Below, one piece after another: positions 1 to 64,000 of a stretch of 64,000 bases of DNA; within the stretch, counting starts at the first letter, position 1; the number at the start of each line of letters is the position of its first letter. This DNA is from an uncultured Bacilli bacterium (lineage in GTDB: Bacteria; Bacillota_I; Bacilli_A; RF39; UBA660), in contig CAKPMY010000007.1 of assembly GCA_934168245.1 (NCBI GenBank), positions 1,834-65,833 of the forward strand, written 5' to 3'. The position numbers were made by a program, and so were the translations under genes. The notes under the pieces are model-generated. The model was given only the letters and a program-made list of their open reading frames with translations. It was not told where the DNA came from and made no database searches.

Positions 1-408
1 AATATTGATAGTAGTTTAAGAATTGAGTTTTTAGGAAAAGTACAAGATAACGACAGTTCTAATAAACCAATATATAAATACACAGCGGATGTTTATTTAG
101 ACAATAATAAAATCTTAACAATTGATAATGATAATATTTATTCTGCAAATGCTGCGGCTAATTTTGAAGTGATTCGTACTAAAAAAGTTTATATTTTGAA
201 ATCATTTGTTGCTAGACAGTGTAATTCTGATAAGATTAATATTGTTACGATGAAGGGAAAAGTTTTACCAATAACAGATTCGGCGATGGATTTTGATATC
301 AATAAGAAACTTGATAAGTTTACATTAACTTTGTGTGATAGTTGTATGGACAGTAATTGTAAAATTGAAAAGTATGAAATTGTAGATGATACGATCGTAA
401 AGAAATAA
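1..408 (+). CDS. 3' fragment of a hypothetical protein; the ORF is open to the window start and the track's 79-aa ORF is its C-terminal part
   Basis: Frame 1 is open from position 1 to the TAA at 406-408. No recognisable motifs. It ends at a bidirectional terminator. Confidence 0.4.
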   Translation, partial: NIDSSLRIEFLGKVQDNDSSNKPIYKYTADVYLDNNKILTIDNDNIYSANAAANFEVIRTKKVYILKSFVARQCNSDKINIVTMKGKVLPITDSAMDFDINKKLDKFTLTLCDSCMDSNCKIEKYEIVDDTIVKK

Positions 409-413
409 GTAAA

Positions 414-446
414 AAGATGACTTGTAAGTAAGTCATCTTTTTTAAT
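414..446. terminator. Bidirectional rho-independent terminator between convergent genes
   Basis: Perfect 10-bp inverted repeat aagatgactt / aagtcatctt with a 6-nt loop, followed by a T-run on the plus strand. The minus-strand reading is also followed by a T-run. Confidence 0.6.
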
Positions 447-2736
447 TGTGATATGTATATACTTTTGCTTTTTCAGGTGTTGGAGCATTAGCCATGGCCT
501 CAACAATAGCCTCTGCTTTTTCTTCATTTGTCAGCGTATATGGTTCTTCATATTCGTAAACTTTTTGATCTGTTGCAGGAGATTTCTTTGTAGAAGTTGT
601 GGCATCTGATGTTTTTGTTGTTTCTTCTGCATTTGGATCTGGTAATGGTTGATCTGTCATATCACCAGTTGGATCTGTTGTTATGTCTTTAACTGAGTCA
701 TTTAAGTCTCCATCACTGTCTGAATGTTTATCATCAAAGTTAACATCATGGTCACCAAAGTCTTTTTCGTTTACAGTTTTGCCGTTTTTAATATCTTCAT
801 TAGCCTTATCCACTTTATCTTGGAAGTCTTTTTCATCTTGCTTTATTTGTTCTTCTTGTTCTTTTCTTTCTTGATCGGCTTTTTCTTGTTGACGTTTTGC
901 TTCTTCATCGGCTTTTTTCTCTGCATCTTGTCTTGCTTGCTCATTTTCTTTAGTTACTGTTTCATCCGCTTTTGCTTCGGCCTCTTTTACCTTTTCTAGA
1001 CCTACTACATCAATGACATGATTACGATCTGTTGTTGTTTCAGTAGTTGTTTTTGTGTAATACTCTGTTACTGTTTTTGTTGAAACTATCGTACCAGTAA
1101 AGTTTTTACCATTATAAGCAAAGGCTACATTTACTTGCTTTTTGAATCTATCTAATTGACTTATATCACGATGTGCATCATCTATTACATAGGCTTTATT
1201 TTCTTTCAATTCTTCAATTCTTTTTTCCTTCAATAAATCATAATCTATATATTCATTATTCTTTGGTGTCATTAGACTTACTAAAGCGGCTTTTTCAATT
1301 ATATCGTTGGCTCTATTGCATACACCGATATCGTTTAGGTAAGCAACTGCTTTATCTTGTAATGTTTTATCTGTTTCAAGATTTTGGAATAGAATTTCTG
1401 AAGCACTTACCATTGGTATAATAGAAAATTTATATGATTCAATACTATTTCTTGGATCACTATGAGCAATTCCTTCTTCCCTAACCTTTTCTGTTATTGG
1501 AAAGTCCTTGTATAGTTCTTGATAAAAAGCATTTACTTTTTCAACTTTAGTCTTGCCTGTTGCTTCTTTGCATGCTAGGAATAAGTCATGATATTTTTTA
1601 TAGAAGGCTTTAGCCTCATCACTACCTAAAAGTGTACTTATATCAACTTGATTTTCTCTTGTTTCAAGTACGTGAGCACCCATTAATTGTAAGGTGGCAG
1701 TCTTATAAGCATCACTTAATTCAGTAGCGTTTAATTCAGCACCATTAAAGATTTCAATTAAATCGGCCTTTTTATAATCATTATATACAAGAGCCATTGA
1801 GATTACTTCATCCCAAGAAAGTGCGGCTTTTATATCTTTTCCTTTTTCAACAAAAGCATTGGCAAATTTAATGTTAAAGTTATTTAGTGTGGCACTTATA
1901 TTAGTCATAACTTTTTGTTGTGTCTCACTCTTTGATAATTTTAACATTCCAGCAAAACTTGTAGTTTCTTTTATTAAATCATCTGTATTGTATTCTTGAT
2001 CGGCAGTAGCAACAATTGGCTTAACTGGATCGTCGGTATTTCTTTGAGTTTTACCATTAGCACATCCTGGAATAAATAATATGGCTACAGCAGTTGCTAC
2101 AGCGGCAACTCTTCTTGCTATTTTACCTAGGAATGTCTTTTTAAAGAATTTTTTAATTGGGCCATCTTCTTTTTGTGGTTTTGTGGTCTTTTCTTTTTCT
2201 TTTTGTTCTCTATAGGCTGCATATTTTGCTTGTAGTTTACTTACTAATTTTACTCCAGTTATGGTTTTAAGGAAGTTCATAAATCTTTCTTTTTTATTTG
2301 TAGTTTCTTCTTCGTATTCTTCCTCTTCTTCGTACTCATCTTCTTGTGCTGCTCTTTGAGCCTTTTTCGCCTTATGTTTAGCTCTTATTTTGTTTATTAA
2401 ATTTACTCCAGTTATAGTTTTTAAGAAATTCTTAAATGAGCCTTTTTTGGTTTCTTCTGGTTCTTCTAGATAGATTTCGTCTTTTGTTCTAAACTCTTGG
2501 AATCTCTTTTCAAACTCTCTACCTGATACTCTATAGACATAACGTTCATCTATAATGTCAGCAAATTCTTCTGGACTTATACCTTTGGCATTCATTAGAA
2601 CTTTGATATTTTCTAAACCTTCGGCTTCATCAGTATTTTTGACTGTACCATCAGTATAGAAAATACAGGCTTGTGTTCTTTTTCCAGTTTCGCTATCAAA
2701 GGTATAAAAGACTATATTTTTAATTTCCTTTTTCAT
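442..2736 (-). CDS. Membrane-anchored surface protein. An N-terminal ~200-aa cytoplasmic region carries two copies of a FLKTITGV(N/K)L motif plus acidic EEEEYEEE runs. A single TM follows (RRVAAVATAVAILFIPGC, possibly a lipobox), then a large extracellular domain and a charged K/E/D-rich coiled-coil tail.
   Basis: ATG at 2736 is preceded by AGGGGGAAAA. Hydrophobic segment at about residues 215-235. Internal ~150-nt duplication at about 2250-2450. Low-complexity charged C-terminus. Confidence 0.55.
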   Translation of the reverse strand: MKKEIKNIVFYTFDSETGKRTQACIFYTDGTVKNTDEAEGLENIKVLMNAKGISPEEFADIIDERYVYRVSGREFEKRFQEFRTKDEIYLEEPEETKKGSFKNFLKTITGVNLINKIRAKHKAKKAQRAAQEDEYEEEEEYEEETTNKKERFMNFLKTITGVKLVSKLQAKYAAYREQKEKEKTTKPQKEDGPIKKFFKKTFLGKIARRVAAVATAVAILFIPGCANGKTQRNTDDPVKPIVATADQEYNTDDLIKETTSFAGMLKLSKSETQQKVMTNISATLNNFNIKFANAFVEKGKDIKAALSWDEVISMALVYNDYKKADLIEIFNGAELNATELSDAYKTATLQLMGAHVLETRENQVDISTLLGSDEAKAFYKKYHDLFLACKEATGKTKVEKVNAFYQELYKDFPITEKVREEGIAHSDPRNSIESYKFSIIPMVSASEILFQNLETDKTLQDKAVAYLNDIGVCNRANDIIEKAALVSLMTPKNNEYIDYDLLKEKRIEELKENKAYVIDDAHRDISQLDRFKKQVNVAFAYNGKNFTGTIVSTKTVTEYYTKTTTETTTDRNHVIDVVGLEKVKEAEAKADETVTKENEQARQDAEKKADEEAKRQQEKADQERKEQEEQIKQDEKDFQDKVDKANEDIKNGKTVNEKDFGDHDVNFDDKHSDSDGDLNDSVKDITTDPTGDMTDQPLPDPNAEETTKTSDATTSTKKSPATDQKVYEYEEPYTLTNEEKAEAIVEAMANAPTPEKAKVYTYHN

Positions 2737-2755
2737 TTTATTTTCCCCCTTATGT

Positions 2756-4486
2756 TTACTTTAACTTTTTATTACCAGTATAGTACCAGTTGTTATTTAA
2801 TAGAGTTGTATCATTGTAGTAACTCCACTTCTTCTCAGTTGTTCCTGTTGATGTTAATTTTCTTGTTCTATCACTTGAGTAGCATACTGTTCCATATAAT
2901 GGTTCAGTTCTAGTTGCTATTTCTGTTTTGGTGATATTTCTATATACATAAACTGTCTTTGTAGTGTAACCGCCACAAGTTGCTGTTACTGATGAACTTG
3001 AACTAGTTGGTGCTTCAGTAGTTGATGTTACTTTTGACATGCTTCCTGTATATGTATATTTGTCATAATAATAGTTTGGTAAAGTTGTACAAGTATCTGA
3101 ACAATAACTGTAATCAGCGCCAACAAATTCATAATGTGTATTTTCTGTATCTCTTGGTGGATTAGCATATGAACCTCTGCCATTGTAAGACCAACCGTCT
3201 ACTGATGATTGTGTTCCTGATGTTATTGTTGTTACGTTGGTATATGTTTTTGTTACAGCATATGTCACGTTGTTAATGATTACATATGTGTAATTTGTAC
3301 ATGTTTTGGCAGAATATGATGATGCTTCGATTTGAGTACTACGTTCTTTGATGTACTCTTTTTCATGAGTTCCTATTTTTTCTTTACGATTATATAGTTT
3401 TACTTCTCTTAAACAGTTTATATCGCTAGCAGCACATGTTATGGCTTTAGTACTACAACTGGTTTCAGTCCAGTTAGCCCATTTTGTCCAACTACTGAAT
3501 GTTGCATTTGTAGTTCTTGCATACTCGTATAAATATTCTTTAGTTTTACAACTGTCTTCATAAGCATTTTTATCTACGATATTACCGTTTTTGTCATAGT
3601 ATTTACCATTAACAATTTCACAGTAATGTTTTTCTTCTGGTTTACTAGTACATTCATTTTCGTAAGTTTCTTTAGTTACGACAGTTCCGTCTTTGCCATA
3701 GTATTTGTCATTTACGATAGCACAATAATGCTTTTCTTCTGGTTTACTAGTACATTCATTTTCATAAGTTTCCTTACTTACAACAGTTCCTGCTTTACCA
3801 TAATATTTGTCATTTACGATAGCACAATAGTGTTTTTCTTCAGGTTTAGTAATACATTCGTTTTCGTAAGCATCTTTGTTAACTACATTTCCATATTTGC
3901 CATAATACTTTCCGTTAGCAATTTTACAATAGTATTTTTTTACTACTGGAGTATCTGGTGTAATAGTAGTTCCTTTTATTACTATGTTCTCAGACTTTTT
4001 CTCACATATATTACCTTTACAATATGTGTAGCAACCTAAATGAACTAAAATATAGTCTTCTTTTTCACTATCTTTGATATTTACCTTTAGGATGTATTCA
4101 TTTTCAGCTTTAGTTATTTTTACGTAACTTGCCTCAACGTCTACTGGTTTATTATTTTTGTCTATCAATGGTGTGATTATTTTTAGACCGATCATTTCAC
4201 TTAAGGTCATCTTTTTAAATTCGCCTTCTTCTTGAGGAAGACGTTCGTCTGTATAGTAAGAAATGGCTGCTTCTTTCATCTTGTTTAAGTTATCAGAGAA
4301 AATTTGTGATGTTAAAGCATTTATCTCACTACTACTTACGTTACTTTCTTTGATATTTTTATTGATTGTTGGTGCAATGAACTTTGGTAATAGCCAAACT
4401 AATAAAAATACAAAGATGATTATTAAAATTAACTTTAATAAGAAGTTTCTGAATGGGAAACCTCTATTTTCGTATTCTTCATACAT
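2756..4486 (-). CDS. Signal-anchored secreted/surface protein with four tandem 33-aa Cys-containing repeats (YYGKxGxVVxKxxYENECxxKPEEKHYCAIVNDK) and a Cys/Thr/Tyr-rich C-terminal domain
   Basis: ATG at 4484-86 with AGGGGG RBS. N-terminal TM LLKLILIIIFVFLLVWLL. Obvious protein repeats encoded by 99-bp DNA repeats. Confidence 0.6.
   Translation of the reverse strand: MYEEYENRGFPFRNFLLKLILIIIFVFLLVWLLPKFIAPTINKNIKESNVSSSEINALTSQIFSDNLNKMKEAAISYYTDERLPQEEGEFKKMTLSEMIGLKIITPLIDKNNKPVDVEASYVKITKAENEYILKVNIKDSEKEDYILVHLGCYTYCKGNICEKKSENIVIKGTTITPDTPVVKKYYCKIANGKYYGKYGNVVNKDAYENECITKPEEKHYCAIVNDKYYGKAGTVVSKETYENECTSKPEEKHYCAIVNDKYYGKDGTVVTKETYENECTSKPEEKHYCEIVNGKYYDKNGNIVDKNAYEDSCKTKEYLYEYARTTNATFSSWTKWANWTETSCSTKAITCAASDINCLREVKLYNRKEKIGTHEKEYIKERSTQIEASSYSAKTCTNYTYVIINNVTYAVTKTYTNVTTITSGTQSSVDGWSYNGRGSYANPPRDTENTHYEFVGADYSYCSDTCTTLPNYYYDKYTYTGSMSKVTSTTEAPTSSSSSVTATCGGYTTKTVYVYRNITKTEIATRTEPLYGTVCYSSDRTRKLTSTGTTEKKWSYYNDTTLLNNNWYYTGNKKLK
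3560..3990. repeat. Tandem ~99-102 bp repeats (about 4 copies, ~85-90% identical) inside the surface-protein gene
   Basis: Repeated unit tatttgtcatttacgatagcacaataatg...ttcttctggtttactagtacattcattttc visible starting near 3600, 3701, 3803 and 3905, with partial copies at the edges. Confidence 0.7.
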
Positions 4487-4540
4487 ATATATGCCCCCTG
4501 TCTCTATGCCTTACTATTCTAGCATGATGTGGGGTTTTTG

Positions 4541-4801
4541 TCAATTTTTTTGTTTTAATTCGACAATGGTTGTTCCGGTATTAAAATTATCTAATTTGTA
4601 GGATAAAACATACTTGTTATGCTTCAATGTTTCTTGAGTGGTTTTTTTTAAAATTCCTGTGCCATTTCCATGAATTATTAGAACTGTTTTATTATGAAGA
4701 TTGTAATTATCTTCGATAAATTCATTAATTAAAATACGTGAATAGTCGCGATCTAGACCATGAAGGTCTATTTGAGGTAAGTAACTAGATAATATTGTCA
4801 T
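4541..4801 (-). CDS. Smr-domain protein (small MutS-related nuclease domain)
   Basis: Motif LPQIDLHGLDRDY...LIIHGNGTGILKK is typical of Smr domains. ATG at 4799-4801 with AAGAGGTG RBS. Its start overlaps the 3' end of the upstream pfkB-family gene. Confidence 0.55.
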   Translation of the reverse strand: MTILSSYLPQIDLHGLDRDYSRILINEFIEDNYNLHNKTVLIIHGNGTGILKKTTQETLKHNKYVLSYKLDNFNTGTTIVELKQKN

Positions 4802-5681
4802 ATTCTAACACCTCTTTTAATTCTGGAACTGAATACCTAGCCCCTATTTTAGTAACTGATAAGGCCCCTGTTATTGAGGCATAATGTATTGAGTCAAGTA
4901 AGGAATAACCATTACTTATAAAGTAGGCAAAGGAACCATGGAAGATGTCACCAGCACCAGTTGAGTCAATAGCAGTTACTTTTATGCTTGGAATTTGAGT
5001 ACAAATTCCTGCAATTTCGGTAAAACTTCCGTAAGATTCCAAGGTGATTATGATATTTGTTTTGAAGTATTCTTTTAATTTGAAATAGCAAGTCTTTACA
5101 GTATCAATGTTTTGATAATCTATTTTAGTATTTGAAAACTTTTCGGCAAATTCATGAGAACAAACTAAATAAGTAACTAATTTTCCTAGTTCTAAATTAT
5201 CGTCATTAAGACGGCTGGCATCGAAAACACTTATAGCCGTAGGATTTTCTTTTAAGACTTCTTTGGCTGTTTCAGGATGTTCACCGTCTATCAAGATTAC
5301 TTCGGCTTGAAGTTTTTCTGGAATGTTTAAGTTTCTTATGGGAGTGGCTTTTGATGTTACAATTGTTCTACTACCATTTGCCATATTAGCAAAAATATAA
5401 CTGCAAGAAGTCTTATGAGTTGGTATCTTTTCAAGATAGGTAGTGTTGGCTCCTACTTTTTTAAATTCATCAATTATTCTATCGGCTTGGTAGTCAGCAC
5501 CAAGGGCTGATATTACAGTTGTATCTACTCCCCATTTGGCTAAAACATAGGCTCCATTTGGACCAGAACCACCACCACATTCTACATGATATGGTATACG
5601 ATATTTATCATTTTCTACTGGATAATCAGTCATTGGAAGTGTTGTATCAAAAGTTGAGTGCCCTATACAAATTGCTTTCAT
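4785..5681 (-). CDS. PfkB-family carbohydrate/nucleoside kinase (ribokinase-like)
   Basis: C-terminal DSTGAGDIFHGSFAY anion-hole motif of the PfkB family. The track start at 5714 is a TTG. The in-frame ATG at 5681 (MKAICIGHS) has a GAGGGTGA RBS and fits the family N-terminus. Confidence 0.75.
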   Translation of the reverse strand: MKAICIGHSTFDTTLPMTDYPVENDKYRIPYHVECGGGSGPNGAYVLAKWGVDTTVISALGADYQADRIIDEFKKVGANTTYLEKIPTHKTSCSYIFANMANGSRTIVTSKATPIRNLNIPEKLQAEVILIDGEHPETAKEVLKENPTAISVFDASRLNDDNLELGKLVTYLVCSHEFAEKFSNTKIDYQNIDTVKTCYFKLKEYFKTNIIITLESYGSFTEIAGICTQIPSIKVTAIDSTGAGDIFHGSFAYFISNGYSLLDSIHYASITGALSVTKIGARYSVPELKEVLEYDNII

Positions 5682-5809
5682 TTTTTCACCCTCTATTCCT
5701 ATATAGTATATCAAAAGTTAGGAGAACTTTAAAGTAGTTGAGACGGTTTTGTATGGAAAAAAGCGACATGGCATTTTTACTTGTAAAGATGGACTTTTTA
5801 GAAAATATG

Positions 5810-5818
5810 TGGTATAAT
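5810..5818 (+). promoter_or_regulatory. Extended -10 promoter element (TGgTATAAT) for the + strand gene at 5845
   Basis: TG at 5810-11 followed by TATAAT at 5813-5818, about 27 nt upstream of the ATG. It lies in a divergent intergenic region. Confidence 0.4.
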
Positions 5819-5844
5819 ACGGTGCTTATGAAAGGGGTAATAAT

Positions 5845-6795
5845 ATGGATGAGTTGTTTTTAAAGTGTTATCGATTAGTACTTGAGAATATACGTGATAG
5901 AGTTCCTTTTGAAGCAATTTCTCTACTGAGTATTTCAGTTCTTGCTTTATATCTAGTTGATAAAGAGATAGTTTTAGAAAAAATGCCTAGTATAATACAA
6001 AATACGTGGATTAAAATTGAAAGGAAGTCAATCATAGAGCAAGTGCGTGAGGTTGGTATAAAAGATGAGGCTTGCTTTTCTCGAATTAATGGGGCGGTTT
6101 CTACTGTACTTTGTCATGATGAGTTTGGTAATCCTGCCGCGGGAAAAATTCTTTTTGTACCTTTAGATTATAGTAAAAAGAGATTAGAGATTATTAATAC
6201 TATAGTTCATGAACTTACACATTTGTTAAGGGAGCAAAAACCAGTTCTTGATGGGGAAATATTTACTTTGCAAGGTGGAGTTTCTATGAGCCGATACAAT
6301 ACTCGTACTGAAGTTTCTGAGAATGAGTTTCATTGGTTTGAAGATGCTATTGTTGAACATCATGTAAAAAAGGCTATCGATGCGTTGATGAGTTTTTTAG
6401 AAAATGATACCGATAAGACCAATTGTCTTATGGTTTTAGATGGTGGCAAAGAAACGTATAAAGACATTGAAAATATTTCATATAGTTTTTTTAATATAAC
6501 TATGGATGTTTTGAATGAGGATGATAACTTTAAGAAGATTATTGATGATTCTTTTCAAGGACAATATGTAGGTGGTAGGTTAAGTAAATATTTTAATGAA
6601 GTAATGGCCGGAGAGGTGACCTTTTCGGAATATGCTTCACTTTTCGATCAACTAGGGGAAGCATTAGCAGCAAACAATCCTACTCCTATGGAAGGATTAT
6701 TTAAAAAGATTGGAGATATTACAAGAGATTTTTATTTTAGGACAGGCGCCAATGAAAAAAGAGGAATTAAAAGACCTTATGAAAAGGTTGAGTAA
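5845..6795 (+). CDS. Hypothetical protein with HExxH motif (IVHELTHLL); possible zinc-metallopeptidase-like (ImmA/IrrE-like) fold
   Basis: ATG with AAAGGGG RBS. Single HExxH. No TM. No other recognisable motif. Confidence 0.5.
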   Translation: MDELFLKCYRLVLENIRDRVPFEAISLLSISVLALYLVDKEIVLEKMPSIIQNTWIKIERKSIIEQVREVGIKDEACFSRINGAVSTVLCHDEFGNPAAGKILFVPLDYSKKRLEIINTIVHELTHLLREQKPVLDGEIFTLQGGVSMSRYNTRTEVSENEFHWFEDAIVEHHVKKAIDALMSFLENDTDKTNCLMVLDGGKETYKDIENISYSFFNITMDVLNEDDNFKKIIDDSFQGQYVGGRLSKYFNEVMAGEVTFSEYASLFDQLGEALAANNPTPMEGLFKKIGDITRDFYFRTGANEKRGIKRPYEKVE

Positions 6796-6805
6796 TTTCT
6801 CTTTT

Positions 6806-7243
6806 TTATTTAGTAATAGTTTCCAATAAATTAATGTCTACAATATTTCCATTTTCGTATTTGGTTAAGGCTTCTATTATTAAAGTCTTGGCTCTTAGGC
6901 AATCCTGCATATTTTTTAGTTCTTCTAGTGAGTACCAAGCAACATCTAGGATCTCTTTTTTATCATAGTTAATTGAACCGTTAATAATTTTAGCACTAAA
7001 TATTATACTTAGCCAGTTATCAGTTTCTGTTACTTTATTACTTAATTGAATTAGTCCAGTTAAGTCGACAGTGTAACCGGTTTCTTCTAAAATCTCACGT
7101 TTAGTGCCTTCAATAATTGTTTCATTATCTTCTAAGTGACCAGCGGGAATATTCCATTTTCCTTGACATTTTTCTTTGGCTTCTTGAACTAATAAATATT
7201 TACCGTTTTGTTCAATGATTCCCCCTACTAGTATTTTTGGCAT
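6806..7243 (-). CDS. NUDIX hydrolase
   Basis: Nudix box GHLEDNETIIEGTKREILEETGY (GX5EX7REUXEEXGU). GGAGG RBS. Confidence 0.8.
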   Translation of the reverse strand: MPKILVGGIIEQNGKYLLVQEAKEKCQGKWNIPAGHLEDNETIIEGTKREILEETGYTVDLTGLIQLSNKVTETDNWLSIIFSAKIINGSINYDKKEILDVAWYSLEELKNMQDCLRAKTLIIEALTKYENGNIVDINLLETITK

Positions 7244-7291
7244 AGTTATCCTCCTAAAGTATTTTATAAAGATTGGACTTTGTCTTGTAAT

Positions 7292-8062
7292 TTACTTGAA
7301 TGTATTTACAATAAATTTTGTTGTGACGGCTACGGCTTCTTGAAGAGCCTTTTCATTGTTTCTAAAAGTATGTTCTCCATCTTTTATTAGTTTTAAAGTT
7401 GGTGTTTGACATTTTTTAGAGACTTTTACCGATAATTCATAAGGAACTGTTTTATCGGCTGTACCATGAACAAATAAGATTGGTAAGGACAATTGTTCTA
7501 GATTTTCATAAGGTTTTAGGCTATATACTTCATCAAATAGTTTTAGGCCATAATTTACTTTAGTACCATTATTTTTTTCTCTTGTATAAAAGCCCTCTTT
7601 TTTGGCTATTTCATATCCTTCTTTGGTAAAAGCCTTATTAGATGGATCTTGATAATCTAGAACACCATACCAAGATACTAGTCCTTTTATATTTGAATAG
7701 TCTTTATAATTTAATAAAGATATAATACTGGCTCCAAAACTAGCACCTAAAATGATAAATTCATTATAATTTAGACTTTGTAGTAAGGAAATGGTACTTT
7801 TCAAATCTTCTATTTCACCAGAAATAGTCATTTCATAATCTTTTCCTGTACTTTCACCGTGAGAGCGAAAGTCAAATCTAAAAGTATTTATTTTGTTTTG
7901 TAATAGACTTAAAACTAAGGCATCAAAAGCACCATTTTCAGATTTATTGCCACCTAGCCCGTGACATAAGATTACAATTTTTTTATTACTATTTGGTCTT
8001 GATAGTAAACCTTTTAAAAGTACGTTGTTGGTACTTCGATATTCTATTTTTTCTTCATTCAT
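7292..8062 (-). CDS. Alpha/beta-fold hydrolase (esterase/lipase or peptidase S9-like)
   Basis: GASFG nucleophile elbow (GxSxG), HGLGG oxyanion region, and C-terminal VHGTAD...GEH consistent with an Asp/His triad. The track start at 8071 is GTG. The in-frame ATG at 8062 has an AAGGTGA RBS. Confidence 0.7.
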   Translation of the reverse strand: MNEEKIEYRSTNNVLLKGLLSRPNSNKKIVILCHGLGGNKSENGAFDALVLSLLQNKINTFRFDFRSHGESTGKDYEMTISGEIEDLKSTISLLQSLNYNEFIILGASFGASIISLLNYKDYSNIKGLVSWYGVLDYQDPSNKAFTKEGYEIAKKEGFYTREKNNGTKVNYGLKLFDEVYSLKPYENLEQLSLPILFVHGTADKTVPYELSVKVSKKCQTPTLKLIKDGEHTFRNNEKALQEAVAVTTKFIVNTFK

Positions 8063-8103
8063 TTTTATCACCTTACTATTATGTTTTTATACTAATTTTT
8101 TTA

Positions 8104-8538
8104 TTACTTTTTGGGTAGTGATTTAATTTTTACCTTTGCCCGTTCATGGACTGGCTCTTCTTTTGAAAGGTATAAATCTTGAGGCATATTAGCAATATAG
8201 TTTAATTCGTATAATAAACCTTTATCCGCACTTATGAAACTTTCTCTGGCGGATAGTGACCAAGTACCATCTCTAAGAATGTATGCTGAGAGCATGTAAT
8301 AACTTGGATCAACTACTTTTATTCTCTTTAATACGATTTTTTTATTTTCTTGCTGGTACTTTTCTAGAGGTAGTAAAGCAAGATGAGAAATGTTTTTTAC
8401 TGGTATTTCTTCTTGGTAAGAAATAGTTCCATCTGTTGTTAGTTGAATAAGAGCAATAGGCCTTTCATTGTCGTTTACAGTTACAGTTTCTACTTCTACA
8501 CATTTTGTTGAGTCTTTTTTAAATTTTTTATAAAACAT
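8104..8538 (-). CDS. Hypothetical protein
   Basis: ORF with AAAGGAGAG RBS. No recognised motifs. Confidence 0.45.
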   Translation of the reverse strand: MFYKKFKKDSTKCVEVETVTVNDNERPIALIQLTTDGTISYQEEIPVKNISHLALLPLEKYQQENKKIVLKRIKVVDPSYYMLSAYILRDGTWSLSARESFISADKGLLYELNYIANMPQDLYLSKEEPVHERAKVKIKSLPKK

Positions 8539-8712
8539 ATTATACTCTCTCCTTTTTGGTTTAAACTCTTAAGTATAGCATAACATATTTTAGAAGTTTT
8601 GTGATAGCAGGAGTTGTTTTTTCAAAAAGAAAAAGACTAAAATTTAGCCCTTTAATTATAGAATGCAACTTATTTTAAGCCTTTTCTTGGTTTTGAATGA
8701 GATTTGGTTTTT

Positions 8713-9276
8713 TTAAGAATAATATGTATTGCCTGATGAGTCCTTTTTAGCGACGGTTCCATCGGCAAAGGTTTCATCTCCTTTATAGTTAGTCGTACTA
8801 GAAGTTATATTTCCATCTTTATCCGTATAGGTGGTAACACCTAAGCCATTACTGTAGCCTGTTGCTGCATAATTACCTACTTCATCGGTAAATGTTTGCT
8901 GCCCAAAACCATTATCAATAGATGCTCCAATCATATTACCTTCTTCATCGTAGTACGACGTTTTGCCAGATACATCTGTAAAGGCACGAGCTGGTTTTCT
9001 TTTCTCTTTCTTTTTTGCCTTTTCTTTAGCAAGGTCATCATTAATTGAATTTTGATAGACAGCACTACTTGGGGAAGGCTTTCCTGAGTAACTAGTAACT
9101 TCAAAAGTATTTCTAAAGAATTTATAGATTAAAAGTGCAATTCCACAAGTTGCAACTGTTGGGACAACAAGTAAAATGGCAGTTATGGGCTTTATTGGCT
9201 GACAAACTTTTTTAATTAAAAAATATACTCCTAATGATATTATGGCTACTATGATAATTATAATTACGGAACTCAT
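8713..9276 (-). CDS. Membrane-anchored protein with short T-x-YTD-x-DGN-type repeats (YD-like) in an extracellular tail
   Basis: Two N-terminal TM segments. The C-terminus has repeated TSYYDEEGN / TTYTDKDGN / TFADGT motifs. AGAGGTGA RBS. Confidence 0.5.
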   Translation of the reverse strand: MSSVIIIIIVAIISLGVYFLIKKVCQPIKPITAILLVVPTVATCGIALLIYKFFRNTFEVTSYSGKPSPSSAVYQNSINDDLAKEKAKKKEKRKPARAFTDVSGKTSYYDEEGNMIGASIDNGFGQQTFTDEVGNYAATGYSNGLGVTTYTDKDGNITSSTTNYKGDETFADGTVAKKDSSGNTYYS

Positions 9277-9359
9277 TTTATCACCTCTATTATAGAGTAT
9301 AACAGAACTTTTAGATTATTTCTAGATGTCATTGTTGGGGGATTAGAAATTGCTGGTAT

Positions 9360-9396
9360 TTTTTTCGAAAAGAAAACTCTATCAACGGATAGAGTT
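9360..9396 (-). terminator. Rho-independent terminator downstream of ppdK
   Basis: Inverted repeat aactctatc-aacg-gatagagtt followed on the minus strand by a T-rich run. Confidence 0.55.
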
Positions 9397-9428
9397 ATTC
9401 TATATTTTTGCATTCTTTTATGGAAAGA

Positions 9429-12053
9429 TTATTCTTTATTATTGATTGCAGCTTGAGCAGCGGCTAATCTTGCTACTGGTACACGGAATGGTGAACAAGA
9501 TACATAATCAAGTCCTACTCTATGACAGAAATCAATACTCTTTGGATCCCCACCATGTTCACCACAGATTCCTAAGTGAATATTTGGTCTAGTTTTGCGA
9601 CCAAGTTCAGCAGCCATAGCAACTAATTTACCAACACCAGTTTGATCGATTGTTGCGAATGGATCTTGTTCAAGAATTTTCTTCTTGTAATAATCTCCTA
9701 AGAATTTAGTAGCATCATCTCTTGAGAAACCAAATGTCATTTGAGTTAAGTCATTTGTACCGAAACTGAAGAATTCAGCCTCTTCTGCTATTTCATCAGC
9801 AGTTAGAGCGGCTCTTGGAATTTCGATCATAGTACCAACTTCATACTTTAAGTCAGCACCTTTTTCCTTAATAATTTCATTTGCTGTTTCTACAACAATA
9901 TTTTTAACATATTTTAATTCTTTTACAGTTCCAACTAGTGGAATCATAATTTCAGGAATAACTGTTTTGCCTTCATTTTGAACATTTATTGCTGCTTCAA
10001 TTACGGCTCTTGTTTGCATTTTAGCAATTTCTGGATAAGTAATTGCTAGACGGCAACCACGATGTCCCATCATTGGATTGAATTCTTTTAATGATTCAAC
10101 TCTATTCTTTAAGGCTTCAAAAGTCATACCTAAACTTTCAGCTAAAGGTTTAATTTCTTCATCTGTATGTGGTAAGAATTCATGTAGAGGTGGGTCTAAG
10201 AAACGAATTGTTACTGTATAACCATCCATGGCTCTAAATAAGCCTTCAAAGTCATCTCTTTGATATGGAAGAATTTTTTCTAGCGCTTCTTCACGTGCTT
10301 CTACAGTTGTTGCAGTAATCATACGACGGAAGTTAAAGATTCTTTCTTCCTCAAAGAACATATGCTCAGTACGGCATAGACCAATTCCTTCAGCACCGAA
10401 CTTTCTAGCCTGAAGAGCATCTCTTGGAGTATCAGCATTTGTTCTGATTTTTAATTTACGAGTAGCATCAGCCCATTCCATGATTGTTTCAAAGTTACCT
10501 GAAATTTCTGGTTCAACGGTTTTAATTTGTTCTCCGTAAACATTACCAGTTGATCCATCAAGACTGATATAGTCTCCTTCATGGAATGTTGTGCCATCTT
10601 TTAATTTTAAAGTTTTATTTTCTTCATCAACAATGATATCACCACAACCTGATACACAGCAAGTACCCATACCACGAGCAACAACGGCAGCGTGTGAAGT
10701 CATACCTCCACGTACAGTTAAGATACCATGAGCTAAGTTCATACCTTCGATATCTTCTGGTGAAGTTTCAAGTCTTGCTAAGATAAGATCTTTTTCTCCT
10801 GCTTCATGCATTTTAATTACATCTTCAGCAGTAAAACATAATTTACCAGTTGCAGCGCCAGGAGAAGCAGCAAGTCCAGTAGCAATTACTTTAGCAGCCT
10901 TTAGACTAGCATCATCGAAGTTAGGATGTAGCAATTGATCTAATTGCTTTGGTTCAATCTTTAATAAGGCTTCTTCCTTAGAAATCATACCTTCATTTAC
11001 TAAGTCTACAGCAATTTTTAAAGCAGCCTTAGCAGTTCTTTTACCATTTCTTGTTTGTAACATGAATAGTTTACCATCTTCAATAGTAAATTCCATATCT
11101 TGCATGTCACGATAATGGTCTTCTAGAATCTTACAAATTTTCTTGAATTCTTCGTAACATTCTGGCATTACTTCTTTTAATGTTTCAATACTTTTTGGTG
11201 TACGAATTCCTGCTACAACGTCTTCACCTTGAGCATTCATTAAGTATTCACCATATAATTTATTTTCTCCAGTTGCTGGGTTTCTTGTGAAGGCAACACC
11301 TGTTCCTGATGTTTCACCTTTATTACCATAAACCATTTCTTGAACGTTTACAGCAGTTCCCCATTCACTAGGAATGTCATTTAAACGACGATATGTAATT
11401 GCTCTATCATTGTTCCAACTTCTAAATACAGCTTTTACAGCCTCTATTAGTTGTTCTTTTGGATCTTGTGGAAAATCAGCATTAGCATGTTTCCTATATT
11501 CTCCTTTATAGATTTCAATTACTTCTTTTAAATCATCAGCAGTTAATTCTGTATCGAATTCAACATTCTTTTCTTCTTTAATTTTATCGAAAAGTCTTTC
11601 AAATGATGATTTTGGGAAGCCCATAACAACATCAGCAAACATTTGAATAAAACGACGATAAGAATCGTAAACGAATCTTGGGTTATTTGTTACTTCACTA
11701 AATCCTTCAGCAACAGCATCGTTTAATCCTAGATTTAAAACTGTATCCATCATACCAGGCATACTTGCTCTAGCACCAGATCTTACAGATACTAATAATG
11801 GATTCTTAACATCGCCCATTGTTTTACCTGTTATCTCTTCTAGTTCTTTGATTTTAGATTCAATTTCTTCTATGATTGAGGAATTTAGTTTTTCACCATC
11901 TTCGTAGTATTTTGTACAAGCCTCTGTAGTTACTGTAAAACCTCTTGGAACTGGTAAGCCGATATTAGTCATTTCTGCTAAGTTGGCACCTTTACCACCT
12001 AAGAGATTACGCATATCTTTACTTCCTTCAGTAAACATATATACATATTTCAT
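9429..12053 (-). CDS. ppdK: Pyruvate, phosphate dikinase
   Basis: Full-length 874 aa. Motifs GGMTSHAAVVARGMG (phospho-His domain), ATP-grasp N-terminal and PEP-utilising C-terminal (GICGE...) are all present. Confidence 0.95.
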   Translation of the reverse strand: MKYVYMFTEGSKDMRNLLGGKGANLAEMTNIGLPVPRGFTVTTEACTKYYEDGEKLNSSIIEEIESKIKELEEITGKTMGDVKNPLLVSVRSGARASMPGMMDTVLNLGLNDAVAEGFSEVTNNPRFVYDSYRRFIQMFADVVMGFPKSSFERLFDKIKEEKNVEFDTELTADDLKEVIEIYKGEYRKHANADFPQDPKEQLIEAVKAVFRSWNNDRAITYRRLNDIPSEWGTAVNVQEMVYGNKGETSGTGVAFTRNPATGENKLYGEYLMNAQGEDVVAGIRTPKSIETLKEVMPECYEEFKKICKILEDHYRDMQDMEFTIEDGKLFMLQTRNGKRTAKAALKIAVDLVNEGMISKEEALLKIEPKQLDQLLHPNFDDASLKAAKVIATGLAASPGAATGKLCFTAEDVIKMHEAGEKDLILARLETSPEDIEGMNLAHGILTVRGGMTSHAAVVARGMGTCCVSGCGDIIVDEENKTLKLKDGTTFHEGDYISLDGSTGNVYGEQIKTVEPEISGNFETIMEWADATRKLKIRTNADTPRDALQARKFGAEGIGLCRTEHMFFEEERIFNFRRMITATTVEAREEALEKILPYQRDDFEGLFRAMDGYTVTIRFLDPPLHEFLPHTDEEIKPLAESLGMTFEALKNRVESLKEFNPMMGHRGCRLAITYPEIAKMQTRAVIEAAINVQNEGKTVIPEIMIPLVGTVKELKYVKNIVVETANEIIKEKGADLKYEVGTMIEIPRAALTADEIAEEAEFFSFGTNDLTQMTFGFSRDDATKFLGDYYKKKILEQDPFATIDQTGVGKLVAMAAELGRKTRPNIHLGICGEHGGDPKSIDFCHRVGLDYVSCSPFRVPVARLAAAQAAINNKE

Positions 12054-12145
12054 ATTCTATATTCCCTCCTATGTCATTAGACTCTTTTAGTATAGCAATT
12101 TATTGGTTTTATAACAAGTTTTTTTCTGATTTTTAACGATTTTTT

Positions 12146-12178
12146 TACATAGAAAAAGACTTATTTTAATAAGTCTTT
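12146..12178 (-). terminator. Putative terminator overlapping the trxA stop codon
   Basis: aagactta-ttttaa-taagtctt hairpin followed on the minus strand by a T-rich tract. Confidence 0.4.
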
Positions 12179-12460
12179 AATGGCATCTTTTTCTAAATAG
12201 CCAATTGAAGTTTGTTCTTCTTTTCCCTTTTTAAATACTTTTAAAGTTGGGATAGACATAATACCATACCTACCTGCTAAGGCTTGATGTTTATCGACGT
12301 CAACTTTTATAACTGTTAAATCTTTATTTTCTTTAGATATTTCATCAATAATAGGACTTATTAAGCGACATGGGCCACACCAAGTGGCATAAAAGTCTAC
12401 TAGAACTAAATCATTATTTATTAATTGATCAAAATCTTGTTCATTTTCTAAGAATATCAT
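12161..12460 (-). CDS. trxA: Thioredoxin
   Basis: WCGPC active site. About 100 aa. Confidence 0.9.
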   Translation of the reverse strand: MIFLENEQDFDQLINNDLVLVDFYATWCGPCRLISPIIDEISKENKDLTVIKVDVDKHQALAGRYGIMSIPTLKVFKKGKEEQTSIGYLEKDAIKDLLK

Positions 12461-12483
12461 ATTAATTCCTTTCCTTTGACGTT

Positions 12484-13230
12484 TTACTTGTATTTTGCTA
12501 TTACTTTATCGATTCCTTTGACACCTTCTAGTTTGTCTAGAATTACTAATTGTTCAACAGTATGAGCAGTTGTTATATCGTACTTTATCATAGTATCGAT
12601 TATTTGTAAATTGGCATCATTAGTACTTATCTTTTTGTTTACTACTTTGTCGGCAACTGTATAAATATCAGTTATAGAATTAGTTACATTACTAGTACTA
12701 CTTGATAAGATTGGACTCTTATAAACAATAGTATTAACTAGATAACTATTTTTATACATTTTGAAATTTTGAAATGGTAAAACTAGGAATAATAGTATTA
12801 AAAAGGCAAATAAGTATCCTTCTAATAATCCGATGATAAAGCCACCAATTGCTGATGGTAACTTTAAGATTATAGTGGCATTAACTAGTTTTTGGAGTAA
12901 TCCAGAGACGGTTGTTAAAATACCATAAATGGATAATAGTAAGACTATTATAATGATGAAGGCTAATAGTTGATATATTAAAATATTTATAGAAACTAGG
13001 CCTTCTAGTTCACCTTTAAAAGTAAAGAATGGAAAATATTTACATAGAAAATTGCCGAATTGATCTTTTAGTTGAAAAGCAACTAAGAAAACGATGATAA
13101 TTCCAACTAGGGATACCGCTCCTTTTATTACTCCTTGTTTGGCTCCGGCGATTGCAAATATAGCAATAAATAGTACTATACCGATGTCAAATACTATACC
13201 TTTGTCAAGTATATCTGTAAGTATACTCAT
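12484..13230 (-). CDS. CvpA-family-like integral membrane protein with a C-terminal soluble extension
   Basis: Four or more TM helices at the N-terminus. Position next to rnhC mirrors Bacillus (yshB/cvpA beside rnhC). The track start is GTG at 13239. The ATG at 13230 has an AGGAGAGTGA RBS. Confidence 0.45.
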   Translation of the reverse strand: MSILTDILDKGIVFDIGIVLFIAIFAIAGAKQGVIKGAVSLVGIIIVFLVAFQLKDQFGNFLCKYFPFFTFKGELEGLVSINILIYQLLAFIIIIVLLLSIYGILTTVSGLLQKLVNATIILKLPSAIGGFIIGLLEGYLFAFLILLFLVLPFQNFKMYKNSYLVNTIVYKSPILSSSTSNVTNSITDIYTVADKVVNKKISTNDANLQIIDTMIKYDITTAHTVEQLVILDKLEGVKGIDKVIAKYK

Positions 13231-13304
13231 TTTAATCACTCTCCTATTTTTAATTATAAACTATTTTTAGTAATTATGCTATAATAATTTTAGAGGTGGA
13301 CATA

Positions 13305-14216
13305 ATGAACGTAGTTATTAAAGTAAATGATGAAATAAAACAGAAAATGATTGAATATTATAAAGATAAAAAAAGAGATAAAGTTATTCCTTATGTTGTT
13401 TTTCAGGCAGAGGAAGAAGACACAGTTATTACAATGTATGAATCTGGCAAAGTAATGTTTCAAGGAAAAAGTGCGGATGTTGATGCAGCGATGTGGGGAG
13501 TGGCTTTGGAAAATACAAAAGAAAAACAAGAAGAAGCAAAAAAAGCCGATGCAAAATATTACAATACTAATGCTGTTGGATCAGATGAAGTTGGCACTGG
13601 AGATTATTTTGGACCGATTGTTGTTACGGCTACTTATGTAAAAAAAGAAGATATACCTTATTTAGAGAGTTTAGGCGTTGGAGATTCTAAAAAGATAGAT
13701 GATTCTAAGATCTTAAAAATTGCGCCAGAAATTGCTAAGCGAGTTAAGTATCGTAGTATTATACTTAGTAATAAAGAATACAATGAAAAGTATGCAAAAG
13801 ATATTAATATGAATAAGATTAAGGCAATTATGCATAATAAGGTTTTATATCAATTAATGCAAGAAGAAAAACCAGTCGTTGATTATATTATTGTTGATGA
13901 GTTTGCTAGAGAAGCAAGATATTATGAATATTTAAGAGATGTTAAAGATGTACAACGTGATATTACTTTTATTACAAAGGCAGAAGATAAGAATTTGGCG
14001 GTTGCCGCTGGTTCAATTATTAGTAGATATATTTTCTTGAAAGAGTTTGATAAGTTATGTGATAGTATTCATATTCCATTACCTAAAGGTGCTGGTAAGG
14101 ATGTTGATACTATTGGTGAAGAGGTCGTTGAAAAATACGGGAAGGATAAGTTAAAAGAAATTGCGAAGTTTAATTTTAAAAATACAGATAGGATTTTACA
14201 TACGATGGTTATGTAG
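13305..14216 (+). CDS. rnhC: Ribonuclease HIII
   Basis: DEVGTGDYFGP catalytic motif of RNase HII/HIII plus an ~80-aa N-terminal domain typical of HIII. The ATG at 13305 has a GAGGTGGA RBS; the track start at 13296 is GTG. Confidence 0.85.
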   Translation: MNVVIKVNDEIKQKMIEYYKDKKRDKVIPYVVFQAEEEDTVITMYESGKVMFQGKSADVDAAMWGVALENTKEKQEEAKKADAKYYNTNAVGSDEVGTGDYFGPIVVTATYVKKEDIPYLESLGVGDSKKIDDSKILKIAPEIAKRVKYRSIILSNKEYNEKYAKDINMNKIKAIMHNKVLYQLMQEEKPVVDYIIVDEFAREARYYEYLRDVKDVQRDITFITKAEDKNLAVAAGSIISRYIFLKEFDKLCDSIHIPLPKGAGKDVDTIGEEVVEKYGKDKLKEIAKFNFKNTDRILHTMVM

Positions 14217-14227
14217 GTGAAGATAGT

Positions 14228-14839
14228 ATGAGTGATTTTAATCTATATTGGGATGATATTCATAAGAAGTATAATTCAACTTATGATGACTGGTTAAATA
14301 AGTATACAAAACTATTTAATAAAGATTTTAAATTTATAGAACTTGGGTGTGGAAGAGCTTATTGCAGCAAGTACTTGGTTTCTCTTGGTTTTAGTAATGT
14401 TATTGCTACTGACTTTTCTACAGCAGTATTAGAAATGGTAAACGATGAGAACAAAGATATAGAAACTATGCTATTTGACATGACAGGAGGATTACCATTT
14501 GCTGATGATTCGGTCGATGTTGTTATTGCGGATTTATGTTTACATTATTTTGATAGTGAAACGACTAAATATATTATTAAAGAAATTTTACGAATACTAA
14601 AAAAAGATGGCTATCTTTTAGTTAGAGTTAATTCAACCAAGGAAGTACAACAGAAAAATAATTTGGAAAAAATCGATCATAATTTTTACTTTGATGGAAA
14701 TATTTATAAAAGATATTTTGATGAGGAAGATTGCTATTATTACTTTAAAGATTTTAAGGTTTACTATTTACAAGAGTCGGCAATGGATAGATATGATAAT
14801 CCTAAAGTACTATGGGAATTATGTCTTAGAAAAAATTAA
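14228..14839 (+). CDS. Class I SAM-dependent methyltransferase
   Basis: Motif I ELGCGRAYCSKYL, motif VVIADLCLHYF. AGGTGAAG RBS. Confidence 0.75.
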   Translation: MSDFNLYWDDIHKKYNSTYDDWLNKYTKLFNKDFKFIELGCGRAYCSKYLVSLGFSNVIATDFSTAVLEMVNDENKDIETMLFDMTGGLPFADDSVDVVIADLCLHYFDSETTKYIIKEILRILKKDGYLLVRVNSTKEVQQKNNLEKIDHNFYFDGNIYKRYFDEEDCYYYFKDFKVYYLQESAMDRYDNPKVLWELCLRKN

Positions 14840-14876
14840 GTAAAGTAAAAGACTTCATTAGTTTGTGAAGTCTTTT

Positions 14877-16742
14877 CTATTGTAACTCTTTTCCAAAATA
14901 TTTTTTTATTAAACTATTTAGTTCATATGTTTTTATTGGCTTTGGAAGGTACTCATCGAAACCTTCATTTAAGTATAATTCACGCATACCGGAAATAGCA
15001 TTAGCAGTTAAGGCTACGACTGGAGGAATTTTATAACCATCTAGTTTTTTAATCTTATGAAGAGTTTCAATACCATTCATACTTTGCATCATATGATCCA
15101 TGAAGATCATATCGTACTTATTATCTTCTTTTATTTTGTAGATACAATCTCTTCCAGAGGTTACCTTTTTAATGTTAAATTTATAAGGCTCTAACATTCT
15201 TTCAGTTACTCTTATACTTAATTCATCATCATCAACTATTAAAACTGTGTAGTTAGAACAATCGATGTAGTTAATTTTTGCATCACTTTGAATACTATTT
15301 TTGATATCACCTATTGGCATACTATTTACTACTTTTTGATCTAGTTCTACTTGGAAGGCACTACCTACTCCAAAATCACTTTTAAATGTTAAAGTTCCAT
15401 CCATTAGATCTAGGTATTTTTTTATTGATATTAAATTGAAACCTGTATCATTAACACTATCAGTAGCAATAGTATCACTTTGACTTAGCAGAGTCGTCAA
15501 TTTGTCTGAGTCTTCTTTACTCATACCACAGCCGGTATCATTAACTTTCATAGTTAAATGACAAATTTCAGGATCTTCCTTGGACATTTCAATCGATAGT
15601 TTTATTTTACCAACTTCGGTATGTTCTATGGCATTAGTTAAAAGATTTAATAGTACTTGATATATTTTATTATAATCACCATAAAGTTTACTTGGAATTT
15701 GTTCATCTACTTCAAAGAAGAATTCGACGGGTTTCTCACCTATCTTTGTTTCAGCAACATCGTTTAAGTCTTTAACAATATTGACTAAGGAATATTCTTT
15801 TTGTTCTAGGGCATCACTATCAGAATCTAAGGCTGATATATCTAGGACATTATCAATAATGTTTAATAGATTACTACCGGCTATAGATATTTCTTTTATG
15901 TAGTTCTTGGCTTTTTCTTCAGTGTAATTATCATCTTTTATGACTAGTTTACTACAGTTAATAATTGTATTCATTGGATGAACTATTTCACTTGACATAT
16001 TAGACAAGAAGTCGGACTTTGTTTTATTTGATTTATCAATTTCTGCCTTAATTTCTTCAAGTTTGGCAACATTTTTAATATCTGGATTTTCAATGTTGAA
16101 ATATAAATAGAACATCTGAATAGCAGCACCAATGGCCTCGATAGCAATATTAGGAAATAGAAATTGTAATGACATATCAACGGCTAAGATAATTACTTGG
16201 ACGTAGATTGTCTTTTTCTTTCTAGCATTTATTTTTTTAGCATGAGCCATTGTATAAATAATTATAGAAATCATTATTATACTACAGTATGTAATTAAGT
16301 AATATGCGGCTGGGCCTGGTAGATAAGACATTTTATCGAAACTAGAAAATGGGATAAAGAAATATACGATTAAAACTATAATTGTAAGTATAGATACTAC
16401 TTTAATCCTTGTATCAGTTATCATATATTTTAAAAGTGATGTTTCTTGGATATCTCGTAAGAAAGCGAGACTATATAAATATAATAAGTAAAACCAAGCA
16501 ACGGCTGAAAGCCAGTGAATTCTAGCCGCTATTAATTCTATTTGACTATTCTCAACATGATAAACTATAGCACATAAGCCTATTTCTGTTACTATTAAAA
16601 GCATCATGGTAATAAGTAGATATTTATATAGTGTGGTTTCAATTGTTTTTTCGTTGGTTTGGGAGAAGTAAATTAAAAGTAATAAAATCATGAAAAAGAA
16701 ACTACCAAGTGTTAAGATTAAACCTGAAATCATAGACATCAT
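14877..16742 (-). CDS. Hybrid sensor histidine kinase / response regulator (N-terminal polytopic membrane domain, HisKA, HATPase_c, C-terminal receiver)
   Basis: About six TM helices. H-box region [17 protein letters not shown]-box NDTGCGMS. Receiver [10 protein letters not shown]...[14 protein letters not shown]...K. Confidence 0.8.
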
Positions 16743-18586
16743 ATGCTCACATCCTTTTCATCATTTAGATAATTAGTAATTATTCTGTTAATTTCTTCGC
16801 TACTTATAGGTTTATAAATAATATCTTTTATATAATCTTTGGATTTTTTTTCTTTATTTTCATTCATTTCAATAAGCGTACATGGAGTTGTTTTCATCTT
16901 TAATATTTGTTCTAAATTTTCGTTTAAAAAGATTGTATCTATAAATACCAAGTCATACTCTTCAAATCTAATTTTGTTATTGGCATCATCCATAGAGTAA
17001 GAATTAGTAACATTAAAGTTTTTATTTTCTAGAAATTTATTAATGATTATATGGTTTACTCTATTTTCATCGGCTATTAAAATGTTTTTCTTAGTTATAA
17101 CTTCTTTTACTGTTTCTTCTGGTAGTGTTGCCTCATTACCTAAACTTTGAATTAGAGAAATGGTACAGTCACAAGAACCATTATTATTTTTGAAATCAAT
17201 ATCTCCTCTTAAAAGATGAATATACTTTTTGGCAATAATTAATTTTAAGTCTGAATTGTTTATAGTTGTATGCTCTTCTCCATCTAGTTTTACGTAGTCA
17301 TTAAATTCAATATTAAATTTTTCTGGACTGATATGAGCATTATTACTTGATATTGTGAAAAGTAACTGGCAGATATTGTGACCATTTTCTTTGGCACTTA
17401 CAGATAAAGTTACCTTGCCAGAAGATGTTGCGGAAATAAAATAGTCAGTTATAGAAGTTAAAATCTTGCGTACTTTTTCGGAGTCACCTACTAATTCTTT
17501 TGGGATATTATTGCTTGTTATTGTTGTGTATTCTACTTCGTCCGAAATTTTTGAATGAATACTTTCATCTAAGTCAAAGATTAAACTTGAAGGTTGATAT
17601 TTTTCATTACGGATTTTTTCCTTATTTGTTTCAAGAGATGATATATCAAGAATAGTATTTATTGATTCCATTAATAGATTGCTGGCTTCATAAATGCTTC
17701 TAGTATCTCTTTTAGCGACTTCTTCAGTTAAAGGACTTTCATTTAAAAGAATTTCACTGAAACCTAGAATAGTACTCATAGGAGTTCTAATTTCATGGGA
17801 CATGTTGATTAAAAATTCGGTTTTGGCCTTATCGGCTACTAAGGCTTGCTCTTTTGATGATTCTAATTCTTGAACTAATTTACTATCTTGACTTTCAATC
17901 GTAAAGTATAAGGTTGTGATCATGAAAGCGGCTAAAAATGAAACCGTGTTCAAGTCATAATCTAAGAATAATTGTGGTGCCAATAAGACTACGGCTATTA
18001 TTTCTAGAGTAAAATAAATTATTCTTTGACGTTTTGAGGAGATTAATCTCTTTTTAAGAGTCATGACGATTATGACGATTGCGGCAAGTAAAAAGCCATT
18101 AGCATAAACTATAATTGTACCTGGTCCTCCGAAATTATAAAAGCCAGTTCTTGAACTTCTAAACTCTAATGGGAAGGCAAATGATACTCCAGTTATTATT
18201 AATGATACTAATATTAAAGCTAATAAAGAACGTCTGTTCTTTTTTCGAGACTTATTTTGATCTTCACACTGGTTATAAAGTGTCAACAAGTAATATATAA
18301 ATGTATTTACTAACACTAAAATACCTATTGTATAGATTCGACATGTTACTTCTGTTAGTACAGGATTCTTATCAATTACAGAAAGGCCATAAACATAAAG
18401 ACTTTCACTAAGTGTTAGAGCGATTCCTGATAATAACAGTACGGTAAATACCTTTGTCTGAATATTCCATACTTTCTTTTTACTTAAATATACAAATAAT
18501 ATAAGTATTAAGAAAACAAAACCACATACCGCAAAAGCGACACTCTCATACATCCTATATGTTACACTAATTGTATCCACACTCAC
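16739..18586 (-). CDS. Hybrid sensor histidine kinase / response regulator (paralogue of the downstream gene)
   Basis: Polytopic N-terminus. H-box [24 protein letters not shown]-terminal receiver [10 protein letters not shown]...[12 protein letters not shown] start at 18586 with AAAGGA RBS. 4-nt overlap (ATGA) with the next gene. Confidence 0.8.
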
Positions 18587-18847
18587 ACATCCTTTATTGT
18601 TCTATTATCTCTTATAATCTTACAACAAATATGGCAAAAACTCAATCATTTTATAGAAAAATTATTGCTTTGCTTGACGGAAAATAAAAAAAATATTACT
18701 AGACAGAATAAAGTTTTTGAACGAAAAAAGAAAGAATGATGGATACCTTTATGCTATTTTCTCACTTCAATGCTTATTAAATAAAAACCGATAAAAAAAG
18801 CCAAACGAGTTTAAGTCGTTCAACCTTTTTTCTTAGTAATAATTATT

Positions 18848-19333
18848 TTATTTTCTTTTATATAAGACATGATGATATATTAGATTATTGTCTTGATGAG
18901 TAGAAAGAAGTTTTCTTTCCCAGTCTTCTTTATTTATTTTAGGAAAATAGGCGTCGGCGGTGGCACTTGAGTCTATTTCTGTTAAGATTAACTTAGTAGC
19001 ATATGGTAAAAATTCTTCATAGACTTTGGCTCCACCGATTACCATTACTTCTTCATCTAGACCTTTTAAATAATTTAGTAGTTCTTCAAGATTGTTATAT
19101 ATATAAATATCAGTAGAGGCTTTCATATCTTGATGGGTTAAAACTAAATGAGTTCTTCTAGGAAGACGACCATTTGGAAGAGATTCTAAAGTCTTTCTAC
19201 CAAGAATTATTTTTTTATCGATTGTTTGCTCTTTGAAGAATTTTAAATCTTCTTTTAGATGCCAGATTAAATTATTATTGAGACCAAGTTCATTATTTTT
19301 ACCTATTGCGGCTATTAATGTTATTGTAGCCAT
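18848..19333 (-). CDS. folA: Dihydrofolate reductase
   Basis: MATITLIAAIGKNNELG...LIWHL...VMVIGGAKVYE motifs. Coupled to thyA. Confidence 0.9.
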   Translation of the reverse strand: MATITLIAAIGKNNELGLNNNLIWHLKEDLKFFKEQTIDKKIILGRKTLESLPNGRLPRRTHLVLTHQDMKASTDIYIYNNLEELLNYLKGLDEEVMVIGGAKVYEEFLPYATKLILTEIDSSATADAYFPKINKEDWERKLLSTHQDNNLIYHHVLYKRK

Positions 19334-19334
19334 A

Positions 19335-20186
19335 TTAGATACCTATTTCAAATTTCATTTGAGGGTTTTGTTCTTTTATTTCTTCTCGTGGATAGTCAAT
19401 TATTTTTATATCATCAATAGTAAAGTCGTAGAAGTTTTTCTTTTCAGGATTTAGCCAAATTTTAGGGGCACACTCTACTGGTTTTCTTTTTAATAATTCT
19501 TTGACTTGTTTTATATGACGATCATATATTTGAATATTATTATAAAACCATGTAAAGCGACCTGGTGTTAGTCCTAAGTGTCTGGCCATTAGATGTAAGA
19601 ATACTAGATACTGAACTTGATTTATACAACCGGCAGTTGCAAAGTCACTTGAACGTTGAGTAAGACACATGTCTAGGTAATCTACCCCGTCCTTTCCATG
19701 ACGAACATTCCATTCTGTCATAAAAGCACAAGGCTTTAGACCATGTTTTTCTTTAAAGTCATCTTCTTGCCAAAGACTTATTATATGGCGACGACCATCA
19801 GGATTTTCTTCTATATCCTTTATTAAGTTTTTTACAAGGTTATGTCTTCTTACGGTTTCACCATAGACTGTTCCAATGGTTCTATTACCAATATCCCATT
19901 CATCCCACCAAGTTACTCCATATTTATCTCTTAGAAGATTAAGATCATTGGACTCATCTTGATATATCCACAATAGTTCACCAATACTAGATTTTATGGC
20001 GATTGGTCTTAAAGTTATTAAAGGGCTTTCTCCTTTAGTTAAATCATAGGTACACATACCATGGTTAATACTTAGGGTGTGGGCCTTAGTTCCATCAGCA
20101 TAATGACCTCTGGGATCTTTATCTAGACAGCCTTCTCTTAAGATTCTTCTGAATATTTGTTTTGCATATTTGTCACCTTTTGTCAT
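19335..20186 (-). CDS. thyA: Thymidylate synthase (ThyA type)
   Basis: Motifs LPPCHAFMQ-equivalent (KPCAFMTEWNV) and DMCLTQRSSD. The true start is the ATG at 20186 (MTKGDKY) with a perfect AAGGAGG RBS; the track start at 20228 lies upstream of that RBS. Confidence 0.9.
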   Translation of the reverse strand: MTKGDKYAKQIFRRILREGCLDKDPRGHYADGTKAHTLSINHGMCTYDLTKGESPLITLRPIAIKSSIGELLWIYQDESNDLNLLRDKYGVTWWDEWDIGNRTIGTVYGETVRRHNLVKNLIKDIEENPDGRRHIISLWQEDDFKEKHGLKPCAFMTEWNVRHGKDGVDYLDMCLTQRSSDFATAGCINQVQYLVFLHLMARHLGLTPGRFTWFYNNIQIYDRHIKQVKELLKRKPVECAPKIWLNPEKKNFYDFTIDDIKIIDYPREEIKEQNPQMKFEIGI

Positions 20187-20296
20187 GTTATTCCTCCTTA
20201 GACTAGTTAATTGTATCATATTAGTCATTTTTTATGTGTTGCTTTTGCAACATAAATACAATTTAGGCAAAGAAAAAGATGATTGTAAAAATCACC

Positions 20297-21442
20297 TTAA
20301 TCATTCTTTTTAACAAACTTATCAAAGTCTATGATTTCTCTTGTTGTCATATCAGTATCTTTTAGTTTTTCTATTAAAGACTTTTGTTCTCTAGTTAATT
20401 TTTTAGGAGTGTAAACTTTGAATATTACGTACATATCGCCTTTATGTCTACGATATTCATTATTTACTCCTTTACCTCTAATTTTTTGTTTTTCTCCTGA
20501 TGAAGTTCCAGCATCAATTGATAGTTTGACATTTCCGTAAAGAGTTGGAATTACTTTTTTACAACCTAGAATGGCCTCAGTTAGAGTTAATGGTACTTCT
20601 AGATAAATATCATCATTATCTCTAGTATAGTAATCATGCTCCCCTACTACGTATTCTAAGTATAAATCACCATTTTCGCCACCGTTTGTACCAGGATTTC
20701 CTTTTCCTGTTATTCGTTGACGGTCTCCTGTATTTACTCCGGCTGGGATATTTATAGTTATTCTTTTGCTCTTTTTTATTCTACCTTTGCCGCTACATTC
20801 ACTACATTTTCTCTTATAGATTTTTCCTACTCCATTACAGTCTGGGCAAGGACCTTTAGATAAGAAGGACCCTAGAATAGTTTGTCGTTGACTGGTAACA
20901 GTACCAGTGCCATGACAAGTTTCACAAGTTTCAGGATCAAAGCCACCTTTACCGTGACATTCTTCACATTCTTCAACTACATCTAGATTGAACTTCTTTT
21001 CTGTACCGAATATAGCCTCTTCAAAATCTAGGTTCATGCGCATTAGAACGTCACTACCACGAGTTCGTCTAGTTCTAGATGAATCTTGGAAGTTGGAAAA
21101 ACCACCAAAGCCACTGGCGTTGCCACCGAAGAAAGAATCAAATATATCACCAAAGTCAAAACCAGAGGCATCAAAGCCGCCAAATCCTGCTCCACCGGCT
21201 CCGGCATAAGAATTGTTAACTCCCGCATGACCATATTGATCATACATTTTACGTTTTGATTCATCTGATAAAACTTCATAAGCCTCTTGAGCCTCTTTAA
21301 ATTTATCAGCAGCAGTTGGATCATCTTTATTTAAGTCTGGGTGATATTGTTTGGCTTTTTTACGGAAAGCACTTTTTATTTCATCAGTACTGGCATTTTT
21401 ATCAATTCCTAATACCTCATAATAATCTCTTTTATCTGCCAT
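20297..21442 (-). CDS. dnaJ: Molecular chaperone DnaJ
   Basis: J-domain with HPD, G/F-rich region, four CxxCxGxG zinc-finger repeats. Confidence 0.95.
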
Positions 21443-21457
21443 GTATTTACACCTCTT

Positions 21458-23254
21458 TTACTTACTTAATTCTATAAATTCATCTAATGTCTTTCTAAAT
21501 ACTTTCATTGCTTCATCAAATACTTTGGTATCTTTTAGATCAACATCAATTATTTTTAAGACTTCTAATGGATAGTCTCTACCAGAGGCCTTTAAAAATT
21601 CAATGTATTTTTCCCTGAAACCAGGAGTTTTATTCATAATATTTTCAGTAATGTAGGAAGCAATAGATAAACCTGTTGCATATTTATATACATAAAATGG
21701 AGAATAGAAATGTGGTACTCTTAAACATTCATATTTAATTTCAGCATCCAAGACTACTTTATTACCAAAATATAATTTATTCAAGTCATAATAGTAATTA
21801 CAAATGTTATCTGTAGTTAAAATTTCACCTTTATCAGTTAATTCATGAATATACTTTTCAAATTCAGCAAACATAGTTTGTCTAAAGATAGTACTTTTAA
21901 AGGTATTTAGACGATCTTCTAAAACATTTAATTTTTCTTCTTTGGTTTTTGCTTTTGCTTCCATGTAGTAAGATAGCAACATTTCATTTACAGTTGATGC
22001 TATCTCTGCTAGGAAGATCGGATATTCATGATTTTCGTAAGTGTTATACTTATTTGAAAAATATGTATGCATAGAATGACCTAATTCATGGGCTAAAGTA
22101 GAAACATCATTATAGGTATTTGTGTAATTTAATAAGACAAATGGTTTCGTATCATAGCCGCCACAAGAATAAGCACCTGATTTTTTATTTTTATTAGGGT
22201 ACTTATCTATCCAACCATTGGTGAAGGCTGTTTTTAAAACTGCTTGGTACTCATCACCTAAGATGCTAAGGGCATCTAAGACTATGTTTTTACCTTCTTC
22301 GAAACTATATTCTTTATCGTCTTGTTTAGTTACAGAAACATAACTATCATAGATATGAAAATCTTTTAATTTTAGTAGCCTTTGTTTTGTTTGATAATAT
22401 TCATATAATGAAGGTAAGTTTTTGTGAACTGTTTCAATTAAATTAGTGTATAATTCTACAGGAACATTATCTGAAAATAGACTTTCTTCAAGACTAGATG
22501 AGTATGTTCTTAATTTGCTTGAAGTACTTAGGGCTTCACTAGTTGTGGCTAGAGTTGAAGTTAGAGTATTTTTTACACTTCCGTAACCTTTGTGATAGTT
22601 AAGAAAAGCTGCTTTACGTACTCTTCTTATTTTGTCCTTTAGATAGATACTATAATTACTGGAATTTAGTTCAACTAATTTGTTATTACTATCTTTTATT
22701 TTAGCGAATTTTAAGTCAGCATCCATAAGATAAGAGGCTGTATCACTACTACTATCAATTACTTTAGCATAAGCAGATACTATTTTTTCTTCTTCTTTTG
22801 ATAAAGTATGTTCTTTATATCTAAGAATATCTTCAATACTATGACGATGTTTTTCTAAGGCTTTTTCCTCTGCAAAATAAGATAGTATTTTGGATTTATC
22901 ACAAGATAATATTGTTGGAGTGGCAAAAGATGTTTTTTCTTGAAAGGTTTGATATAAATTTTGAACTTTACCAGATAGTTCTTGATATGTACTGTTACCT
23001 AAGTCTTCATCACTTTTTCTAATAGCATATGTATATAGTTTTTCGAAAATTCTAGTTGTAGCACTATATAATTCCAAGAATTTTAGAAAGTTTTTACTTG
23101 ATGAAGTAAAGCTGTCTTGTTGTTTTTCTAACTCAGAGATGTTTTTTTCTACTTGATGACAATCTTTTTTTAGATCATTAAGATTTTTATAAACACTTTC
23201 TAAATCCCATTTATCTTTTTGTTCTACTTCGTTTCTTTCTAATAATTTTTCCAT
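21458..23254 (-). CDS. pepF: Oligoendopeptidase F (M3B family)
   Basis: HELGHSMH zinc-binding motif. About 600 aa M3B architecture. Confidence 0.9.
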   Translation of the reverse strand: MEKLLERNEVEQKDKWDLESVYKNLNDLKKDCHQVEKNISELEKQQDSFTSSSKNFLKFLELYSATTRIFEKLYTYAIRKSDEDLGNSTYQELSGKVQNLYQTFQEKTSFATPTILSCDKSKILSYFAEEKALEKHRHSIEDILRYKEHTLSKEEEKIVSAYAKVIDSSSDTASYLMDADLKFAKIKDSNNKLVELNSSNYSIYLKDKIRRVRKAAFLNYHKGYGSVKNTLTSTLATTSEALSTSSKLRTYSSSLEESLFSDNVPVELYTNLIETVHKNLPSLYEYYQTKQRLLKLKDFHIYDSYVSVTKQDDKEYSFEEGKNIVLDALSILGDEYQAVLKTAFTNGWIDKYPNKNKKSGAYSCGGYDTKPFVLLNYTNTYNDVSTLAHELGHSMHTYFSNKYNTYENHEYPIFLAEIASTVNEMLLSYYMEAKAKTKEEKLNVLEDRLNTFKSTIFRQTMFAEFEKYIHELTDKGEILTTDNICNYYYDLNKLYFGNKVVLDAEIKYECLRVPHFYSPFYVYKYATGLSIASYITENIMNKTPGFREKYIEFLKASGRDYPLEVLKIIDVDLKDTKVFDEAMKVFRKTLDEFIELSK

Positions 23255-23325
23255 TTTATATTTAAGTTAGTAATAAGAAGTAGTGCTTAAGTTAAGACTA
23301 CTTCTTATTTTTTTCCTTTCTATTT

Positions 23326-25167
23326 TTATTCTTCTTCGATATCCGCTTCTTTTACATCATCATCTTTTTTATTTTTCTTTTTTGGCTTTTCTTCTTCATC
23401 TTCTTTGTCAGCAGATGATTCTTGTTCACGTTCTTTTGCGGCTTGTTCATATACTTTTGTTGCTAGAGCCATGGCTTTTTCTTGAAGTTTTTCTTTTTCT
23501 TTCTTGATTTCATCGATATCTCCGTCTTCAAGGGCTTTCTTTAAGTCTTTGATTAGGTCTTCTGCTTCTTCTACTTCTTTTTTATCGGCTTTATCACCTA
23601 AATCTTTGATGGCTTTTTCTGTTTGGAATACCATTTGTTCTGCTTCGTTTTTAACTTCTGCTTCTTCTTTACGTTTTTCATCGGCTTCTTTATTTTCCTC
23701 AGCCTCTTTACGCATCTTTTCGATTTCTTCATCAGTTAAATTTGTACTTGAAGTAATAGTGATTGATTGTTCTTTATTAGTTCCTAAATCTTTAGCTTTT
23801 ACATTAACAATACCATTAGCATCAATATCAAATGTTACTTCGATTTGTGGTACTCCTCTTGGTGCTGGAGGAATGTTTCCTAATTGGAATCTTCCTAAAG
23901 TCTTGTTGTCTGCTGCCATTGGACGTTCACCTTGTAAGATGTGAATATCTACAGCGGGTTGATTATCAGCAGCAGTTGAGAATACTTCTTTCTTAGAAGT
24001 TGGAATTGTTGTATTTCTTGGAATTAGAGTTGTCATAACTCCACCTAAGGTTTCAAGTCCTAATGATAGAGGTGTAACATCTAGTAAGACGATATCATTA
24101 ACATCACCAGTTAAAACTCCACCTTGAATAGCAGCACCCATAGCAACTACTTCATCAGGGTTAACTTCACGTGAAGGTTCTTTTCCTAATTCTTTTGTAA
24201 TTAAATCATATACCATTGGTACACGAGTAGAGCCACCTACTAAGATTACTTTATCAAGATCTTTTTTAGTCATATGAGCATCTTTTAAGGCTTTTCTAAC
24301 TGGCTCTAGAGTTGATTCTACTAAGTCAGAAATTAAGTCTTCAAATTTGGCTCTTGTTAAAGTCATATCTAAGTGTAGAGGTTCTCCATCGTCACCTTTA
24401 GCAATAAATGGTGCAGATACTTGAGTTGATACCATTCCTGATAAGTCTTTCTTGGCTTTTTCTGCTACTTCTTTTAAACGTTGCATTGCCATCTTATCTT
24501 TTGATAAGTCAACACCGTTTTCTTTCTTAAATTCTTTTACTAAGTATTCGATGATTCTCTCATCAAAGTCATCTCCACCTAAATGGTTATTACCAGCAGT
24601 AGATTTAACTTCAAATACACCATCACCTAATTCTAGGATAGATACATCGAAAGTACCACCACCTAAGTCGTAAACTAGGATTGTTTGTCCTTCATCTTTT
24701 TCAAGACCATATGCTAGAGCAGCAGCAGTTGGTTCATTGATAATTCTTTCTACTTCTAGACCAGCGATTTTACCAGCATTTTTAGTTGCTTGACGTTGTG
24801 AATCGTTGAAGTATGCTGGAACTGTAATAACGGCTTTAGTAACTTTTTCTCCTAGGTAACTTTCAGCATAGTCTTTGATGTATGATAGGATCATGGCTGA
24901 AATTTCTTCTGGAGTATATTTTTTACCTTCTAGTTCAACTTTTTCACTAGTACCCATTTTTCTTTTAATTGATGAAACAGTATTTGGGTTAGTCAATGCT
25001 TGACGTTTTGCTGATTCACCAACAATTCTTTCTCCTTTTTTGAAGGCTACAACTGAAGGAGTTGTTCTTGAACCTTCTGGATTTGGAATTACTTTTGGTG
25101 CTCCTGCTTCTAGTACAGCAGCACATGAATTTGTTGTACCTAAATCGATACCTATAATTTTACTCAT
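23326..25167 (-). CDS. dnaK: Molecular chaperone DnaK (Hsp70)
   Basis: [19 protein letters not shown], and an acidic C-terminal tail. Confidence 0.97.
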
Positions 25168-25182
25168 ATATTATCTCTCCTT

Positions 25183-25824
25183 TTATAATTGATTTATTTT
25201 TACTGAGGCAGGTCTTATGACTCTGTCTTTTAATTTATAACCTTTTTGTAATACTTCTAATACTTCTTCATCTTGATGATCGGCTAGACTATCAGTTATT
25301 AGAGCTTGTTCTTGAGTTGGATCAAATATTTCACCGACTCTTGATATTTCTTCTACTCCAAACTTTTGTAGGGCACCATTTAAAGATGCATACATTATTT
25401 TAAAGCCAGCAAGGAATTTTGATAGTTCATCAGTTAGATCATTATCATCTAACTTGATGGCTCTTTCAAAATTATCCATGATTGGAAGTATTTCCATAAT
25501 TAAATTTTGATTGGCATATTTTAACATACTAGCAGTTTCTTCGTCTTTGCGACGACGATAATTTATTAATTCGGCTTGAGCCAGTTTTACTTTTTCAGTT
25601 AAAGTATTATTTAACTCTTCTAGTTCTTTTACTTTAGCAAGTAACTCTTCTTCTTTTTTAGTATCTTTTACATTCTTATCACAATTGCAAGCATGCTCAT
25701 GATGTTTTTTACCATGGCGATGACAATTACAATGTTCGTGATTTTCAGGTTGATGATTATTTGATTGTGGACTTACATTTTCATTTTCTTGTAATGTCTC
25801 TATATTTTCATTTTCTTTGTTCAT
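25183..25824 (-). CDS. grpE: Nucleotide exchange factor GrpE with an unusual His/Cys-rich N-terminal extension
   Basis: GrpE core (coiled-coil plus C-terminal beta domain). The N-terminus carries HEHCNCHRHGKKHHEHACNCDKN. Confidence 0.9.
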   Translation of the reverse strand: MNKENENIETLQENENVSPQSNNHQPENHEHCNCHRHGKKHHEHACNCDKNVKDTKKEEELLAKVKELEELNNTLTEKVKLAQAELINYRRRKDEETASMLKYANQNLIMEILPIMDNFERAIKLDDNDLTDELSKFLAGFKIMYASLNGALQKFGVEEISRVGEIFDPTQEQALITDSLADHQDEEVLEVLQKGYKLKDRVIRPASVKINQL

Positions 25825-25830
25825 ACTCTC

Positions 25831-26829
25831 CTACCTTTCAATGTTTTCTTTCATGTATTCTAGCATGGAAACAACTTGATCATATTCCATTCTTTTAGGA
25901 CCAACAATTGCGATTGTTCCTTCTTCTGTAGGTGTTTTAAACCTTGTTTTTATAACTGTAACATCATCATCTATGTTACTTTCAGCGCCAATATATACTT
26001 TAATATTATTCTCATCATCTTCTTCAATATTACGAAGAACTTCTTTATCCTCTAACTTATTATATATGTTTTTGATTTTTTCAATATTAGTACTGAATTC
26101 AGGTTGTTCCAATATCTTATGTCTTCCTACTACATTTACTTCTTGATTAGTAAAATCATTAAATACATGATAAAAGGCATTATATAATTGTTCGTGTTGT
26201 TTTACATATTTACCAATGATTGGTTTTATTTCATACTCTAATTTTACACTTACTTCATCTATTGGTGTACCTGCTATTAAGTTATTAATTAGGCTGACTG
26301 TTTTTTTGATTTCATCTAGTGAAACATCTTGTAGTTTTATATTTTTATGTTCCACATGGCCTTTATCAGTAACAATTATAACAATCATACTAGAATCATC
26401 AATAGGAACTACTTCTATTTGTTTAAGTAAGTTCTCATGTGAGGTACTTCCTAAAACAACGGTTGTGTAATTGGTAATATCTGATATGACTTGTAAACTT
26501 TTAGTAATTACATCTGATAAGGCTAATTGTTGATTTCTAAAGACAATTTGTAATTTTAACATGTCTTCGGCATTCATCTTTTTTATTTCCATTAAGTTAT
26601 CTACATAGTAGCGATATCCGGCTTCACTAGGAATACGACCTGATGATGTATGAGTCTTCTCTAATAAACCGGCATTTTCAAGAGCAGCCATTTCATTTCG
26701 GACTGTAGCACTTGAACATTTTAAGGTTTTTGATATTATTTTTGAACCAATTGGTTTGGCTTCTTTTATATATCTTTCTACAATTAGTTTTAAGACGTTG
26801 CTCTGTCTTTTTGTCAACACTTTCATCAA
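25831..26829 (-). CDS. hrcA: Heat-inducible transcription repressor HrcA
   Basis: N-terminal winged HTH (ERYI...PIGSK..S) and HrcA C-terminal domain. First gene of the dnaK operon. CIRCE elements lie upstream. Confidence 0.9.
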   Translation of the reverse strand: MMKVLTKRQSNVLKLIVERYIKEAKPIGSKIISKTLKCSSATVRNEMAALENAGLLEKTHTSSGRIPSEAGYRYYVDNLMEIKKMNAEDMLKLQIVFRNQQLALSDVITKSLQVISDITNYTTVVLGSTSHENLLKQIEVVPIDDSSMIVIIVTDKGHVEHKNIKLQDVSLDEIKKTVSLINNLIAGTPIDEVSVKLEYEIKPIIGKYVKQHEQLYNAFYHVFNDFTNQEVNVVGRHKILEQPEFSTNIEKIKNIYNKLEDKEVLRNIEEDDENNIKVYIGAESNIDDDVTVIKTRFKTPTEEGTIAIVGPKRMEYDQVVSMLEYMKENIER

Positions 26830-26833
26830 CCTC

Positions 26834-26860
26834 CTAGCACTATCATCTCATCTGTGCTAA
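26834..26860. promoter_or_regulatory. CIRCE operator copy 1 (CTAGCACTA-N9-CTGTGCTAA), overlapping the hrcA RBS
   Basis: Matches the CIRCE consensus TTAGCACTC-N9-GAGTGCTAA in 7/9 plus 7/9 positions with an exact 9-nt spacer. Confidence 0.65.
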
Positions 26861-26879
26861 TTGTATTGTATGACTTTTT

Positions 26880-26906
26880 TTAGCACTTGTCAACTATTTG
26901 TGCTAA
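26880..26906. promoter_or_regulatory. CIRCE operator copy 2 (TTAGCACTT-N9-TTGTGCTAA)
   Basis: 8/9 plus 7/9 match to the CIRCE consensus with a 9-nt spacer, 20 nt upstream of copy 1. Confidence 0.75.
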
Positions 26907-26944
26907 ATTAATTTTAAAAAATTAAAGAGTAATAAAATTACTCC

Positions 26945-29041
26945 TTAATATAGGGCATATTCAAAGCGCCAACGTTGTGTAAAAGTAGCATCGGTTGTAT
27001 TTGCAGGGGCTATTTCAATATCCGAATCTTTATAAAAGGCATTGTTGATTGTTGATAGGTAATTACTTCCTTCTCTGGCTTGAATACGGAAAGTACCATC
27101 GCCTAAAGGAATTATATTCCAGTGAGTCCATTTATATGAATCATTGTAGCCTGCCGCTGTGTTTACAGCTGTGTGCGCTTGGCCAAGACTATCTTTTATT
27201 TGTAAAGCATTATTTGACTCTATTTCAACTATCTTATAATATCCAGTACTTAGTTTGGTAATTGCCCATTTTTGAACTCCAGATGACTTGAATGTTGATA
27301 AAGATACGTGTCTTCCGGATGTTCCGGTATCATCTGTTGGTCCAACATTGTTGTTGGCTGCCGTTAAGGCTCTACTATTTAGAGACATTGCTGACTCAAT
27401 ATAATAGATACCAGTTTGTAAAGTAGTCGTATTATTATCTAGCCTCCAAGCAGTAAAACGATAGCCGGCCGTCTGTTCTGGAACACTAACATAGGACTCG
27501 GTATTAGAGTCACTGTACTGTTTAACGGTTTGCCAAGTGCTATTATTACTAGAAACTGTAAGGCGATGTTTATACTGACTAGACTCTGCAGCAGTACCGG
27601 CTTTATGTAGGACGTAGATTTCATCAAGATTGTATGCTGAACCGAGATTTACCGTAACACAGGCTTCAGCACCAGTCGTTTTAGTTACAGTATATGGAGA
27701 TGATATTTCTGAATCTGTTATTAGACTAGTACTTGTTCCTGCAACGGCACTGCCGCCACTAGATGTAACAGATTTGCCTGCGGCTACATTAGTACCGTTT
27801 ACTGAGGCTTGAATTTCTAACCAACTTGCAGTTAATTGATCTGTTGATGTTCCATAAGTACAATCTCTTATGTATTGAACATTATTTAAAAGTGTATTTT
27901 TTCTTTGGGGCTTTTCATCACGAGAGGATTGGGATACTAATTCAATCTTAGCATAACCGTTGCCTTCATTTACGGCACTGGCCATACGACCATCGATTAT
28001 ACTTTTGTCGCCGGTGTAATATGTAACTGTTATATCGGCACCTAATCTATTTTTTCCAGGTCCTTGATATTTCATTCCACCATAACCGGCTATAAATGAA
28101 GAACCACCAGCACCGGAGCCAGCAATATCTCCAGCAGTAGTACTTGTACCAGCACCACCACCAAAGTAGCCGCCGCCTCCACCACCGCCGTGAGTTCTAT
28201 CAATTGGTGAAGAGCCACCAGTTCCTAATCTACCACAGCCAGATAGATATTTATTATCTTCATCGGTATAAAAGGCTCTATTACAATCTCCAACTGTTGT
28301 TGTGGAAGTTATATTAAGGAAACTCCAGATTGTTGGTCCTACTTGTTTACCAGCACCAGCAGGAGTATAGGTGTCACCTGCTTTATTCTGGCCACCATCG
28401 CTTCCCCAAATTTGGCCACCATTTCCACCGTCGGATCCATCTTCTAAACCGTCGGCTCCTCCTCCGCCAGCAGCAACTAGAAAACGACTTTGGAGAGATT
28501 CTTCTTGATCCCAGGCACCACGGATTGTTCTTACGTCGGTAGAACCACCGCCACCTTTACCAGTTTCACTGCCACCGTCGCCGCCGCCATTTACGCCACC
28601 TTTAGAGGTTGTGGTTGTTCCACCGATGTAAAAATATAAGGTTTCATTTTCTTCAAGATAAACTACTCCTGAAACATACGAACCTTTTCCACCTGTTCTA
28701 GCTTTTCTAGTAGTTGAACTAGTTGAACCACCTGATGCTCCCCATAATTCTATTTTATACCAACCTGATTGGCCAGTTGGAACTACATATTCTTTAGGTT
28801 CAGCTGTTGTTGCATCTGGATCAAGTTCTAATTTAGTTGATGATAAACTATATCTATTTAATTCCTCTTCAATTTGATCGACTAATTTATGTGTACTTTT
28901 TCTATTTGATGCCATCATTCCCATCATTATTATTACCATTAAGAAAACCATTATTAATAGTGAATATAGGACTGATGAAATTGCAAACCCTTTATTATTT
29001 AATCTTTTTACTCTTCTTTTCTTATTCATTAGCATCACCAT
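26945..29041 (-). CDS. Large surface protein: pilin-like N-terminal TM (KGFAISSVLYSLLIMVFL), long glycine-rich region, central galactose-binding-like segment, and a C-terminal ricin-B (beta-trefoil, QxW) lectin domain
   Basis: N-terminus resembles a prepilin cleavage/methylation motif but lacks Glu5. Runs such as GGGGGGGYFGGGAG. The C-terminus has QKW / YKW / QRW repeats spaced about 40 aa apart, typical of ricin-B lectins. Confidence 0.55.
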   Translation of the reverse strand: MVMLMNKKRRVKRLNNKGFAISSVLYSLLIMVFLMVIIMMGMMASNRKSTHKLVDQIEEELNRYSLSSTKLELDPDATTAEPKEYVVPTGQSGWYKIELWGASGGSTSSTTRKARTGGKGSYVSGVVYLEENETLYFYIGGTTTTSKGGVNGGGDGGSETGKGGGGSTDVRTIRGAWDQEESLQSRFLVAAGGGGADGLEDGSDGGNGGQIWGSDGGQNKAGDTYTPAGAGKQVGPTIWSFLNITSTTTVGDCNRAFYTDEDNKYLSGCGRLGTGGSSPIDRTHGGGGGGGYFGGGAGTSTTAGDIAGSGAGGSSFIAGYGGMKYQGPGKNRLGADITVTYYTGDKSIIDGRMASAVNEGNGYAKIELVSQSSRDEKPQRKNTLLNNVQYIRDCTYGTSTDQLTASWLEIQASVNGTNVAAGKSVTSSGGSAVAGTSTSLITDSEISSPYTVTKTTGAEACVTVNLGSAYNLDEIYVLHKAGTAAESSQYKHRLTVSSNNSTWQTVKQYSDSNTESYVSVPEQTAGYRFTAWRLDNNTTTLQTGIYYIESAMSLNSRALTAANNNVGPTDDTGTSGRHVSLSTFKSSGVQKWAITKLSTGYYKIVEIESNNALQIKDSLGQAHTAVNTAAGYNDSYKWTHWNIIPLGDGTFRIQAREGSNYLSTINNAFYKDSDIEIAPANTTDATFTQRWRFEYALY

Positions 29042-29064
29042 TACTATTATATTCTAGATATATT

Positions 29065-29613
29065 CTAACACATTTTTCCTAGTATAACTACCCATTTATC
29101 ACCATATTTTTTTTCTTTTAAGCGTTTATAATATGGAGAATAAATTATCTTATCTAGACTATTCGATTCACAAATAACTAGACTTGTATCATTTATTAGA
29201 TTATATTCGGCTATTAATTTAAGACTTTTTTCAATGTATTCAGTATCGTATGGTGGATCTAGAAAAATTAAGTCGAATTTCAGATTTTGTGTTGAAAACG
29301 ACTTTAAGGCATCTTTATAATCACTTAGTAATACTTTACAGTTTTTTACACCAATTTTAGTGATATTTTCCTTTATTACCTTATAGGCTTGATGAGACTT
29401 ATCAACGGCATAGGCTTCTTTTGCACCTTGACTTAGGGCTTCGATAGCAAGAGAGGCAGAGCCAGCAAATAAGTCTAAGATGGTAGCATCGTGGATACTT
29501 TCTTGAATACTAGCAAAAAGACTTTCTTTTACTCTATCCATAGTTGGTCTAGTACCAGGCATATTAAAACCTTGTAAGGTTCGACCTTTATATATTCCAG
29601 ATATTACTTTCAT
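29065..29613 (-). CDS. rsmD: 16S rRNA (guanine966-N2)-methyltransferase RsmD
   Basis: DLFAGSASLAIEALSQGA motif I and DPPY motif IV. Matches the Bacillus ylbH position. Confidence 0.85.
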   Translation of the reverse strand: MKVISGIYKGRTLQGFNMPGTRPTMDRVKESLFASIQESIHDATILDLFAGSASLAIEALSQGAKEAYAVDKSHQAYKVIKENITKIGVKNCKVLLSDYKDALKSFSTQNLKFDLIFLDPPYDTEYIEKSLKLIAEYNLINDTSLVICESNSLDKIIYSPYYKRLKEKKYGDKWVVILGKMC

Positions 29614-29894
29614 AAATTACACTTACCTTTACTATTTATTTTTTTTAGTTCTTTATTAATTTTCAATATTAAGATGTTTAGATCTGTTTCGGCAACTTTA
29701 TATTTTTGATAGAATTCATCCTGGCAGATTTCTGTTTTTAAACTTTCATTTACCCTTTCTTTATAGTTGTTTATTTTTTTTTGAAGTTCTTTACTGGTTG
29801 CGAGTTTTTTATTTAATTCAATTATAGTCTTTACTTCAGTAGTATTATTCAAATTTTCTTTTAAGTTTGCTACTTGTCTTATTAATTCTTCCAT
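29610..29894 (-). CDS. Small coiled-coil protein, possibly YlbF/YmcA family (positional equivalent of Bacillus ylbF)
   Basis: Lies between the ylbE-like gene and rsmD as in B. subtilis ylbD-ylbE-ylbF-ylbG-ylbH. Helical with C-terminal Cys. Weak motif support. Confidence 0.35.
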   Translation of the reverse strand: MEELIRQVANLKENLNNTTEVKTIIELNKKLATSKELQKKINNYKERVNESLKTEICQDEFYQKYKVAETDLNILILKINKELKKINSKGKCNL

Positions 29895-29915
29895 GTATTA
29901 ATTTTATCATAAAAT

Positions 29916-30137
29916 TTACTTTAATACATCTAAAATAGTTGAAACCATATTTATTCCTTGAGATATTTTTTCAATTCTATCTTGTGGAGTTAATTTATAC
30001 TTTTTCTTCATCTCTTTTTCTAAAGGTTTTAAGTATTCCCTGCTTCTATTTAGATATTTATACCAATGGGAATTTTCTCTTAGATAGTTATAGAGTAATT
30101 GATTATTTTTTATATAGTTTATAGTGTATAAATCCAT
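29916..30137 (-). CDS. YlbE-like small protein
   Basis: Motif YLRENSHWYKYLNRS resembles the YlbE-family core (LRENPxWYRxLSR). Synteny supports it. Confidence 0.4.
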   Translation of the reverse strand: MDLYTINYIKNNQLLYNYLRENSHWYKYLNRSREYLKPLEKEMKKKYKLTPQDRIEKISQGINMVSTILDVLK

Positions 30138-30176
30138 ATTGAGCCTCTTTTCTTTTATTGAGGTAGTGGCGGTGAA

Positions 30177-30548
30177 TTAATCCTCAAAATATTTATATAT
30201 TGGTCGTGATTCATATGTATTGGTTGGTACTTTAGTATTAGTTAGACCAATATCTTGTAGAAGACCAATTGTTTTTTGGAGATTATTTACCCCTTTTTGA
30301 ACGGTGTCTAAATCGAGATTTTTTACAGTATTAAATAGATCTTTGAACGAGGACGAGGCGGTGGTTGCTCTATCGAGGATTGTTTCTTTCTTTGTAAAGT
30401 AACCGTCCCAAACTTGACTATTTTCGCCATATATTTCATATAATTCGTATAGTTTTTGCCAGGTAACATTATTTTTTAGGACTGAAGTTGCAAGTTCTGG
30501 ATGGTTTCTAGCAAATGCTTTAAATGTTTCTTTTGACATACTTATCAC
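30177..30548 (-). CDS. YlbD-like protein (putative coat-protein family)
   Basis: N-terminal FKAFARNHPELATSVLKNNVTWQKLYELYEIYGENSQVWDGY matches the recollected YlbD family pattern. Synteny supports it. Confidence 0.45.
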   Translation of the reverse strand: MISMSKETFKAFARNHPELATSVLKNNVTWQKLYELYEIYGENSQVWDGYFTKKETILDRATTASSSFKDLFNTVKNLDLDTVQKGVNNLQKTIGLLQDIGLTNTKVPTNTYESRPIYKYFED

Positions 30549-30587
30549 CTATATAATTGTATGTTTTAGCAAAGAAAAAAGAAGTTT

Positions 30588-31766
30588 TTACTTCTCTTTT
30601 GTAAGACCTTTTTGACTAGTACTGTAATCTTTTACTTGTTGAAGTTTCTTTTTTAAAGGAGGAAGAAGTTTTCTTTTAAGTCTTTCTTCATCCGTTATAT
30701 CAAGACCAATATAGGCAAGCATAGTAGATAAACTGTTTATATTGGCAAGTTCAGTTGGGCTAAGAGTGGAAGGATAATCCTCTACTTTCTTGCCAGACTC
30801 AACATGTGTTCTTAAACTGGTAAAAAGGTCCGTATTTACAATGTCATTTAAGTTTATCATCCTTTGGTGAAGTTCTGGAGTTCCTTCTGCAATGGCATAG
30901 TAAGAAGTAAGACTGCCAATAATGTAACCAAACGATGTAAGGGGATCGGCTATTGGTTCTCTTTCAGATATATGTAACTTTTTAGCACGTTCCTCAATAT
31001 CCGCTAATTTCTTCTCATAGGCGGCTACTTGTTCATAAAAATCTTCCTTTTTATTGTATCTTGGAAAGATTTTTAATTTTACCATATTATCATAAGTATC
31101 ACTAGTAATGGGACCAAGTAGACGAAAACTATCTAGTACTGGTATCATTTGGAGAAGACCATTGATACAATTAGTTAAATCTCGCAAACGGTAGATATCA
31201 TTGACTATAAGTTCTTCTTCCGTAAAACCTTTTTCCTTTAAAAATTGACAAAAATCGGATTCAAAATAGATAGAAATGGTCTCGGTTATATATCTTCTAA
31301 GTAAGCGGGTGCTATATACACAGTTTATAGTGTGTAGAAACTCATGAACTATACTGGTTGGATCCTCTGTTGTGTATTCTAAGGGAATGCTTGCAAATAC
31401 GTGTCTATTAATATCCGTTCCAGCATGGGCCAGTTCTTTCCGGTCTTCTCTATCAGTAACGATATCAATAGTTCCGTCTTTTAAATTTCTTAGAAATATA
31501 TTTTTATATTGAGGAAGTCTTTCTTCTAGATATTCAGTTACTAGAAGAAGGGACTCCTCCAAGGACAATCTTCTTGACTCTTCTCTTGATTGTGCCTCAA
31601 GGTCGTTTAATTCAGAAAAAGTAAATTCTTGGTGGATTAAACTATTTAATCCGTTAACTAAATAATAAAAGTATGAGGCATTTTCTAAAAATTGGGTTCC
31701 CTTCATCTTTTGACAATAGTCGTTTAGAGTTTTATTCAAATTTGGATATTCTGTAGTAAGTCCCAT
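30588..31766 (-). CDS. Hypothetical protein with HExxH motif (IVHEFLHTI)
   Basis: Single HExxH. The motif context TxIVHE(L/F)xH also occurs in the gene at 5845-6795, so the two may be paralogues. Confidence 0.45.
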   Translation of the reverse strand: MGLTTEYPNLNKTLNDYCQKMKGTQFLENASYFYYLVNGLNSLIHQEFTFSELNDLEAQSREESRRLSLEESLLLVTEYLEERLPQYKNIFLRNLKDGTIDIVTDREDRKELAHAGTDINRHVFASIPLEYTTEDPTSIVHEFLHTINCVYSTRLLRRYITETISIYFESDFCQFLKEKGFTEEELIVNDIYRLRDLTNCINGLLQMIPVLDSFRLLGPITSDTYDNMVKLKIFPRYNKKEDFYEQVAAYEKKLADIEERAKKLHISEREPIADPLTSFGYIIGSLTSYYAIAEGTPELHQRMINLNDIVNTDLFTSLRTHVESGKKVEDYPSTLSPTELANINSLSTMLAYIGLDITDEERLKRKLLPPLKKKLQQVKDYSTSQKGLTKEK

Positions 31767-31767
31767 A

Positions 31768-34335
31768 TTAATTTAAGAAGTCATCTATGGTCATTAGACG
31801 ATCATCTATCTCCTTCAATGAAATTTTTTCCTTTTTAGGTTTTTGTTCCTCTTTTTCTACTACTACATCTTTTTCTTCAAGAACTTTTTCATCTATTAAG
31901 TCTATTTGTTCTTTAGTACTTCTTATTAAAGTTGCTTCTTGGAAAACATCTACTAAGGTATGTTTTGTTAATTGGCTACCAATCGAGTGACGATCACTTA
32001 TTGGTAATTCGGTTAATTTAATAGTATTTATATCACTATTTTTCAATCCTATATAGTTTTTAGAATCTGTAATAAATGTTTTTAAAATTTTATATGGATT
32101 TGTTTTTACTTCTCTTATTACAAGTAGACCACGTCTAGTTCTAGTTGATAATTCAAATTCATTTAGACGAACTCGCTTACCAGTTCCTTTGGAAGTAATT
32201 ATAGAGATGAATTCATCTTCTGTTTCACTATATTGATTTACAGATACTAAGTTATCATCTTTTAATTTTATGGCTTTAACACCAGAGGCTTTTACTCCAA
32301 CGACTGGAACTTCATCGGCTTTAAAACTTAAACCATAACCAGTATCAGTTGTTAAGAATAGACATGGTTTTTCTTCGGTGAAAGCAGCAATGACATAGTC
32401 ATTATCCTTTAGTTTCATACAACTTGTTTCTTTAGAGTAACGTAGAAGTTTAAACTCTTTTAACTTAGAGCGTTTAATCATACCATCATGAGTAGCGATG
32501 ACAACATTTTTCTCTGTTTCAAAGTTATAGGCTGGAATGGCTGTTACAATACTTTCACCGGAAGTCATTTCAATTAAGTTACTAACATGTTTTGGCATGT
32601 CTTTCCATTTTAGATCTGGAATTATATGAACTGGAATATGTAGATAATTACCGGCTGTTGTAAATAATAGTAAGGTGTCGGTTGTGTTCATTTCATATAT
32701 TCCTATGATGTAATCGTTTTCTTTTATAGTTATATCTTCTGGATTAGAAGCGGTATAACTTCTAAATGAGGTACGTTTAATATAACCGTCCTTGGTTATT
32801 AAAACTACAACATCTTCTTTTGGAATCATAGCAGTTGTATCTATTTTTATTTCAGTTATTTCATCTTTTATTTCAGTTATTCGTGGCGTTTCATAGTTAT
32901 CTCTTACATCACGTAAATCTTTTTTCATAACAGATTTTAAGACAGCCTCACTGCCAAGAATAGAGGTTAAGCCAGAAATAATTTTTTCTAGAGAAGCCTT
33001 TTCATTTTCTAGAGCAACTACATCGGTATTGGTTAGACGGTATAATTGTAAAACAACGATGGCTTCGGCTTGTTCTGGAGTAAATTCAAACTCTTTAACT
33101 AGGTTATCTTTAGCATCTTGTTTATTTTTAGAGGCTCTAATTACTTTAATTACTTCATCAAGAATAGAAATACATTTAATTAAACCTTCAACAATATGAT
33201 ATCTGGCTTTAGCATGGGCTAAATCAAATTCAGTTCTTCTTTTTACGACATCCCTTTGATGAGCAATAAAAGCATCAAGCGATGCGGCAAGGCCTAGTAA
33301 TTTTGGTCTTCTATTAACGATTGAAACCATGTTGAAGTTATAACTTATTTGCATATCAGTATTTTTTAATAGGTAGTTTACAATTAAGTCTTTATTGGCT
33401 GTTTTCTTTAGGTCGATAACGATTCTAATATCAGCAGCAGATTCATCTCGTACTTCAACGATACCATCTATTTTTTTATCTATTCTAATATCATCTATCT
33501 TTTTAACTAAAAGGGCTTTATTAGTTTCAAAAGGGATCTCAGTTATGACTAGGGATAGTTTGCCCTTTTCTTCTTCAAAAGTATATTTACTTTTAATATT
33601 TATTTTACCACGGCCAGTTGTATAGGCATCTTTGATACCTTCAATACCTTCGACTATGGCTCCAGTTGGAAAGTCTGGTCCTTTTACGTATTGCATTAAG
33701 TCTTCTAGGCTACATTCTGGATGATCGATTCGATAGATTGTAGCCTCAATTACCTCACCCAAGTTATGAGGTGGAATATTAGTAGCATAACCGGCTGAGA
33801 TACCTTGAGCCCCATAAACTAAAAGGGCTGGGAATTTGGCTGGTAAGACTGTTGGCTCTACTGTGGTATCATCAAAGTTTGGAGCAAATTCAACGGTATT
33901 TTTATCAATATCTTTTACCATTTCATTACTTATCTTAGATAATCTTGCTTCAGTATAACGATAAGCAGCAGGAGAATCACCGTCGATTGAACCGTTGTTA
34001 CCATGCATATCTATGTATGGTAGTCTTGTCTTCCAAGGTTGACTCATTCTAACCATAGCATCGTAGATTGAACTATCGCCATGTGGATGATAATTACCTA
34101 TTACATCACCTACTGTTTTAGCACTTTTACGATAACCATGGTCGTAGGTGTTTTTTTCTTTATACATTGAATACAATATACGACGTTGAACTGGTTTTAG
34201 TCCATCTCTGGCATCTGGTATAGCACGATCTTGAATTATGTATTTAGAATAGCTTCCAAATCTTTCACCCATGATATCTTCAAGGGTATAATCAAATATC
34301 TTTTCTATTACTTCTTCTGTTTTACTTTTTGCCAT
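31768..34335 (-). CDS. parC: Type IIA topoisomerase subunit A, most likely topoisomerase IV ParC
   Basis: Active-site AAYRYTEARL. No GyrA-box (QRRGGKG) seen in the C-terminal domain. Follows the parE-like gene. Confidence 0.75.
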   Translation of the reverse strand: MAKSKTEEVIEKIFDYTLEDIMGERFGSYSKYIIQDRAIPDARDGLKPVQRRILYSMYKEKNTYDHGYRKSAKTVGDVIGNYHPHGDSSIYDAMVRMSQPWKTRLPYIDMHGNNGSIDGDSPAAYRYTEARLSKISNEMVKDIDKNTVEFAPNFDDTTVEPTVLPAKFPALLVYGAQGISAGYATNIPPHNLGEVIEATIYRIDHPECSLEDLMQYVKGPDFPTGAIVEGIEGIKDAYTTGRGKINIKSKYTFEEEKGKLSLVITEIPFETNKALLVKKIDDIRIDKKIDGIVEVRDESAADIRIVIDLKKTANKDLIVNYLLKNTDMQISYNFNMVSIVNRRPKLLGLAASLDAFIAHQRDVVKRRTEFDLAHAKARYHIVEGLIKCISILDEVIKVIRASKNKQDAKDNLVKEFEFTPEQAEAIVVLQLYRLTNTDVVALENEKASLEKIISGLTSILGSEAVLKSVMKKDLRDVRDNYETPRITEIKDEITEIKIDTTAMIPKEDVVVLITKDGYIKRTSFRSYTASNPEDITIKENDYIIGIYEMNTTDTLLLFTTAGNYLHIPVHIIPDLKWKDMPKHVSNLIEMTSGESIVTAIPAYNFETEKNVVIATHDGMIKRSKLKEFKLLRYSKETSCMKLKDNDYVIAAFTEEKPCLFLTTDTGYGLSFKADEVPVVGVKASGVKAIKLKDDNLVSVNQYSETEDEFISIITSKGTGKRVRLNEFELSTRTRRGLLVIREVKTNPYKILKTFITDSKNYIGLKNSDINTIKLTELPISDRHSIGSQLTKHTLVDVFQEATLIRSTKEQIDLIDEKVLEEKDVVVEKEEQKPKKEKISLKEIDDRLMTIDDFLN

Positions 34336-34351
34336 TTTTTACACCTACTTT

Positions 34352-36256
34352 TTAATTTATTGCATAATCATCTTCTAAGGAGAATTCGACATTTTCCTCA
34401 ATCCATTCTTTTCTAGGTGGAACATCATCACCCATTAGAATGGAAACACGTTTTTCTGCCAACTGGGCATCTTCTATATTTACTCTAATTAATGTTCTAC
34501 TTCCTGGTTTCATAGTTGTCTCACATAGTTGATCGGCATTCATTTCACCAAGACCTTTGTATCTTTGAATTTCACATTTCTTGTCTTTACTTTTTTCTTT
34601 CATTTCGTCTATTGTGTAAGCATATTCAACATTTTTTCCAGATTGGATTTTAAATAATGGAGGAAGGGCTACAAATAGACGTCCATCTTCTATTAATGGT
34701 TTCATGTAACGATAGAAGAAGGTTAATAGTAAGCACTGAATGTGACCACCATCTTCATCGGCATCGGACATGATTATTACTTTGGAATATTCACAATCTT
34801 TTATATCAAAGTTTGATCCATAGCCAGCACCGATTGTATAAATCATAGTATTTATTTCTTCATTTTTTAAGATTTCATCTTCTTTAGTTTTTTCTGTGTT
34901 TAAAACTTTACCACGTAGTGGAAGGATTGCTTGATAACGTCTATCTCTTCCTTGTTTTGCTGAACCACCTGCTGAATCTCCTTCGACTAAGAATAGTTCT
35001 TTTTTATCTTTGTCTTTACTTTGAGCAGGAGCAAGTTTACCGGAAAGAGAACGTTCTTTATTATTTTTCTTAGTGCCTTTTCTAGCCTCTTCACGAGCCT
35101 TACGGGCGGCCTCACGAGCAACTTTACTACGCAAACTTTTATTTATTATTTCAGTAGCAATAGATTTATTTTCTTCCAAGAAAGTTCTGATTTGCTCAGT
35201 TACAATATTTTCTACGGCTACTCTGGCTTGAGGAGTTCCTAGTTTTCCTTTAGTCTGCCCTTCAAATTGAAGAATTGCTTCGGGTATTTTTAAACTAATC
35301 ACAGCGGTCAAGCCTTCACGAACATCACTACCTTCAAAGGCTTTATCTTTACCTTTAACAAAACCATTGTTTTTAGCATAGTCGTTAAAGACTTTAGTTA
35401 GGGCTGTTTTAAAACCTACTTCGTGAGAACCACCGTCGATAGTCTTAACATTATTTACGAAACTTACAATATTTTCATTATATGAATCGGTATATTGCAT
35501 GGCGATTTCGACATCAATTTTGTCTTTAGTACCAGTTAAGGCTAGGACTTTGTGTAGAGTTGTTTTACCTTTATTTAGTTCTTCAACAAACTCTTCAATA
35601 CCTCTTTCATAATGGAACTTAGCACTTCTTTCATCTTCTTCATCGACAACTTCTAGAGTTATGCCTTTTAAAAGATAAGCACTTTCCTGCATTCTTTCAC
35701 AAATTGTTGTATATGAGAAGTTAGTGGTTGTGAAGATTTCATCATCTGGCATAAATCTTACTGTTGTTCCGGTTTTATTAGTAGTTCCTATTTCTTTTAA
35801 TGGTACTTTTACGTGACCTCCGTCTTCAAAACGAATATAGTATTCTTTTTTATCTCTTTTAATAGTTACTTCCATCCATTTAGATAAGGCATTAACAACA
35901 CTACTACCAACACCATGTAGACCACCAGAAACTTTGTAACCATCACTTTCAAATTTACCACCAGCATGTAGGACTGTATAAATTACTTCTGGAGTTGATT
36001 TGCCTGATTCATGCATTCCAGTTGGAACACCACGACCATGATCTTCTACACTTACTGATTTATCTTTATGAATTGTTACTTTGATATAATCTCCAAAACC
36101 ATTAATGGCTTCATCGATAGCATTATCTACTATTTCCCAAACTAGATGATGAAGTCCTCTTTTATCAGTTGAGCCAATATACATACCTGGTCTTTTTCTG
36201 ACTGCTTCTAATCCTTCTAGTATTTTTATTGATGATTCATCATATTTTAAAGCCAT
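34352..36256 (-). CDS. parE: Type IIA topoisomerase subunit B, most likely topoisomerase IV ParE
   Basis: EGLEAVRKRPGMYIGST, GHK ATPase and TOPRIM motifs. True start is the ATG at 36256 (MALKYDES) with an AGGAG RBS; the track ORF extends upstream of that RBS. Confidence 0.75.
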   Translation of the reverse strand: MALKYDESSIKILEGLEAVRKRPGMYIGSTDKRGLHHLVWEIVDNAIDEAINGFGDYIKVTIHKDKSVSVEDHGRGVPTGMHESGKSTPEVIYTVLHAGGKFESDGYKVSGGLHGVGSSVVNALSKWMEVTIKRDKKEYYIRFEDGGHVKVPLKEIGTTNKTGTTVRFMPDDEIFTTTNFSYTTICERMQESAYLLKGITLEVVDEEDERSAKFHYERGIEEFVEELNKGKTTLHKVLALTGTKDKIDVEIAMQYTDSYNENIVSFVNNVKTIDGGSHEVGFKTALTKVFNDYAKNNGFVKGKDKAFEGSDVREGLTAVISLKIPEAILQFEGQTKGKLGTPQARVAVENIVTEQIRTFLEENKSIATEIINKSLRSKVAREAARKAREEARKGTKKNNKERSLSGKLAPAQSKDKDKKELFLVEGDSAGGSAKQGRDRRYQAILPLRGKVLNTEKTKEDEILKNEEINTMIYTIGAGYGSNFDIKDCEYSKVIIMSDADEDGGHIQCLLLTFFYRYMKPLIEDGRLFVALPPLFKIQSGKNVEYAYTIDEMKEKSKDKKCEIQRYKGLGEMNADQLCETTMKPGSRTLIRVNIEDAQLAEKRVSILMGDDVPPRKEWIEENVEFSLEDDYAIN

Positions 36257-36467
36257 TTTATCACTCCTATAATTTTCACTATTTATTATTATAACTAAAG
36301 AGAGAATTTTTTTCAATGTTCATTTACTTTATTTTACGGGGAAAATTAGTATTAATCGACTATTTAGTTACGTTTTTTTGTACTTAGTTCTTGTTACTTT
36401 TAGAACTTTTTTCAAGAAAAAAAGAAGATTTTTTAGAGATTTAATTAAACTTATCTTCTTTAATTAA

Positions 36468-37241
36468 TCAGTCCTGAATTTCGCTTTTGTTTCCTTTGCG
36501 ATCATAGACATAGACTTTTTGTTTACCTGTTATATCCTCACAAGTAATTGTATTGCTTGCTAGAACTACTACATCTGATGAGACATCTACTCCGTATGGT
36601 TCCTCATCGCCTTTTTGAATTAGTAGGCCATAGACAGAGGCTATTTTATTACCATAGACACCATATTTAAGGTATACATCCTCAGTATATCTTTTTTCTA
36701 TTACAGTGCCAGAAGTATAGCCATTTATACCTAGAGTGGTACCTGAGATAAATGTATCATTTTGGCCCTCAATAGAGTTTACGGCATAAAATGGAGTTGT
36801 ATTAGATATTGGAAAGCCTAGCATTAGACTATTATGAATTCTATCATCCATGGTATCTTGAGTAATACCATTCATTGAAGCATAACTTGAAACAATAGTT
36901 GTATCGGTATGGACATTATCAATATAAACTTTAGTGTCTTCTGTTAAACCTTGAGTATAAACTTTGGTATAGATTTTTTTATCAGAAGTAATTCGCCATT
37001 CGGCGGCAGTCTTTTCATCTAGACTATATTCAATTACTAACTTAAAGTTTTCTCCGGGAACATCAAGCACCTGTGGTTTAAAGGCCTCAGCGACATTAGA
37101 ACCGTCGATTGTATCATATTTTTCAGTAGCATCTGGTACAACGACATACGTTTTACCACAGCCGGCTAAAGTTGACAAAGCAATCGTACCTGACAATAAA
37201 AGAGCAGTTAATTTTTCAGCATTTTTAATTTTTATTTTCAT
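36468..37241 (-). CDS. Lipoprotein (signal peptide with lipobox LAGC)
   Basis: ATG at 37241 (MKIKIKNAEKLTALLLSGTIALSTLAGCGK) with GGGGGA RBS. The track ORF begins further upstream. Confidence 0.6.
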   Translation of the reverse strand: MKIKIKNAEKLTALLLSGTIALSTLAGCGKTYVVVPDATEKYDTIDGSNVAEAFKPQVLDVPGENFKLVIEYSLDEKTAAEWRITSDKKIYTKVYTQGLTEDTKVYIDNVHTDTTIVSSYASMNGITQDTMDDRIHNSLMLGFPISNTTPFYAVNSIEGQNDTFISGTTLGINGYTSGTVIEKRYTEDVYLKYGVYGNKIASVYGLLIQKGDEEPYGVDVSSDVVVLASNTITCEDITGKQKVYVYDRKGNKSEIQD

Positions 37242-37331
37242 AGAAATCCCCCATAACAATTTTTGCTCTTTAATTGTATCAAGAAAGAGATACTTTGTCA
37301 AAAGTACAAAAGAAAAATTGGATTGCTCCAA

Positions 37332-37499
37332 TTAGTCTAAGTCTTCTAGTTTATCATATGCTTTCTTGGCCATGTCTTTAGCCATAGTTTTCATTTCACA
37401 CATGATGTCTGGATTATTTCTTAAATACATATAGGCTACTGCTGCCATAGAACCAATGATTGCTGTCACAACTAAGCCTTTTTTACAATTCATTCCCAT
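37332..37499 (-). CDS. Unlisted small ORF (55 aa; MGMNCKKGLVVTAIIGSMAAVAYMYLRNNPDIMCEMKTMAKDMAKKAYDKLEDLD), possible small membrane protein
   Basis: Strong RBS GAGGTGAAAG 4 nt before the ATG. One hydrophobic helix. It is not in the supplied ORF track, presumably because it is short. Confidence 0.35.
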   Translation of the reverse strand: MGMNCKKGLVVTAIIGSMAAVAYMYLRNNPDIMCEMKTMAKDMAKKAYDKLEDLD

Positions 37500-37534
37500 A
37501 CTTTCACCTCAGTCTTAGTGTTGACAATATTTAA

Positions 37535-39724
37535 CTATTTTATTCCATTTTGTAAATAATCTTTTATGCTAGTGCGACGAATATCGGAATTATTATTAGA
37601 AACAGCATAATCTAAGGCTTTCATATCGCCAACTAAATATAATTCTTTTTTACTTCTTGTTATACCTGTATATATTAGTTTTCGATAAAGCATTTTGTTA
37701 AAATTTCTAACTATTGGAATGATGACAACATCAAATTCACTGCCTTGAGCCTTATGAATAGATATGGCATAGGCAAGACGGAAATTACTAAAATTAGAAG
37801 GAGTATACTTTACGATGTTTCCATCAAAGTCAATAATAATTTCTTTCTTAGGAGATGTTTTTATTTCTTTAATTATTCCAATGTCACCATTATAAACATT
37901 TTCATCTGGCATATTAGTTAGTTGTAAGACCTTATCATTTTCTCTAAAGATAACTTCACCGTATTGAAGTTCTTTTTTTGTTTTACTTTTAGGGTTTAAT
38001 TTATTTTGAACATGCTTGTTGATTTCATCAATACCAGCAATGGTTTTATACATTGGACATAAGATTTGAAACTCTTTGTAAGATAAATCTTTATAGGTAT
38101 CAGTTATTTCTAAAATGTTAGCAATTACTTGATCGGTAGTTGATTTTATAAAGGTTAAATCTTCGCCAACATTAAAGACATCTTCATTTACTTCACCTTG
38201 TCTAATGTCGTAAGCAAGAGTTAAAATGTTAGAATCTTTTCCTTGACGATATAATTCGGTTAGTTCTATTTTGTCTAGACAATTACTTTCAATTAAATCA
38301 TGTAGTACTTGCCCAGGACCAACTGACGGTAATTGATGATCATCACCGACTAAGACTATTTTACAGTTAGCAGATATTCCTTTTAAGAGACTAGCCATTA
38401 AATGAGTATCAATCATACTGGCTTCATCAATTATTACAAATTCTACTCTACTTTTATTGTACTCATTTACTTGAAATTTATTTGTTTCCTTTTGCCATTT
38501 TAGGAAGCGGTGAATTGTTGAGGCTTTTAGAAGTGTTGACTCCGACATTCTTTTGGCGGCTCTTCCTGTTGGTGCTAAAAGGGCTATTTTTTCTTGGAGT
38601 TCTTCATAACTTAATTTATTTATAGTGCGATATAGTTCGGTGACACCTTTCATAATTGTTGTTTTTCCAGTCCCTGGACCACCAGTTATAATAATAAACT
38701 TTTTTAAGCAACTATTTTTGATAGCCTCGAATTGTTGTTCATTATATGTTATACCAAATAATTTTTCTAAATCTTTGATTTTTAAATCAATATCTTTGAC
38801 AACTGCATCAGCCTCGTATGATAACATTCTAAAACGTTTAGTAATTAAGGTTTCGGCCTCATACATCTCCTTTAGATAATACTTTTCTTCTTTTATTACT
38901 ATTAAAAGATTTTTTTCGAGATTTTTTAAGGAATTTAGAAATAGTTCTTCTTCGATTGGAACTCCTAAGACTCTAGGTAAATACATGGCTAGTTCTTCTT
39001 TAAAATAATAACTATGGCCATAAGTATTACTTAGTTCATTCATGATGTAGATGATACTGGCTTCAACTCTGATAGGAGCAGATTTCTCTAGACTATTTTT
39101 TAAGGCGATAGTATCTATTTTTTTAAAGGACATGTTATAAATATCTTCTACTATTTGATAGATATTAGTATCGATGATATTTTTAGTTTTATTCTTATAA
39201 AAGTTATAGATTATCATGGAATCTTTTGTTGAAAAGCCTAGTTCTGTTAAAGTCAGAATTGTTTCGTAACTAGATTCATATTCTTGAAGTTTGGTATGCA
39301 ATGTCTCAATATTTTTTCTGGTTACCCCAGGAATTAGAATTAAATTGTCAGGATTTTCTAAGATTATTTTTAATGTGTCTTTTCCTAAGACATCTACAAT
39401 AGATTTGGCCTTTTTTTCGCCTATTCCTTTAAATAGACCAGATGTTAAGAATTCAACAATAGCATCTTTTTCTTCTGGCTTGCAACGCTCATAACTATCT
39501 ACTTGAAACTGTTCTCCGTATTTTGGATGGGTTACTAAATTACCATAAAAAAGATATGTATCCATATCATTAAGTTCGTGGAAATAACCGGTAAAAGTAA
39601 TTATATGATCAACGTATTCGGTTAATTTTTCATCGTCTGTTTCTGTTACTTTGAAAAGACCAATGTTGTAGCCTTGACTATTTTGATATATACTTCGACG
39701 ATAATTTCCCTTAATGTATGACAT
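37535..39724 (-). CDS. recD2: RecD2-type ATP-dependent DNA helicase (RecD/TraA family)
   Basis: Walker A ITGGPGTGKTT, motif II VIIDEASM, C-terminal SIHKAQGSEFD, and N-terminal HhH region. Confidence 0.85.
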   Translation of the reverse strand: MSYIKGNYRRSIYQNSQGYNIGLFKVTETDDEKLTEYVDHIITFTGYFHELNDMDTYLFYGNLVTHPKYGEQFQVDSYERCKPEEKDAIVEFLTSGLFKGIGEKKAKSIVDVLGKDTLKIILENPDNLILIPGVTRKNIETLHTKLQEYESSYETILTLTELGFSTKDSMIIYNFYKNKTKNIIDTNIYQIVEDIYNMSFKKIDTIALKNSLEKSAPIRVEASIIYIMNELSNTYGHSYYFKEELAMYLPRVLGVPIEEELFLNSLKNLEKNLLIVIKEEKYYLKEMYEAETLITKRFRMLSYEADAVVKDIDLKIKDLEKLFGITYNEQQFEAIKNSCLKKFIIITGGPGTGKTTIMKGVTELYRTINKLSYEELQEKIALLAPTGRAAKRMSESTLLKASTIHRFLKWQKETNKFQVNEYNKSRVEFVIIDEASMIDTHLMASLLKGISANCKIVLVGDDHQLPSVGPGQVLHDLIESNCLDKIELTELYRQGKDSNILTLAYDIRQGEVNEDVFNVGEDLTFIKSTTDQVIANILEITDTYKDLSYKEFQILCPMYKTIAGIDEINKHVQNKLNPKSKTKKELQYGEVIFRENDKVLQLTNMPDENVYNGDIGIIKEIKTSPKKEIIIDFDGNIVKYTPSNFSNFRLAYAISIHKAQGSEFDVVIIPIVRNFNKMLYRKLIYTGITRSKKELYLVGDMKALDYAVSNNNSDIRRTSIKDYLQNGIK

Positions 39725-39736
39725 ATCTTTTCTCCT

Positions 39737-41008
39737 TTATTTTGCTAAACAATATGGATAATCAACTTTAGTAATTGTTACTGTTACAAAAGTATTATGC
39801 TCTATTGCTTTAGGTATTTTTACATGTAAATAATTACTTGTATGGCCATAACTATAACCATCTTTTTCTTCTTCAATTAAAACGTCTTCTTGTTTATTTA
39901 TAAATTTATTAGCATAGGCTATTTCTAGTTCTTTTGAAACTAATAAAAGTTCGCGGGCACGGCTTTTCTTTTCGCTTGGCTCAACATGATTAGGTAGTTC
40001 CATGGCTTTGGTACCTTGTCTTTCACTATATGGAAAAACATGAATTTTAGCAAATTCTAACTTGCGACAAGTTTCAATAGTTTTGGCAAATAGTTCTTTG
40101 GTCTCGCCAGGGAAACCAACAATAACATCGGTTGTTATAGAGATGTTTGGTCTTAAAGAACGAATTTCTTTTATTTTAGTAAAGAAATATGCAAGATCGT
40201 ATTTACGATTCATGGCTTTTAATATTTCATCACTACCGGCTTGAAGTGGAATATGTAAATGATCTACTATTACAGGACTTGTCTTTAGTACTTCTAGAAC
40301 TTCATCTGTTAACTCAGTTATTTCGATTGATGATATACGAAGACGTTTTAGCCCTTTTATTTTTACAATTTCTTTTAAAAGAGTTGCAAAATTAGTATCT
40401 AGGTCTACTCCATAATTTCCGGTATGAATACCGGTTAATACTACTTCTTGATAACCATTTTGTACTAAAGCAGTTATTTCAGAGATAACTTTTTCTGGAT
40501 CCTTACTGCGACATTTTCCACGAACGAAAGGAATTATACAATAAGAACAGAAGTTTTCGCAGCCATCTTGTATTTTAACAAAGGCTCTAGTACGACCAGG
40601 AAAATTAGTGATATACATATCTTCAAATTGACTTTTAGGATCGTTATAAAGTTTTATGATTTTTTCCTTTTTAGTAAAATACTCATCTAATAGTTCAACA
40701 ATTTTAGATTTATCTTTATTTCCTAAAACGATGTCCAAGCCTTCGATTTGATAATCTTTGTTAGCCTCGATAAAGCAACCCATTGCAACAACACAGGCAT
40801 TAGGATTTCTCTTAATAGCATTTCTAATCATTTTACGGGATTTTATATCACTTGTGTTTGTTACAGTACATGTATTAATTATATAGATATCACAAATATC
40901 ATCAAAACTTTTTATTTCGTAATTATGTTCTTTTAGGATATTGATAACATATTCACTTTCATAAGTATTTACTTTACATCCTAAAGTTAAAATTCCAACA
41001 CTGCGCAT
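39737..41008 (-). CDS. MiaB-family radical-SAM methylthiotransferase, probably MtaB
   Basis: CENFCSYC radical-SAM motif, N-terminal MTTase domain Cys residues, C-terminal TRAM region. The likely start is the ATG at 41008 (MRSVGILTLGCKVN). The track start at 41047 would overlap the upstream lipoprotein gene. Confidence 0.8.
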   Translation of the reverse strand: MRSVGILTLGCKVNTYESEYVINILKEHNYEIKSFDDICDIYIINTCTVTNTSDIKSRKMIRNAIKRNPNACVVAMGCFIEANKDYQIEGLDIVLGNKDKSKIVELLDEYFTKKEKIIKLYNDPKSQFEDMYITNFPGRTRAFVKIQDGCENFCSYCIIPFVRGKCRSKDPEKVISEITALVQNGYQEVVLTGIHTGNYGVDLDTNFATLLKEIVKIKGLKRLRISSIEITELTDEVLEVLKTSPVIVDHLHIPLQAGSDEILKAMNRKYDLAYFFTKIKEIRSLRPNISITTDVIVGFPGETKELFAKTIETCRKLEFAKIHVFPYSERQGTKAMELPNHVEPSEKKSRARELLLVSKELEIAYANKFINKQEDVLIEEEKDGYSYGHTSNYLHVKIPKAIEHNTFVTVTITKVDYPYCLAK

Positions 41009-41009
41009 A

Positions 41010-41699
41010 TTACTCACTACTTTCTTTAAAATTTTTATACCATTCATCTAGTCTATCTTTTGTTTTTTCATAGGTTTCTTTGGCTTTATCCTTGGCATTT
41101 GAAATAATAGGAGTAGTCTTTTCTACTACTTTATCTTTAGCTTTTTCGATTATTTCCATTTCTTTTTGATAAGTATCTTCGCCTACTCTTTCAATATAGG
41201 CGTTTTTGATAGTCTCTTTTAAGGATTTTGCCATTTCTTTTACTTTACTATAGGTTTTTGTAGAGGTATCTTTTATATCTTCTTTATAATTAGGAAAAAC
41301 ACTTTCTATTTTTTCATCTAGTTTTTCATATAGTTCAAGTATTTTCTCTTGTGCCTCAGTACTTAACTCTTTAAAAGTCTTTCCTTTGATTGTGCCATCG
41401 TAAAAAATAAAGTCAGTTAGAGTAATAAATGTTTTCTTTAAAGAGCACTTGGTTTTTTCAGATAAACTTTCCTCTTTTTCAAGAGATTCTACTTCATTTG
41501 TTACTTCAGTTATATACTCGACTACTTCAGCATCTGATACAGATTCATATTTAGTTACTTTTTCTGTTTCTAGAACAATTTCTTTGGTTACTTCTTTTTT
41601 AGAATTATGTTTTTCTTCACTTGTTGTTTGGTTAGTACAAGCAGTTACTAAAAACAGTAAACAAATAGTTAAAAGTATTACTTTTTTCATAATAAACAC
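41010..41699 (-). CDS. Lipoprotein with coiled-coil K/E-rich mature region
   Basis: Signal peptide plus lipobox LVTACTN. Confidence 0.6.
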   Translation of the reverse strand: MFIMKKVILLTICLLFLVTACTNQTTSEEKHNSKKEVTKEIVLETEKVTKYESVSDAEVVEYITEVTNEVESLEKEESLSEKTKCSLKKTFITLTDFIFYDGTIKGKTFKELSTEAQEKILELYEKLDEKIESVFPNYKEDIKDTSTKTYSKVKEMAKSLKETIKNAYIERVGEDTYQKEMEIIEKAKDKVVEKTTPIISNAKDKAKETYEKTKDRLDEWYKNFKESSE

Positions 41700-41806
41700 C
41701 CTCTATCAACTCGCTATCAAATTATAGCATATTTTGTTGGCCCTTTCAATGTCCTTCTATTAATATAATACGAAATATTTTGAAGTTTTCCGAAGATTTT
41801 TGAAAA

Positions 41807-41831
41807 AAGAAATCAAAATATATGATTTCTT
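41807..41831 (-). terminator. Weak AT-rich hairpin terminator after the glycosylation operon
   Basis: aagaaatc-N9-gatttctt followed on the minus strand by T/A-rich sequence. Confidence 0.3.
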
Positions 41832-41900
41832 TTATTATGCAGTTATTTGTTTATTTTTATGAAATATAGATTTCACTTTGTCTGCAATATGAAATTTTGT

Positions 41901-43391
41901 TTATTCCCATGGCTGATTTAGTAATTCATTATATATATTGTAGTTGGTTAATGCTTCTTTATTTTTTTGTTCTAAGCTGCCACTTCTTGGTGGGTGATTA
42001 ATGTGGTATACACAAGAAGATAGTACTGGTATTACATAACAGCCTTCCGACACCAACTTTGAGGAAAAATAGGCATCTTCCATTCCCCAACCTTTAAACT
42101 CTAGACTGAAAGGTATTGATGATTTTATTAAATTCTTGTTTAAAGTCATATTATGTCCTGTGACTACAGTTGAAATATTGTATATTCCCATTTGAGAGCC
42201 AAATCCCAATTCCTTGAAATAGTCTGTATCATCCAGAATTGAAAGTTCTTCATTAATGTATGATTTATCGCAGCCTATATGATAACTCTTTCCTTTTGTA
42301 ATAACTCTGCTATCATCAAAGTCTGTACAAGTATTTGTGCCTTTTATTAAATTATTTGTCTTTAAAATAGCAGAGTCTTTTTCAATATTTTTTCTCATAC
42401 AAATGAATATTGCGTTAGGTATCAATTGCAGCCTGATACTCATGTCATAAATATAATTTTTACTTAAAATAATATCAGAGTCCATAAAAAGTATATGTTC
42501 ATATTTAGAAATTGCATATCCCACGTTTCTAGCACTTGATAAACCTTGATTTTTTTCGAAGGAAATTATTTGCAACTCAAAATCTAATTTTTCTCTTACT
42601 TTATTAATATCTTCTATAACATTATTTTGGGAACCGTCATCTATGACAATAACCTGAAGTTTTCTTTTCTCCTCTTTACTTAGATTCTGCCCTTGTATAG
42701 ATAATAATGAATAACTCACATCTTGATTATATACTGGTATTATTATACTCATATTGGCTATTTTATATTTCTTTTTACTTACCGACTTTGTAGATAGTAA
42801 ATCATTAGCCGTTATATACTTGTAATAATATTCTAAATATGAATAGTTATTAGATATGTTAGAAATTCTCATTTTTAAAGAGGTACTTGCAGAACGAATA
42901 TCTAAACCTGTTTTTACTCCATAATTTTTTATTTTGGCATTTAGATTACCAATTTCATCAAATATGTATTCAGGTTTTGGGATTATATGAAACTTATGAT
43001 CATTAATATTTGAATAATGAGTAAGTTCAAATTCACTTTCTAATTTCAAAAATAATTCTTCATTTTCTGTTGATATTATTGTTCCATGGTAGGTGTCAAA
43101 CAATATAGAACAGTTTTTAAACTTTAATATTAATATATCGTTTATAAAATACTTTTGTTCGTTGTTTAAAACCTTGAAAAAATATTTTATGTTTTTGTTC
43201 TTTATGTAAATGGTTTTTAACCTATTGTTTTTTCTGTAACTAACTTTATTGTCTAAAATTTCCACTTGAAAGCTATCATCTTCAGCATATATATTTAATC
43301 TCCTGTGTATTTTAGGGAGAGACTCCTTCTCAATTAAATAGTTAATAATTTTTTTAGTTTTTACCTTATTACTTAATATTAGATATTTCAT
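41901..43391 (-). CDS. Family 2 glycosyltransferase with a ~200-aa N-terminal domain of unknown function
   Basis: IIIPVYNQ...VIVIDDGSQNN...MDSD...GWGMEDAYF GT-A/GT2 motifs. AAAGGA RBS. Confidence 0.75.
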   Translation of the reverse strand: MKYLILSNKVKTKKIINYLIEKESLPKIHRRLNIYAEDDSFQVEILDNKVSYRKNNRLKTIYIKNKNIKYFFKVLNNEQKYFINDILILKFKNCSILFDTYHGTIISTENEELFLKLESEFELTHYSNINDHKFHIIPKPEYIFDEIGNLNAKIKNYGVKTGLDIRSASTSLKMRISNISNNYSYLEYYYKYITANDLLSTKSVSKKKYKIANMSIIIPVYNQDVSYSLLSIQGQNLSKEEKRKLQVIVIDDGSQNNVIEDINKVREKLDFELQIISFEKNQGLSSARNVGYAISKYEHILFMDSDIILSKNYIYDMSIRLQLIPNAIFICMRKNIEKDSAILKTNNLIKGTNTCTDFDDSRVITKGKSYHIGCDKSYINEELSILDDTDYFKELGFGSQMGIYNISTVVTGHNMTLNKNLIKSSIPFSLEFKGWGMEDAYFSSKLVSEGCYVIPVLSSCVYHINHPPRSGSLEQKNKEALTNYNIYNELLNQPWE

Positions 43392-43405
43392 ATTTTTATC
43401 CTTTG

Positions 43406-44989
43406 CTAAAACTTAAAACTTATATTATCTATTGGAATCGAATACTTTTCATCATAAAACGAAAGTTTATTATCACTATTTTTAAATGTGTTGTTATAGA
43501 CTTTATATTCACGAGAATTATTCCAATGTCTTCCGTCATTTGCAAATATTTCATACTTTTTGGCATCGTCTGGTAAAAATTTATAGTGTAATAAATAAGA
43601 ACAAAATTTGGCCTTTTTATTTATATTCCATGGATAATAATAATGGTCATTTACAAAAGTTTCTTTACCGCTATAGAAAATAAGTGGTATTTTTTGTAAA
43701 CTTGGATTTATTCCAAAAATTCTAGCTCTTGGTCCTCCAAAAAAACGTTGTTTATATGGAACGTTGCTTGTCATTTTATAAGTTCCTTTATCAACATATT
43801 TAAAATCATCTATATTTCCCTCAAATATGTTTTTTGAAGAGTAGACATCAAGCATTAGACTTTTTATAAATGGTGTTTTATTTGATTTTAAATATTCTTC
43901 AAGTGATATATTCTTGTAATTTTCATATATAAATAGTTCATCGGAATCTACAGTTAAGTAGTACTTTCCCGGACCATAGAACTCAAAAATTTGCTGTTTC
44001 CAGCCACACATTTTATAGCAATTATACTTATCTGAAATCTTCCAAAAGGAAATGTTTACTCTGTTCTCATATGTTTTTAAAATCGATGTGGAATTATCTG
44101 TTGAGTTATTATCAACTAAGACAAAGTTTTTTATTCCGATATTAATATAGTGGTTGAGCCATTTTTCTACAAAATTCGAAAAATCATTGTAAAAACAAAC
44201 TAATATTATTTTTCCCGAAAAAGCAACGTTATTTATTTGAATAAGATTTTTGGTATTTAAACCATCGATGAAATTTGAAAAATAATCATCGGAGTACTCT
44301 ATATTATTGAATTCCTTCTTGAACATTTTTATTAACTTTTCTTTTAACACGTCACTTGCATCCAGTTTTTCGATTTCTTGGATTCTTTCTTTTTCTTTTT
44401 CATGCTTAATCTTGTTTAGCTTTTTTATGTGCTTAAAAAGAGGAGCAAAGTTAACATCAATGAATTCTTCAATCTTGCCAGTTTTTATATGCGGAGTCTT
44501 AATATTTAAAATCCTTTTCATGTAGGAAGTAATTGAACCGTGTGAAACTATCATTACTGTGTTATCTGCAAAATTATTTGTATAAATGTCGTTTAAAAAT
44601 TCACACAATCTAAACTCTATATCAAACTTATTTTCTCCATATTCACCAAACCTAACAAAATAATCTCCAGCTATTTGTTTTATCCTTGTTTGATCTAATT
44701 CATCATTATTCTTTTTTCCTGAATATTTCCCATGATTTATTTCATGTAATCTTTTTTCAATAATAACTTCTGTTTTTGGATACTTCTCATGAACATAATG
44801 TGCTGTCTGTACTGTTCTAGGAAATGGTGAAACGTATATTTTGGCAATTTCTTCTGGTAATGATTTTAGTGATTCCACTACGGTATTTATTCCTTTTTCT
44901 GTTAGAGTTGACCAATAAATTTCTCTATCTGAAATCAGTTCCTTTACATTGTCGGTTGCCTCTCCATGTCTCATAAAAATTATATTCAT
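43406..44989 (-). CDS. Fusion protein: N-terminal histidine-phosphatase (phosphoglycerate-mutase-like, RHG motif) domain plus C-terminal GT-A-fold glycosyltransferase domain
   Basis: MNIIFMRHGEATDN...IVSHG (His phosphatase), then VCFYNDFSNFVEKWLNHYINIGIKNFVLVDNNSTDNS...DSDE (glycosyltransferase). GGAGG RBS. ATGA overlap with GT4. Confidence 0.65.
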   Translation of the reverse strand: MNIIFMRHGEATDNVKELISDREIYWSTLTEKGINTVVESLKSLPEEIAKIYVSPFPRTVQTAHYVHEKYPKTEVIIEKRLHEINHGKYSGKKNNDELDQTRIKQIAGDYFVRFGEYGENKFDIEFRLCEFLNDIYTNNFADNTVMIVSHGSITSYMKRILNIKTPHIKTGKIEEFIDVNFAPLFKHIKKLNKIKHEKEKERIQEIEKLDASDVLKEKLIKMFKKEFNNIEYSDDYFSNFIDGLNTKNLIQINNVAFSGKIILVCFYNDFSNFVEKWLNHYINIGIKNFVLVDNNSTDNSTSILKTYENRVNISFWKISDKYNCYKMCGWKQQIFEFYGPGKYYLTVDSDELFIYENYKNISLEEYLKSNKTPFIKSLMLDVYSSKNIFEGNIDDFKYVDKGTYKMTSNVPYKQRFFGGPRARIFGINPSLQKIPLIFYSGKETFVNDHYYYPWNINKKAKFCSYLLHYKFLPDDAKKYEIFANDGRHWNNSREYKVYNNTFKNSDNKLSFYDEKYSIPIDNISFKF

Positions 44990-46080
44990 TTTAATTCCTC
45001 CACAATCTCATTAACTTTATTCTTCCAATTATAATACTTAATAACATATTCTCTATTTTTTTGTGAAATTTTGGTTCTATCACTTTCTATTGCCTTTTTT
45101 ATACCTTCAACAATAGAATCAACATTTGACTCTACTACAAATCCCCTACCGTTATCTAATAATTCCCTGTTTATCTGAGTGTTAGTCGCTACTATTGTTA
45201 GACCACAACTCATTGCCTCTAAGATTGTTCCTTGTAGTCCTTCACCATAGCCTGATGGAGATATAAATATATCTGCTTGTTGGTAGTAGTGTTCTGTATT
45301 TTGAACTCTTCCTGTAAATAAACATTTATTAGACATTGCTTCTAGTCGGTTTCTGTCGGGACCATCGCCTACGATTGTAAGTTTTATATTGTAGATATTT
45401 TGTAGTTTTTCATAGGCTTGTATTATTTTATCAATGTTTTTTCGCTCAATGAGACGTCCTACATATAAAAGATTTATTGTTTTTAATTTTGATTGTTTAT
45501 TTTGTGGAGAAAATCTATTGCAATCAACACCAGTAGATATGACTTTAACTTTATTTTTACAATATTTTTTCCATGATTCTTTTACTTCTTCAGAAATAGC
45601 AATAACGTTATCATATGCTGCTAAAAAACTTCCTTGAAAGTCGTTTTGCTCTCTTGGAATTCCACATAAATATAGTACATTTTTAGAAACATATTCTCTT
45701 GGTATGAATACAGCATCTAAATTATAATAAGAAAAAATGGTGTCATATTTTTCTTGGTGTTGAAAAATATATTCATATAATTTCTGATTATAGTAAATGG
45801 ATTCTATATTCCAACGACATCTGTCCTCACCGGGCTCTATTTCATATATGTAGTCAATTTTCTTATCTTGATTAATTTCTATGATGTGAATTTTATCAGA
45901 ATACTTTTGACAAAACTTTTCAAATTGTGGAGAAGGCTTTAATTTTATACTTGATGGTAAAATCGTAAAAAAATAAATGTCATGACCTAAATTATATAAA
46001 TTAATAGTGTGATCAAAAGAGATCATTTCAGCCCCACCAACAAAATAAGATGCTCTAGGTTGATTAATTATTATTTTCAT
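44986..46080 (-). CDS. Family 4 (GT-B) glycosyltransferase
   Basis: GYGEGLQGTILEAMSCGLTIVAT EX7E motif. AAAGGAGA RBS. Confidence 0.8.
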   Translation of the reverse strand: MKIIINQPRASYFVGGAEMISFDHTINLYNLGHDIYFFTILPSSIKLKPSPQFEKFCQKYSDKIHIIEINQDKKIDYIYEIEPGEDRCRWNIESIYYNQKLYEYIFQHQEKYDTIFSYYNLDAVFIPREYVSKNVLYLCGIPREQNDFQGSFLAAYDNVIAISEEVKESWKKYCKNKVKVISTGVDCNRFSPQNKQSKLKTINLLYVGRLIERKNIDKIIQAYEKLQNIYNIKLTIVGDGPDRNRLEAMSNKCLFTGRVQNTEHYYQQADIFISPSGYGEGLQGTILEAMSCGLTIVATNTQINRELLDNGRGFVVESNVDSIVEGIKKAIESDRTKISQKNREYVIKYYNWKNKVNEIVEELK

Positions 46081-46783
46081 AGTTTCTCCTTTGACTAATG
46101 TATTTTTTTGTTAAAACTTTGGCTTTTTCTAAGTCATCTATATGTAGTTGTTTGCTTTGACAATAAGGCATCCAAATGGTTTGGTACTTTTCTACATCGT
46201 CAAATGGTATATTGTTATTTATCATTTCAACTATTTTTTCTATTTCAAAAATTGCTCCTCGATGTGTTATGTTTATTGACTGTGCTGATTGTTCTAAATC
46301 TCCTATAATGTGTAACATTCCAGTGGCGATACGAGCTGACCATTGTGCATGATTTTCTCCAGGACTTAGAATTATTCCTCTATTTTTATTTTGACCAAAG
46401 CGATGTGTTAAGTCTCCTTGCATTCTACAACTTTCAAAATCATCCCAGCAACTTTGAAGGAAGTTGACTCTTTCTTGATGTTCCATATTAGAAAAATCAA
46501 AAGTTCCTTGAAATAATTCTGTCAATCCAATATCCATAATGCACTCACTCGGAATGCTGTTTTTTAAAAGATATTCGGCTAATATTTCGGCCGTTTCTTG
46601 GCCTCTTTTTTTGGTTGAATGTCTTATTATTACCTTACCATCGCCAATTTGAGGTAAAATTTCTTTACAAACATTTTTGGCGATTTCTATTCCTTTTAAT
46701 GTAAGTCCAGTATCATTTTTACCATCAATATAACTATGGTCATCATAGCTGTGCCTAACGACCAAAAAACTATTTTTTTCCAT
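46064..46783 (-). CDS. Histidine-phosphatase-family protein (PGAM-like); first gene of the glycosylation operon
   Basis: LVVRHSYDDHS...HRGAIF motifs. The track start at 46804 is TTG. The ATG at 46783 (MEKNSF) has an AAAGGTGA RBS. Confidence 0.55.
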   Translation of the reverse strand: MEKNSFLVVRHSYDDHSYIDGKNDTGLTLKGIEIAKNVCKEILPQIGDGKVIIRHSTKKRGQETAEILAEYLLKNSIPSECIMDIGLTELFQGTFDFSNMEHQERVNFLQSCWDDFESCRMQGDLTHRFGQNKNRGIILSPGENHAQWSARIATGMLHIIGDLEQSAQSINITHRGAIFEIEKIVEMINNNIPFDDVEKYQTIWMPYCQSKQLHIDDLEKAKVLTKKYISQRRNYENNN

Positions 46784-46878
46784 TATTTCACCTTTAAAAT
46801 ACAATTATGTAAATTGTACTGTATTTCCTATCTTATATATTTATTGATTAAGTATATTATCGTTATAATCTATTTATT

Positions 46879-46907
46879 ATGATAACAATTGTATTTTTAA
46901 TTGTCAA
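46879..46907 (-). promoter_or_regulatory. Putative sigma-A promoter for the glycosylation operon (TTGACA-17-TATCAT)
   Basis: Minus-strand TTGACA (plus tgtcaa at 46902-07), a 17-nt spacer, then TATCAT (46879-84), about 90 nt upstream of the ATG. Confidence 0.4.
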
Positions 46908-46930
46908 TTTTATAATTATCTCGTTTTAAA

Positions 46931-49117
46931 TTAATTAAGCTTTTTTAGTGTCTTTGGTGACTGTATCGCCTCTTTAAAAGGCTTAGTTATTTCCTTGTTA
47001 TATAATACGAGTTGTTCATGTAGGGCTCTTGTTGAAGCTACGTATAACAAATGCATATCTACATCATTATTGGCATCATATACGTTGTTCGAAGCATCAT
47101 TAACAATTGCACAATCAAATTCTAATCCTTTAGATGAGGCTACTGATAAAACAAATACACCAGTTGTATATTGTGTGTCTTTATTAGAAATGTACTTTGA
47201 TTCTACCTGAGCATTTTTTAATTCTTCTTGTACACGTTGTGCCTCATTTTCATCTTTGCAAATAACGGCTATCGTCTGATATCCGACGTCAAGCCATTCA
47301 TTGATTTTATCAACTTTTGCATTACTATTTTCAGAAACATCTTCATATCCAACCTCGGTTCCATGTCTTATAACTGGTTCTGCTTGATTAAGGCCTAAGG
47401 CAGTTAAAATATTGTTGGCTGTTTCAGTTATTTCCATAGTTGTACGATAGCTTTTACTTAGTTCTAATATTTTACATTCACCATCAAATACAATTTCATT
47501 AAGTTCATTCCAAGATTTGATGCCTCTATACGAATAAATAGATTGAGCTAGGTCTCCATAAATATTAAATTTAGCTTGCTCAAAAATTTTCCTTAACACA
47601 AAGAAAGTGAATATACTATAATCTTGAGCCTCATCTATTACTATATTGCTATAAGGTAAACGTTTATTTGCAAGTCTATAATTTAAGTACAATAGTGCCG
47701 GAATATCTTCAAAAAATATATGTTTCTTTTTTAAGGCTTTTAATGTATCTTTTTGTAATGTATTAACTTCATCTGGAGTTAAATCTGTTTTGGACTCGGT
47801 CAAACCAGCAATGAATGATACATATAAAGATAAACAAGATTTATTAATGCCTTTAAAATATTTATCTAAAGACTTTTCACCTTGCTCTTTTATGAATTTT
47901 CTTAAGGTTTCACTCTTATCTATATATTCTTTTCTTTTTGGATCGCCTTTTGGCAATGACATATAAACTTTTCTATATTCTTCATTAAGTGATTCATATA
48001 TTTCCTCCTTTTTTTCACGGAATAGTGCCTTATAATATTTATATGTGGAATTAAAATCAAAATGTCTTCCTCCCTCGCCAAGTAATCTTTGCCTTATCAT
48101 CTCTTTAGGAAAGACGACTTTACCATCTATTTTAAAATCATCTTCTACTAGGGCATTGCCTTCTAGACATTTTAGTATAAATTCATCTAGCAAATTATGA
48201 TATTTAAGGCTTCCTTTAAAGACACTTATATGTTTTTGCATTTCCTGCTTTGCACTATTTTGAGATAATGGTTGGTTTTCTAATATTAAATCCGTACCAA
48301 CATATTCATTCATTAATTCTATTAAAGTTTTTTGTTCTACTGGAGTTGTTTCAAGTTCGGGAAGCACTGAGGAAACATAGTTTAAAAAATAGTCATTTGG
48401 ACCTATAACTAAAAATTGATTTGGCCTAGTTTTTTCTCCCATTGTATATATCAAATATGCTATTCTATGTAAAGCTACAGATGTCTTTCCACTACCGGCC
48501 ACTCCTTGAACAATAACATCACTGTTTTCAGATCTAATAATGGCATTTTGTTCTTTTTGGATGGAAGCAATAATAGTCTTCATTCTACTATCAGCATTGA
48601 TATTTAAATATGGTAGTAGTAATTCATCATTGGTTACTAAGTTTGTATCCACCGCATTTAACAACTTTGCATTTTTTATTAATATTTGTCTTTTTAAAAG
48701 TAAGTCGCCAGTTTTAGTACCAGTTGGTGACATGTATGAAACTGGGCCTACTTCACTATCATAATACAATCCACAAATTGGACTTCTCCAATCATAAACA
48801 ACTAAAGAGTTTTCATGTGGTATGGCAGTTCTTCCAATGTATATTGGGATGGTCTTCTGTGTATTAGTACCTTGATAATCTATTCTACCAAAATATGGGC
48901 TTTGTTTAGCTCTTTCTAATCTAACCACTCTTTCGCCAATGTTGGCTAATTGTGAGTTTAAATTAAGATGTGTTCCTCTCAATCTGTCCTCAAATGATAG
49001 ACTAGTGGCTTCCTTTTTTACAAAACTTTCGTTGGCTAAATTCTTTTTTATCTCTGCTTCAATAACTTCTTCTACATATTCCAATTGCTCTGTTTCAACT
49101 TTTAAAATTTCATTCAT
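46931..49117 (-). CDS. HelD-like (helicase IV / UvrD-family) DNA helicase, paralogue 1
   Basis: Walker A QGVAGSGKTSVALHRIAYL nearly identical to the HelD motif. UvrD-like core. AAGGAAGG RBS. Confidence 0.8.
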   Translation of the reverse strand: MNEILKVETEQLEYVEEVIEAEIKKNLANESFVKKEATSLSFEDRLRGTHLNLNSQLANIGERVVRLERAKQSPYFGRIDYQGTNTQKTIPIYIGRTAIPHENSLVVYDWRSPICGLYYDSEVGPVSYMSPTGTKTGDLLLKRQILIKNAKLLNAVDTNLVTNDELLLPYLNINADSRMKTIIASIQKEQNAIIRSENSDVIVQGVAGSGKTSVALHRIAYLIYTMGEKTRPNQFLVIGPNDYFLNYVSSVLPELETTPVEQKTLIELMNEYVGTDLILENQPLSQNSAKQEMQKHISVFKGSLKYHNLLDEFILKCLEGNALVEDDFKIDGKVVFPKEMIRQRLLGEGGRHFDFNSTYKYYKALFREKKEEIYESLNEEYRKVYMSLPKGDPKRKEYIDKSETLRKFIKEQGEKSLDKYFKGINKSCLSLYVSFIAGLTESKTDLTPDEVNTLQKDTLKALKKKHIFFEDIPALLYLNYRLANKRLPYSNIVIDEAQDYSIFTFFVLRKIFEQAKFNIYGDLAQSIYSYRGIKSWNELNEIVFDGECKILELSKSYRTTMEITETANNILTALGLNQAEPVIRHGTEVGYEDVSENSNAKVDKINEWLDVGYQTIAVICKDENEAQRVQEELKNAQVESKYISNKDTQYTTGVFVLSVASSKGLEFDCAIVNDASNNVYDANNDVDMHLLYVASTRALHEQLVLYNKEITKPFKEAIQSPKTLKKLN

Positions 49118-49169
49118 TATAATCTACCTTCCTTAATTTCTTTAATATAATTTTTCATGAATATGATAA

Positions 49170-50429
49170 CTACTTTTTCATTTTTACTAATCTTGGATTT
49201 GGATACATAAATCTAGTCATTACTTGGTGTTCTGGATATCCAATTAATAATTTTATTGAATCATCACTAAAGTTTTTTGTTTTAAAGGCATCAGGTAAAA
49301 CTAATTTGTCCATCAGACCTTTTTTTACGAGTGAGACCTTAATATTTCTATAATTTATTTGTTCTTCACTGGCTCGAAAAAACATTATTGTTTCTAATCC
49401 TAGTTGTTCGGTTGGTTGTTTCAGATCTAAATCATATTCAAAAAGAACAAAATCAGACTTTTCTAACTGATGAAATAATTTTGATGTAACTAATGTTTCA
49501 TATCCATTTTCCAAAAAGAACCTTGGATTGATACTGGATAGTCTAATTTTTTTTCCACCGATGTAAATATATCTCTCATATGAATCATCTAACCATTTAT
49601 TCTCATGAACAATTACTGAAGCTAACTCCTGTTGTCTTTTCAAGTCTCTATTATTCTGCTTTAAATCTCTTAACTCTTCCATCCATATTGCTGTTTGGGC
49701 TTGTAATTTGGTTCTTACTTCATTTATACATTGCTCATTCTCTCTATTGCAAGGTTTAATGGTGTTTATTAAAATTTGTATCTTATCCTTGTCATATTTA
49801 TTTTCTAAATATTTGTAAGCTATTTTTAAAACAAGGGCTGCATAACCTTTTAAAATAGGAATTTCATGTACTACTTGGCATAATTCCAAAATTTCATCTA
49901 TTTTGGCTAAACTCAATCTATTTACTGAGTCTTCATATATAATTTTTCTAAATTGGTATAAATATTGTTCAATATCATTGTCAATAACAACACAATCCTC
50001 ATAAATTTTTTTTAATGTTATATTCTCAACACTTCCATATTTATATCCAACAAATGGGGTTGCATCTACTTGGTAAGTTTCGCCGGTCGAAGAATCCACC
50101 AAAGCAACAACATGAATTGTAGTTATATTATCAGGATCAAATATGCGTTTTCTCACTAATGCACACCTTTGGTTTTGGCCTATGTTTAGGTGTTTAGCAT
50201 ACTCAACAAAACAATGAGCAGCAGTATAGCAATTACCATTCATTTTTAGTATATCAGTATCAGGATTGGGAAAACCATTTGGATATACACTTTGTCTTAC
50301 AATATCACAAAGTACCTTTAGTTTCTTTTCGAATGAAAGATTATTAAAATTTATATCAAAATAACATTCACCAAAAACATTGTCGTTGGTAATAGGTTTT
50401 AGTTCCTCTAGTTCTGGTAAAAAATCCAT
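49170..50429 (-). CDS. Cytoplasmic protein with N-terminal transglutaminase-like (papain-fold Cys-His-Asp) domain and C-terminal coiled-coil
   Basis: GNCYTAAHCFVEYAKHLNI...RCALVRK (Cys motif), IHVVALVD (His), YQVDATP (Asp) in the order and spacing of Transglut_core. The ATG at 50429 (MDFLPELEEL) has a GGGGGAG RBS. Confidence 0.5.
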   Translation of the reverse strand: MDFLPELEELKPITNDNVFGECYFDINFNNLSFEKKLKVLCDIVRQSVYPNGFPNPDTDILKMNGNCYTAAHCFVEYAKHLNIGQNQRCALVRKRIFDPDNITTIHVVALVDSSTGETYQVDATPFVGYKYGSVENITLKKIYEDCVVIDNDIEQYLYQFRKIIYEDSVNRLSLAKIDEILELCQVVHEIPILKGYAALVLKIAYKYLENKYDKDKIQILINTIKPCNRENEQCINEVRTKLQAQTAIWMEELRDLKQNNRDLKRQQELASVIVHENKWLDDSYERYIYIGGKKIRLSSINPRFFLENGYETLVTSKLFHQLEKSDFVLFEYDLDLKQPTEQLGLETIMFFRASEEQINYRNIKVSLVKKGLMDKLVLPDAFKTKNFSDDSIKLLIGYPEHQVMTRFMYPNPRLVKMKK

Positions 50430-50686
50430 TTGTTTCTCCCCCATTAATTTCTTTATTTTTAAGTTAAATTCATATTTTTAGATTTATCAATTTTAATGAT
50501 AATCTGGGCATTATCTCTGAAAAATTGTATTTTATTATATCAATTTTTTATAATTAGTCAAGTTTTAATAAATCAGCTTTAACAATATATGTTTATCTTA
50601 TGATAGTGTCTTAAGTGTTATCTTGCGAAAATATCTCATTGTTATGTAATACTAAATATTTTTAAAGTTCTCAAAATTTTTTAAAA

Positions 50687-50711
50687 GAAAAAACTAGGAG
50701 TTTTCCTAGTT
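50687..50711 (-). terminator. Rho-independent terminator at the end of the acidic membrane-protein gene
   Basis: 9-bp stem aaactagga / tcctagttt with a 4-nt loop, T-run on the minus strand. Confidence 0.6.
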
Positions 50712-50713
50712 TA

Positions 50714-51799
50714 CTAATCTAAATGTTTTTGTAAGTCTTTTAAAGTCATTATAAAGTCATTTGTCTTTTTAATTTCTTCATCTAGTTTTTCATAGTTAGC
50801 AGTATTTTCTAACTCTAGATCATTTTGACTCTTAGTTTTTTCAATACCATAAATTGGTGAAATGATAGGGCTTGGTTTATACTTAAATGATTCTTGATAA
50901 ACTGGTCTTTTTTCTCTTTCAACCTTAACTGTATCAAAATCATCTAAAACCATTTGTTCTACTACTGGAGTCTCTTCGATTTTTTCAATGATTGGTTCAA
51001 TTACTGGTTCAGCATATTCAACTACAGGTTCTTCTTCAATGGCTGCTACTTGTTTCATTTTTGCTTCTAAGTCAGCAAGACTGATTGGTTCATTGCCTTC
51101 ATCTTCATATTGAGTTAGTTCGTTGTTAGCATACATTTCTTTAGACTTTTTAATTAATTCATCTAAACTAATGATAGCATCACGTTCTTGAGCCTCTTCG
51201 TAACTAGTTAAATCAATATTTTTAGTTTCTTCTTCGGCTTTTTCTAACTCTTCAGTTAATCTTCTTAATTCTTCTTGAGCTTCTTCATGAGTTGGTTCAA
51301 TGCTTGTATAAGTAATTTCCTCTTCAGCAGGTTCTACTTCCATAGTATCTAGTACTAAATCTTCAACATTTTCAGAAATTTCCTCAATAGTATTTTCAAC
51401 AGGAAGTTGCTCTTCTTTATTTTCAATGATAACTGGCTCTATTTTTTCTACTTCTTTTACTTCTTCTTTAATTTCAATTGGTTCTACGACAGGTTCTTCT
51501 TTTACTACAGTCTCTACTGTAGGAGTTTCAATGTTTTCTACTAAAACGGGTTCAACATAAACAGCAGATTCTTCTTCAGTAAGTTGAACAGGTTCAGGTA
51601 CTTCGATTTTTTCAAGTTCTAGAGTTGAATTTATATCATCAACTAATCTATTTAATTCCTTAGTATTTTGTTTTTGTTTTCTTTTGTAGTAACTTTTGTC
51701 GATTAAGTAAATTATAAAGTATAAAAAACAAGCGATGCCAGCAACAATATAAACAATTATTATTTCTTGTGAAGTTAATAGTTTAATAAAATCGTTCAT
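50714..51799 (-). CDS. Membrane-anchored acidic protein with EPV/EEPV repeats (N-terminal TM, Glu-rich cytoplasmic or extracytoplasmic domain)
   Basis: TM IIVYIVAGIACFLYFIIYLI, then highly acidic repeats. AAGAGGTG RBS. Confidence 0.5.
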   Translation of the reverse strand: MNDFIKLLTSQEIIIVYIVAGIACFLYFIIYLIDKSYYKRKQKQNTKELNRLVDDINSTLELEKIEVPEPVQLTEEESAVYVEPVLVENIETPTVETVVKEEPVVEPIEIKEEVKEVEKIEPVIIENKEEQLPVENTIEEISENVEDLVLDTMEVEPAEEEITYTSIEPTHEEAQEELRRLTEELEKAEEETKNIDLTSYEEAQERDAIISLDELIKKSKEMYANNELTQYEDEGNEPISLADLEAKMKQVAAIEEEPVVEYAEPVIEPIIEKIEETPVVEQMVLDDFDTVKVEREKRPVYQESFKYKPSPIISPIYGIEKTKSQNDLELENTANYEKLDEEIKKTNDFIMTLKDLQKHLD

Positions 51800-51988
51800 T
51801 CATGTACACCTCTTATTTAAAGAATAGCACATGTAATTTTTAAAGAAAAGTAAAGATTAGTTTTTTATAAAAATTTTACAATGGCTTTTACGTTTTTCTA
51901 CGTTTGTTCGATTTACAAGATTTACACTTTTAGAAGAGACGTTTTTTTGTTATGTAATTTTATTTTAAAGTGTTTCATATAACTTACT

Positions 51989-53290
51989 ATGAAAGAAAAA
52001 TTTATTAAATCAACATTAGGATTATTAGTGGGAGGATTTTTTACTAAAGTACTAGGAATGGTAATTAAAATAGTAATGAGTAGACTTATTGGGACTGATG
52101 GTTTAGGACTTTATATGTTAATTTTACCGACCTTTTCTCTTTTTATCGGAATAAGTCAGTTGGGAATGCCGGTGGCTCTTGCTAAATTGATTGCGGAAGA
52201 TACTAAGAATAATAAAAGATTATTCTTTTCAGTGCTGCCGGTAATACTTTTAGTTAATGTTATTTTGATTGTTATTATTTTACTTTTTGCTCCTATTCTT
52301 GCTAATAAGTTACTTAATAATAATTTGACTTATTATGGTATTTTAGCGATTGCTTTGGTAATTCCTTTTACTAGTATTTCTAGTATTTGTAGAAGTTATT
52401 TTTTTGGAAAAGAGAGAATGGTTCCACATGTTGTTTCTAATTTACTGGAAGATGTTGTTAGACTTAGTTTGATGATTGTAGGTATTCCTTTTGTTATAGA
52501 TAAGGGTATTCAGTATGCAGTTTGTTATATTATTGCTTCTAATGTTATTAGTGAAGGAGCATCTATTTTAGTTTTATTTTTATTTTTGCCGAAAGGAACA
52601 TTTATTAAAAGAAGTGATTTAAGGCCTAATAAAGGCTATATACAGGAATGTTTATCGATTGGTATACCAAATACTACTGGAAGATTAATTGGAAGTGTTG
52701 GGTACTTTTTAGAGCCAATAATTTTAAGTTTAGTACTACTTAGTGTAGGATATAGTAATGGGTATATTGCTAGAGAGTATGGAATATTATCAGGATATGT
52801 TATGCCATTATTACTACTCCCATCTTTCTTTACGTTGGCTATTTCACAAGCACTTTTACCAGTTGTTTCGAAAGAGTTTTCAAAAGGAAGAAGTAAAAGT
52901 GTAAAAAAGAAGATAAGACTTGCTATTACGTTTTCAATGGCGATTGGAATTCCAGCAACTATTCTTTTTATCTTATTCCCGGAGGTTTTTTTAAGAATAA
53001 TTTATCATACATCGGAAGGAGTTACTTATATGAGAATACTTGCTCCTATATGTTTATTACAATATATACAAAGTCCATTAGCATCGGCACTTGATGCGAT
53101 GGGAAAAAGCAAAGATGCTATGGTCGCGACAACTCTTGGAATGATTACTAGGACGGGATTATTATTTGGGCTTTCATATTTAAAAATTGGAATGTATGGG
53201 TTAATTATTGCGATTAGTATTAATGTTTTAGTTGTTACAGTATATGACTTATGGAAAGTACATAGTCATTTAAAAGAAAAAGATGCCTAA
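51989..53290 (+). CDS. MOP-superfamily polysaccharide/oligosaccharidyl-lipid flippase (Wzx/SpoVB/MurJ-like)
   Basis: About 12 TM, 433 aa. N-terminus resembles SpoVB/Wzx family members (FTKVLGMVIKIVMSRLIG). Confidence 0.75.
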   Translation: MKEKFIKSTLGLLVGGFFTKVLGMVIKIVMSRLIGTDGLGLYMLILPTFSLFIGISQLGMPVALAKLIAEDTKNNKRLFFSVLPVILLVNVILIVIILLFAPILANKLLNNNLTYYGILAIALVIPFTSISSICRSYFFGKERMVPHVVSNLLEDVVRLSLMIVGIPFVIDKGIQYAVCYIIASNVISEGASILVLFLFLPKGTFIKRSDLRPNKGYIQECLSIGIPNTTGRLIGSVGYFLEPIILSLVLLSVGYSNGYIAREYGILSGYVMPLLLLPSFFTLAISQALLPVVSKEFSKGRSKSVKKKIRLAITFSMAIGIPATILFILFPEVFLRIIYHTSEGVTYMRILAPICLLQYIQSPLASALDAMGKSKDAMVATTLGMITRTGLLFGLSYLKIGMYGLIIAISINVLVVTVYDLWKVHSHLKEKDA

Positions 53291-53294
53291 GCAT

Positions 53295-55325
53295 CTAGTT
53301 ATAAATATATAATTCATGTTGACATCTAGTACAAGCAACATATAATAAGTTTCTTTCGTTCTTACGATAAGAATTGTTACGATCGTTATAGATAATAACA
53401 CTATCAAACTCTAAACCTTTAGCAATATAGGCAGGGATGACAATTAAATTTTTCTGGAACTTTTTCGTATTAGCCTCAATTAAAGAAATGTTTAGAGAGT
53501 CTTTTAAAAGTTCATATAACTCTTCGGCTTCTTTATAATCTTTTGTTATAACAGCAGTACTTTTATATTCTTCTTGAAGAGTCGTTATATCTTTTAAAAG
53601 AGATGTTTTTAAGTCTTCGATATTTCTTCTAAAGATTACTGGTTTATTATTATCTTTACGAATAGCATTGACATGTTTTAATTTAAGGATCTTATTAGTA
53701 TACTCAATTATTTCAGGGGATGAACGATATGTTTTTAATAGTTCTAAGTACTTGGTATCACCCGTAAATAACGGACTTAGATCTGCTAAGGAGTTATAAC
53801 TGTAGTATGGATTTATATTTTGATTAATGTCACCTAGAATTGTGAAGTCGGCTTTTCTAAATATTTTGCTTATTATTACATATTGAAGCATATTGTAATC
53901 TTGAGCTTCATCAATTACTACTTGTTTTATATTAGCCTCGTATGGAAAACCTTCCAAGGTACCTTTAATGTAGGAAAAGATTAAAGCATCTTCATAGTTA
54001 ATGATATTTTTCTTGATAAAAGAATTTACTTCTGTTTCTGATAAAGGCATTTTACAAAATGGACTAGACCAAAAGGTTGCATATATTTTTTTATAATCTT
54101 TTTCAAAGTTAGATGATTCTTTTAGAAGTTTACCAAATGTTTTGACTTTTTTATTACTACCTTTATAAAATTGTTGAGAGAGTTTTTTAGACATTTCTTC
54201 TAGCCGTTCAAATAATGGAAAACGATCATATTTATAGGTTAACATTTCGTTTAATTCTTCTTTTAAGACTACATTAAATTCGTTTTCAATAATATCTTCT
54301 GTGAATTTACATTTTAAAAGATAATCTGTTAAATAAGCATCAATATCGGCAATTATTTCATCGCTTTGCTTGTATTTTACTAGGTCTGGATTTTTTTCAC
54401 TATAGGTATAATATCTAGAAACAAAGTCGGTGAAAGTTTCGACATCTTTATACTCAGTTATAAAATATGATAAGTAGTCATTAAAGGTTGTCTGTAAGGT
54501 ATTATTTTCTCCAAGAGATGGTAAAACGTCAGAGATGTATTCGGTAAAGACATTGTTTGGAGAAAATATTAAGATATTATTACTGGTTAAGTTTTTTAGT
54601 CGATATAGTAAAAAGGCAATTCGATGAAGAGCGACTGTTGTTTTGCCGGAACCTGCTATTCCTTGAACTATTAGGTTGTTATCTTCTAGGTTACGTATGA
54701 CTTTGTTTTGTTCTTGTTGAATGGTATTGACAACATTTTTCATTCTTTCACTGGACTCGGTTGCTAGAACTTCTTGTAAGACTTCATCATCAATATTTAG
54801 AGAGTTGTCAAAGACTCCTACTAATTTATTGTTTTCTATTTTATATTGGCGCTTACGTTTTAGTTCGCCTTCGAAAATGCCACCTGGGGCTTTGTAAGAG
54901 CAAGGGCCTATTTCGTAGTCATAGAAAAGACTGCAAACGGGACTACGCCAGTCGTATAAAATGTTATTTAAGTTGTCGTCTTTTAAGTAAGTTAGAGAGA
55001 TGTAAATATTATGAACTTTTCCCTCGTCATCTTTAAAAATTATGGAAGCAAAGTAAGGTTTATTTTTTATTTGACATAACTTTTTAAAATAGACTTGTTT
55101 TTGTAGGGCGCGGTCTGCTTCACCGGCTGTTGCAGCCATTACTTGTTGCATCTCGGCTTCATCAAAACTGGTAGAGTTTTCCCACATCATTTTTTTGAAC
55201 TCTTTTAAGTTTTCTTCATCATTATAGACATCTTCTCCTAATGATGATAAAGTGTCACCTAATAACTTTTGAACTTTCTTTAAAATTTTCTGTTCTGTTT
55301 TAAATTCTTGTTCGCTAATTGCCAT
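53295..55325 (-). CDS. HelD-like (helicase IV / UvrD-family) DNA helicase, paralogue 2
   Basis: QGIAGSGKTTVALHRIAFL Walker A. Same architecture as paralogue 1. AAGGAGGT RBS. Confidence 0.8.
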   Translation of the reverse strand: MAISEQEFKTEQKILKKVQKLLGDTLSSLGEDVYNDEENLKEFKKMMWENSTSFDEAEMQQVMAATAGEADRALQKQVYFKKLCQIKNKPYFASIIFKDDEGKVHNIYISLTYLKDDNLNNILYDWRSPVCSLFYDYEIGPCSYKAPGGIFEGELKRKRQYKIENNKLVGVFDNSLNIDDEVLQEVLATESSERMKNVVNTIQQEQNKVIRNLEDNNLIVQGIAGSGKTTVALHRIAFLLYRLKNLTSNNILIFSPNNVFTEYISDVLPSLGENNTLQTTFNDYLSYFITEYKDVETFTDFVSRYYTYSEKNPDLVKYKQSDEIIADIDAYLTDYLLKCKFTEDIIENEFNVVLKEELNEMLTYKYDRFPLFERLEEMSKKLSQQFYKGSNKKVKTFGKLLKESSNFEKDYKKIYATFWSSPFCKMPLSETEVNSFIKKNIINYEDALIFSYIKGTLEGFPYEANIKQVVIDEAQDYNMLQYVIISKIFRKADFTILGDINQNINPYYSYNSLADLSPLFTGDTKYLELLKTYRSSPEIIEYTNKILKLKHVNAIRKDNNKPVIFRRNIEDLKTSLLKDITTLQEEYKSTAVITKDYKEAEELYELLKDSLNISLIEANTKKFQKNLIVIPAYIAKGLEFDSVIIYNDRNNSYRKNERNLLYVACTRCQHELYIYN

Positions 55326-55463
55326 ATATACCTCCTTAATTTATTCTTTAAAAACCAAAATACTACATTTATTCATGTAGTTATAATTATCATATAGTAT
55401 TTTTTCGCTAAACGTCTGTTTCAATATATCATAAGTTTTAGAATTAGACAAGAGGATTTTTAA

Positions 55464-55491
55464 AAGAAAAAAAATATTCCGAGTGGAATAC
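55464..55491 (-). terminator. Rho-independent terminator after paralogue P1
   Basis: tattcc-gagt-ggaata hairpin followed on the minus strand by an 8-9 nt T-run. Confidence 0.5.
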
Positions 55492-55507
55492 TTTTAGTTA
55501 TCTTATT

Positions 55508-56101
55508 TTATTTAGAAAAAACATGGAAAGTGCCTTTTAGTTTATCGTTTTTAGTATAGGCTTTTTCGGTTTCTTTTGTTTTTTCATTTTCTGCAAAATA
55601 GTCAATAATATCATCTAGGAAGACCATTTTCATATCTGATAAACTACTACATACTTTAATATCAGCAGTTTTTGGACATGCTTGTTGTGGTCCTTGTTCT
55701 GGTTGATAAACTACCATTTCATGATTAGGACATCTCTTATAGAATCTTACTGGATGTGGCATTCTATATTTTTGGTATCTTACGCTGATATATCTTTCTT
55801 TTGTTGATGGTAAAGTGGCTTCTTTTATAGGACATTGTACTGCCTCAACATAAGTTAAAGGTTTAGTTATGATGTTCATGGCTGGTTCTATATGACCAAG
55901 CATATATGTAGTTGTCTCAGCAGAAATTACTTCTTCGCCGTTTTCGGTAGTTTCAATTTCTTTTTTTACAACATCAATTTGGACTGGACTATTTTCTTTT
56001 GGCCATTTGATATTTTCTAGATCTTCGACGTTTGTAGTAAATGTCGCACAACTTCTTGGAAAATCTTTGTTACAACGATAATAAATATCTAATTTTTTCA
56101 T
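55508..56101 (-). CDS. Paralogue P1 of an unrecognised ~160-200 aa family (N-terminal KLD(I/V)YY(R/H)C motif)
   Basis: The ATG at 56101 (MKKLDIYYRC) has an AAAAGGAGAAAC RBS; the track start is an upstream TTG. Shares PxQIDVVKxEIE and KTADxKV motifs with P2. Confidence 0.6.
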   Translation of the reverse strand: MKKLDIYYRCNKDFPRSCATFTTNVEDLENIKWPKENSPVQIDVVKKEIETTENGEEVISAETTTYMLGHIEPAMNIITKPLTYVEAVQCPIKEATLPSTKERYISVRYQKYRMPHPVRFYKRCPNHEMVVYQPEQGPQQACPKTADIKVCSSLSDMKMVFLDDIIDYFAENEKTKETEKAYTKNDKLKGTFHVFSK

Positions 56102-56149
56102 AATATTGTTTCTCCTTTTATACAATTATTTATAAGTGGTTGTTTTACT

Positions 56150-56749
56150 TTACTTGTTTTGATTGTTAGCACTTGAGTGGCTTTTATATTTTGCATACTT
56201 TGAATATGTTTTACTTGGAGCATCTTTAGTACTTTGTTCACCTAAGTAGTCAATTACATCACTAATAAAGGCTTTTCTCATTGCTAGAGGTATACTAAAT
56301 ACTTTTACATCTGCTGTCTTAGCATATATTTGCTTTTTACCATTTGGTAATTCAAATACGGCTACTGCTGGATAGCAATAGTCTTTATAAAGTACTGGTG
56401 TTGGTGAAAGCAAATGGTCTTTAAAGACTTTATTTTTTTCGACTTTAGTATTTGATAACATTTTTGTTCTATATGGTGTTATGACAAATCTACCCTCGTC
56501 TTCTTTTACTTCTTTTAATACTTTAGCAGTTTGCTCAGTTGTACCAATCGTGTACTTAGTTGTTGATGTTTTAATTACTTCATTGCCATTCTCATCATTT
56601 TCAATTTCTGATTTGACAATATCAATTTGCATTGGAATACGGTTTACTGGTACATTTATATTTTCAACCGACGTAACATTTTCAACTTTAAACTCTCCAT
56701 TATCTTGATTATTAGGTTTACAATGATAATAAACATCTAACTTTCTCAC
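56150..56749 (-). CDS. Paralogue P2 of the same family
   Basis: GTG start preceded by GAGGGGGG RBS. MRKLDVYYHC...PMQIDIVKSEIE...KTADVKVFS. Confidence 0.6.
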   Translation of the reverse strand: MRKLDVYYHCKPNNQDNGEFKVENVTSVENINVPVNRIPMQIDIVKSEIENDENGNEVIKTSTTKYTIGTTEQTAKVLKEVKEDEGRFVITPYRTKMLSNTKVEKNKVFKDHLLSPTPVLYKDYCYPAVAVFELPNGKKQIYAKTADVKVFSIPLAMRKAFISDVIDYLGEQSTKDAPSKTYSKYAKYKSHSSANNQNK

Positions 56750-56912
56750 AATTATATTCCCCCCTCAATAGTGCACATATTATAACATGTTTTCTGATTT
56801 TTTGCAAGTTTTATCTGCTTGAGCGATGCTTTTTGGAATGCCTTTGGCAAGGAGCGTTTTAGTTTTTTTTAGAATACTAGTTAATTATTTTTCTTGCTCA
56901 CAACCGGCTACG

Positions 56913-56941
56913 ATAAAAAAGAAAAGTTTAATTAAAACTTC
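56913..56941 (-). terminator. AT-rich hairpin terminator immediately after P3
   Basis: aagttt-aatta-aaactt palindrome followed on the minus strand by ttcttttttat. Confidence 0.4.
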
Positions 56942-56944
56942 TCT

Positions 56945-57448
56945 TTAGTAGAAACTACTTTTTTGGTAGACTTTAGCATTGGCTACTCTTTCAGCAATAC
57001 TTTCGTGTTCCTGTTCTTTTTGTTCAAAATAAGTTCTTAAATAAAAGAAGAAACCGTCTCTTAGACTCTCTGGTGTAGGAAATACTTTTACATCAGGAGT
57101 TTTTGGTCTTGCGTATCTTACTCCTGATGGGGTTGTATATATAACCATGGTATGATCTTGGCAGCTTCTATGGAAGGCATACGGATCACCTACTTTATGT
57201 TTGTAGACAGAGGAGAACACTTCATTAGAATCTCGCTCTTCGCCTACCGTATAAATAACTTTATTTCTAAAGAAATTTGTTTTTAATTCAGCATCTAAGT
57301 ACTCAATTTCATGAACTATCTCAATAACGTAAGGTGTTTCATCCTGTGGAAAACAAATCTGATCTTCCTTACTTATGTTTCCTACCTGCTTAGAAAACTC
57401 ATTTGGTTTTTCTGGGTCACAATAATATATTACATCTAATCTTTCCAT
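56945..57448 (-). CDS. Paralogue P3 of the same family
   Basis: MERLDVIYYC...ETPYVIEIV...KTPDVKVFPTPE. AAGGAGA RBS. Confidence 0.6.
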   Translation of the reverse strand: MERLDVIYYCDPEKPNEFSKQVGNISKEDQICFPQDETPYVIEIVHEIEYLDAELKTNFFRNKVIYTVGEERDSNEVFSSVYKHKVGDPYAFHRSCQDHTMVIYTTPSGVRYARPKTPDVKVFPTPESLRDGFFFYLRTYFEQKEQEHESIAERVANAKVYQKSSFY

Positions 57449-57593
57449 ATTTTTATCTCCTTAATACTTTATTATTTGTTTTCCTTTTTATCCTTTTTAC
57501 TAAAGTGTTTTTTAGAAAAATTAATATAGTGTCTTGGATTAATATTACTAAAAAATTAATAATATTTAAGTATGTGTAGTTAAGTCAGATTTA

Positions 57594-58082
57594 TTATTTT
57601 TGATAAGTTTTTGGTTCTTCTTGTTTTACGTTTTCACTTGCAAAAAATAGTAATTCAAAGTTTAGTAAACCTTCTTTTAAGTCCTCTGGTGTTTTAAAAA
57701 CTCTTATTCTATCTGTTAATAGTTCTATATATCTTCTTTTCTTCTTTGGAGTCTTATAAACGGCAAATAAGGTATCATGATTGCCAGGTGTAACATAACG
57801 ATTTACTATTGGTAAGTCTCTTTCCATTCTTGTTTTTGAAGTTGCTGTTTGAATTATTTTTCTTGATGTTAAGACTTCACCTACCATGTAAGTTATTTTT
57901 ACCGGTATTTGTTTTTCTTCTAGGTTGGCATCTAGGTATGTTACAGGCTGATATATATCAATTAAGTATGGAGTCTCTTTTGGATAAGAAGTCTTAGCAA
58001 TGGAGTCAACGTTAAAGGCACGACTAGTTATTTGAGTTGGATCTTCACTATTACAATGATAATGTATTTCTAATTTTCTCAT
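57594..58082 (-). CDS. Paralogue P4 of the same family
   Basis: MRKLEIHYHC...ETPYLIDIY...IRVFKTPEDL. Starts 12 nt after the pmm/pgm stop. Confidence 0.6.
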   Translation of the reverse strand: MRKLEIHYHCNSEDPTQITSRAFNVDSIAKTSYPKETPYLIDIYQPVTYLDANLEEKQIPVKITYMVGEVLTSRKIIQTATSKTRMERDLPIVNRYVTPGNHDTLFAVYKTPKKKRRYIELLTDRIRVFKTPEDLKEGLLNFELLFFASENVKQEEPKTYQK

Positions 58083-58094
58083 AATACTCTTTTA

Positions 58095-59468
58095 CTATTT
58101 ATTATATTCTTCAATTAAACTGATAAACTCTTGTTGTAACTCTTCAAGGCGAGATTCTGTCTTGGCTTCAAATCTGGCCGTTATATTTGGACCAGTATTT
58201 GAGGCTCTAACCAAGGCCCAGCCATCATCAAATAATACTTTTACTCCATCAATGTCTAAGAAGTTATAGGCTTTACTTTTAGCGTACTCAGCAATTTTAT
58301 CAATAATGGCAAACTTTTTGTCATCACTACTTTTAAACTTTAATTCTTCTGTTGAATAATATTTATTTATTCCTGCTAGTAGTTCAGTTACTGTTTTATC
58401 AGTATTAGATAGAATTTCTAAAAGACGAAGTCCAGCATATAGTCCAGAGTCAAAGCCTGGCCATTTGTCTCTAAAGTAAACATGGCCTGATAGTTCACCA
58501 CCGAATGGAAGATCATCATCGCGAACTTTGGCTTTGGTATAGGAATTACCAGTACGATAACATAGTCCTTCTCCACCAAGACGTTCGATTTCATCACTTA
58601 GTGATTTAGAACATTTTACATCATATAAGAATTTTTTCTTACTAACTTTGTTAATAAGATCCCTGATAATAATAATCATATATTGGTCTGTTGGAATAAA
58701 AGTTCCGTCTTCAGCAACAACTCCTAACCTATCGCCGTCACCATCAAAGCCTAAACCAACATCGGCTCCCAATTCTTTTACTTTGGCTTTTAATTGAGCA
58801 AGATTATCTTCAACACATGGATCAGGATGATGATTCGGGAAAGTTCCGTCACTTTCACCATTGATTACATGTAGTTCCATTGGAAACATTTCATATAACT
58901 CTTTAGCAATGATACTAGTTGTACCATTACCTGGATCAATTACTACTTTTAACTTTCTTGGACCAAAGTGTAGATTAGTTCTAAATAATTCTAGATATTC
59001 TTCTCTAATACTATAATCAGTCACAGTCCCTGTTCCAGTAGCGAAGTCGCCTTGTTTTATATAAGCAAGAAAATCTTGAATTTCTTGACCTTTACAATTA
59101 CCCTTTTCATCAAAGGCAAACTTTAGACCGTTATCATCTTTAGGATTATGAGATGCTGTAACCATTACACCAGATGGAATGCCTAGTTTTATACAAGCAT
59201 AGTAATACATTGGAGTTGTACATAGACCTAGAGAAATAATATTTATACCAGTTTCAGTTATACCTTGGATTAAAGCATTATATAGGCTTTCACCAGATAA
59301 ACGATTGTCATGGCCAATTACACAAGTAGTTTTACCAATACTTTTAATATAACTACCAAAACCAAGACCAATAGTATATACGGTATCTTCATCTAGTTCA
59401 GTAGGATAAATTCCTCTAATGTCATAACCTCTAAAAATATTTTCATTTATATTTTCTTTTATATTCAT
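58095..59468 (-). CDS. Phosphoglucomutase / phosphomannomutase (alpha-D-phosphohexomutase family)
   Basis: Active-site TASHNP, metal-binding DGDGDR, sugar-binding GGELSGH. GGAGG RBS. Confidence 0.85.
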   Translation of the reverse strand: MNIKENINENIFRGYDIRGIYPTELDEDTVYTIGLGFGSYIKSIGKTTCVIGHDNRLSGESLYNALIQGITETGINIISLGLCTTPMYYYACIKLGIPSGVMVTASHNPKDDNGLKFAFDEKGNCKGQEIQDFLAYIKQGDFATGTGTVTDYSIREEYLELFRTNLHFGPRKLKVVIDPGNGTTSIIAKELYEMFPMELHVINGESDGTFPNHHPDPCVEDNLAQLKAKVKELGADVGLGFDGDGDRLGVVAEDGTFIPTDQYMIIIIRDLINKVSKKKFLYDVKCSKSLSDEIERLGGEGLCYRTGNSYTKAKVRDDDLPFGGELSGHVYFRDKWPGFDSGLYAGLRLLEILSNTDKTVTELLAGINKYYSTEELKFKSSDDKKFAIIDKIAEYAKSKAYNFLDIDGVKVLFDDGWALVRASNTGPNITARFEAKTESRLEELQQEFISLIEEYNK

Positions 59469-59679
59469 TAAATCTTAACCTCCTATTAAAAGTATAACAT
59501 ATTAATATTAGAATAAGGAATAAAAATAGATTTTTTAGGTGAAAAGATAGAAATTATTTCAAATGAGGCTGCTCTTTTTTGGAATATTCATGTACTTAAT
59601 TGTGGCTTTATTTTAATTTAACAAAAAAAATGACCTTAAACTTGAAATAGGTTGGTTTAAAGATCATTTTCTTTTTTAA

Positions 59680-60954
59680 TTAAGAGTATTTTTTTAAGAC
59701 ATAGTCATTTATTTTGGTTGGATCATTTTCTAATTTATTAATAATTATTTCTCTTTTTAGGTCTTTTAGAATAGTACCGATTTCTTTACCGGTATAGCCT
59801 AATTCAATTAAAGCCGAACCATTATAAGTTATTTTCTGATATTTAGTTTTTACTTCTAAATATTTTTCTTTTAATAATTCTAAATCTTTAAGTCTAGATA
59901 AATATTCTTCATTTTGAGACTTGATGTCGGCTTCTTTTAAAGCAAATAATAATTCGATATAGTCCATGTCATATTTTTGATAGAAATCATAAATTTTAGC
60001 TGGCCTTGGACTTAAGGTGTCTTCGTGATAAGATATTAAATTGGCGACAATCTTTTTAGTTTTATTATCTAGTTTATACTCTTTAGCAAACTTTTTAAAT
60101 ATATCAAGACTGGCTTTCGAGTGATGAAGAAAATGACCAGTGTTAGTCTCATCTAGAGTGAACTTTATTGGTTTACCAGAATCATGAAATAAAGCGGCTA
60201 GACGAAGATAAAGATTTTTATCAGTTTTAGAAACAGTTTTTACAATATGAGTATAGACATCATAGATATGATATTTATTGTGTTGATCAAAACCATCGCA
60301 GGTTCTAAGGGCTGGAATTAGTTCAAAAAATATTTCCTTGTACTCTAAAAGATAGTACTCAATATTATCTGATAATAATATCTTTTTTAACTCTTCATAG
60401 ATTCTTTCCTTAGAAACATTTTTTAAGAGATGGGCTTTTAGAAGTAACTGGTCTTTTAAATTGCTATCAATCTTAAAATTATATTTGTCTGCTTGGCGAA
60501 GGGCTCTTAATATTCTTAATGGATCTTGTTCTAGTCCTTCACCAGATTCTTTTACTAGAGAGACTTTTTTATTTTTAATATCTTCTACTCCACCGACGTA
60601 ATCAATTATATTACCGGAGATAGTGGCCGCTAGAGCATTCATTTTAAAGTCCCTGTTTTCTAAATCTTCTTTTAGTGTTGTTCCTCTAAAACTTGAGAAC
60701 TCAATATCATAATTATTTGTTCTAATTACTCCAGTATTACGATGAGAATTTTCTTTCATTATAGTTAGTGCTGGTAGCATCTCTTTTAATTTAGAAAGAG
60801 GCATGTTAGTAGTTAAATCATAGTCTTTATTTTCGACATTTATAATGTAGTCTCGAACTGCTCCACCTACTAAGTAACATTCATAACCGGCAGCAATAAC
60901 TTCTTGCATAAGGCTTTTTAAGTAACTTGGTAAAATCATAGTTAAGTTGGTCAT
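59680..60954 (-). CDS. cca: CCA tRNA nucleotidyltransferase
   Basis: GGAVRD nucleotidyltransferase motif and a C-terminal HD-like region. AAGGAGGTG RBS. Confidence 0.9.
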   Translation of the reverse strand: MTNLTMILPSYLKSLMQEVIAAGYECYLVGGAVRDYIINVENKDYDLTTNMPLSKLKEMLPALTIMKENSHRNTGVIRTNNYDIEFSSFRGTTLKEDLENRDFKMNALAATISGNIIDYVGGVEDIKNKKVSLVKESGEGLEQDPLRILRALRQADKYNFKIDSNLKDQLLLKAHLLKNVSKERIYEELKKILLSDNIEYYLLEYKEIFFELIPALRTCDGFDQHNKYHIYDVYTHIVKTVSKTDKNLYLRLAALFHDSGKPIKFTLDETNTGHFLHHSKASLDIFKKFAKEYKLDNKTKKIVANLISYHEDTLSPRPAKIYDFYQKYDMDYIELLFALKEADIKSQNEEYLSRLKDLELLKEKYLEVKTKYQKITYNGSALIELGYTGKEIGTILKDLKREIIINKLENDPTKINDYVLKKYS

Positions 60955-60993
60955 TTTTACACCTCCTTGGTATGGTGTTTTTACGACACCTTT

Positions 60994-63351
60994 TTAGATT
61001 GTTAGAGAATTAGTTAGATTGTTTTTTATATTACCAATACCAATTTGATAGATAATATTTATAATCTGATCTTCATTTACTTCGACTGCATAGTCTTCTT
61101 TTAGTATTTTTTTAAGTTCTTTTACATCGTGACAATTATACTTTTCAATAACTGATTTTAAGAATAAAGTTCTAGAAACATTTTCAGTAGGACTATAACA
61201 GAAGATTACATTACCATGCCATTGTACTTTTTTAAAGTTAGGTAGTAGTTTTACTAAAGAAGAAATGACAGAATCAGTAATAGGTTTAGTTTCTAGTAAG
61301 TTACAAGAAAGTTCATCTCTTATATTTTTGACTGTGAAATAGATATTATTTCTAGAAAATTTACTCGTTACTAGGTCTAGGAAGACATCAATATCAGTTC
61401 TAGTGATACCTGTATTATATATGTTTTCAAATGGATAGTACTTATTGTTTATTTCAATGACTTTATATTCCTTTTCCATTTTATAAATTGTAGCCCAACT
61501 AGTACTGGAAATATTTAAGAATGAATGAGTTATTTCTCCTTTTAAGATGCCATTATAAATTGCTTGTTCTAGATTTTGACAAGATCTTTTTAAAATATAT
61601 TTTCCACTAATTTTATAATCAATTTTCTTTAAGTTTATGTTAGTTAAGAATTGATTAGTATTTTCTAAATTGAGAGATAGTAAAATGTCTTTAAATTCAT
61701 TTTTAGAATATATAGTCTTAGTAAGATGAGTTTTTAAAAGATTCATTTCAGATTCTTTTAGTTCAATATTCTTAGAAATAATTTCGTTATTAGTTAGATA
61801 GTCGCCGAACTCAAGATTTAAGTATGATAAAAGTGTATCTTCACGATGGCCGTACTGAGTGCGCATTATGTTTAGGAAATCTTGTTGACTTATAGGACTT
61901 AGTTCAAAGATTTTATCGAGGAAGAAATCTTTTTTATCTGTATAGCCAATTAAAATATTAGGCATTCTTAAGTAGGAAACTTTAGGATTAGAAATTAGGT
62001 TTCTTAGAATGTTATGTAGTTCTTGTTCATTTCTTATATCTAACTCAGACATTAAATCTTTGTTATTTTCAAAAAAGTAAAGAGAACTATAAAGACCATA
62101 TTCTACATCTAAAATATTTTCTAGATTAGTAAGATCATTTTCTGATAAAAGGTTCATTTCATAATATCTTACTTTTTTATTTCTACCGAAAACACACCAG
62201 TTTTTTCTACTTAATAAGGTTTCTATATTATGTTCTGAATCATATGGTTCAATATTATATTTAGAAAATTCTTGGGCTAAGTAATTGTTCATTCTTTTTA
62301 GGAGTTCAGGAATGGTAATTTCGTCAGTAAGATAATTTTTCATGTAATATTTAGTGATACCAGTTCGATCACATTCGATGTAGGTATCATTTATGCAGAT
62401 AATATTTTTTAAAGATTTAATTCTTTTTAGCATTTCTTCATCGACAAATGGTTCATTTTCAATATCAAGAAAATCATAATGACCTTTTTCGTATTTATCA
62501 AATAAATAGTAGTATGTTGACTTAGGTTCTTCAAATATGGTTGTAAATTCTTTTTCTGATAATTCATATTTTTTATAAATATATTGGTATTTATCTTCTT
62601 TGACGATAGGCATTTTAGAGTATATTGTTTCAATAATTTGCCTTATTCTTTCTCTAGTTATAGAGAGATTTAAGGCTATTTCTTGAAGCGTGTTTCCTTC
62701 ATAACGACTATGAAGAATATATTGTTTTTTTTCATCTAGGGTTTGAACAAAGTCAAGAATACTTGGAGAATTATAAGTAATTTTGTTATCGACTATAATA
62801 ATCTTGGCTTCGTTTGATAAGTGTGCTAAGTCTTTATCTAATTCTTCTGGAGGATAAGTTAACTCTTTTAGTTTGGCAAGTAATTCTTCATAGGTTATAG
62901 ATTGAAGTTGGGCTTCTTCTTTTAGTATTTCTAAAAGATAGATAGAATAATCGTCTACTTTCTTGACGTTAAAATTGTTCTCAACTAATTTTTGGTAAGC
63001 AGAGGTAGCCTCGTTATAGAGTTTTCTTTTTACGGAAAACTTAGTACAAAATTCCTCTTCAGTGTTATTTATGATATCTTGGAGAGTTATATTATTTTCA
63101 ATTAAATATAGAGTATAGTTTCTACTTAAGCCATATAGCTGAAGTTCACCAATATAATTTTGACTAGTCGTTTTTTTAGATTGTTCTAAAGCAGACATAA
63201 TTACAGTTATTTGATCTTTTATTATTTTATTTTCTTTTAGAATTTGCTCTTTGAAAACTTCTAAATCTAGATAAGATATTTTTAGATCAAATAGTTTTTT
63301 TAAGATTGTCATGGATACACCGTATTCGTTTAGTACATATATACTTCGCAT
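60994..63351 (-). CDS. 785-aa hypothetical protein containing a sigma-70 region-4-like HTH (TLQEIALNLSITRERIRQI) and an N-terminal RpoA-alphaCTD/HhH-like segment
   Basis: ILHSRYEGNTLQEIALNLSITRERIRQIIE closely matches the sigma-70 r4.2 signature. ELQLYGLSRNYTLYLIENNITLQDI is HhH-like. The start overlaps the ARH stop as TAATG. Confidence 0.55.
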   Translation of the reverse strand: MRSIYVLNEYGVSMTILKKLFDLKISYLDLEVFKEQILKENKIIKDQITVIMSALEQSKKTTSQNYIGELQLYGLSRNYTLYLIENNITLQDIINNTEEEFCTKFSVKRKLYNEATSAYQKLVENNFNVKKVDDYSIYLLEILKEEAQLQSITYEELLAKLKELTYPPEELDKDLAHLSNEAKIIIVDNKITYNSPSILDFVQTLDEKKQYILHSRYEGNTLQEIALNLSITRERIRQIIETIYSKMPIVKEDKYQYIYKKYELSEKEFTTIFEEPKSTYYYLFDKYEKGHYDFLDIENEPFVDEEMLKRIKSLKNIICINDTYIECDRTGITKYYMKNYLTDEITIPELLKRMNNYLAQEFSKYNIEPYDSEHNIETLLSRKNWCVFGRNKKVRYYEMNLLSENDLTNLENILDVEYGLYSSLYFFENNKDLMSELDIRNEQELHNILRNLISNPKVSYLRMPNILIGYTDKKDFFLDKIFELSPISQQDFLNIMRTQYGHREDTLLSYLNLEFGDYLTNNEIISKNIELKESEMNLLKTHLTKTIYSKNEFKDILLSLNLENTNQFLTNINLKKIDYKISGKYILKRSCQNLEQAIYNGILKGEITHSFLNISSTSWATIYKMEKEYKVIEINNKYYPFENIYNTGITRTDIDVFLDLVTSKFSRNNIYFTVKNIRDELSCNLLETKPITDSVISSLVKLLPNFKKVQWHGNVIFCYSPTENVSRTLFLKSVIEKYNCHDVKELKKILKEDYAVEVNEDQIINIIYQIGIGNIKNNLTNSLTI

Positions 63352-64000
63352 TATTTATCACCTACTATTTCTTTTTCAAAATCGTGACAGATTTCTTCTA
63401 AATATTTTCGTTTTTGGAGAGTTTCCAACCAGTCTTTTGGTATAGCATCGTAGCCATAGATTATACCGGCCATGGAACCAACTATGGCACCAATAGTGTC
63501 TGTATCTTCGCCTAGGTTTATGGCTCCAATTATAGACTCTTTATAGGTTTTAGCTTTTAGGATTACCCAAAGAGAGGCTTCTAAAGTATCAACGATATAA
63601 CCAGTTGATTTAATAGAGTCTAGTTTATAAGTTGTGATATCATCTTCTAATATTCTTTTGTATAAATTTAGGGATGACTGATTATAGGAACTGTAATCCA
63701 ATTTCTTTATCTTAATATAACTTTCCTCTTTTGTAAAGTCAGCGAGTAAGAACATTATATATCTAACGTATATGTAACAGCCAAGTTTACTGATGTCATG
63801 GGCATGAGTTAGAGAGGACATATCGTTTGTTAAGTTTATTATTTCTTGTTCAGATAGGTTTTTATAATAACTATATAAGGCGACTGGGAGAATTCGCATT
63901 AAGGAGCCATTACCGTTAGAATTGATACTGGTTAAGCCAGACGCCGTAGCAGTTGTTTCTTTGGTTTCATATCTTCTAATGGCCGTTAGACAAGTTCTTC
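63351..64000 (-). CDS. ADP-ribosylglycohydrolase (ARH/DraG family), partial; the N-terminus lies beyond the window edge
   Basis: The frame is open through to position 64000; the track shows only the part from the first Met. Conserved SNGNGSLMRILPVA and GEDTDTIGAIVGSMAGIIYGYDAIPKDW motifs. Confidence 0.7.
   Translation of the reverse strand, partial: RTCLTAIRRYETKETTATASGLTSINSNGNGSLMRILPVALYSYYKNLSEQEIINLTNDMSSLTHAHDISKLGCYIYVRYIMFLLADFTKEESYIKIKKLDYSSYNQSSLNLYKRILEDDITTYKLDSIKSTGYIVDTLEASLWVILKAKTYKESIIGAINLGEDTDTIGAIVGSMAGIIYGYDAIPKDWLETLQKRKYLEEICHDFEKEIVGDK

Follow-up and report, generated by a model that had tools for sequence, protein, structure and literature searches.

Why should one short stretch of a Bacilli genome encode two HelD proteins, and does each work with its own neighbours? 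HelD is an SF1-helicase-like ATPase whose N-terminal coiled-coil arm enters the secondary channel of RNA polymerase while its clamp arm enters the primary channel; this insertion releases nucleic acids and recycles the stalled enzyme. The window that we analysed, 64,000 nucleotides of a contig from an uncultured Bacilli bacterium, has two helD-like genes within 8.4 kb, here called P1 and P2. The original prediction took them for the products of a duplication, each copy specialised with a different partner, in contrast to a single copy in Bacillus. The latter holds for B. subtilis only, since B. cereus and B. anthracis carry two (Larsen 2021, PMC8655204). Two to three isoforms, all expressed, occur in Clostridium perfringens, C. 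botulinum and C. beijerinckii (Larsen 2021, PMC8655204; review Table 1), and isoforms differing in their secondary-channel arm (SCA) and clamp arm (CA) have already been published (PMC8655204, PMC7749167).

Identity and divergence of the two HelD proteins

46931..49117, minus strand: P1 helD, 728 aa, intact ORF
53295..55325, minus strand: P2 helD, 676 aa, intact ORF

Both genes are where they had been predicted, with HelD-type Walker A motifs that read, in translation, VQGVAGSGKTSVALHRIAYL for P1 and VQGIAGSGKTTVALHRIAFL for P2. We found no further HelD-like gene in the window. The NCBIfam model HelD_BACSU matches P2 from profile position 1 with 487 bits (cutoff 419) and P1 over profile positions 85–775 with 417.5 bits, 1.5 bits below the cutoff. 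The HelD_MYCSM and HelR models give 110–157 bits with the two proteins, and those of PcrA, UvrD and Rep 31–57 bits, against their own cutoffs of more than 900. Sequence searches of the PDB with phmmer return B. subtilis HelD (6wvk_H) as the best match of both P2 (E = 3e-97) and P1 (E = 6e-78), and so do Foldseek searches with the predicted structures (P1: E = 1.6e-43, TM 0.68; P2: E = 6e-39, TM 0.63). Both are thus confirmed as class I HelD by family membership and predicted fold, and neither is the PcrA/UvrD or Rep orthologue whose presence would have spoken against the prediction.

B. subtilis HelD (YvgS; 6WVK, 6ZCA, 6ZFB; Newing 2020, PMC7749167) is built on a four-part plan: the secondary-channel arm at the N-terminus, a 1A domain that the clamp arm interrupts, and a 2A domain in one piece. 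Domains 1B and 2B of SF1 helicases are missing from HelD (PMC7749167). P1 and P2 share this plan. The AlphaFold2 models place an N-terminal hairpin with an acidic tip, the predicted secondary-channel arm, at H2-38/H49-72 in P1 (pLDDT 87.9, pTM 0.83) and at H5-49/H56-85 in P2 (pLDDT 80). Both proteins also have the DWRSP Trp-cage motif, the Walker A GSGKT with its lysine, the Walker B DEAQD and the TR of motif VI, in columns that are invariant across the two families. ATPase activity is expected of both. At 774 aa, the B. subtilis protein is larger than either.

PcrA, UvrD, Rep and the Gabija helicase GajB have the RecA-like 1A/2A motor core and helicase motifs in common with P1 and P2, at Foldseek TM values of about 0.3–0.45; E-values for UvrD/PcrA are about 1e-14 with P1 and about 1e-9 with P2, and the PcrA/UvrD/Rep matches are short core segments that include none of the arm regions. 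This bears on the suggestion of a defence-like role, in which P1 or both copies would be the helicase of an anti-phage system, Gabija-like or new. The GajB model of PADLOC matches both proteins, and the cassette that holds P1 (see below) is accessory and exchanged. However, these matches reach at most 70 bits on generic UvrD-like motifs, against 417–487 bits for HelD models, and the full-length fold match is HelD. Moreover, GajB has GajA as its partner, whereas neither P1 nor P2 has a GajA-like nuclease as neighbour, and PADLOC matches no other cassette protein. We regard a defence helicase as very improbable.

The two proteins differ mostly in their arms. In P1 the secondary-channel arm is shorter than in P2, and the clamp-arm span and C-terminal part are longer: the Walker A lysine is at position 211 in P1, 228 in P2 and 239 in B. 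subtilis HelD, and the span from VLPxL to Walker B, where the clamp arm is located, measures 244, 205 and 267 residues, respectively. Rifampicin protection of RNA polymerase by B. subtilis HelD requires three acidic tip residues, and P2 retains them all (D55/E56/E58 aligned with D56/D57/E60). In P1 the tip reads F42-E43-D44 and then R45-L46-R47, which makes it partly basic (E-D-R-L-R versus D-D-A-H-E in B. subtilis), and the third acidic residue is missing. Two class I HelDs of different sizes, with variable arms and a conserved motor core, are also found in B. cereus, C. perfringens, C. botulinum, C. beijerinckii and L. plantarum (PMC8655204), a pattern that P1 and P2 fit exactly. Unlike in these organisms, the genes are here only 4.2 kb apart.

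Such proximity on the same strand is what one would expect of a local helD duplication followed by subfunctionalisation, with each copy recruiting its own partner. Yet P1 and P2 are only 32–33% identical, they are about as distant from B. subtilis HelD (28% identity for P1, 31% for P2) as from each other, and they fall in separate deep clades of the neighbour-joining tree, that of P1 evolving faster. They are thus ancient paralogues. Relatives with P2 alone at the locus (L036–L038), P1 with its cassette at unrelated loci elsewhere, and a cassette divergence discordant with that of its flanks also contradict a local duplication, and of all the explanations that we considered it is the one we find least credible.

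P2 in the conserved backbone

53281..53296, minus strand: terminator-like hairpin at the P2 stop codon, common to the convergent SpoVB-like gene
55423..55451, minus strand: weak P2 promoter-like site (9/12, with TG; consensus match only), after a hairpin and T-run
55508..58082, minus strand: four-paralogue array (proteins of 162–205 aa, no family), between the PMM gene and P2

P2 is the vertically inherited core HelD of the lineage. Its relatives at ≥75% identity number more than 120 clusters, almost all of 676–677 aa, and the gene lies in a conserved backbone with the order phosphomannomutase (PMM), helD, SpoVB, acidic protein, MiaB-like and RecD2. L036–L038 keep this backbone with neither array nor cassette, the P2-type helD coming after the PMM gene; it does so directly only where the array is absent.

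The array does lie upstream of P2, as predicted. The gap of 182 nt contains a hairpin with a T-run and the promoter-like site, and P2 appears to be transcribed on its own. The array paralogues are 20–36% identical among themselves. By tblastn, L001 and L002 have array-like ORFs at two places and L032 at one; L036–L038 have none. The array is a lineage-specific insertion that provides context for P2, not a conserved partner.

P1 in an exchanged cassette

41901..43391, minus strand: GT2 glycosyltransferase, 496 aa (Pfam Glycos_transf_2, E = 9e-18), last cassette gene
43406..44989, minus strand: fusion of a histidine phosphatase with a GT2_4-like domain, 527 aa (His_Phos_1, E = 7.9e-20; Glyco_tranf_2_4, E = 1.6e-14)
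44986..46080, minus strand: GT4 glycosyltransferase, 364 aa (Pfam Glycos_transf_1, E = 1.4e-32)
46064..46804, minus strand: histidine-phosphatase superfamily protein, about 239 aa (Pfam His_Phos_1, E = 5.7e-5), first gene of the glycosyltransferase (GT)/phosphatase block
46879..46907, minus strand: second sigma-A-type promoter-like site, between P1 and the block (TTGACA-17-TATCAT with TG; 11/12)
49170..50444, minus strand: orphan cytosolic protein 'TGL', 424 aa (Cys72/His110/Asp127 motif), first cassette gene
50534..50561, minus strand: sigma-A-type promoter-like site before TGL (TTGACT-16-TGaTATAAT; 11/12 consensus, extended -10)
50691..50712, minus strand: terminator-like hairpin ending the upstream acidic-protein gene (9-bp stem and T-run), boundary between backbone and cassette

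P1 belongs to a cassette of about 8.5 kb with six genes (TGL, helD, histidine phosphatase, GT4, phosphatase-GT fusion and GT2), all encoding cytosolic proteins. The cassette is missing from some relatives and found at other chromosomal sites in others: L033, L034, L039, L040 and L056 have it between quite different outer flanks. Its DNA diverges discordantly with its flanks, and reciprocally so in two comparisons: identity to L032 is 81–93% in the flanks and 52–81% in the cassette, whereas identity to L001 is 66–84% and 80–90%, respectively. The hairpin at 50691..50712, conserved in L001, L002 and L032, lies in the 500-nt bin where identity to L032 falls from 82–91% to 52–81%. There are neither mobility genes nor flanking repeats at the cassette ends. 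All relatives are metagenome-assembled genomes, for which mis-binning or assembly chimeras are possible, but a gene order that recurs on many independent contigs speaks against such artefacts. The original prediction asked whether one copy had been horizontally acquired; the different outer flanks of the cassette and its discordant DNA divergence identify P1 as the exchanged copy, with P2 as the core one.

These results show two anciently diverged class I HelDs in the window, the core P2 and a P1 carried by a six-gene cassette. Probably, the cassette inserted into the backbone and has been exchanged between lineages as one unit. The closeness of the helD genes would then be an accidental by-product of its landing site, because L036–L038 keep the cassette-free backbone with P2. 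The organisms with several isoforms discussed above differ in this respect, and in the literature searched we found no report of such a core and cassette pair with conserved non-HelD partners.

P1 was predicted to form an operon with a co-oriented transglutaminase-like gene just upstream. The order and orientation were correct, and the gap is of 52 nt (49118..49169) rather than 53. A good RBS is present in it, and a terminator-like hairpin is absent. TGL is directly 5' of a P1-type HelD in L001, L002, L004, L032, L034 and L056. Although the genes further upstream differ, the promoter-like site before TGL is conserved in six loci, namely the window, L001, L002, L032, L056 and, in variant form, L034; gaps to helD are 17–89 nt. 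Judging from these sequence features, the site probably begins the transcription unit of TGL and P1 and marks the upstream edge of the cassette. Co-transcription of P1 with TGL is very probable: this promoter is conserved, the gaps to helD are short, and the 52-nt gap lacks a terminator. The functional label fared less well. TGL has no match at E ≤ 0.01 in Pfam, NCBIfam or PADLOC, and the C72/H110/D127 motif is the sole basis for calling it transglutaminase-like. Pfam at E ≤ 1 gives just two families, PilP (E = 0.015) and Transglut_prok (E = 0.15), and the family profile finds nothing in the PDB. The family comprises 65 clusters (128 representatives in 1.84 billion proteins), and in its distant members the motif changes to Ser and Arg/Gln.

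The glycosyltransferase and phosphatase partners of P1

The two HelDs do have different contexts, as predicted, but the array and TGL are not their main partners: the array is missing from relatives, and the more consistent partner of P1 is the four-gene GT/phosphatase block. P1 adjoins the block in three different gene orders, with HelD upstream in ten loci (including the window), divergent in L039 and downstream in L040; the P1-side loci were mostly found via P1 homologues, so this count is biased. The linkage is not obligatory, because the block occurs without HelD in L005, L046 and L042, and the fusion gene alone in several loci. P1 homologues of 48–51% identity (L035, L054 and L055) also lack the block. 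We found no report of a P1-type HelD beside such a block through varied gene orders in the literature searched. The true start of the first phosphatase gene is probably the ATG at 46783, which is preceded by an RBS and fits homologues aligning from residue 7–8. The fusion protein is 61–88% identical across cassettes, NCBIfam and PDB matches of the GT4 protein are generic only, and the GT2 protein, with some 200 unassigned N-terminal residues, has chondroitin synthase as best PDB match (E = 2.5e-15). We found no terminator-like site between P1 and the block. The promoter-like site at 46879..46907, which has a 31-nt similarity (D3) to the TGL promoter region, could uncouple their transcription.

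Such a site would suit the possibility that HelD is a passenger in a cytosolic glycan or glycoconjugate locus, hitch-hiking without functional coupling, with P1 as a second general-purpose isoform. The locus might, for example, decorate the spore surface from the mother-cell cytoplasm, where no flippase is needed. Several observations fit: GT4 and GT2 are similar to transferases of the polysaccharide and teichuronic-acid type; the hosts form spores, with SpoVB in the window and SpoIIGA/SigE, GerA, SpoIVA and GerQ near the cassettes of L034, L040 and L039; and the HelD-free blocks point the same way. Hitch-hiking, however, predicts poorly that HelD stays beside the block through three gene orders and at least six chromosomal neighbourhoods, and both cassette promoters look sigma-A-type, not sporulation-sigma-type. 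We consider a passenger HelD possible, if doubtful.

Alternatively, the cassette could be a resistance or self-resistance module against a small molecule targeting RNA polymerase: P1 would dislodge the inhibitor or stalled complex, and modification of the compound would fall to the glycosyltransferases and phosphatases. The models for this are the actinobacterial RAE regulon, in which HelR accompanies Rgt, Rph, Arr and Rox, and B. subtilis helD with pps. RNA polymerase is shielded from rifampicin by HelR, of class II, as well as by the class I HelD of B. subtilis, and each of these is co-regulated with drug-modifying enzymes (PMC10719064, PMC12802891); glycosyltransferases are among the genes behind rifampicin-responsive dual promoters (PMC12802891). 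Like P1, these are HelD-family proteins of accessory, inducible character, linked by genome position or regulation to small-molecule-modifying transferases (PMC10719064, PMC12802891). The cassette is exchanged horizontally, as resistance modules are, and in L040 it directly follows rpoB-rpoC. Against this, P1 is a class I protein without the PCh loop and without the third acidic tip residue, and its partners are GT4, GT2 and histidine phosphatases, the former two with only generic glycan-type matches. The rifamycin glycosyltransferase Rgt belongs to another family, and we know of no role of histidine phosphatases in rifamycin inactivation. We detected neither a convergent dual promoter (45–100 bp apart) nor an RAE-like palindrome ahead of TGL, P1 or the block, and the cassette has no transporter or regulator. 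A resistance module is thus unlikely.

Under the preferred reading of a core P2 and a cassette-borne P1, both proteins would bind and recycle the host RNA polymerase, and the role of P1 would be linked to what the GT/phosphatase block synthesises or modifies.

Two HelD proteins of separate lineages

The original prediction placed two HelD-like genes in the window, and both are present as intact ORFs with the Walker A strings it quoted (VQGVAGSGKTSVALHRIAYL in P1 and VQGIAGSGKTTVALHRIAFL in P2, read off the translations). We call P1 the copy borne by a cassette and P2 the copy in the core backbone. The genes of the region discussed below are:

37535-39724, minus strand, RecD2-type SF1B helicase, 729 aa (OB_YrrC, HHH_RecD2 and AAA_30 domains in orthologues)
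41010..41699, small lipoprotein-like gene, preceding the MiaB gene and bounding the cassette
46064-46804, minus strand, histidine-phosphatase-family ORF, with TTG as mechanical start
46931..49117, minus strand, P1, intact ORF, 728 aa
49170..50444, minus strand, TGL, 424-aa ORF (named after its original label, 'transglutaminase-like')
50714-51799, minus strand, acidic protein, 361 aa, conserved in the backbone between SpoVB and MiaB
53295..55325, minus strand, P2, intact ORF, 676 aa
55508..58082, minus strand, array of four ORFs of 162-205 aa, divergent paralogues

There is no third HelD-like gene within the window. The RecD2-type helicase was considered as such and rejected, being a backbone gene unrelated to HelD, 7 kb from P1. 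Homologues of the histidine phosphatase align from residue 7-8 and a ribosome-binding site lies ahead of the ATG at 46783, so this protein probably has 239 aa.

Both proteins resemble the HelD of Bacillus subtilis. With the NCBIfam model NF041464 (HelD_BACSU, cutoff 419 bits), P2 scores 487.2 bits, above the cutoff, and P1 scores 417.5 bits, 1.5 below it, the next-best model for P1 being HelR_2 (157 bits). The class II models of NCBIfam give both proteins 110-138 bits (HelD_MYCSM) and 125-157 bits (HelR models). The best sequence match in the PDB is in both cases B. subtilis HelD (6WVK chain H; E-values of 3e-97 for P2 and 6e-78 for P1). We built AlphaFold2 models from the family alignments (pLDDT 87.9 and pTM 0.83 for P1; 80.0 and 0.75 for P2). 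The top Foldseek match of these models is again 6WVK_H over 758-781 alignment columns (E 1.6e-43 and TM 0.68 for P1; E 6e-39 and TM 0.63 for P2), followed by the chains of Mycobacterium smegmatis HelD (1e-18 to 1e-30); UvrD/PcrA structures reach only 1e-9 to 1e-14, with TM around 0.3-0.45.

The features that define HelD are a secondary-channel arm, a Trp cage (W137 in B. subtilis) that anchors this arm to domain 1A, a clamp arm in place of domain 1B and a continuous domain 2A (Newing et al., PMC7749167). As the original prediction asked, we looked for the N-terminal secondary-channel arm, and both models have a long antiparallel helical hairpin with an acidic tip (H2-38/H49-72 in P1, H5-49/H56-85 in P2). 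The Trp-cage motif DWRSP is present as YDWRSP in both proteins (W110 in P1, W126 in P2), in columns invariant in both family alignments and without the extra residue of class III (DWRX[A/S]P). The ATPase motifs, namely the Walker A lysine (K239 in B. subtilis), Walker B (DEAQD) and motif VI with its Arg, are intact and also fall in invariant columns (K211, D495-E496-A-Q498-D499 and T696-R697 in P1; K228, D472-E473-A-Q475-D476 and T666-R667 in P2). In both predicted models, domain 1A is split by a helical insertion between VLPxL and Walker B, and 2A is undivided.

Under the published class definitions (PMC7749167, PMC10719064), P1 and P2 are thus both predicted to be class I HelD, and hence candidate RNA polymerase recycling motors; we assign them to class I and not class II because the B. 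subtilis-type scores of sequence models and folds are far higher than the M. smegmatis-type ones. The family models, the PDB match, the fold and the defining features together indicate that neither copy is an orthologue of PcrA, UvrD or Rep, the identity that would have spoken against the original prediction. The models of those helicases give 31-57 bits, against cutoffs of 911-1168, and match short core segments. A defence-like role, also proposed at the outset, is left unsupported, since PADLOC yields only generic UvrD/GajB-type similarity. The best GajB match, for a possible Gabija system, which would also need an adjacent GajA nuclease of the OLD family, has 69.7 bits over partial stretches, and no neighbouring gene matches any PADLOC model.

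The two copies differ in the spacing of their landmarks:

Landmark spacings (residues) in P1, P2 and B. subtilis HelD
Landmark; P1; P2; B. subtilis
N-terminus to PYF motif; 74; 90; 99
Position of the Walker A Lys; 211; 228; 239
VLPxL to Walker B (span containing the clamp arm); 244; 205; 267
Walker B to C-terminus; 233; 204; 228

P1 is thus shorter than P2 in the secondary-channel arm (about 16-17 residues fewer ahead of the PYF motif) and longer in both the clamp-arm span and the C-terminal part. At the hairpin tip, F54-D55-E56-A57-E58 of P2 aligns residue for residue to D56/D57/E60 of B. subtilis HelD, a triad required for rifampicin protection (PMC12802891). The tip of P1 has two acidic residues (F42-E43-D44) and continues with R45-L46-R47. 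Such differences in arm length between co-resident isoforms match the pattern described by Newing 2020 (PMC7749167) and Larsen 2021 (PMC8655204).

P1 and P2 share 32-33% identity, and they are 28% and 31% identical, respectively, to B. subtilis HelD (residues 6-765, rebuilt from HMMER alignments). Neighbour-joining separates three deep lineages, namely B. subtilis HelD and the families of P1 and P2, which are 28-34% identical to each other. There is very little variation in the P2 family: its best 120 clusters all have at least 75% identity, nearly all are 676-677 aa long, and the mean identity is 78%. Divergence is fast in the P1 family, with identities to P1 of 87, 72 and 69%, down to 46%, and a within-family mean of 53%. 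The low identity, the deep split in the tree and the synteny led us to reject a recent or local duplication. P1 and P2 are ancient paralogues, of which P2 belongs to the core and P1 is an accessory copy borne by the mobile cassette, and their proximity is coincidental.

The cassette and the backbone

We compared the window with related loci and contigs from metagenome assemblies (handles beginning with L). Three of them (L036-L038) carry P2 orthologues with 76-79% identity in a backbone made of the genes for PMM, HelD (P2), a few variable proteins, SpoVB (on the opposite strand), the acidic protein, the MiaB-like protein and RecD2. The array, TGL, P1 and the glycosyltransferase genes are all absent from this backbone. 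The lineage of the window has two additions to it: the array, between the PMM gene and P2, and a cassette of ~8.5 kb, between the acidic-protein gene and the lipoprotein-like gene at 41010..41699. In transcription order, from 50560 down to 41901, the cassette encodes TGL, P1, and a block of four genes: a histidine-phosphatase-family protein, a GT4 glycosyltransferase, a histidine-phosphatase/GT2_4 fusion and a GT2 glycosyltransferase. Judging the translations by eye, we saw no signal peptide or membrane segment in these six proteins, and none of the six has a specific family assignment.

The original prediction left it to be checked whether one copy was horizontally acquired. The evidence for this comes from DNA identity in 500-nt bins:

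DNA identity of the window to two related loci
Locus compared; the two flanks; cassette
L032; 82-91% and 81-93%; 52-81%
L001; 66-83% and 73-84%; 80-90%

The nearest relative of the window is thus L032 for the backbone, and L001 and L002 for the cassette. The upstream break in identity falls within the 500-nt bin containing the terminator and the promoter ahead of TGL. Since cassette-free relatives exist as well, the reciprocal discordance shows that P1 is inherited with the cassette, not with the backbone. P1 is therefore the copy that travels horizontally, and the cassette is, by these comparisons, apparently exchanged as one unit. We rejected a compositional anomaly of P1, whose GC content is 31.1% (30.8% in the window); that of the glycosyltransferase block is slightly lower (28.2%). 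We searched both ends of the cassette for att-like sites and flanking repeats and obtained only short AT-rich chance matches.

The array is another variable insertion in this backbone, independent of the cassette. P2 lies downstream of it, as originally described; the gap between them is 182 nt. Its members have 20-36% mutual identity, and no family in Pfam, NCBIfam or PADLOC accounts for them. Using tblastn, we found array-like ORFs in two places each in L001 and L002 and in one place in L032, where they adjoin a CYTH-like gene; there are none in L036-L038.

The acidic protein diverges fast (39-81% identity in relatives). Its translation shows, by eye, one N-terminal membrane helix followed by a long, highly acidic body rich in Glu, Val and Pro, and its sole family match is a weak one to the membrane-protein family TIGR04561.

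Partners of the cassette-borne HelD

The original prediction paired P1 with the 424-aa ORF upstream. P1 does lie directly 3' of this co-oriented ORF, with a gap of 52 nt instead of the 53 first counted; the gap contains a ribosome-binding site (AAGGAAGG) and no terminator-like hairpin. TGL represents a small orphan family of 65 clusters, or 128 representatives among 1.84 billion proteins. It has no match in Pfam or NCBIfam at E ≤ 0.01 (relaxing Pfam to E ≤ 1 gives Transglut_prok at 0.15), its family profile finds nothing in the PDB better than E 0.42, and the search of the 1.84 billion representatives gave no link to a known family. The closer homologues share the motif G-[ND]-C-[YH]-T, T-x-H, Y-Q-x-D, whose parts are spaced (38 and 17 residues) like those of transglutaminases. 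In the family alignment (window 49170-50444), the members furthest away have Ser in place of the putative catalytic Cys72 and Arg or Gln in place of His110, and a new Cys follows directly on the invariant Asp127 (VDCS); the active site could have been shifted or lost. An assignment to transglutaminase-like or papain-fold cysteine enzymes is tentative, with the motif in its favour and no family match from any search.

Full-length TGL homologues occur at 29 genome loci, and a P1-type HelD lies directly downstream only in the closest of them (L001, L002 and L004). In L005, TGL is followed directly by the four-gene block, without HelD, and in L003 the block precedes TGL at the end of the contig. 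At none of the 24 more distant loci does a HelD gene adjoin TGL; in one of these relatives, L022, rpsA and bipA separate TGL from HelD, whose nearness is thus coincidental. The TGL-HelD pair is confined to closer relatives (TGL identity of at least 52%).

The association of P1 with the block extends further. Of seven P1 homologues looked at, with 51-72% identity, six have the block adjacent (L032, L033, L034, L039, L040 and L056) and one (L035) does not. The outer flanks differ from locus to locus:

Outer flanks of five loci with a P1-type HelD and the block
L033: rRNA methyltransferase and LeuRS
L034: SpoIIGA-SigE and the GerA operon
L039: rpsR on one side; a NUDIX gene, then rplI-dnaB, on the other
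L040: rpoB-rpoC and sortase
L056: cation-efflux gene and AAA protein

The internal order takes three forms, with HelD upstream of the block in ten loci including the window, divergent from it in L039 and downstream of it in L040. Positions 1-12220 of L040 read rpoB, rpoC, histidine phosphatase, GT4, fusion, GT2 and, as the last gene, HelD. This placement directly 3' of rpoB-rpoC is a single case, suggestive of a role related to RNA polymerase.

Approached from the other side, the link is looser. A metagenome scan with the fusion protein as query returned 13 loci, of which four have the full block; HelD is present in two of these (the same contigs as L033 and L039) and missing from two (L042 and L046). 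The fusion protein is also found at 63-66% identity in L043, L045, L048, L050 and other contigs from which TGL, HelD and the rest of the block are missing, which indicates a wider, independent distribution of this component. Starting from HelD, the association is hence strong; starting from the block, it is partial. Its survival through rearrangement speaks for a functional tie, with the reservation that searching through P1 gives a biased sample of loci. It is possible, if doubtful, that HelD is a passenger carried along in the cassette, a reading that the full blocks without HelD would fit and the persistence of the link across three gene orders would fit poorly. Of the partners named in the original prediction, TGL accompanies HelD in closer relatives only, and the array next to P2 is missing from L036-L038; the block is the more consistent partner of P1.

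The more distant P1-type HelDs (48-51% identity; L035, L054 and L055) lack the four-gene block. Their genes lie in co-directional clusters, often with gaps of less than 30 nt, among cytosolic enzymes for house-cleaning or modification of sugars and nucleotides: several NUDIX proteins, Ham1/ITPase, PHP, APH-type kinases, radical SAM and UDP-glucose dehydrogenase. These clusters also encode GT1/GT2, HAD phosphatases, NADAR-DHH, a RelA/SpoT-like protein and an ABC-F protein. A neighbourhood of nucleotide and sugar enzymes may be a wider theme of the P1 clade.

Transcription signals and a possible role of the cassette copy

The promoter sites reported here are consensus matches only. Among them are:

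46907..46879, minus strand, TTGACA-17-TATCAT, between P1 and the block
50561..50534, minus strand, sigma-A-type site TTGACT-16-TGaTATAAT, after the terminator-like hairpin of the acidic-protein gene and ahead of TGL
53319-53346, plus strand, perfect sigma-70 consensus TTGACA-16-TATAAT (12 of 12), antisense into P2 from its 3' end

The site ahead of TGL is conserved in the window, L001, L002, L032 and L056, with a variant in L034, even where the upstream gene differs, and the TGL-HelD gaps are 17-89 nt in all loci. We found no terminator between P1 and the block. These promoter-like and terminator-like signals make it likely that TGL and P1 form one unit, possibly reading on into a block that is separately boosted. 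The 182-nt gap between the array and P2 has a promoter-like site, though a weak one, and a small hairpin accompanied by a T-run; there is also a terminator-like hairpin at the stop codon of P2, which looks monocistronic. The antisense site falls within the codons of motif VI (LLYVACTRCQ) and has one hexamer degraded in L001, L002, L036, L037 and L038, so it is probably a coding coincidence.

A similarity of 31 nt (77% identical, with AAATACAATT as part of it) links the two promoter regions of the cassette (46884-46914 and 50520-50550), and the stretch right after the -10 of the TGL promoter is conserved in L001, L002, L056 and L034 as well. The similarity could be a shared operator or leader, or an AT-rich chance match.

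Two known systems offer analogies. The nearest is the regulon of actinobacterial HelR, a class II HelD co-regulated with rifamycin-modifying enzymes that include a glycosyltransferase (PMC10719064); the second is B. subtilis, where a convergent dual-promoter architecture controls helD and pps (PMC12802891). A scan for convergent dual promoters (45-100 bp apart, up to 300 bp upstream) of TGL, P1, the block and P2 gave nothing above chance. Opposite-strand hexamer pairs are at chance level (8-9 of 12), the best of them overlapping sense promoters back to back instead of converging, and promoter-like sites in the region (110) do not exceed those of shuffled sequence (95 ± 9). No 19-bp palindrome of the RAE type was detectable upstream of TGL, P1 or the block, and Rfam gives no credible riboswitch or leader RNA over 40000-60000 (mir-488, at E 0.026, is spurious). 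Since the cassette enzymes belong to families other than those of the HelR regulon, and the RAE and dual-promoter signatures are absent here, we regard the resemblance as an analogy and not as membership in the HelR or rifampicin systems.

Multiple expressed HelD isoforms, with conserved motors and divergent arms, are known from B. cereus, Clostridium perfringens, C. botulinum, C. beijerinckii and L. plantarum (PMC8655204; PMC7749167). The single copy that the original prediction ascribed to Bacillus is true of B. subtilis only, B. cereus and B. anthracis having two loci each (review Table 1, PMC10719064). As a multi-HelD genome, the locus is ordinary, and the noteworthy part is the link of the P1 clade to the block, which is conserved and tolerant to rearrangement. 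In the literature searched, we found neither a HelD isoform assigned to a horizontally exchanged cassette nor a conserved class I HelD clade linked to a glycosyltransferase/histidine-phosphatase block and an orphan Cys/His/Asp protein.

One speculative reading, which we think improbable, is that P1 is a dedicated subunit for RNA polymerase rescue or protection in a mobile, all-cytosolic glycosylation/phosphatase cassette. The cassette would either modify a small molecule that targets RNA polymerase or make a sugar- or nucleotide-derived compound that stalls it, and the cassette-specific HelD, with its shorter, partly basic-tipped secondary-channel arm and its longer clamp arm, would clear the poisoned polymerase. 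What points this way is the conservation of the neighbourhood in three arrangements and the co-exchange of the cassette, and nothing else. The narrower version, in which cassette and P1 act as target protection against an RNA polymerase-targeting compound, is a long shot at best; the modification of rifamycin by HelR-associated enzymes provides a precedent, and the different enzyme families of the cassette count against it.

Larsen 2021 (PMC8655204) explicitly leaves open why the number of expressed HelD isoforms differs between related bacteria, from one to two or more. The two copies are cleanly separated here, a slow-evolving core HelD and a fast-evolving one that moves with defined partners, which makes the idea of specialisation testable. 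The question becomes whether, in a condition that the glycosyltransferase/phosphatase genes bring about or detect, the cassette HelD acts on RNA polymerase. Without a functional link, this would be one more multi-HelD genome, whose two copies lie close together by coincidence. If it is functional, the theme of target protection joined to small-molecule chemistry, known from HelD and HelR, would extend into gut Firmicutes, and the orphan protein family and the uncharacterised four-gene block would gain a role. The rescue or protection reading, if true, would for the first time explain in functional terms why Firmicutes have multiple HelD isoforms, and would give the actinobacterial HelR resistance regulon a counterpart in class I. 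The link between the P1 clade and the block is thus a concrete handle on why HelD isoforms coexist.
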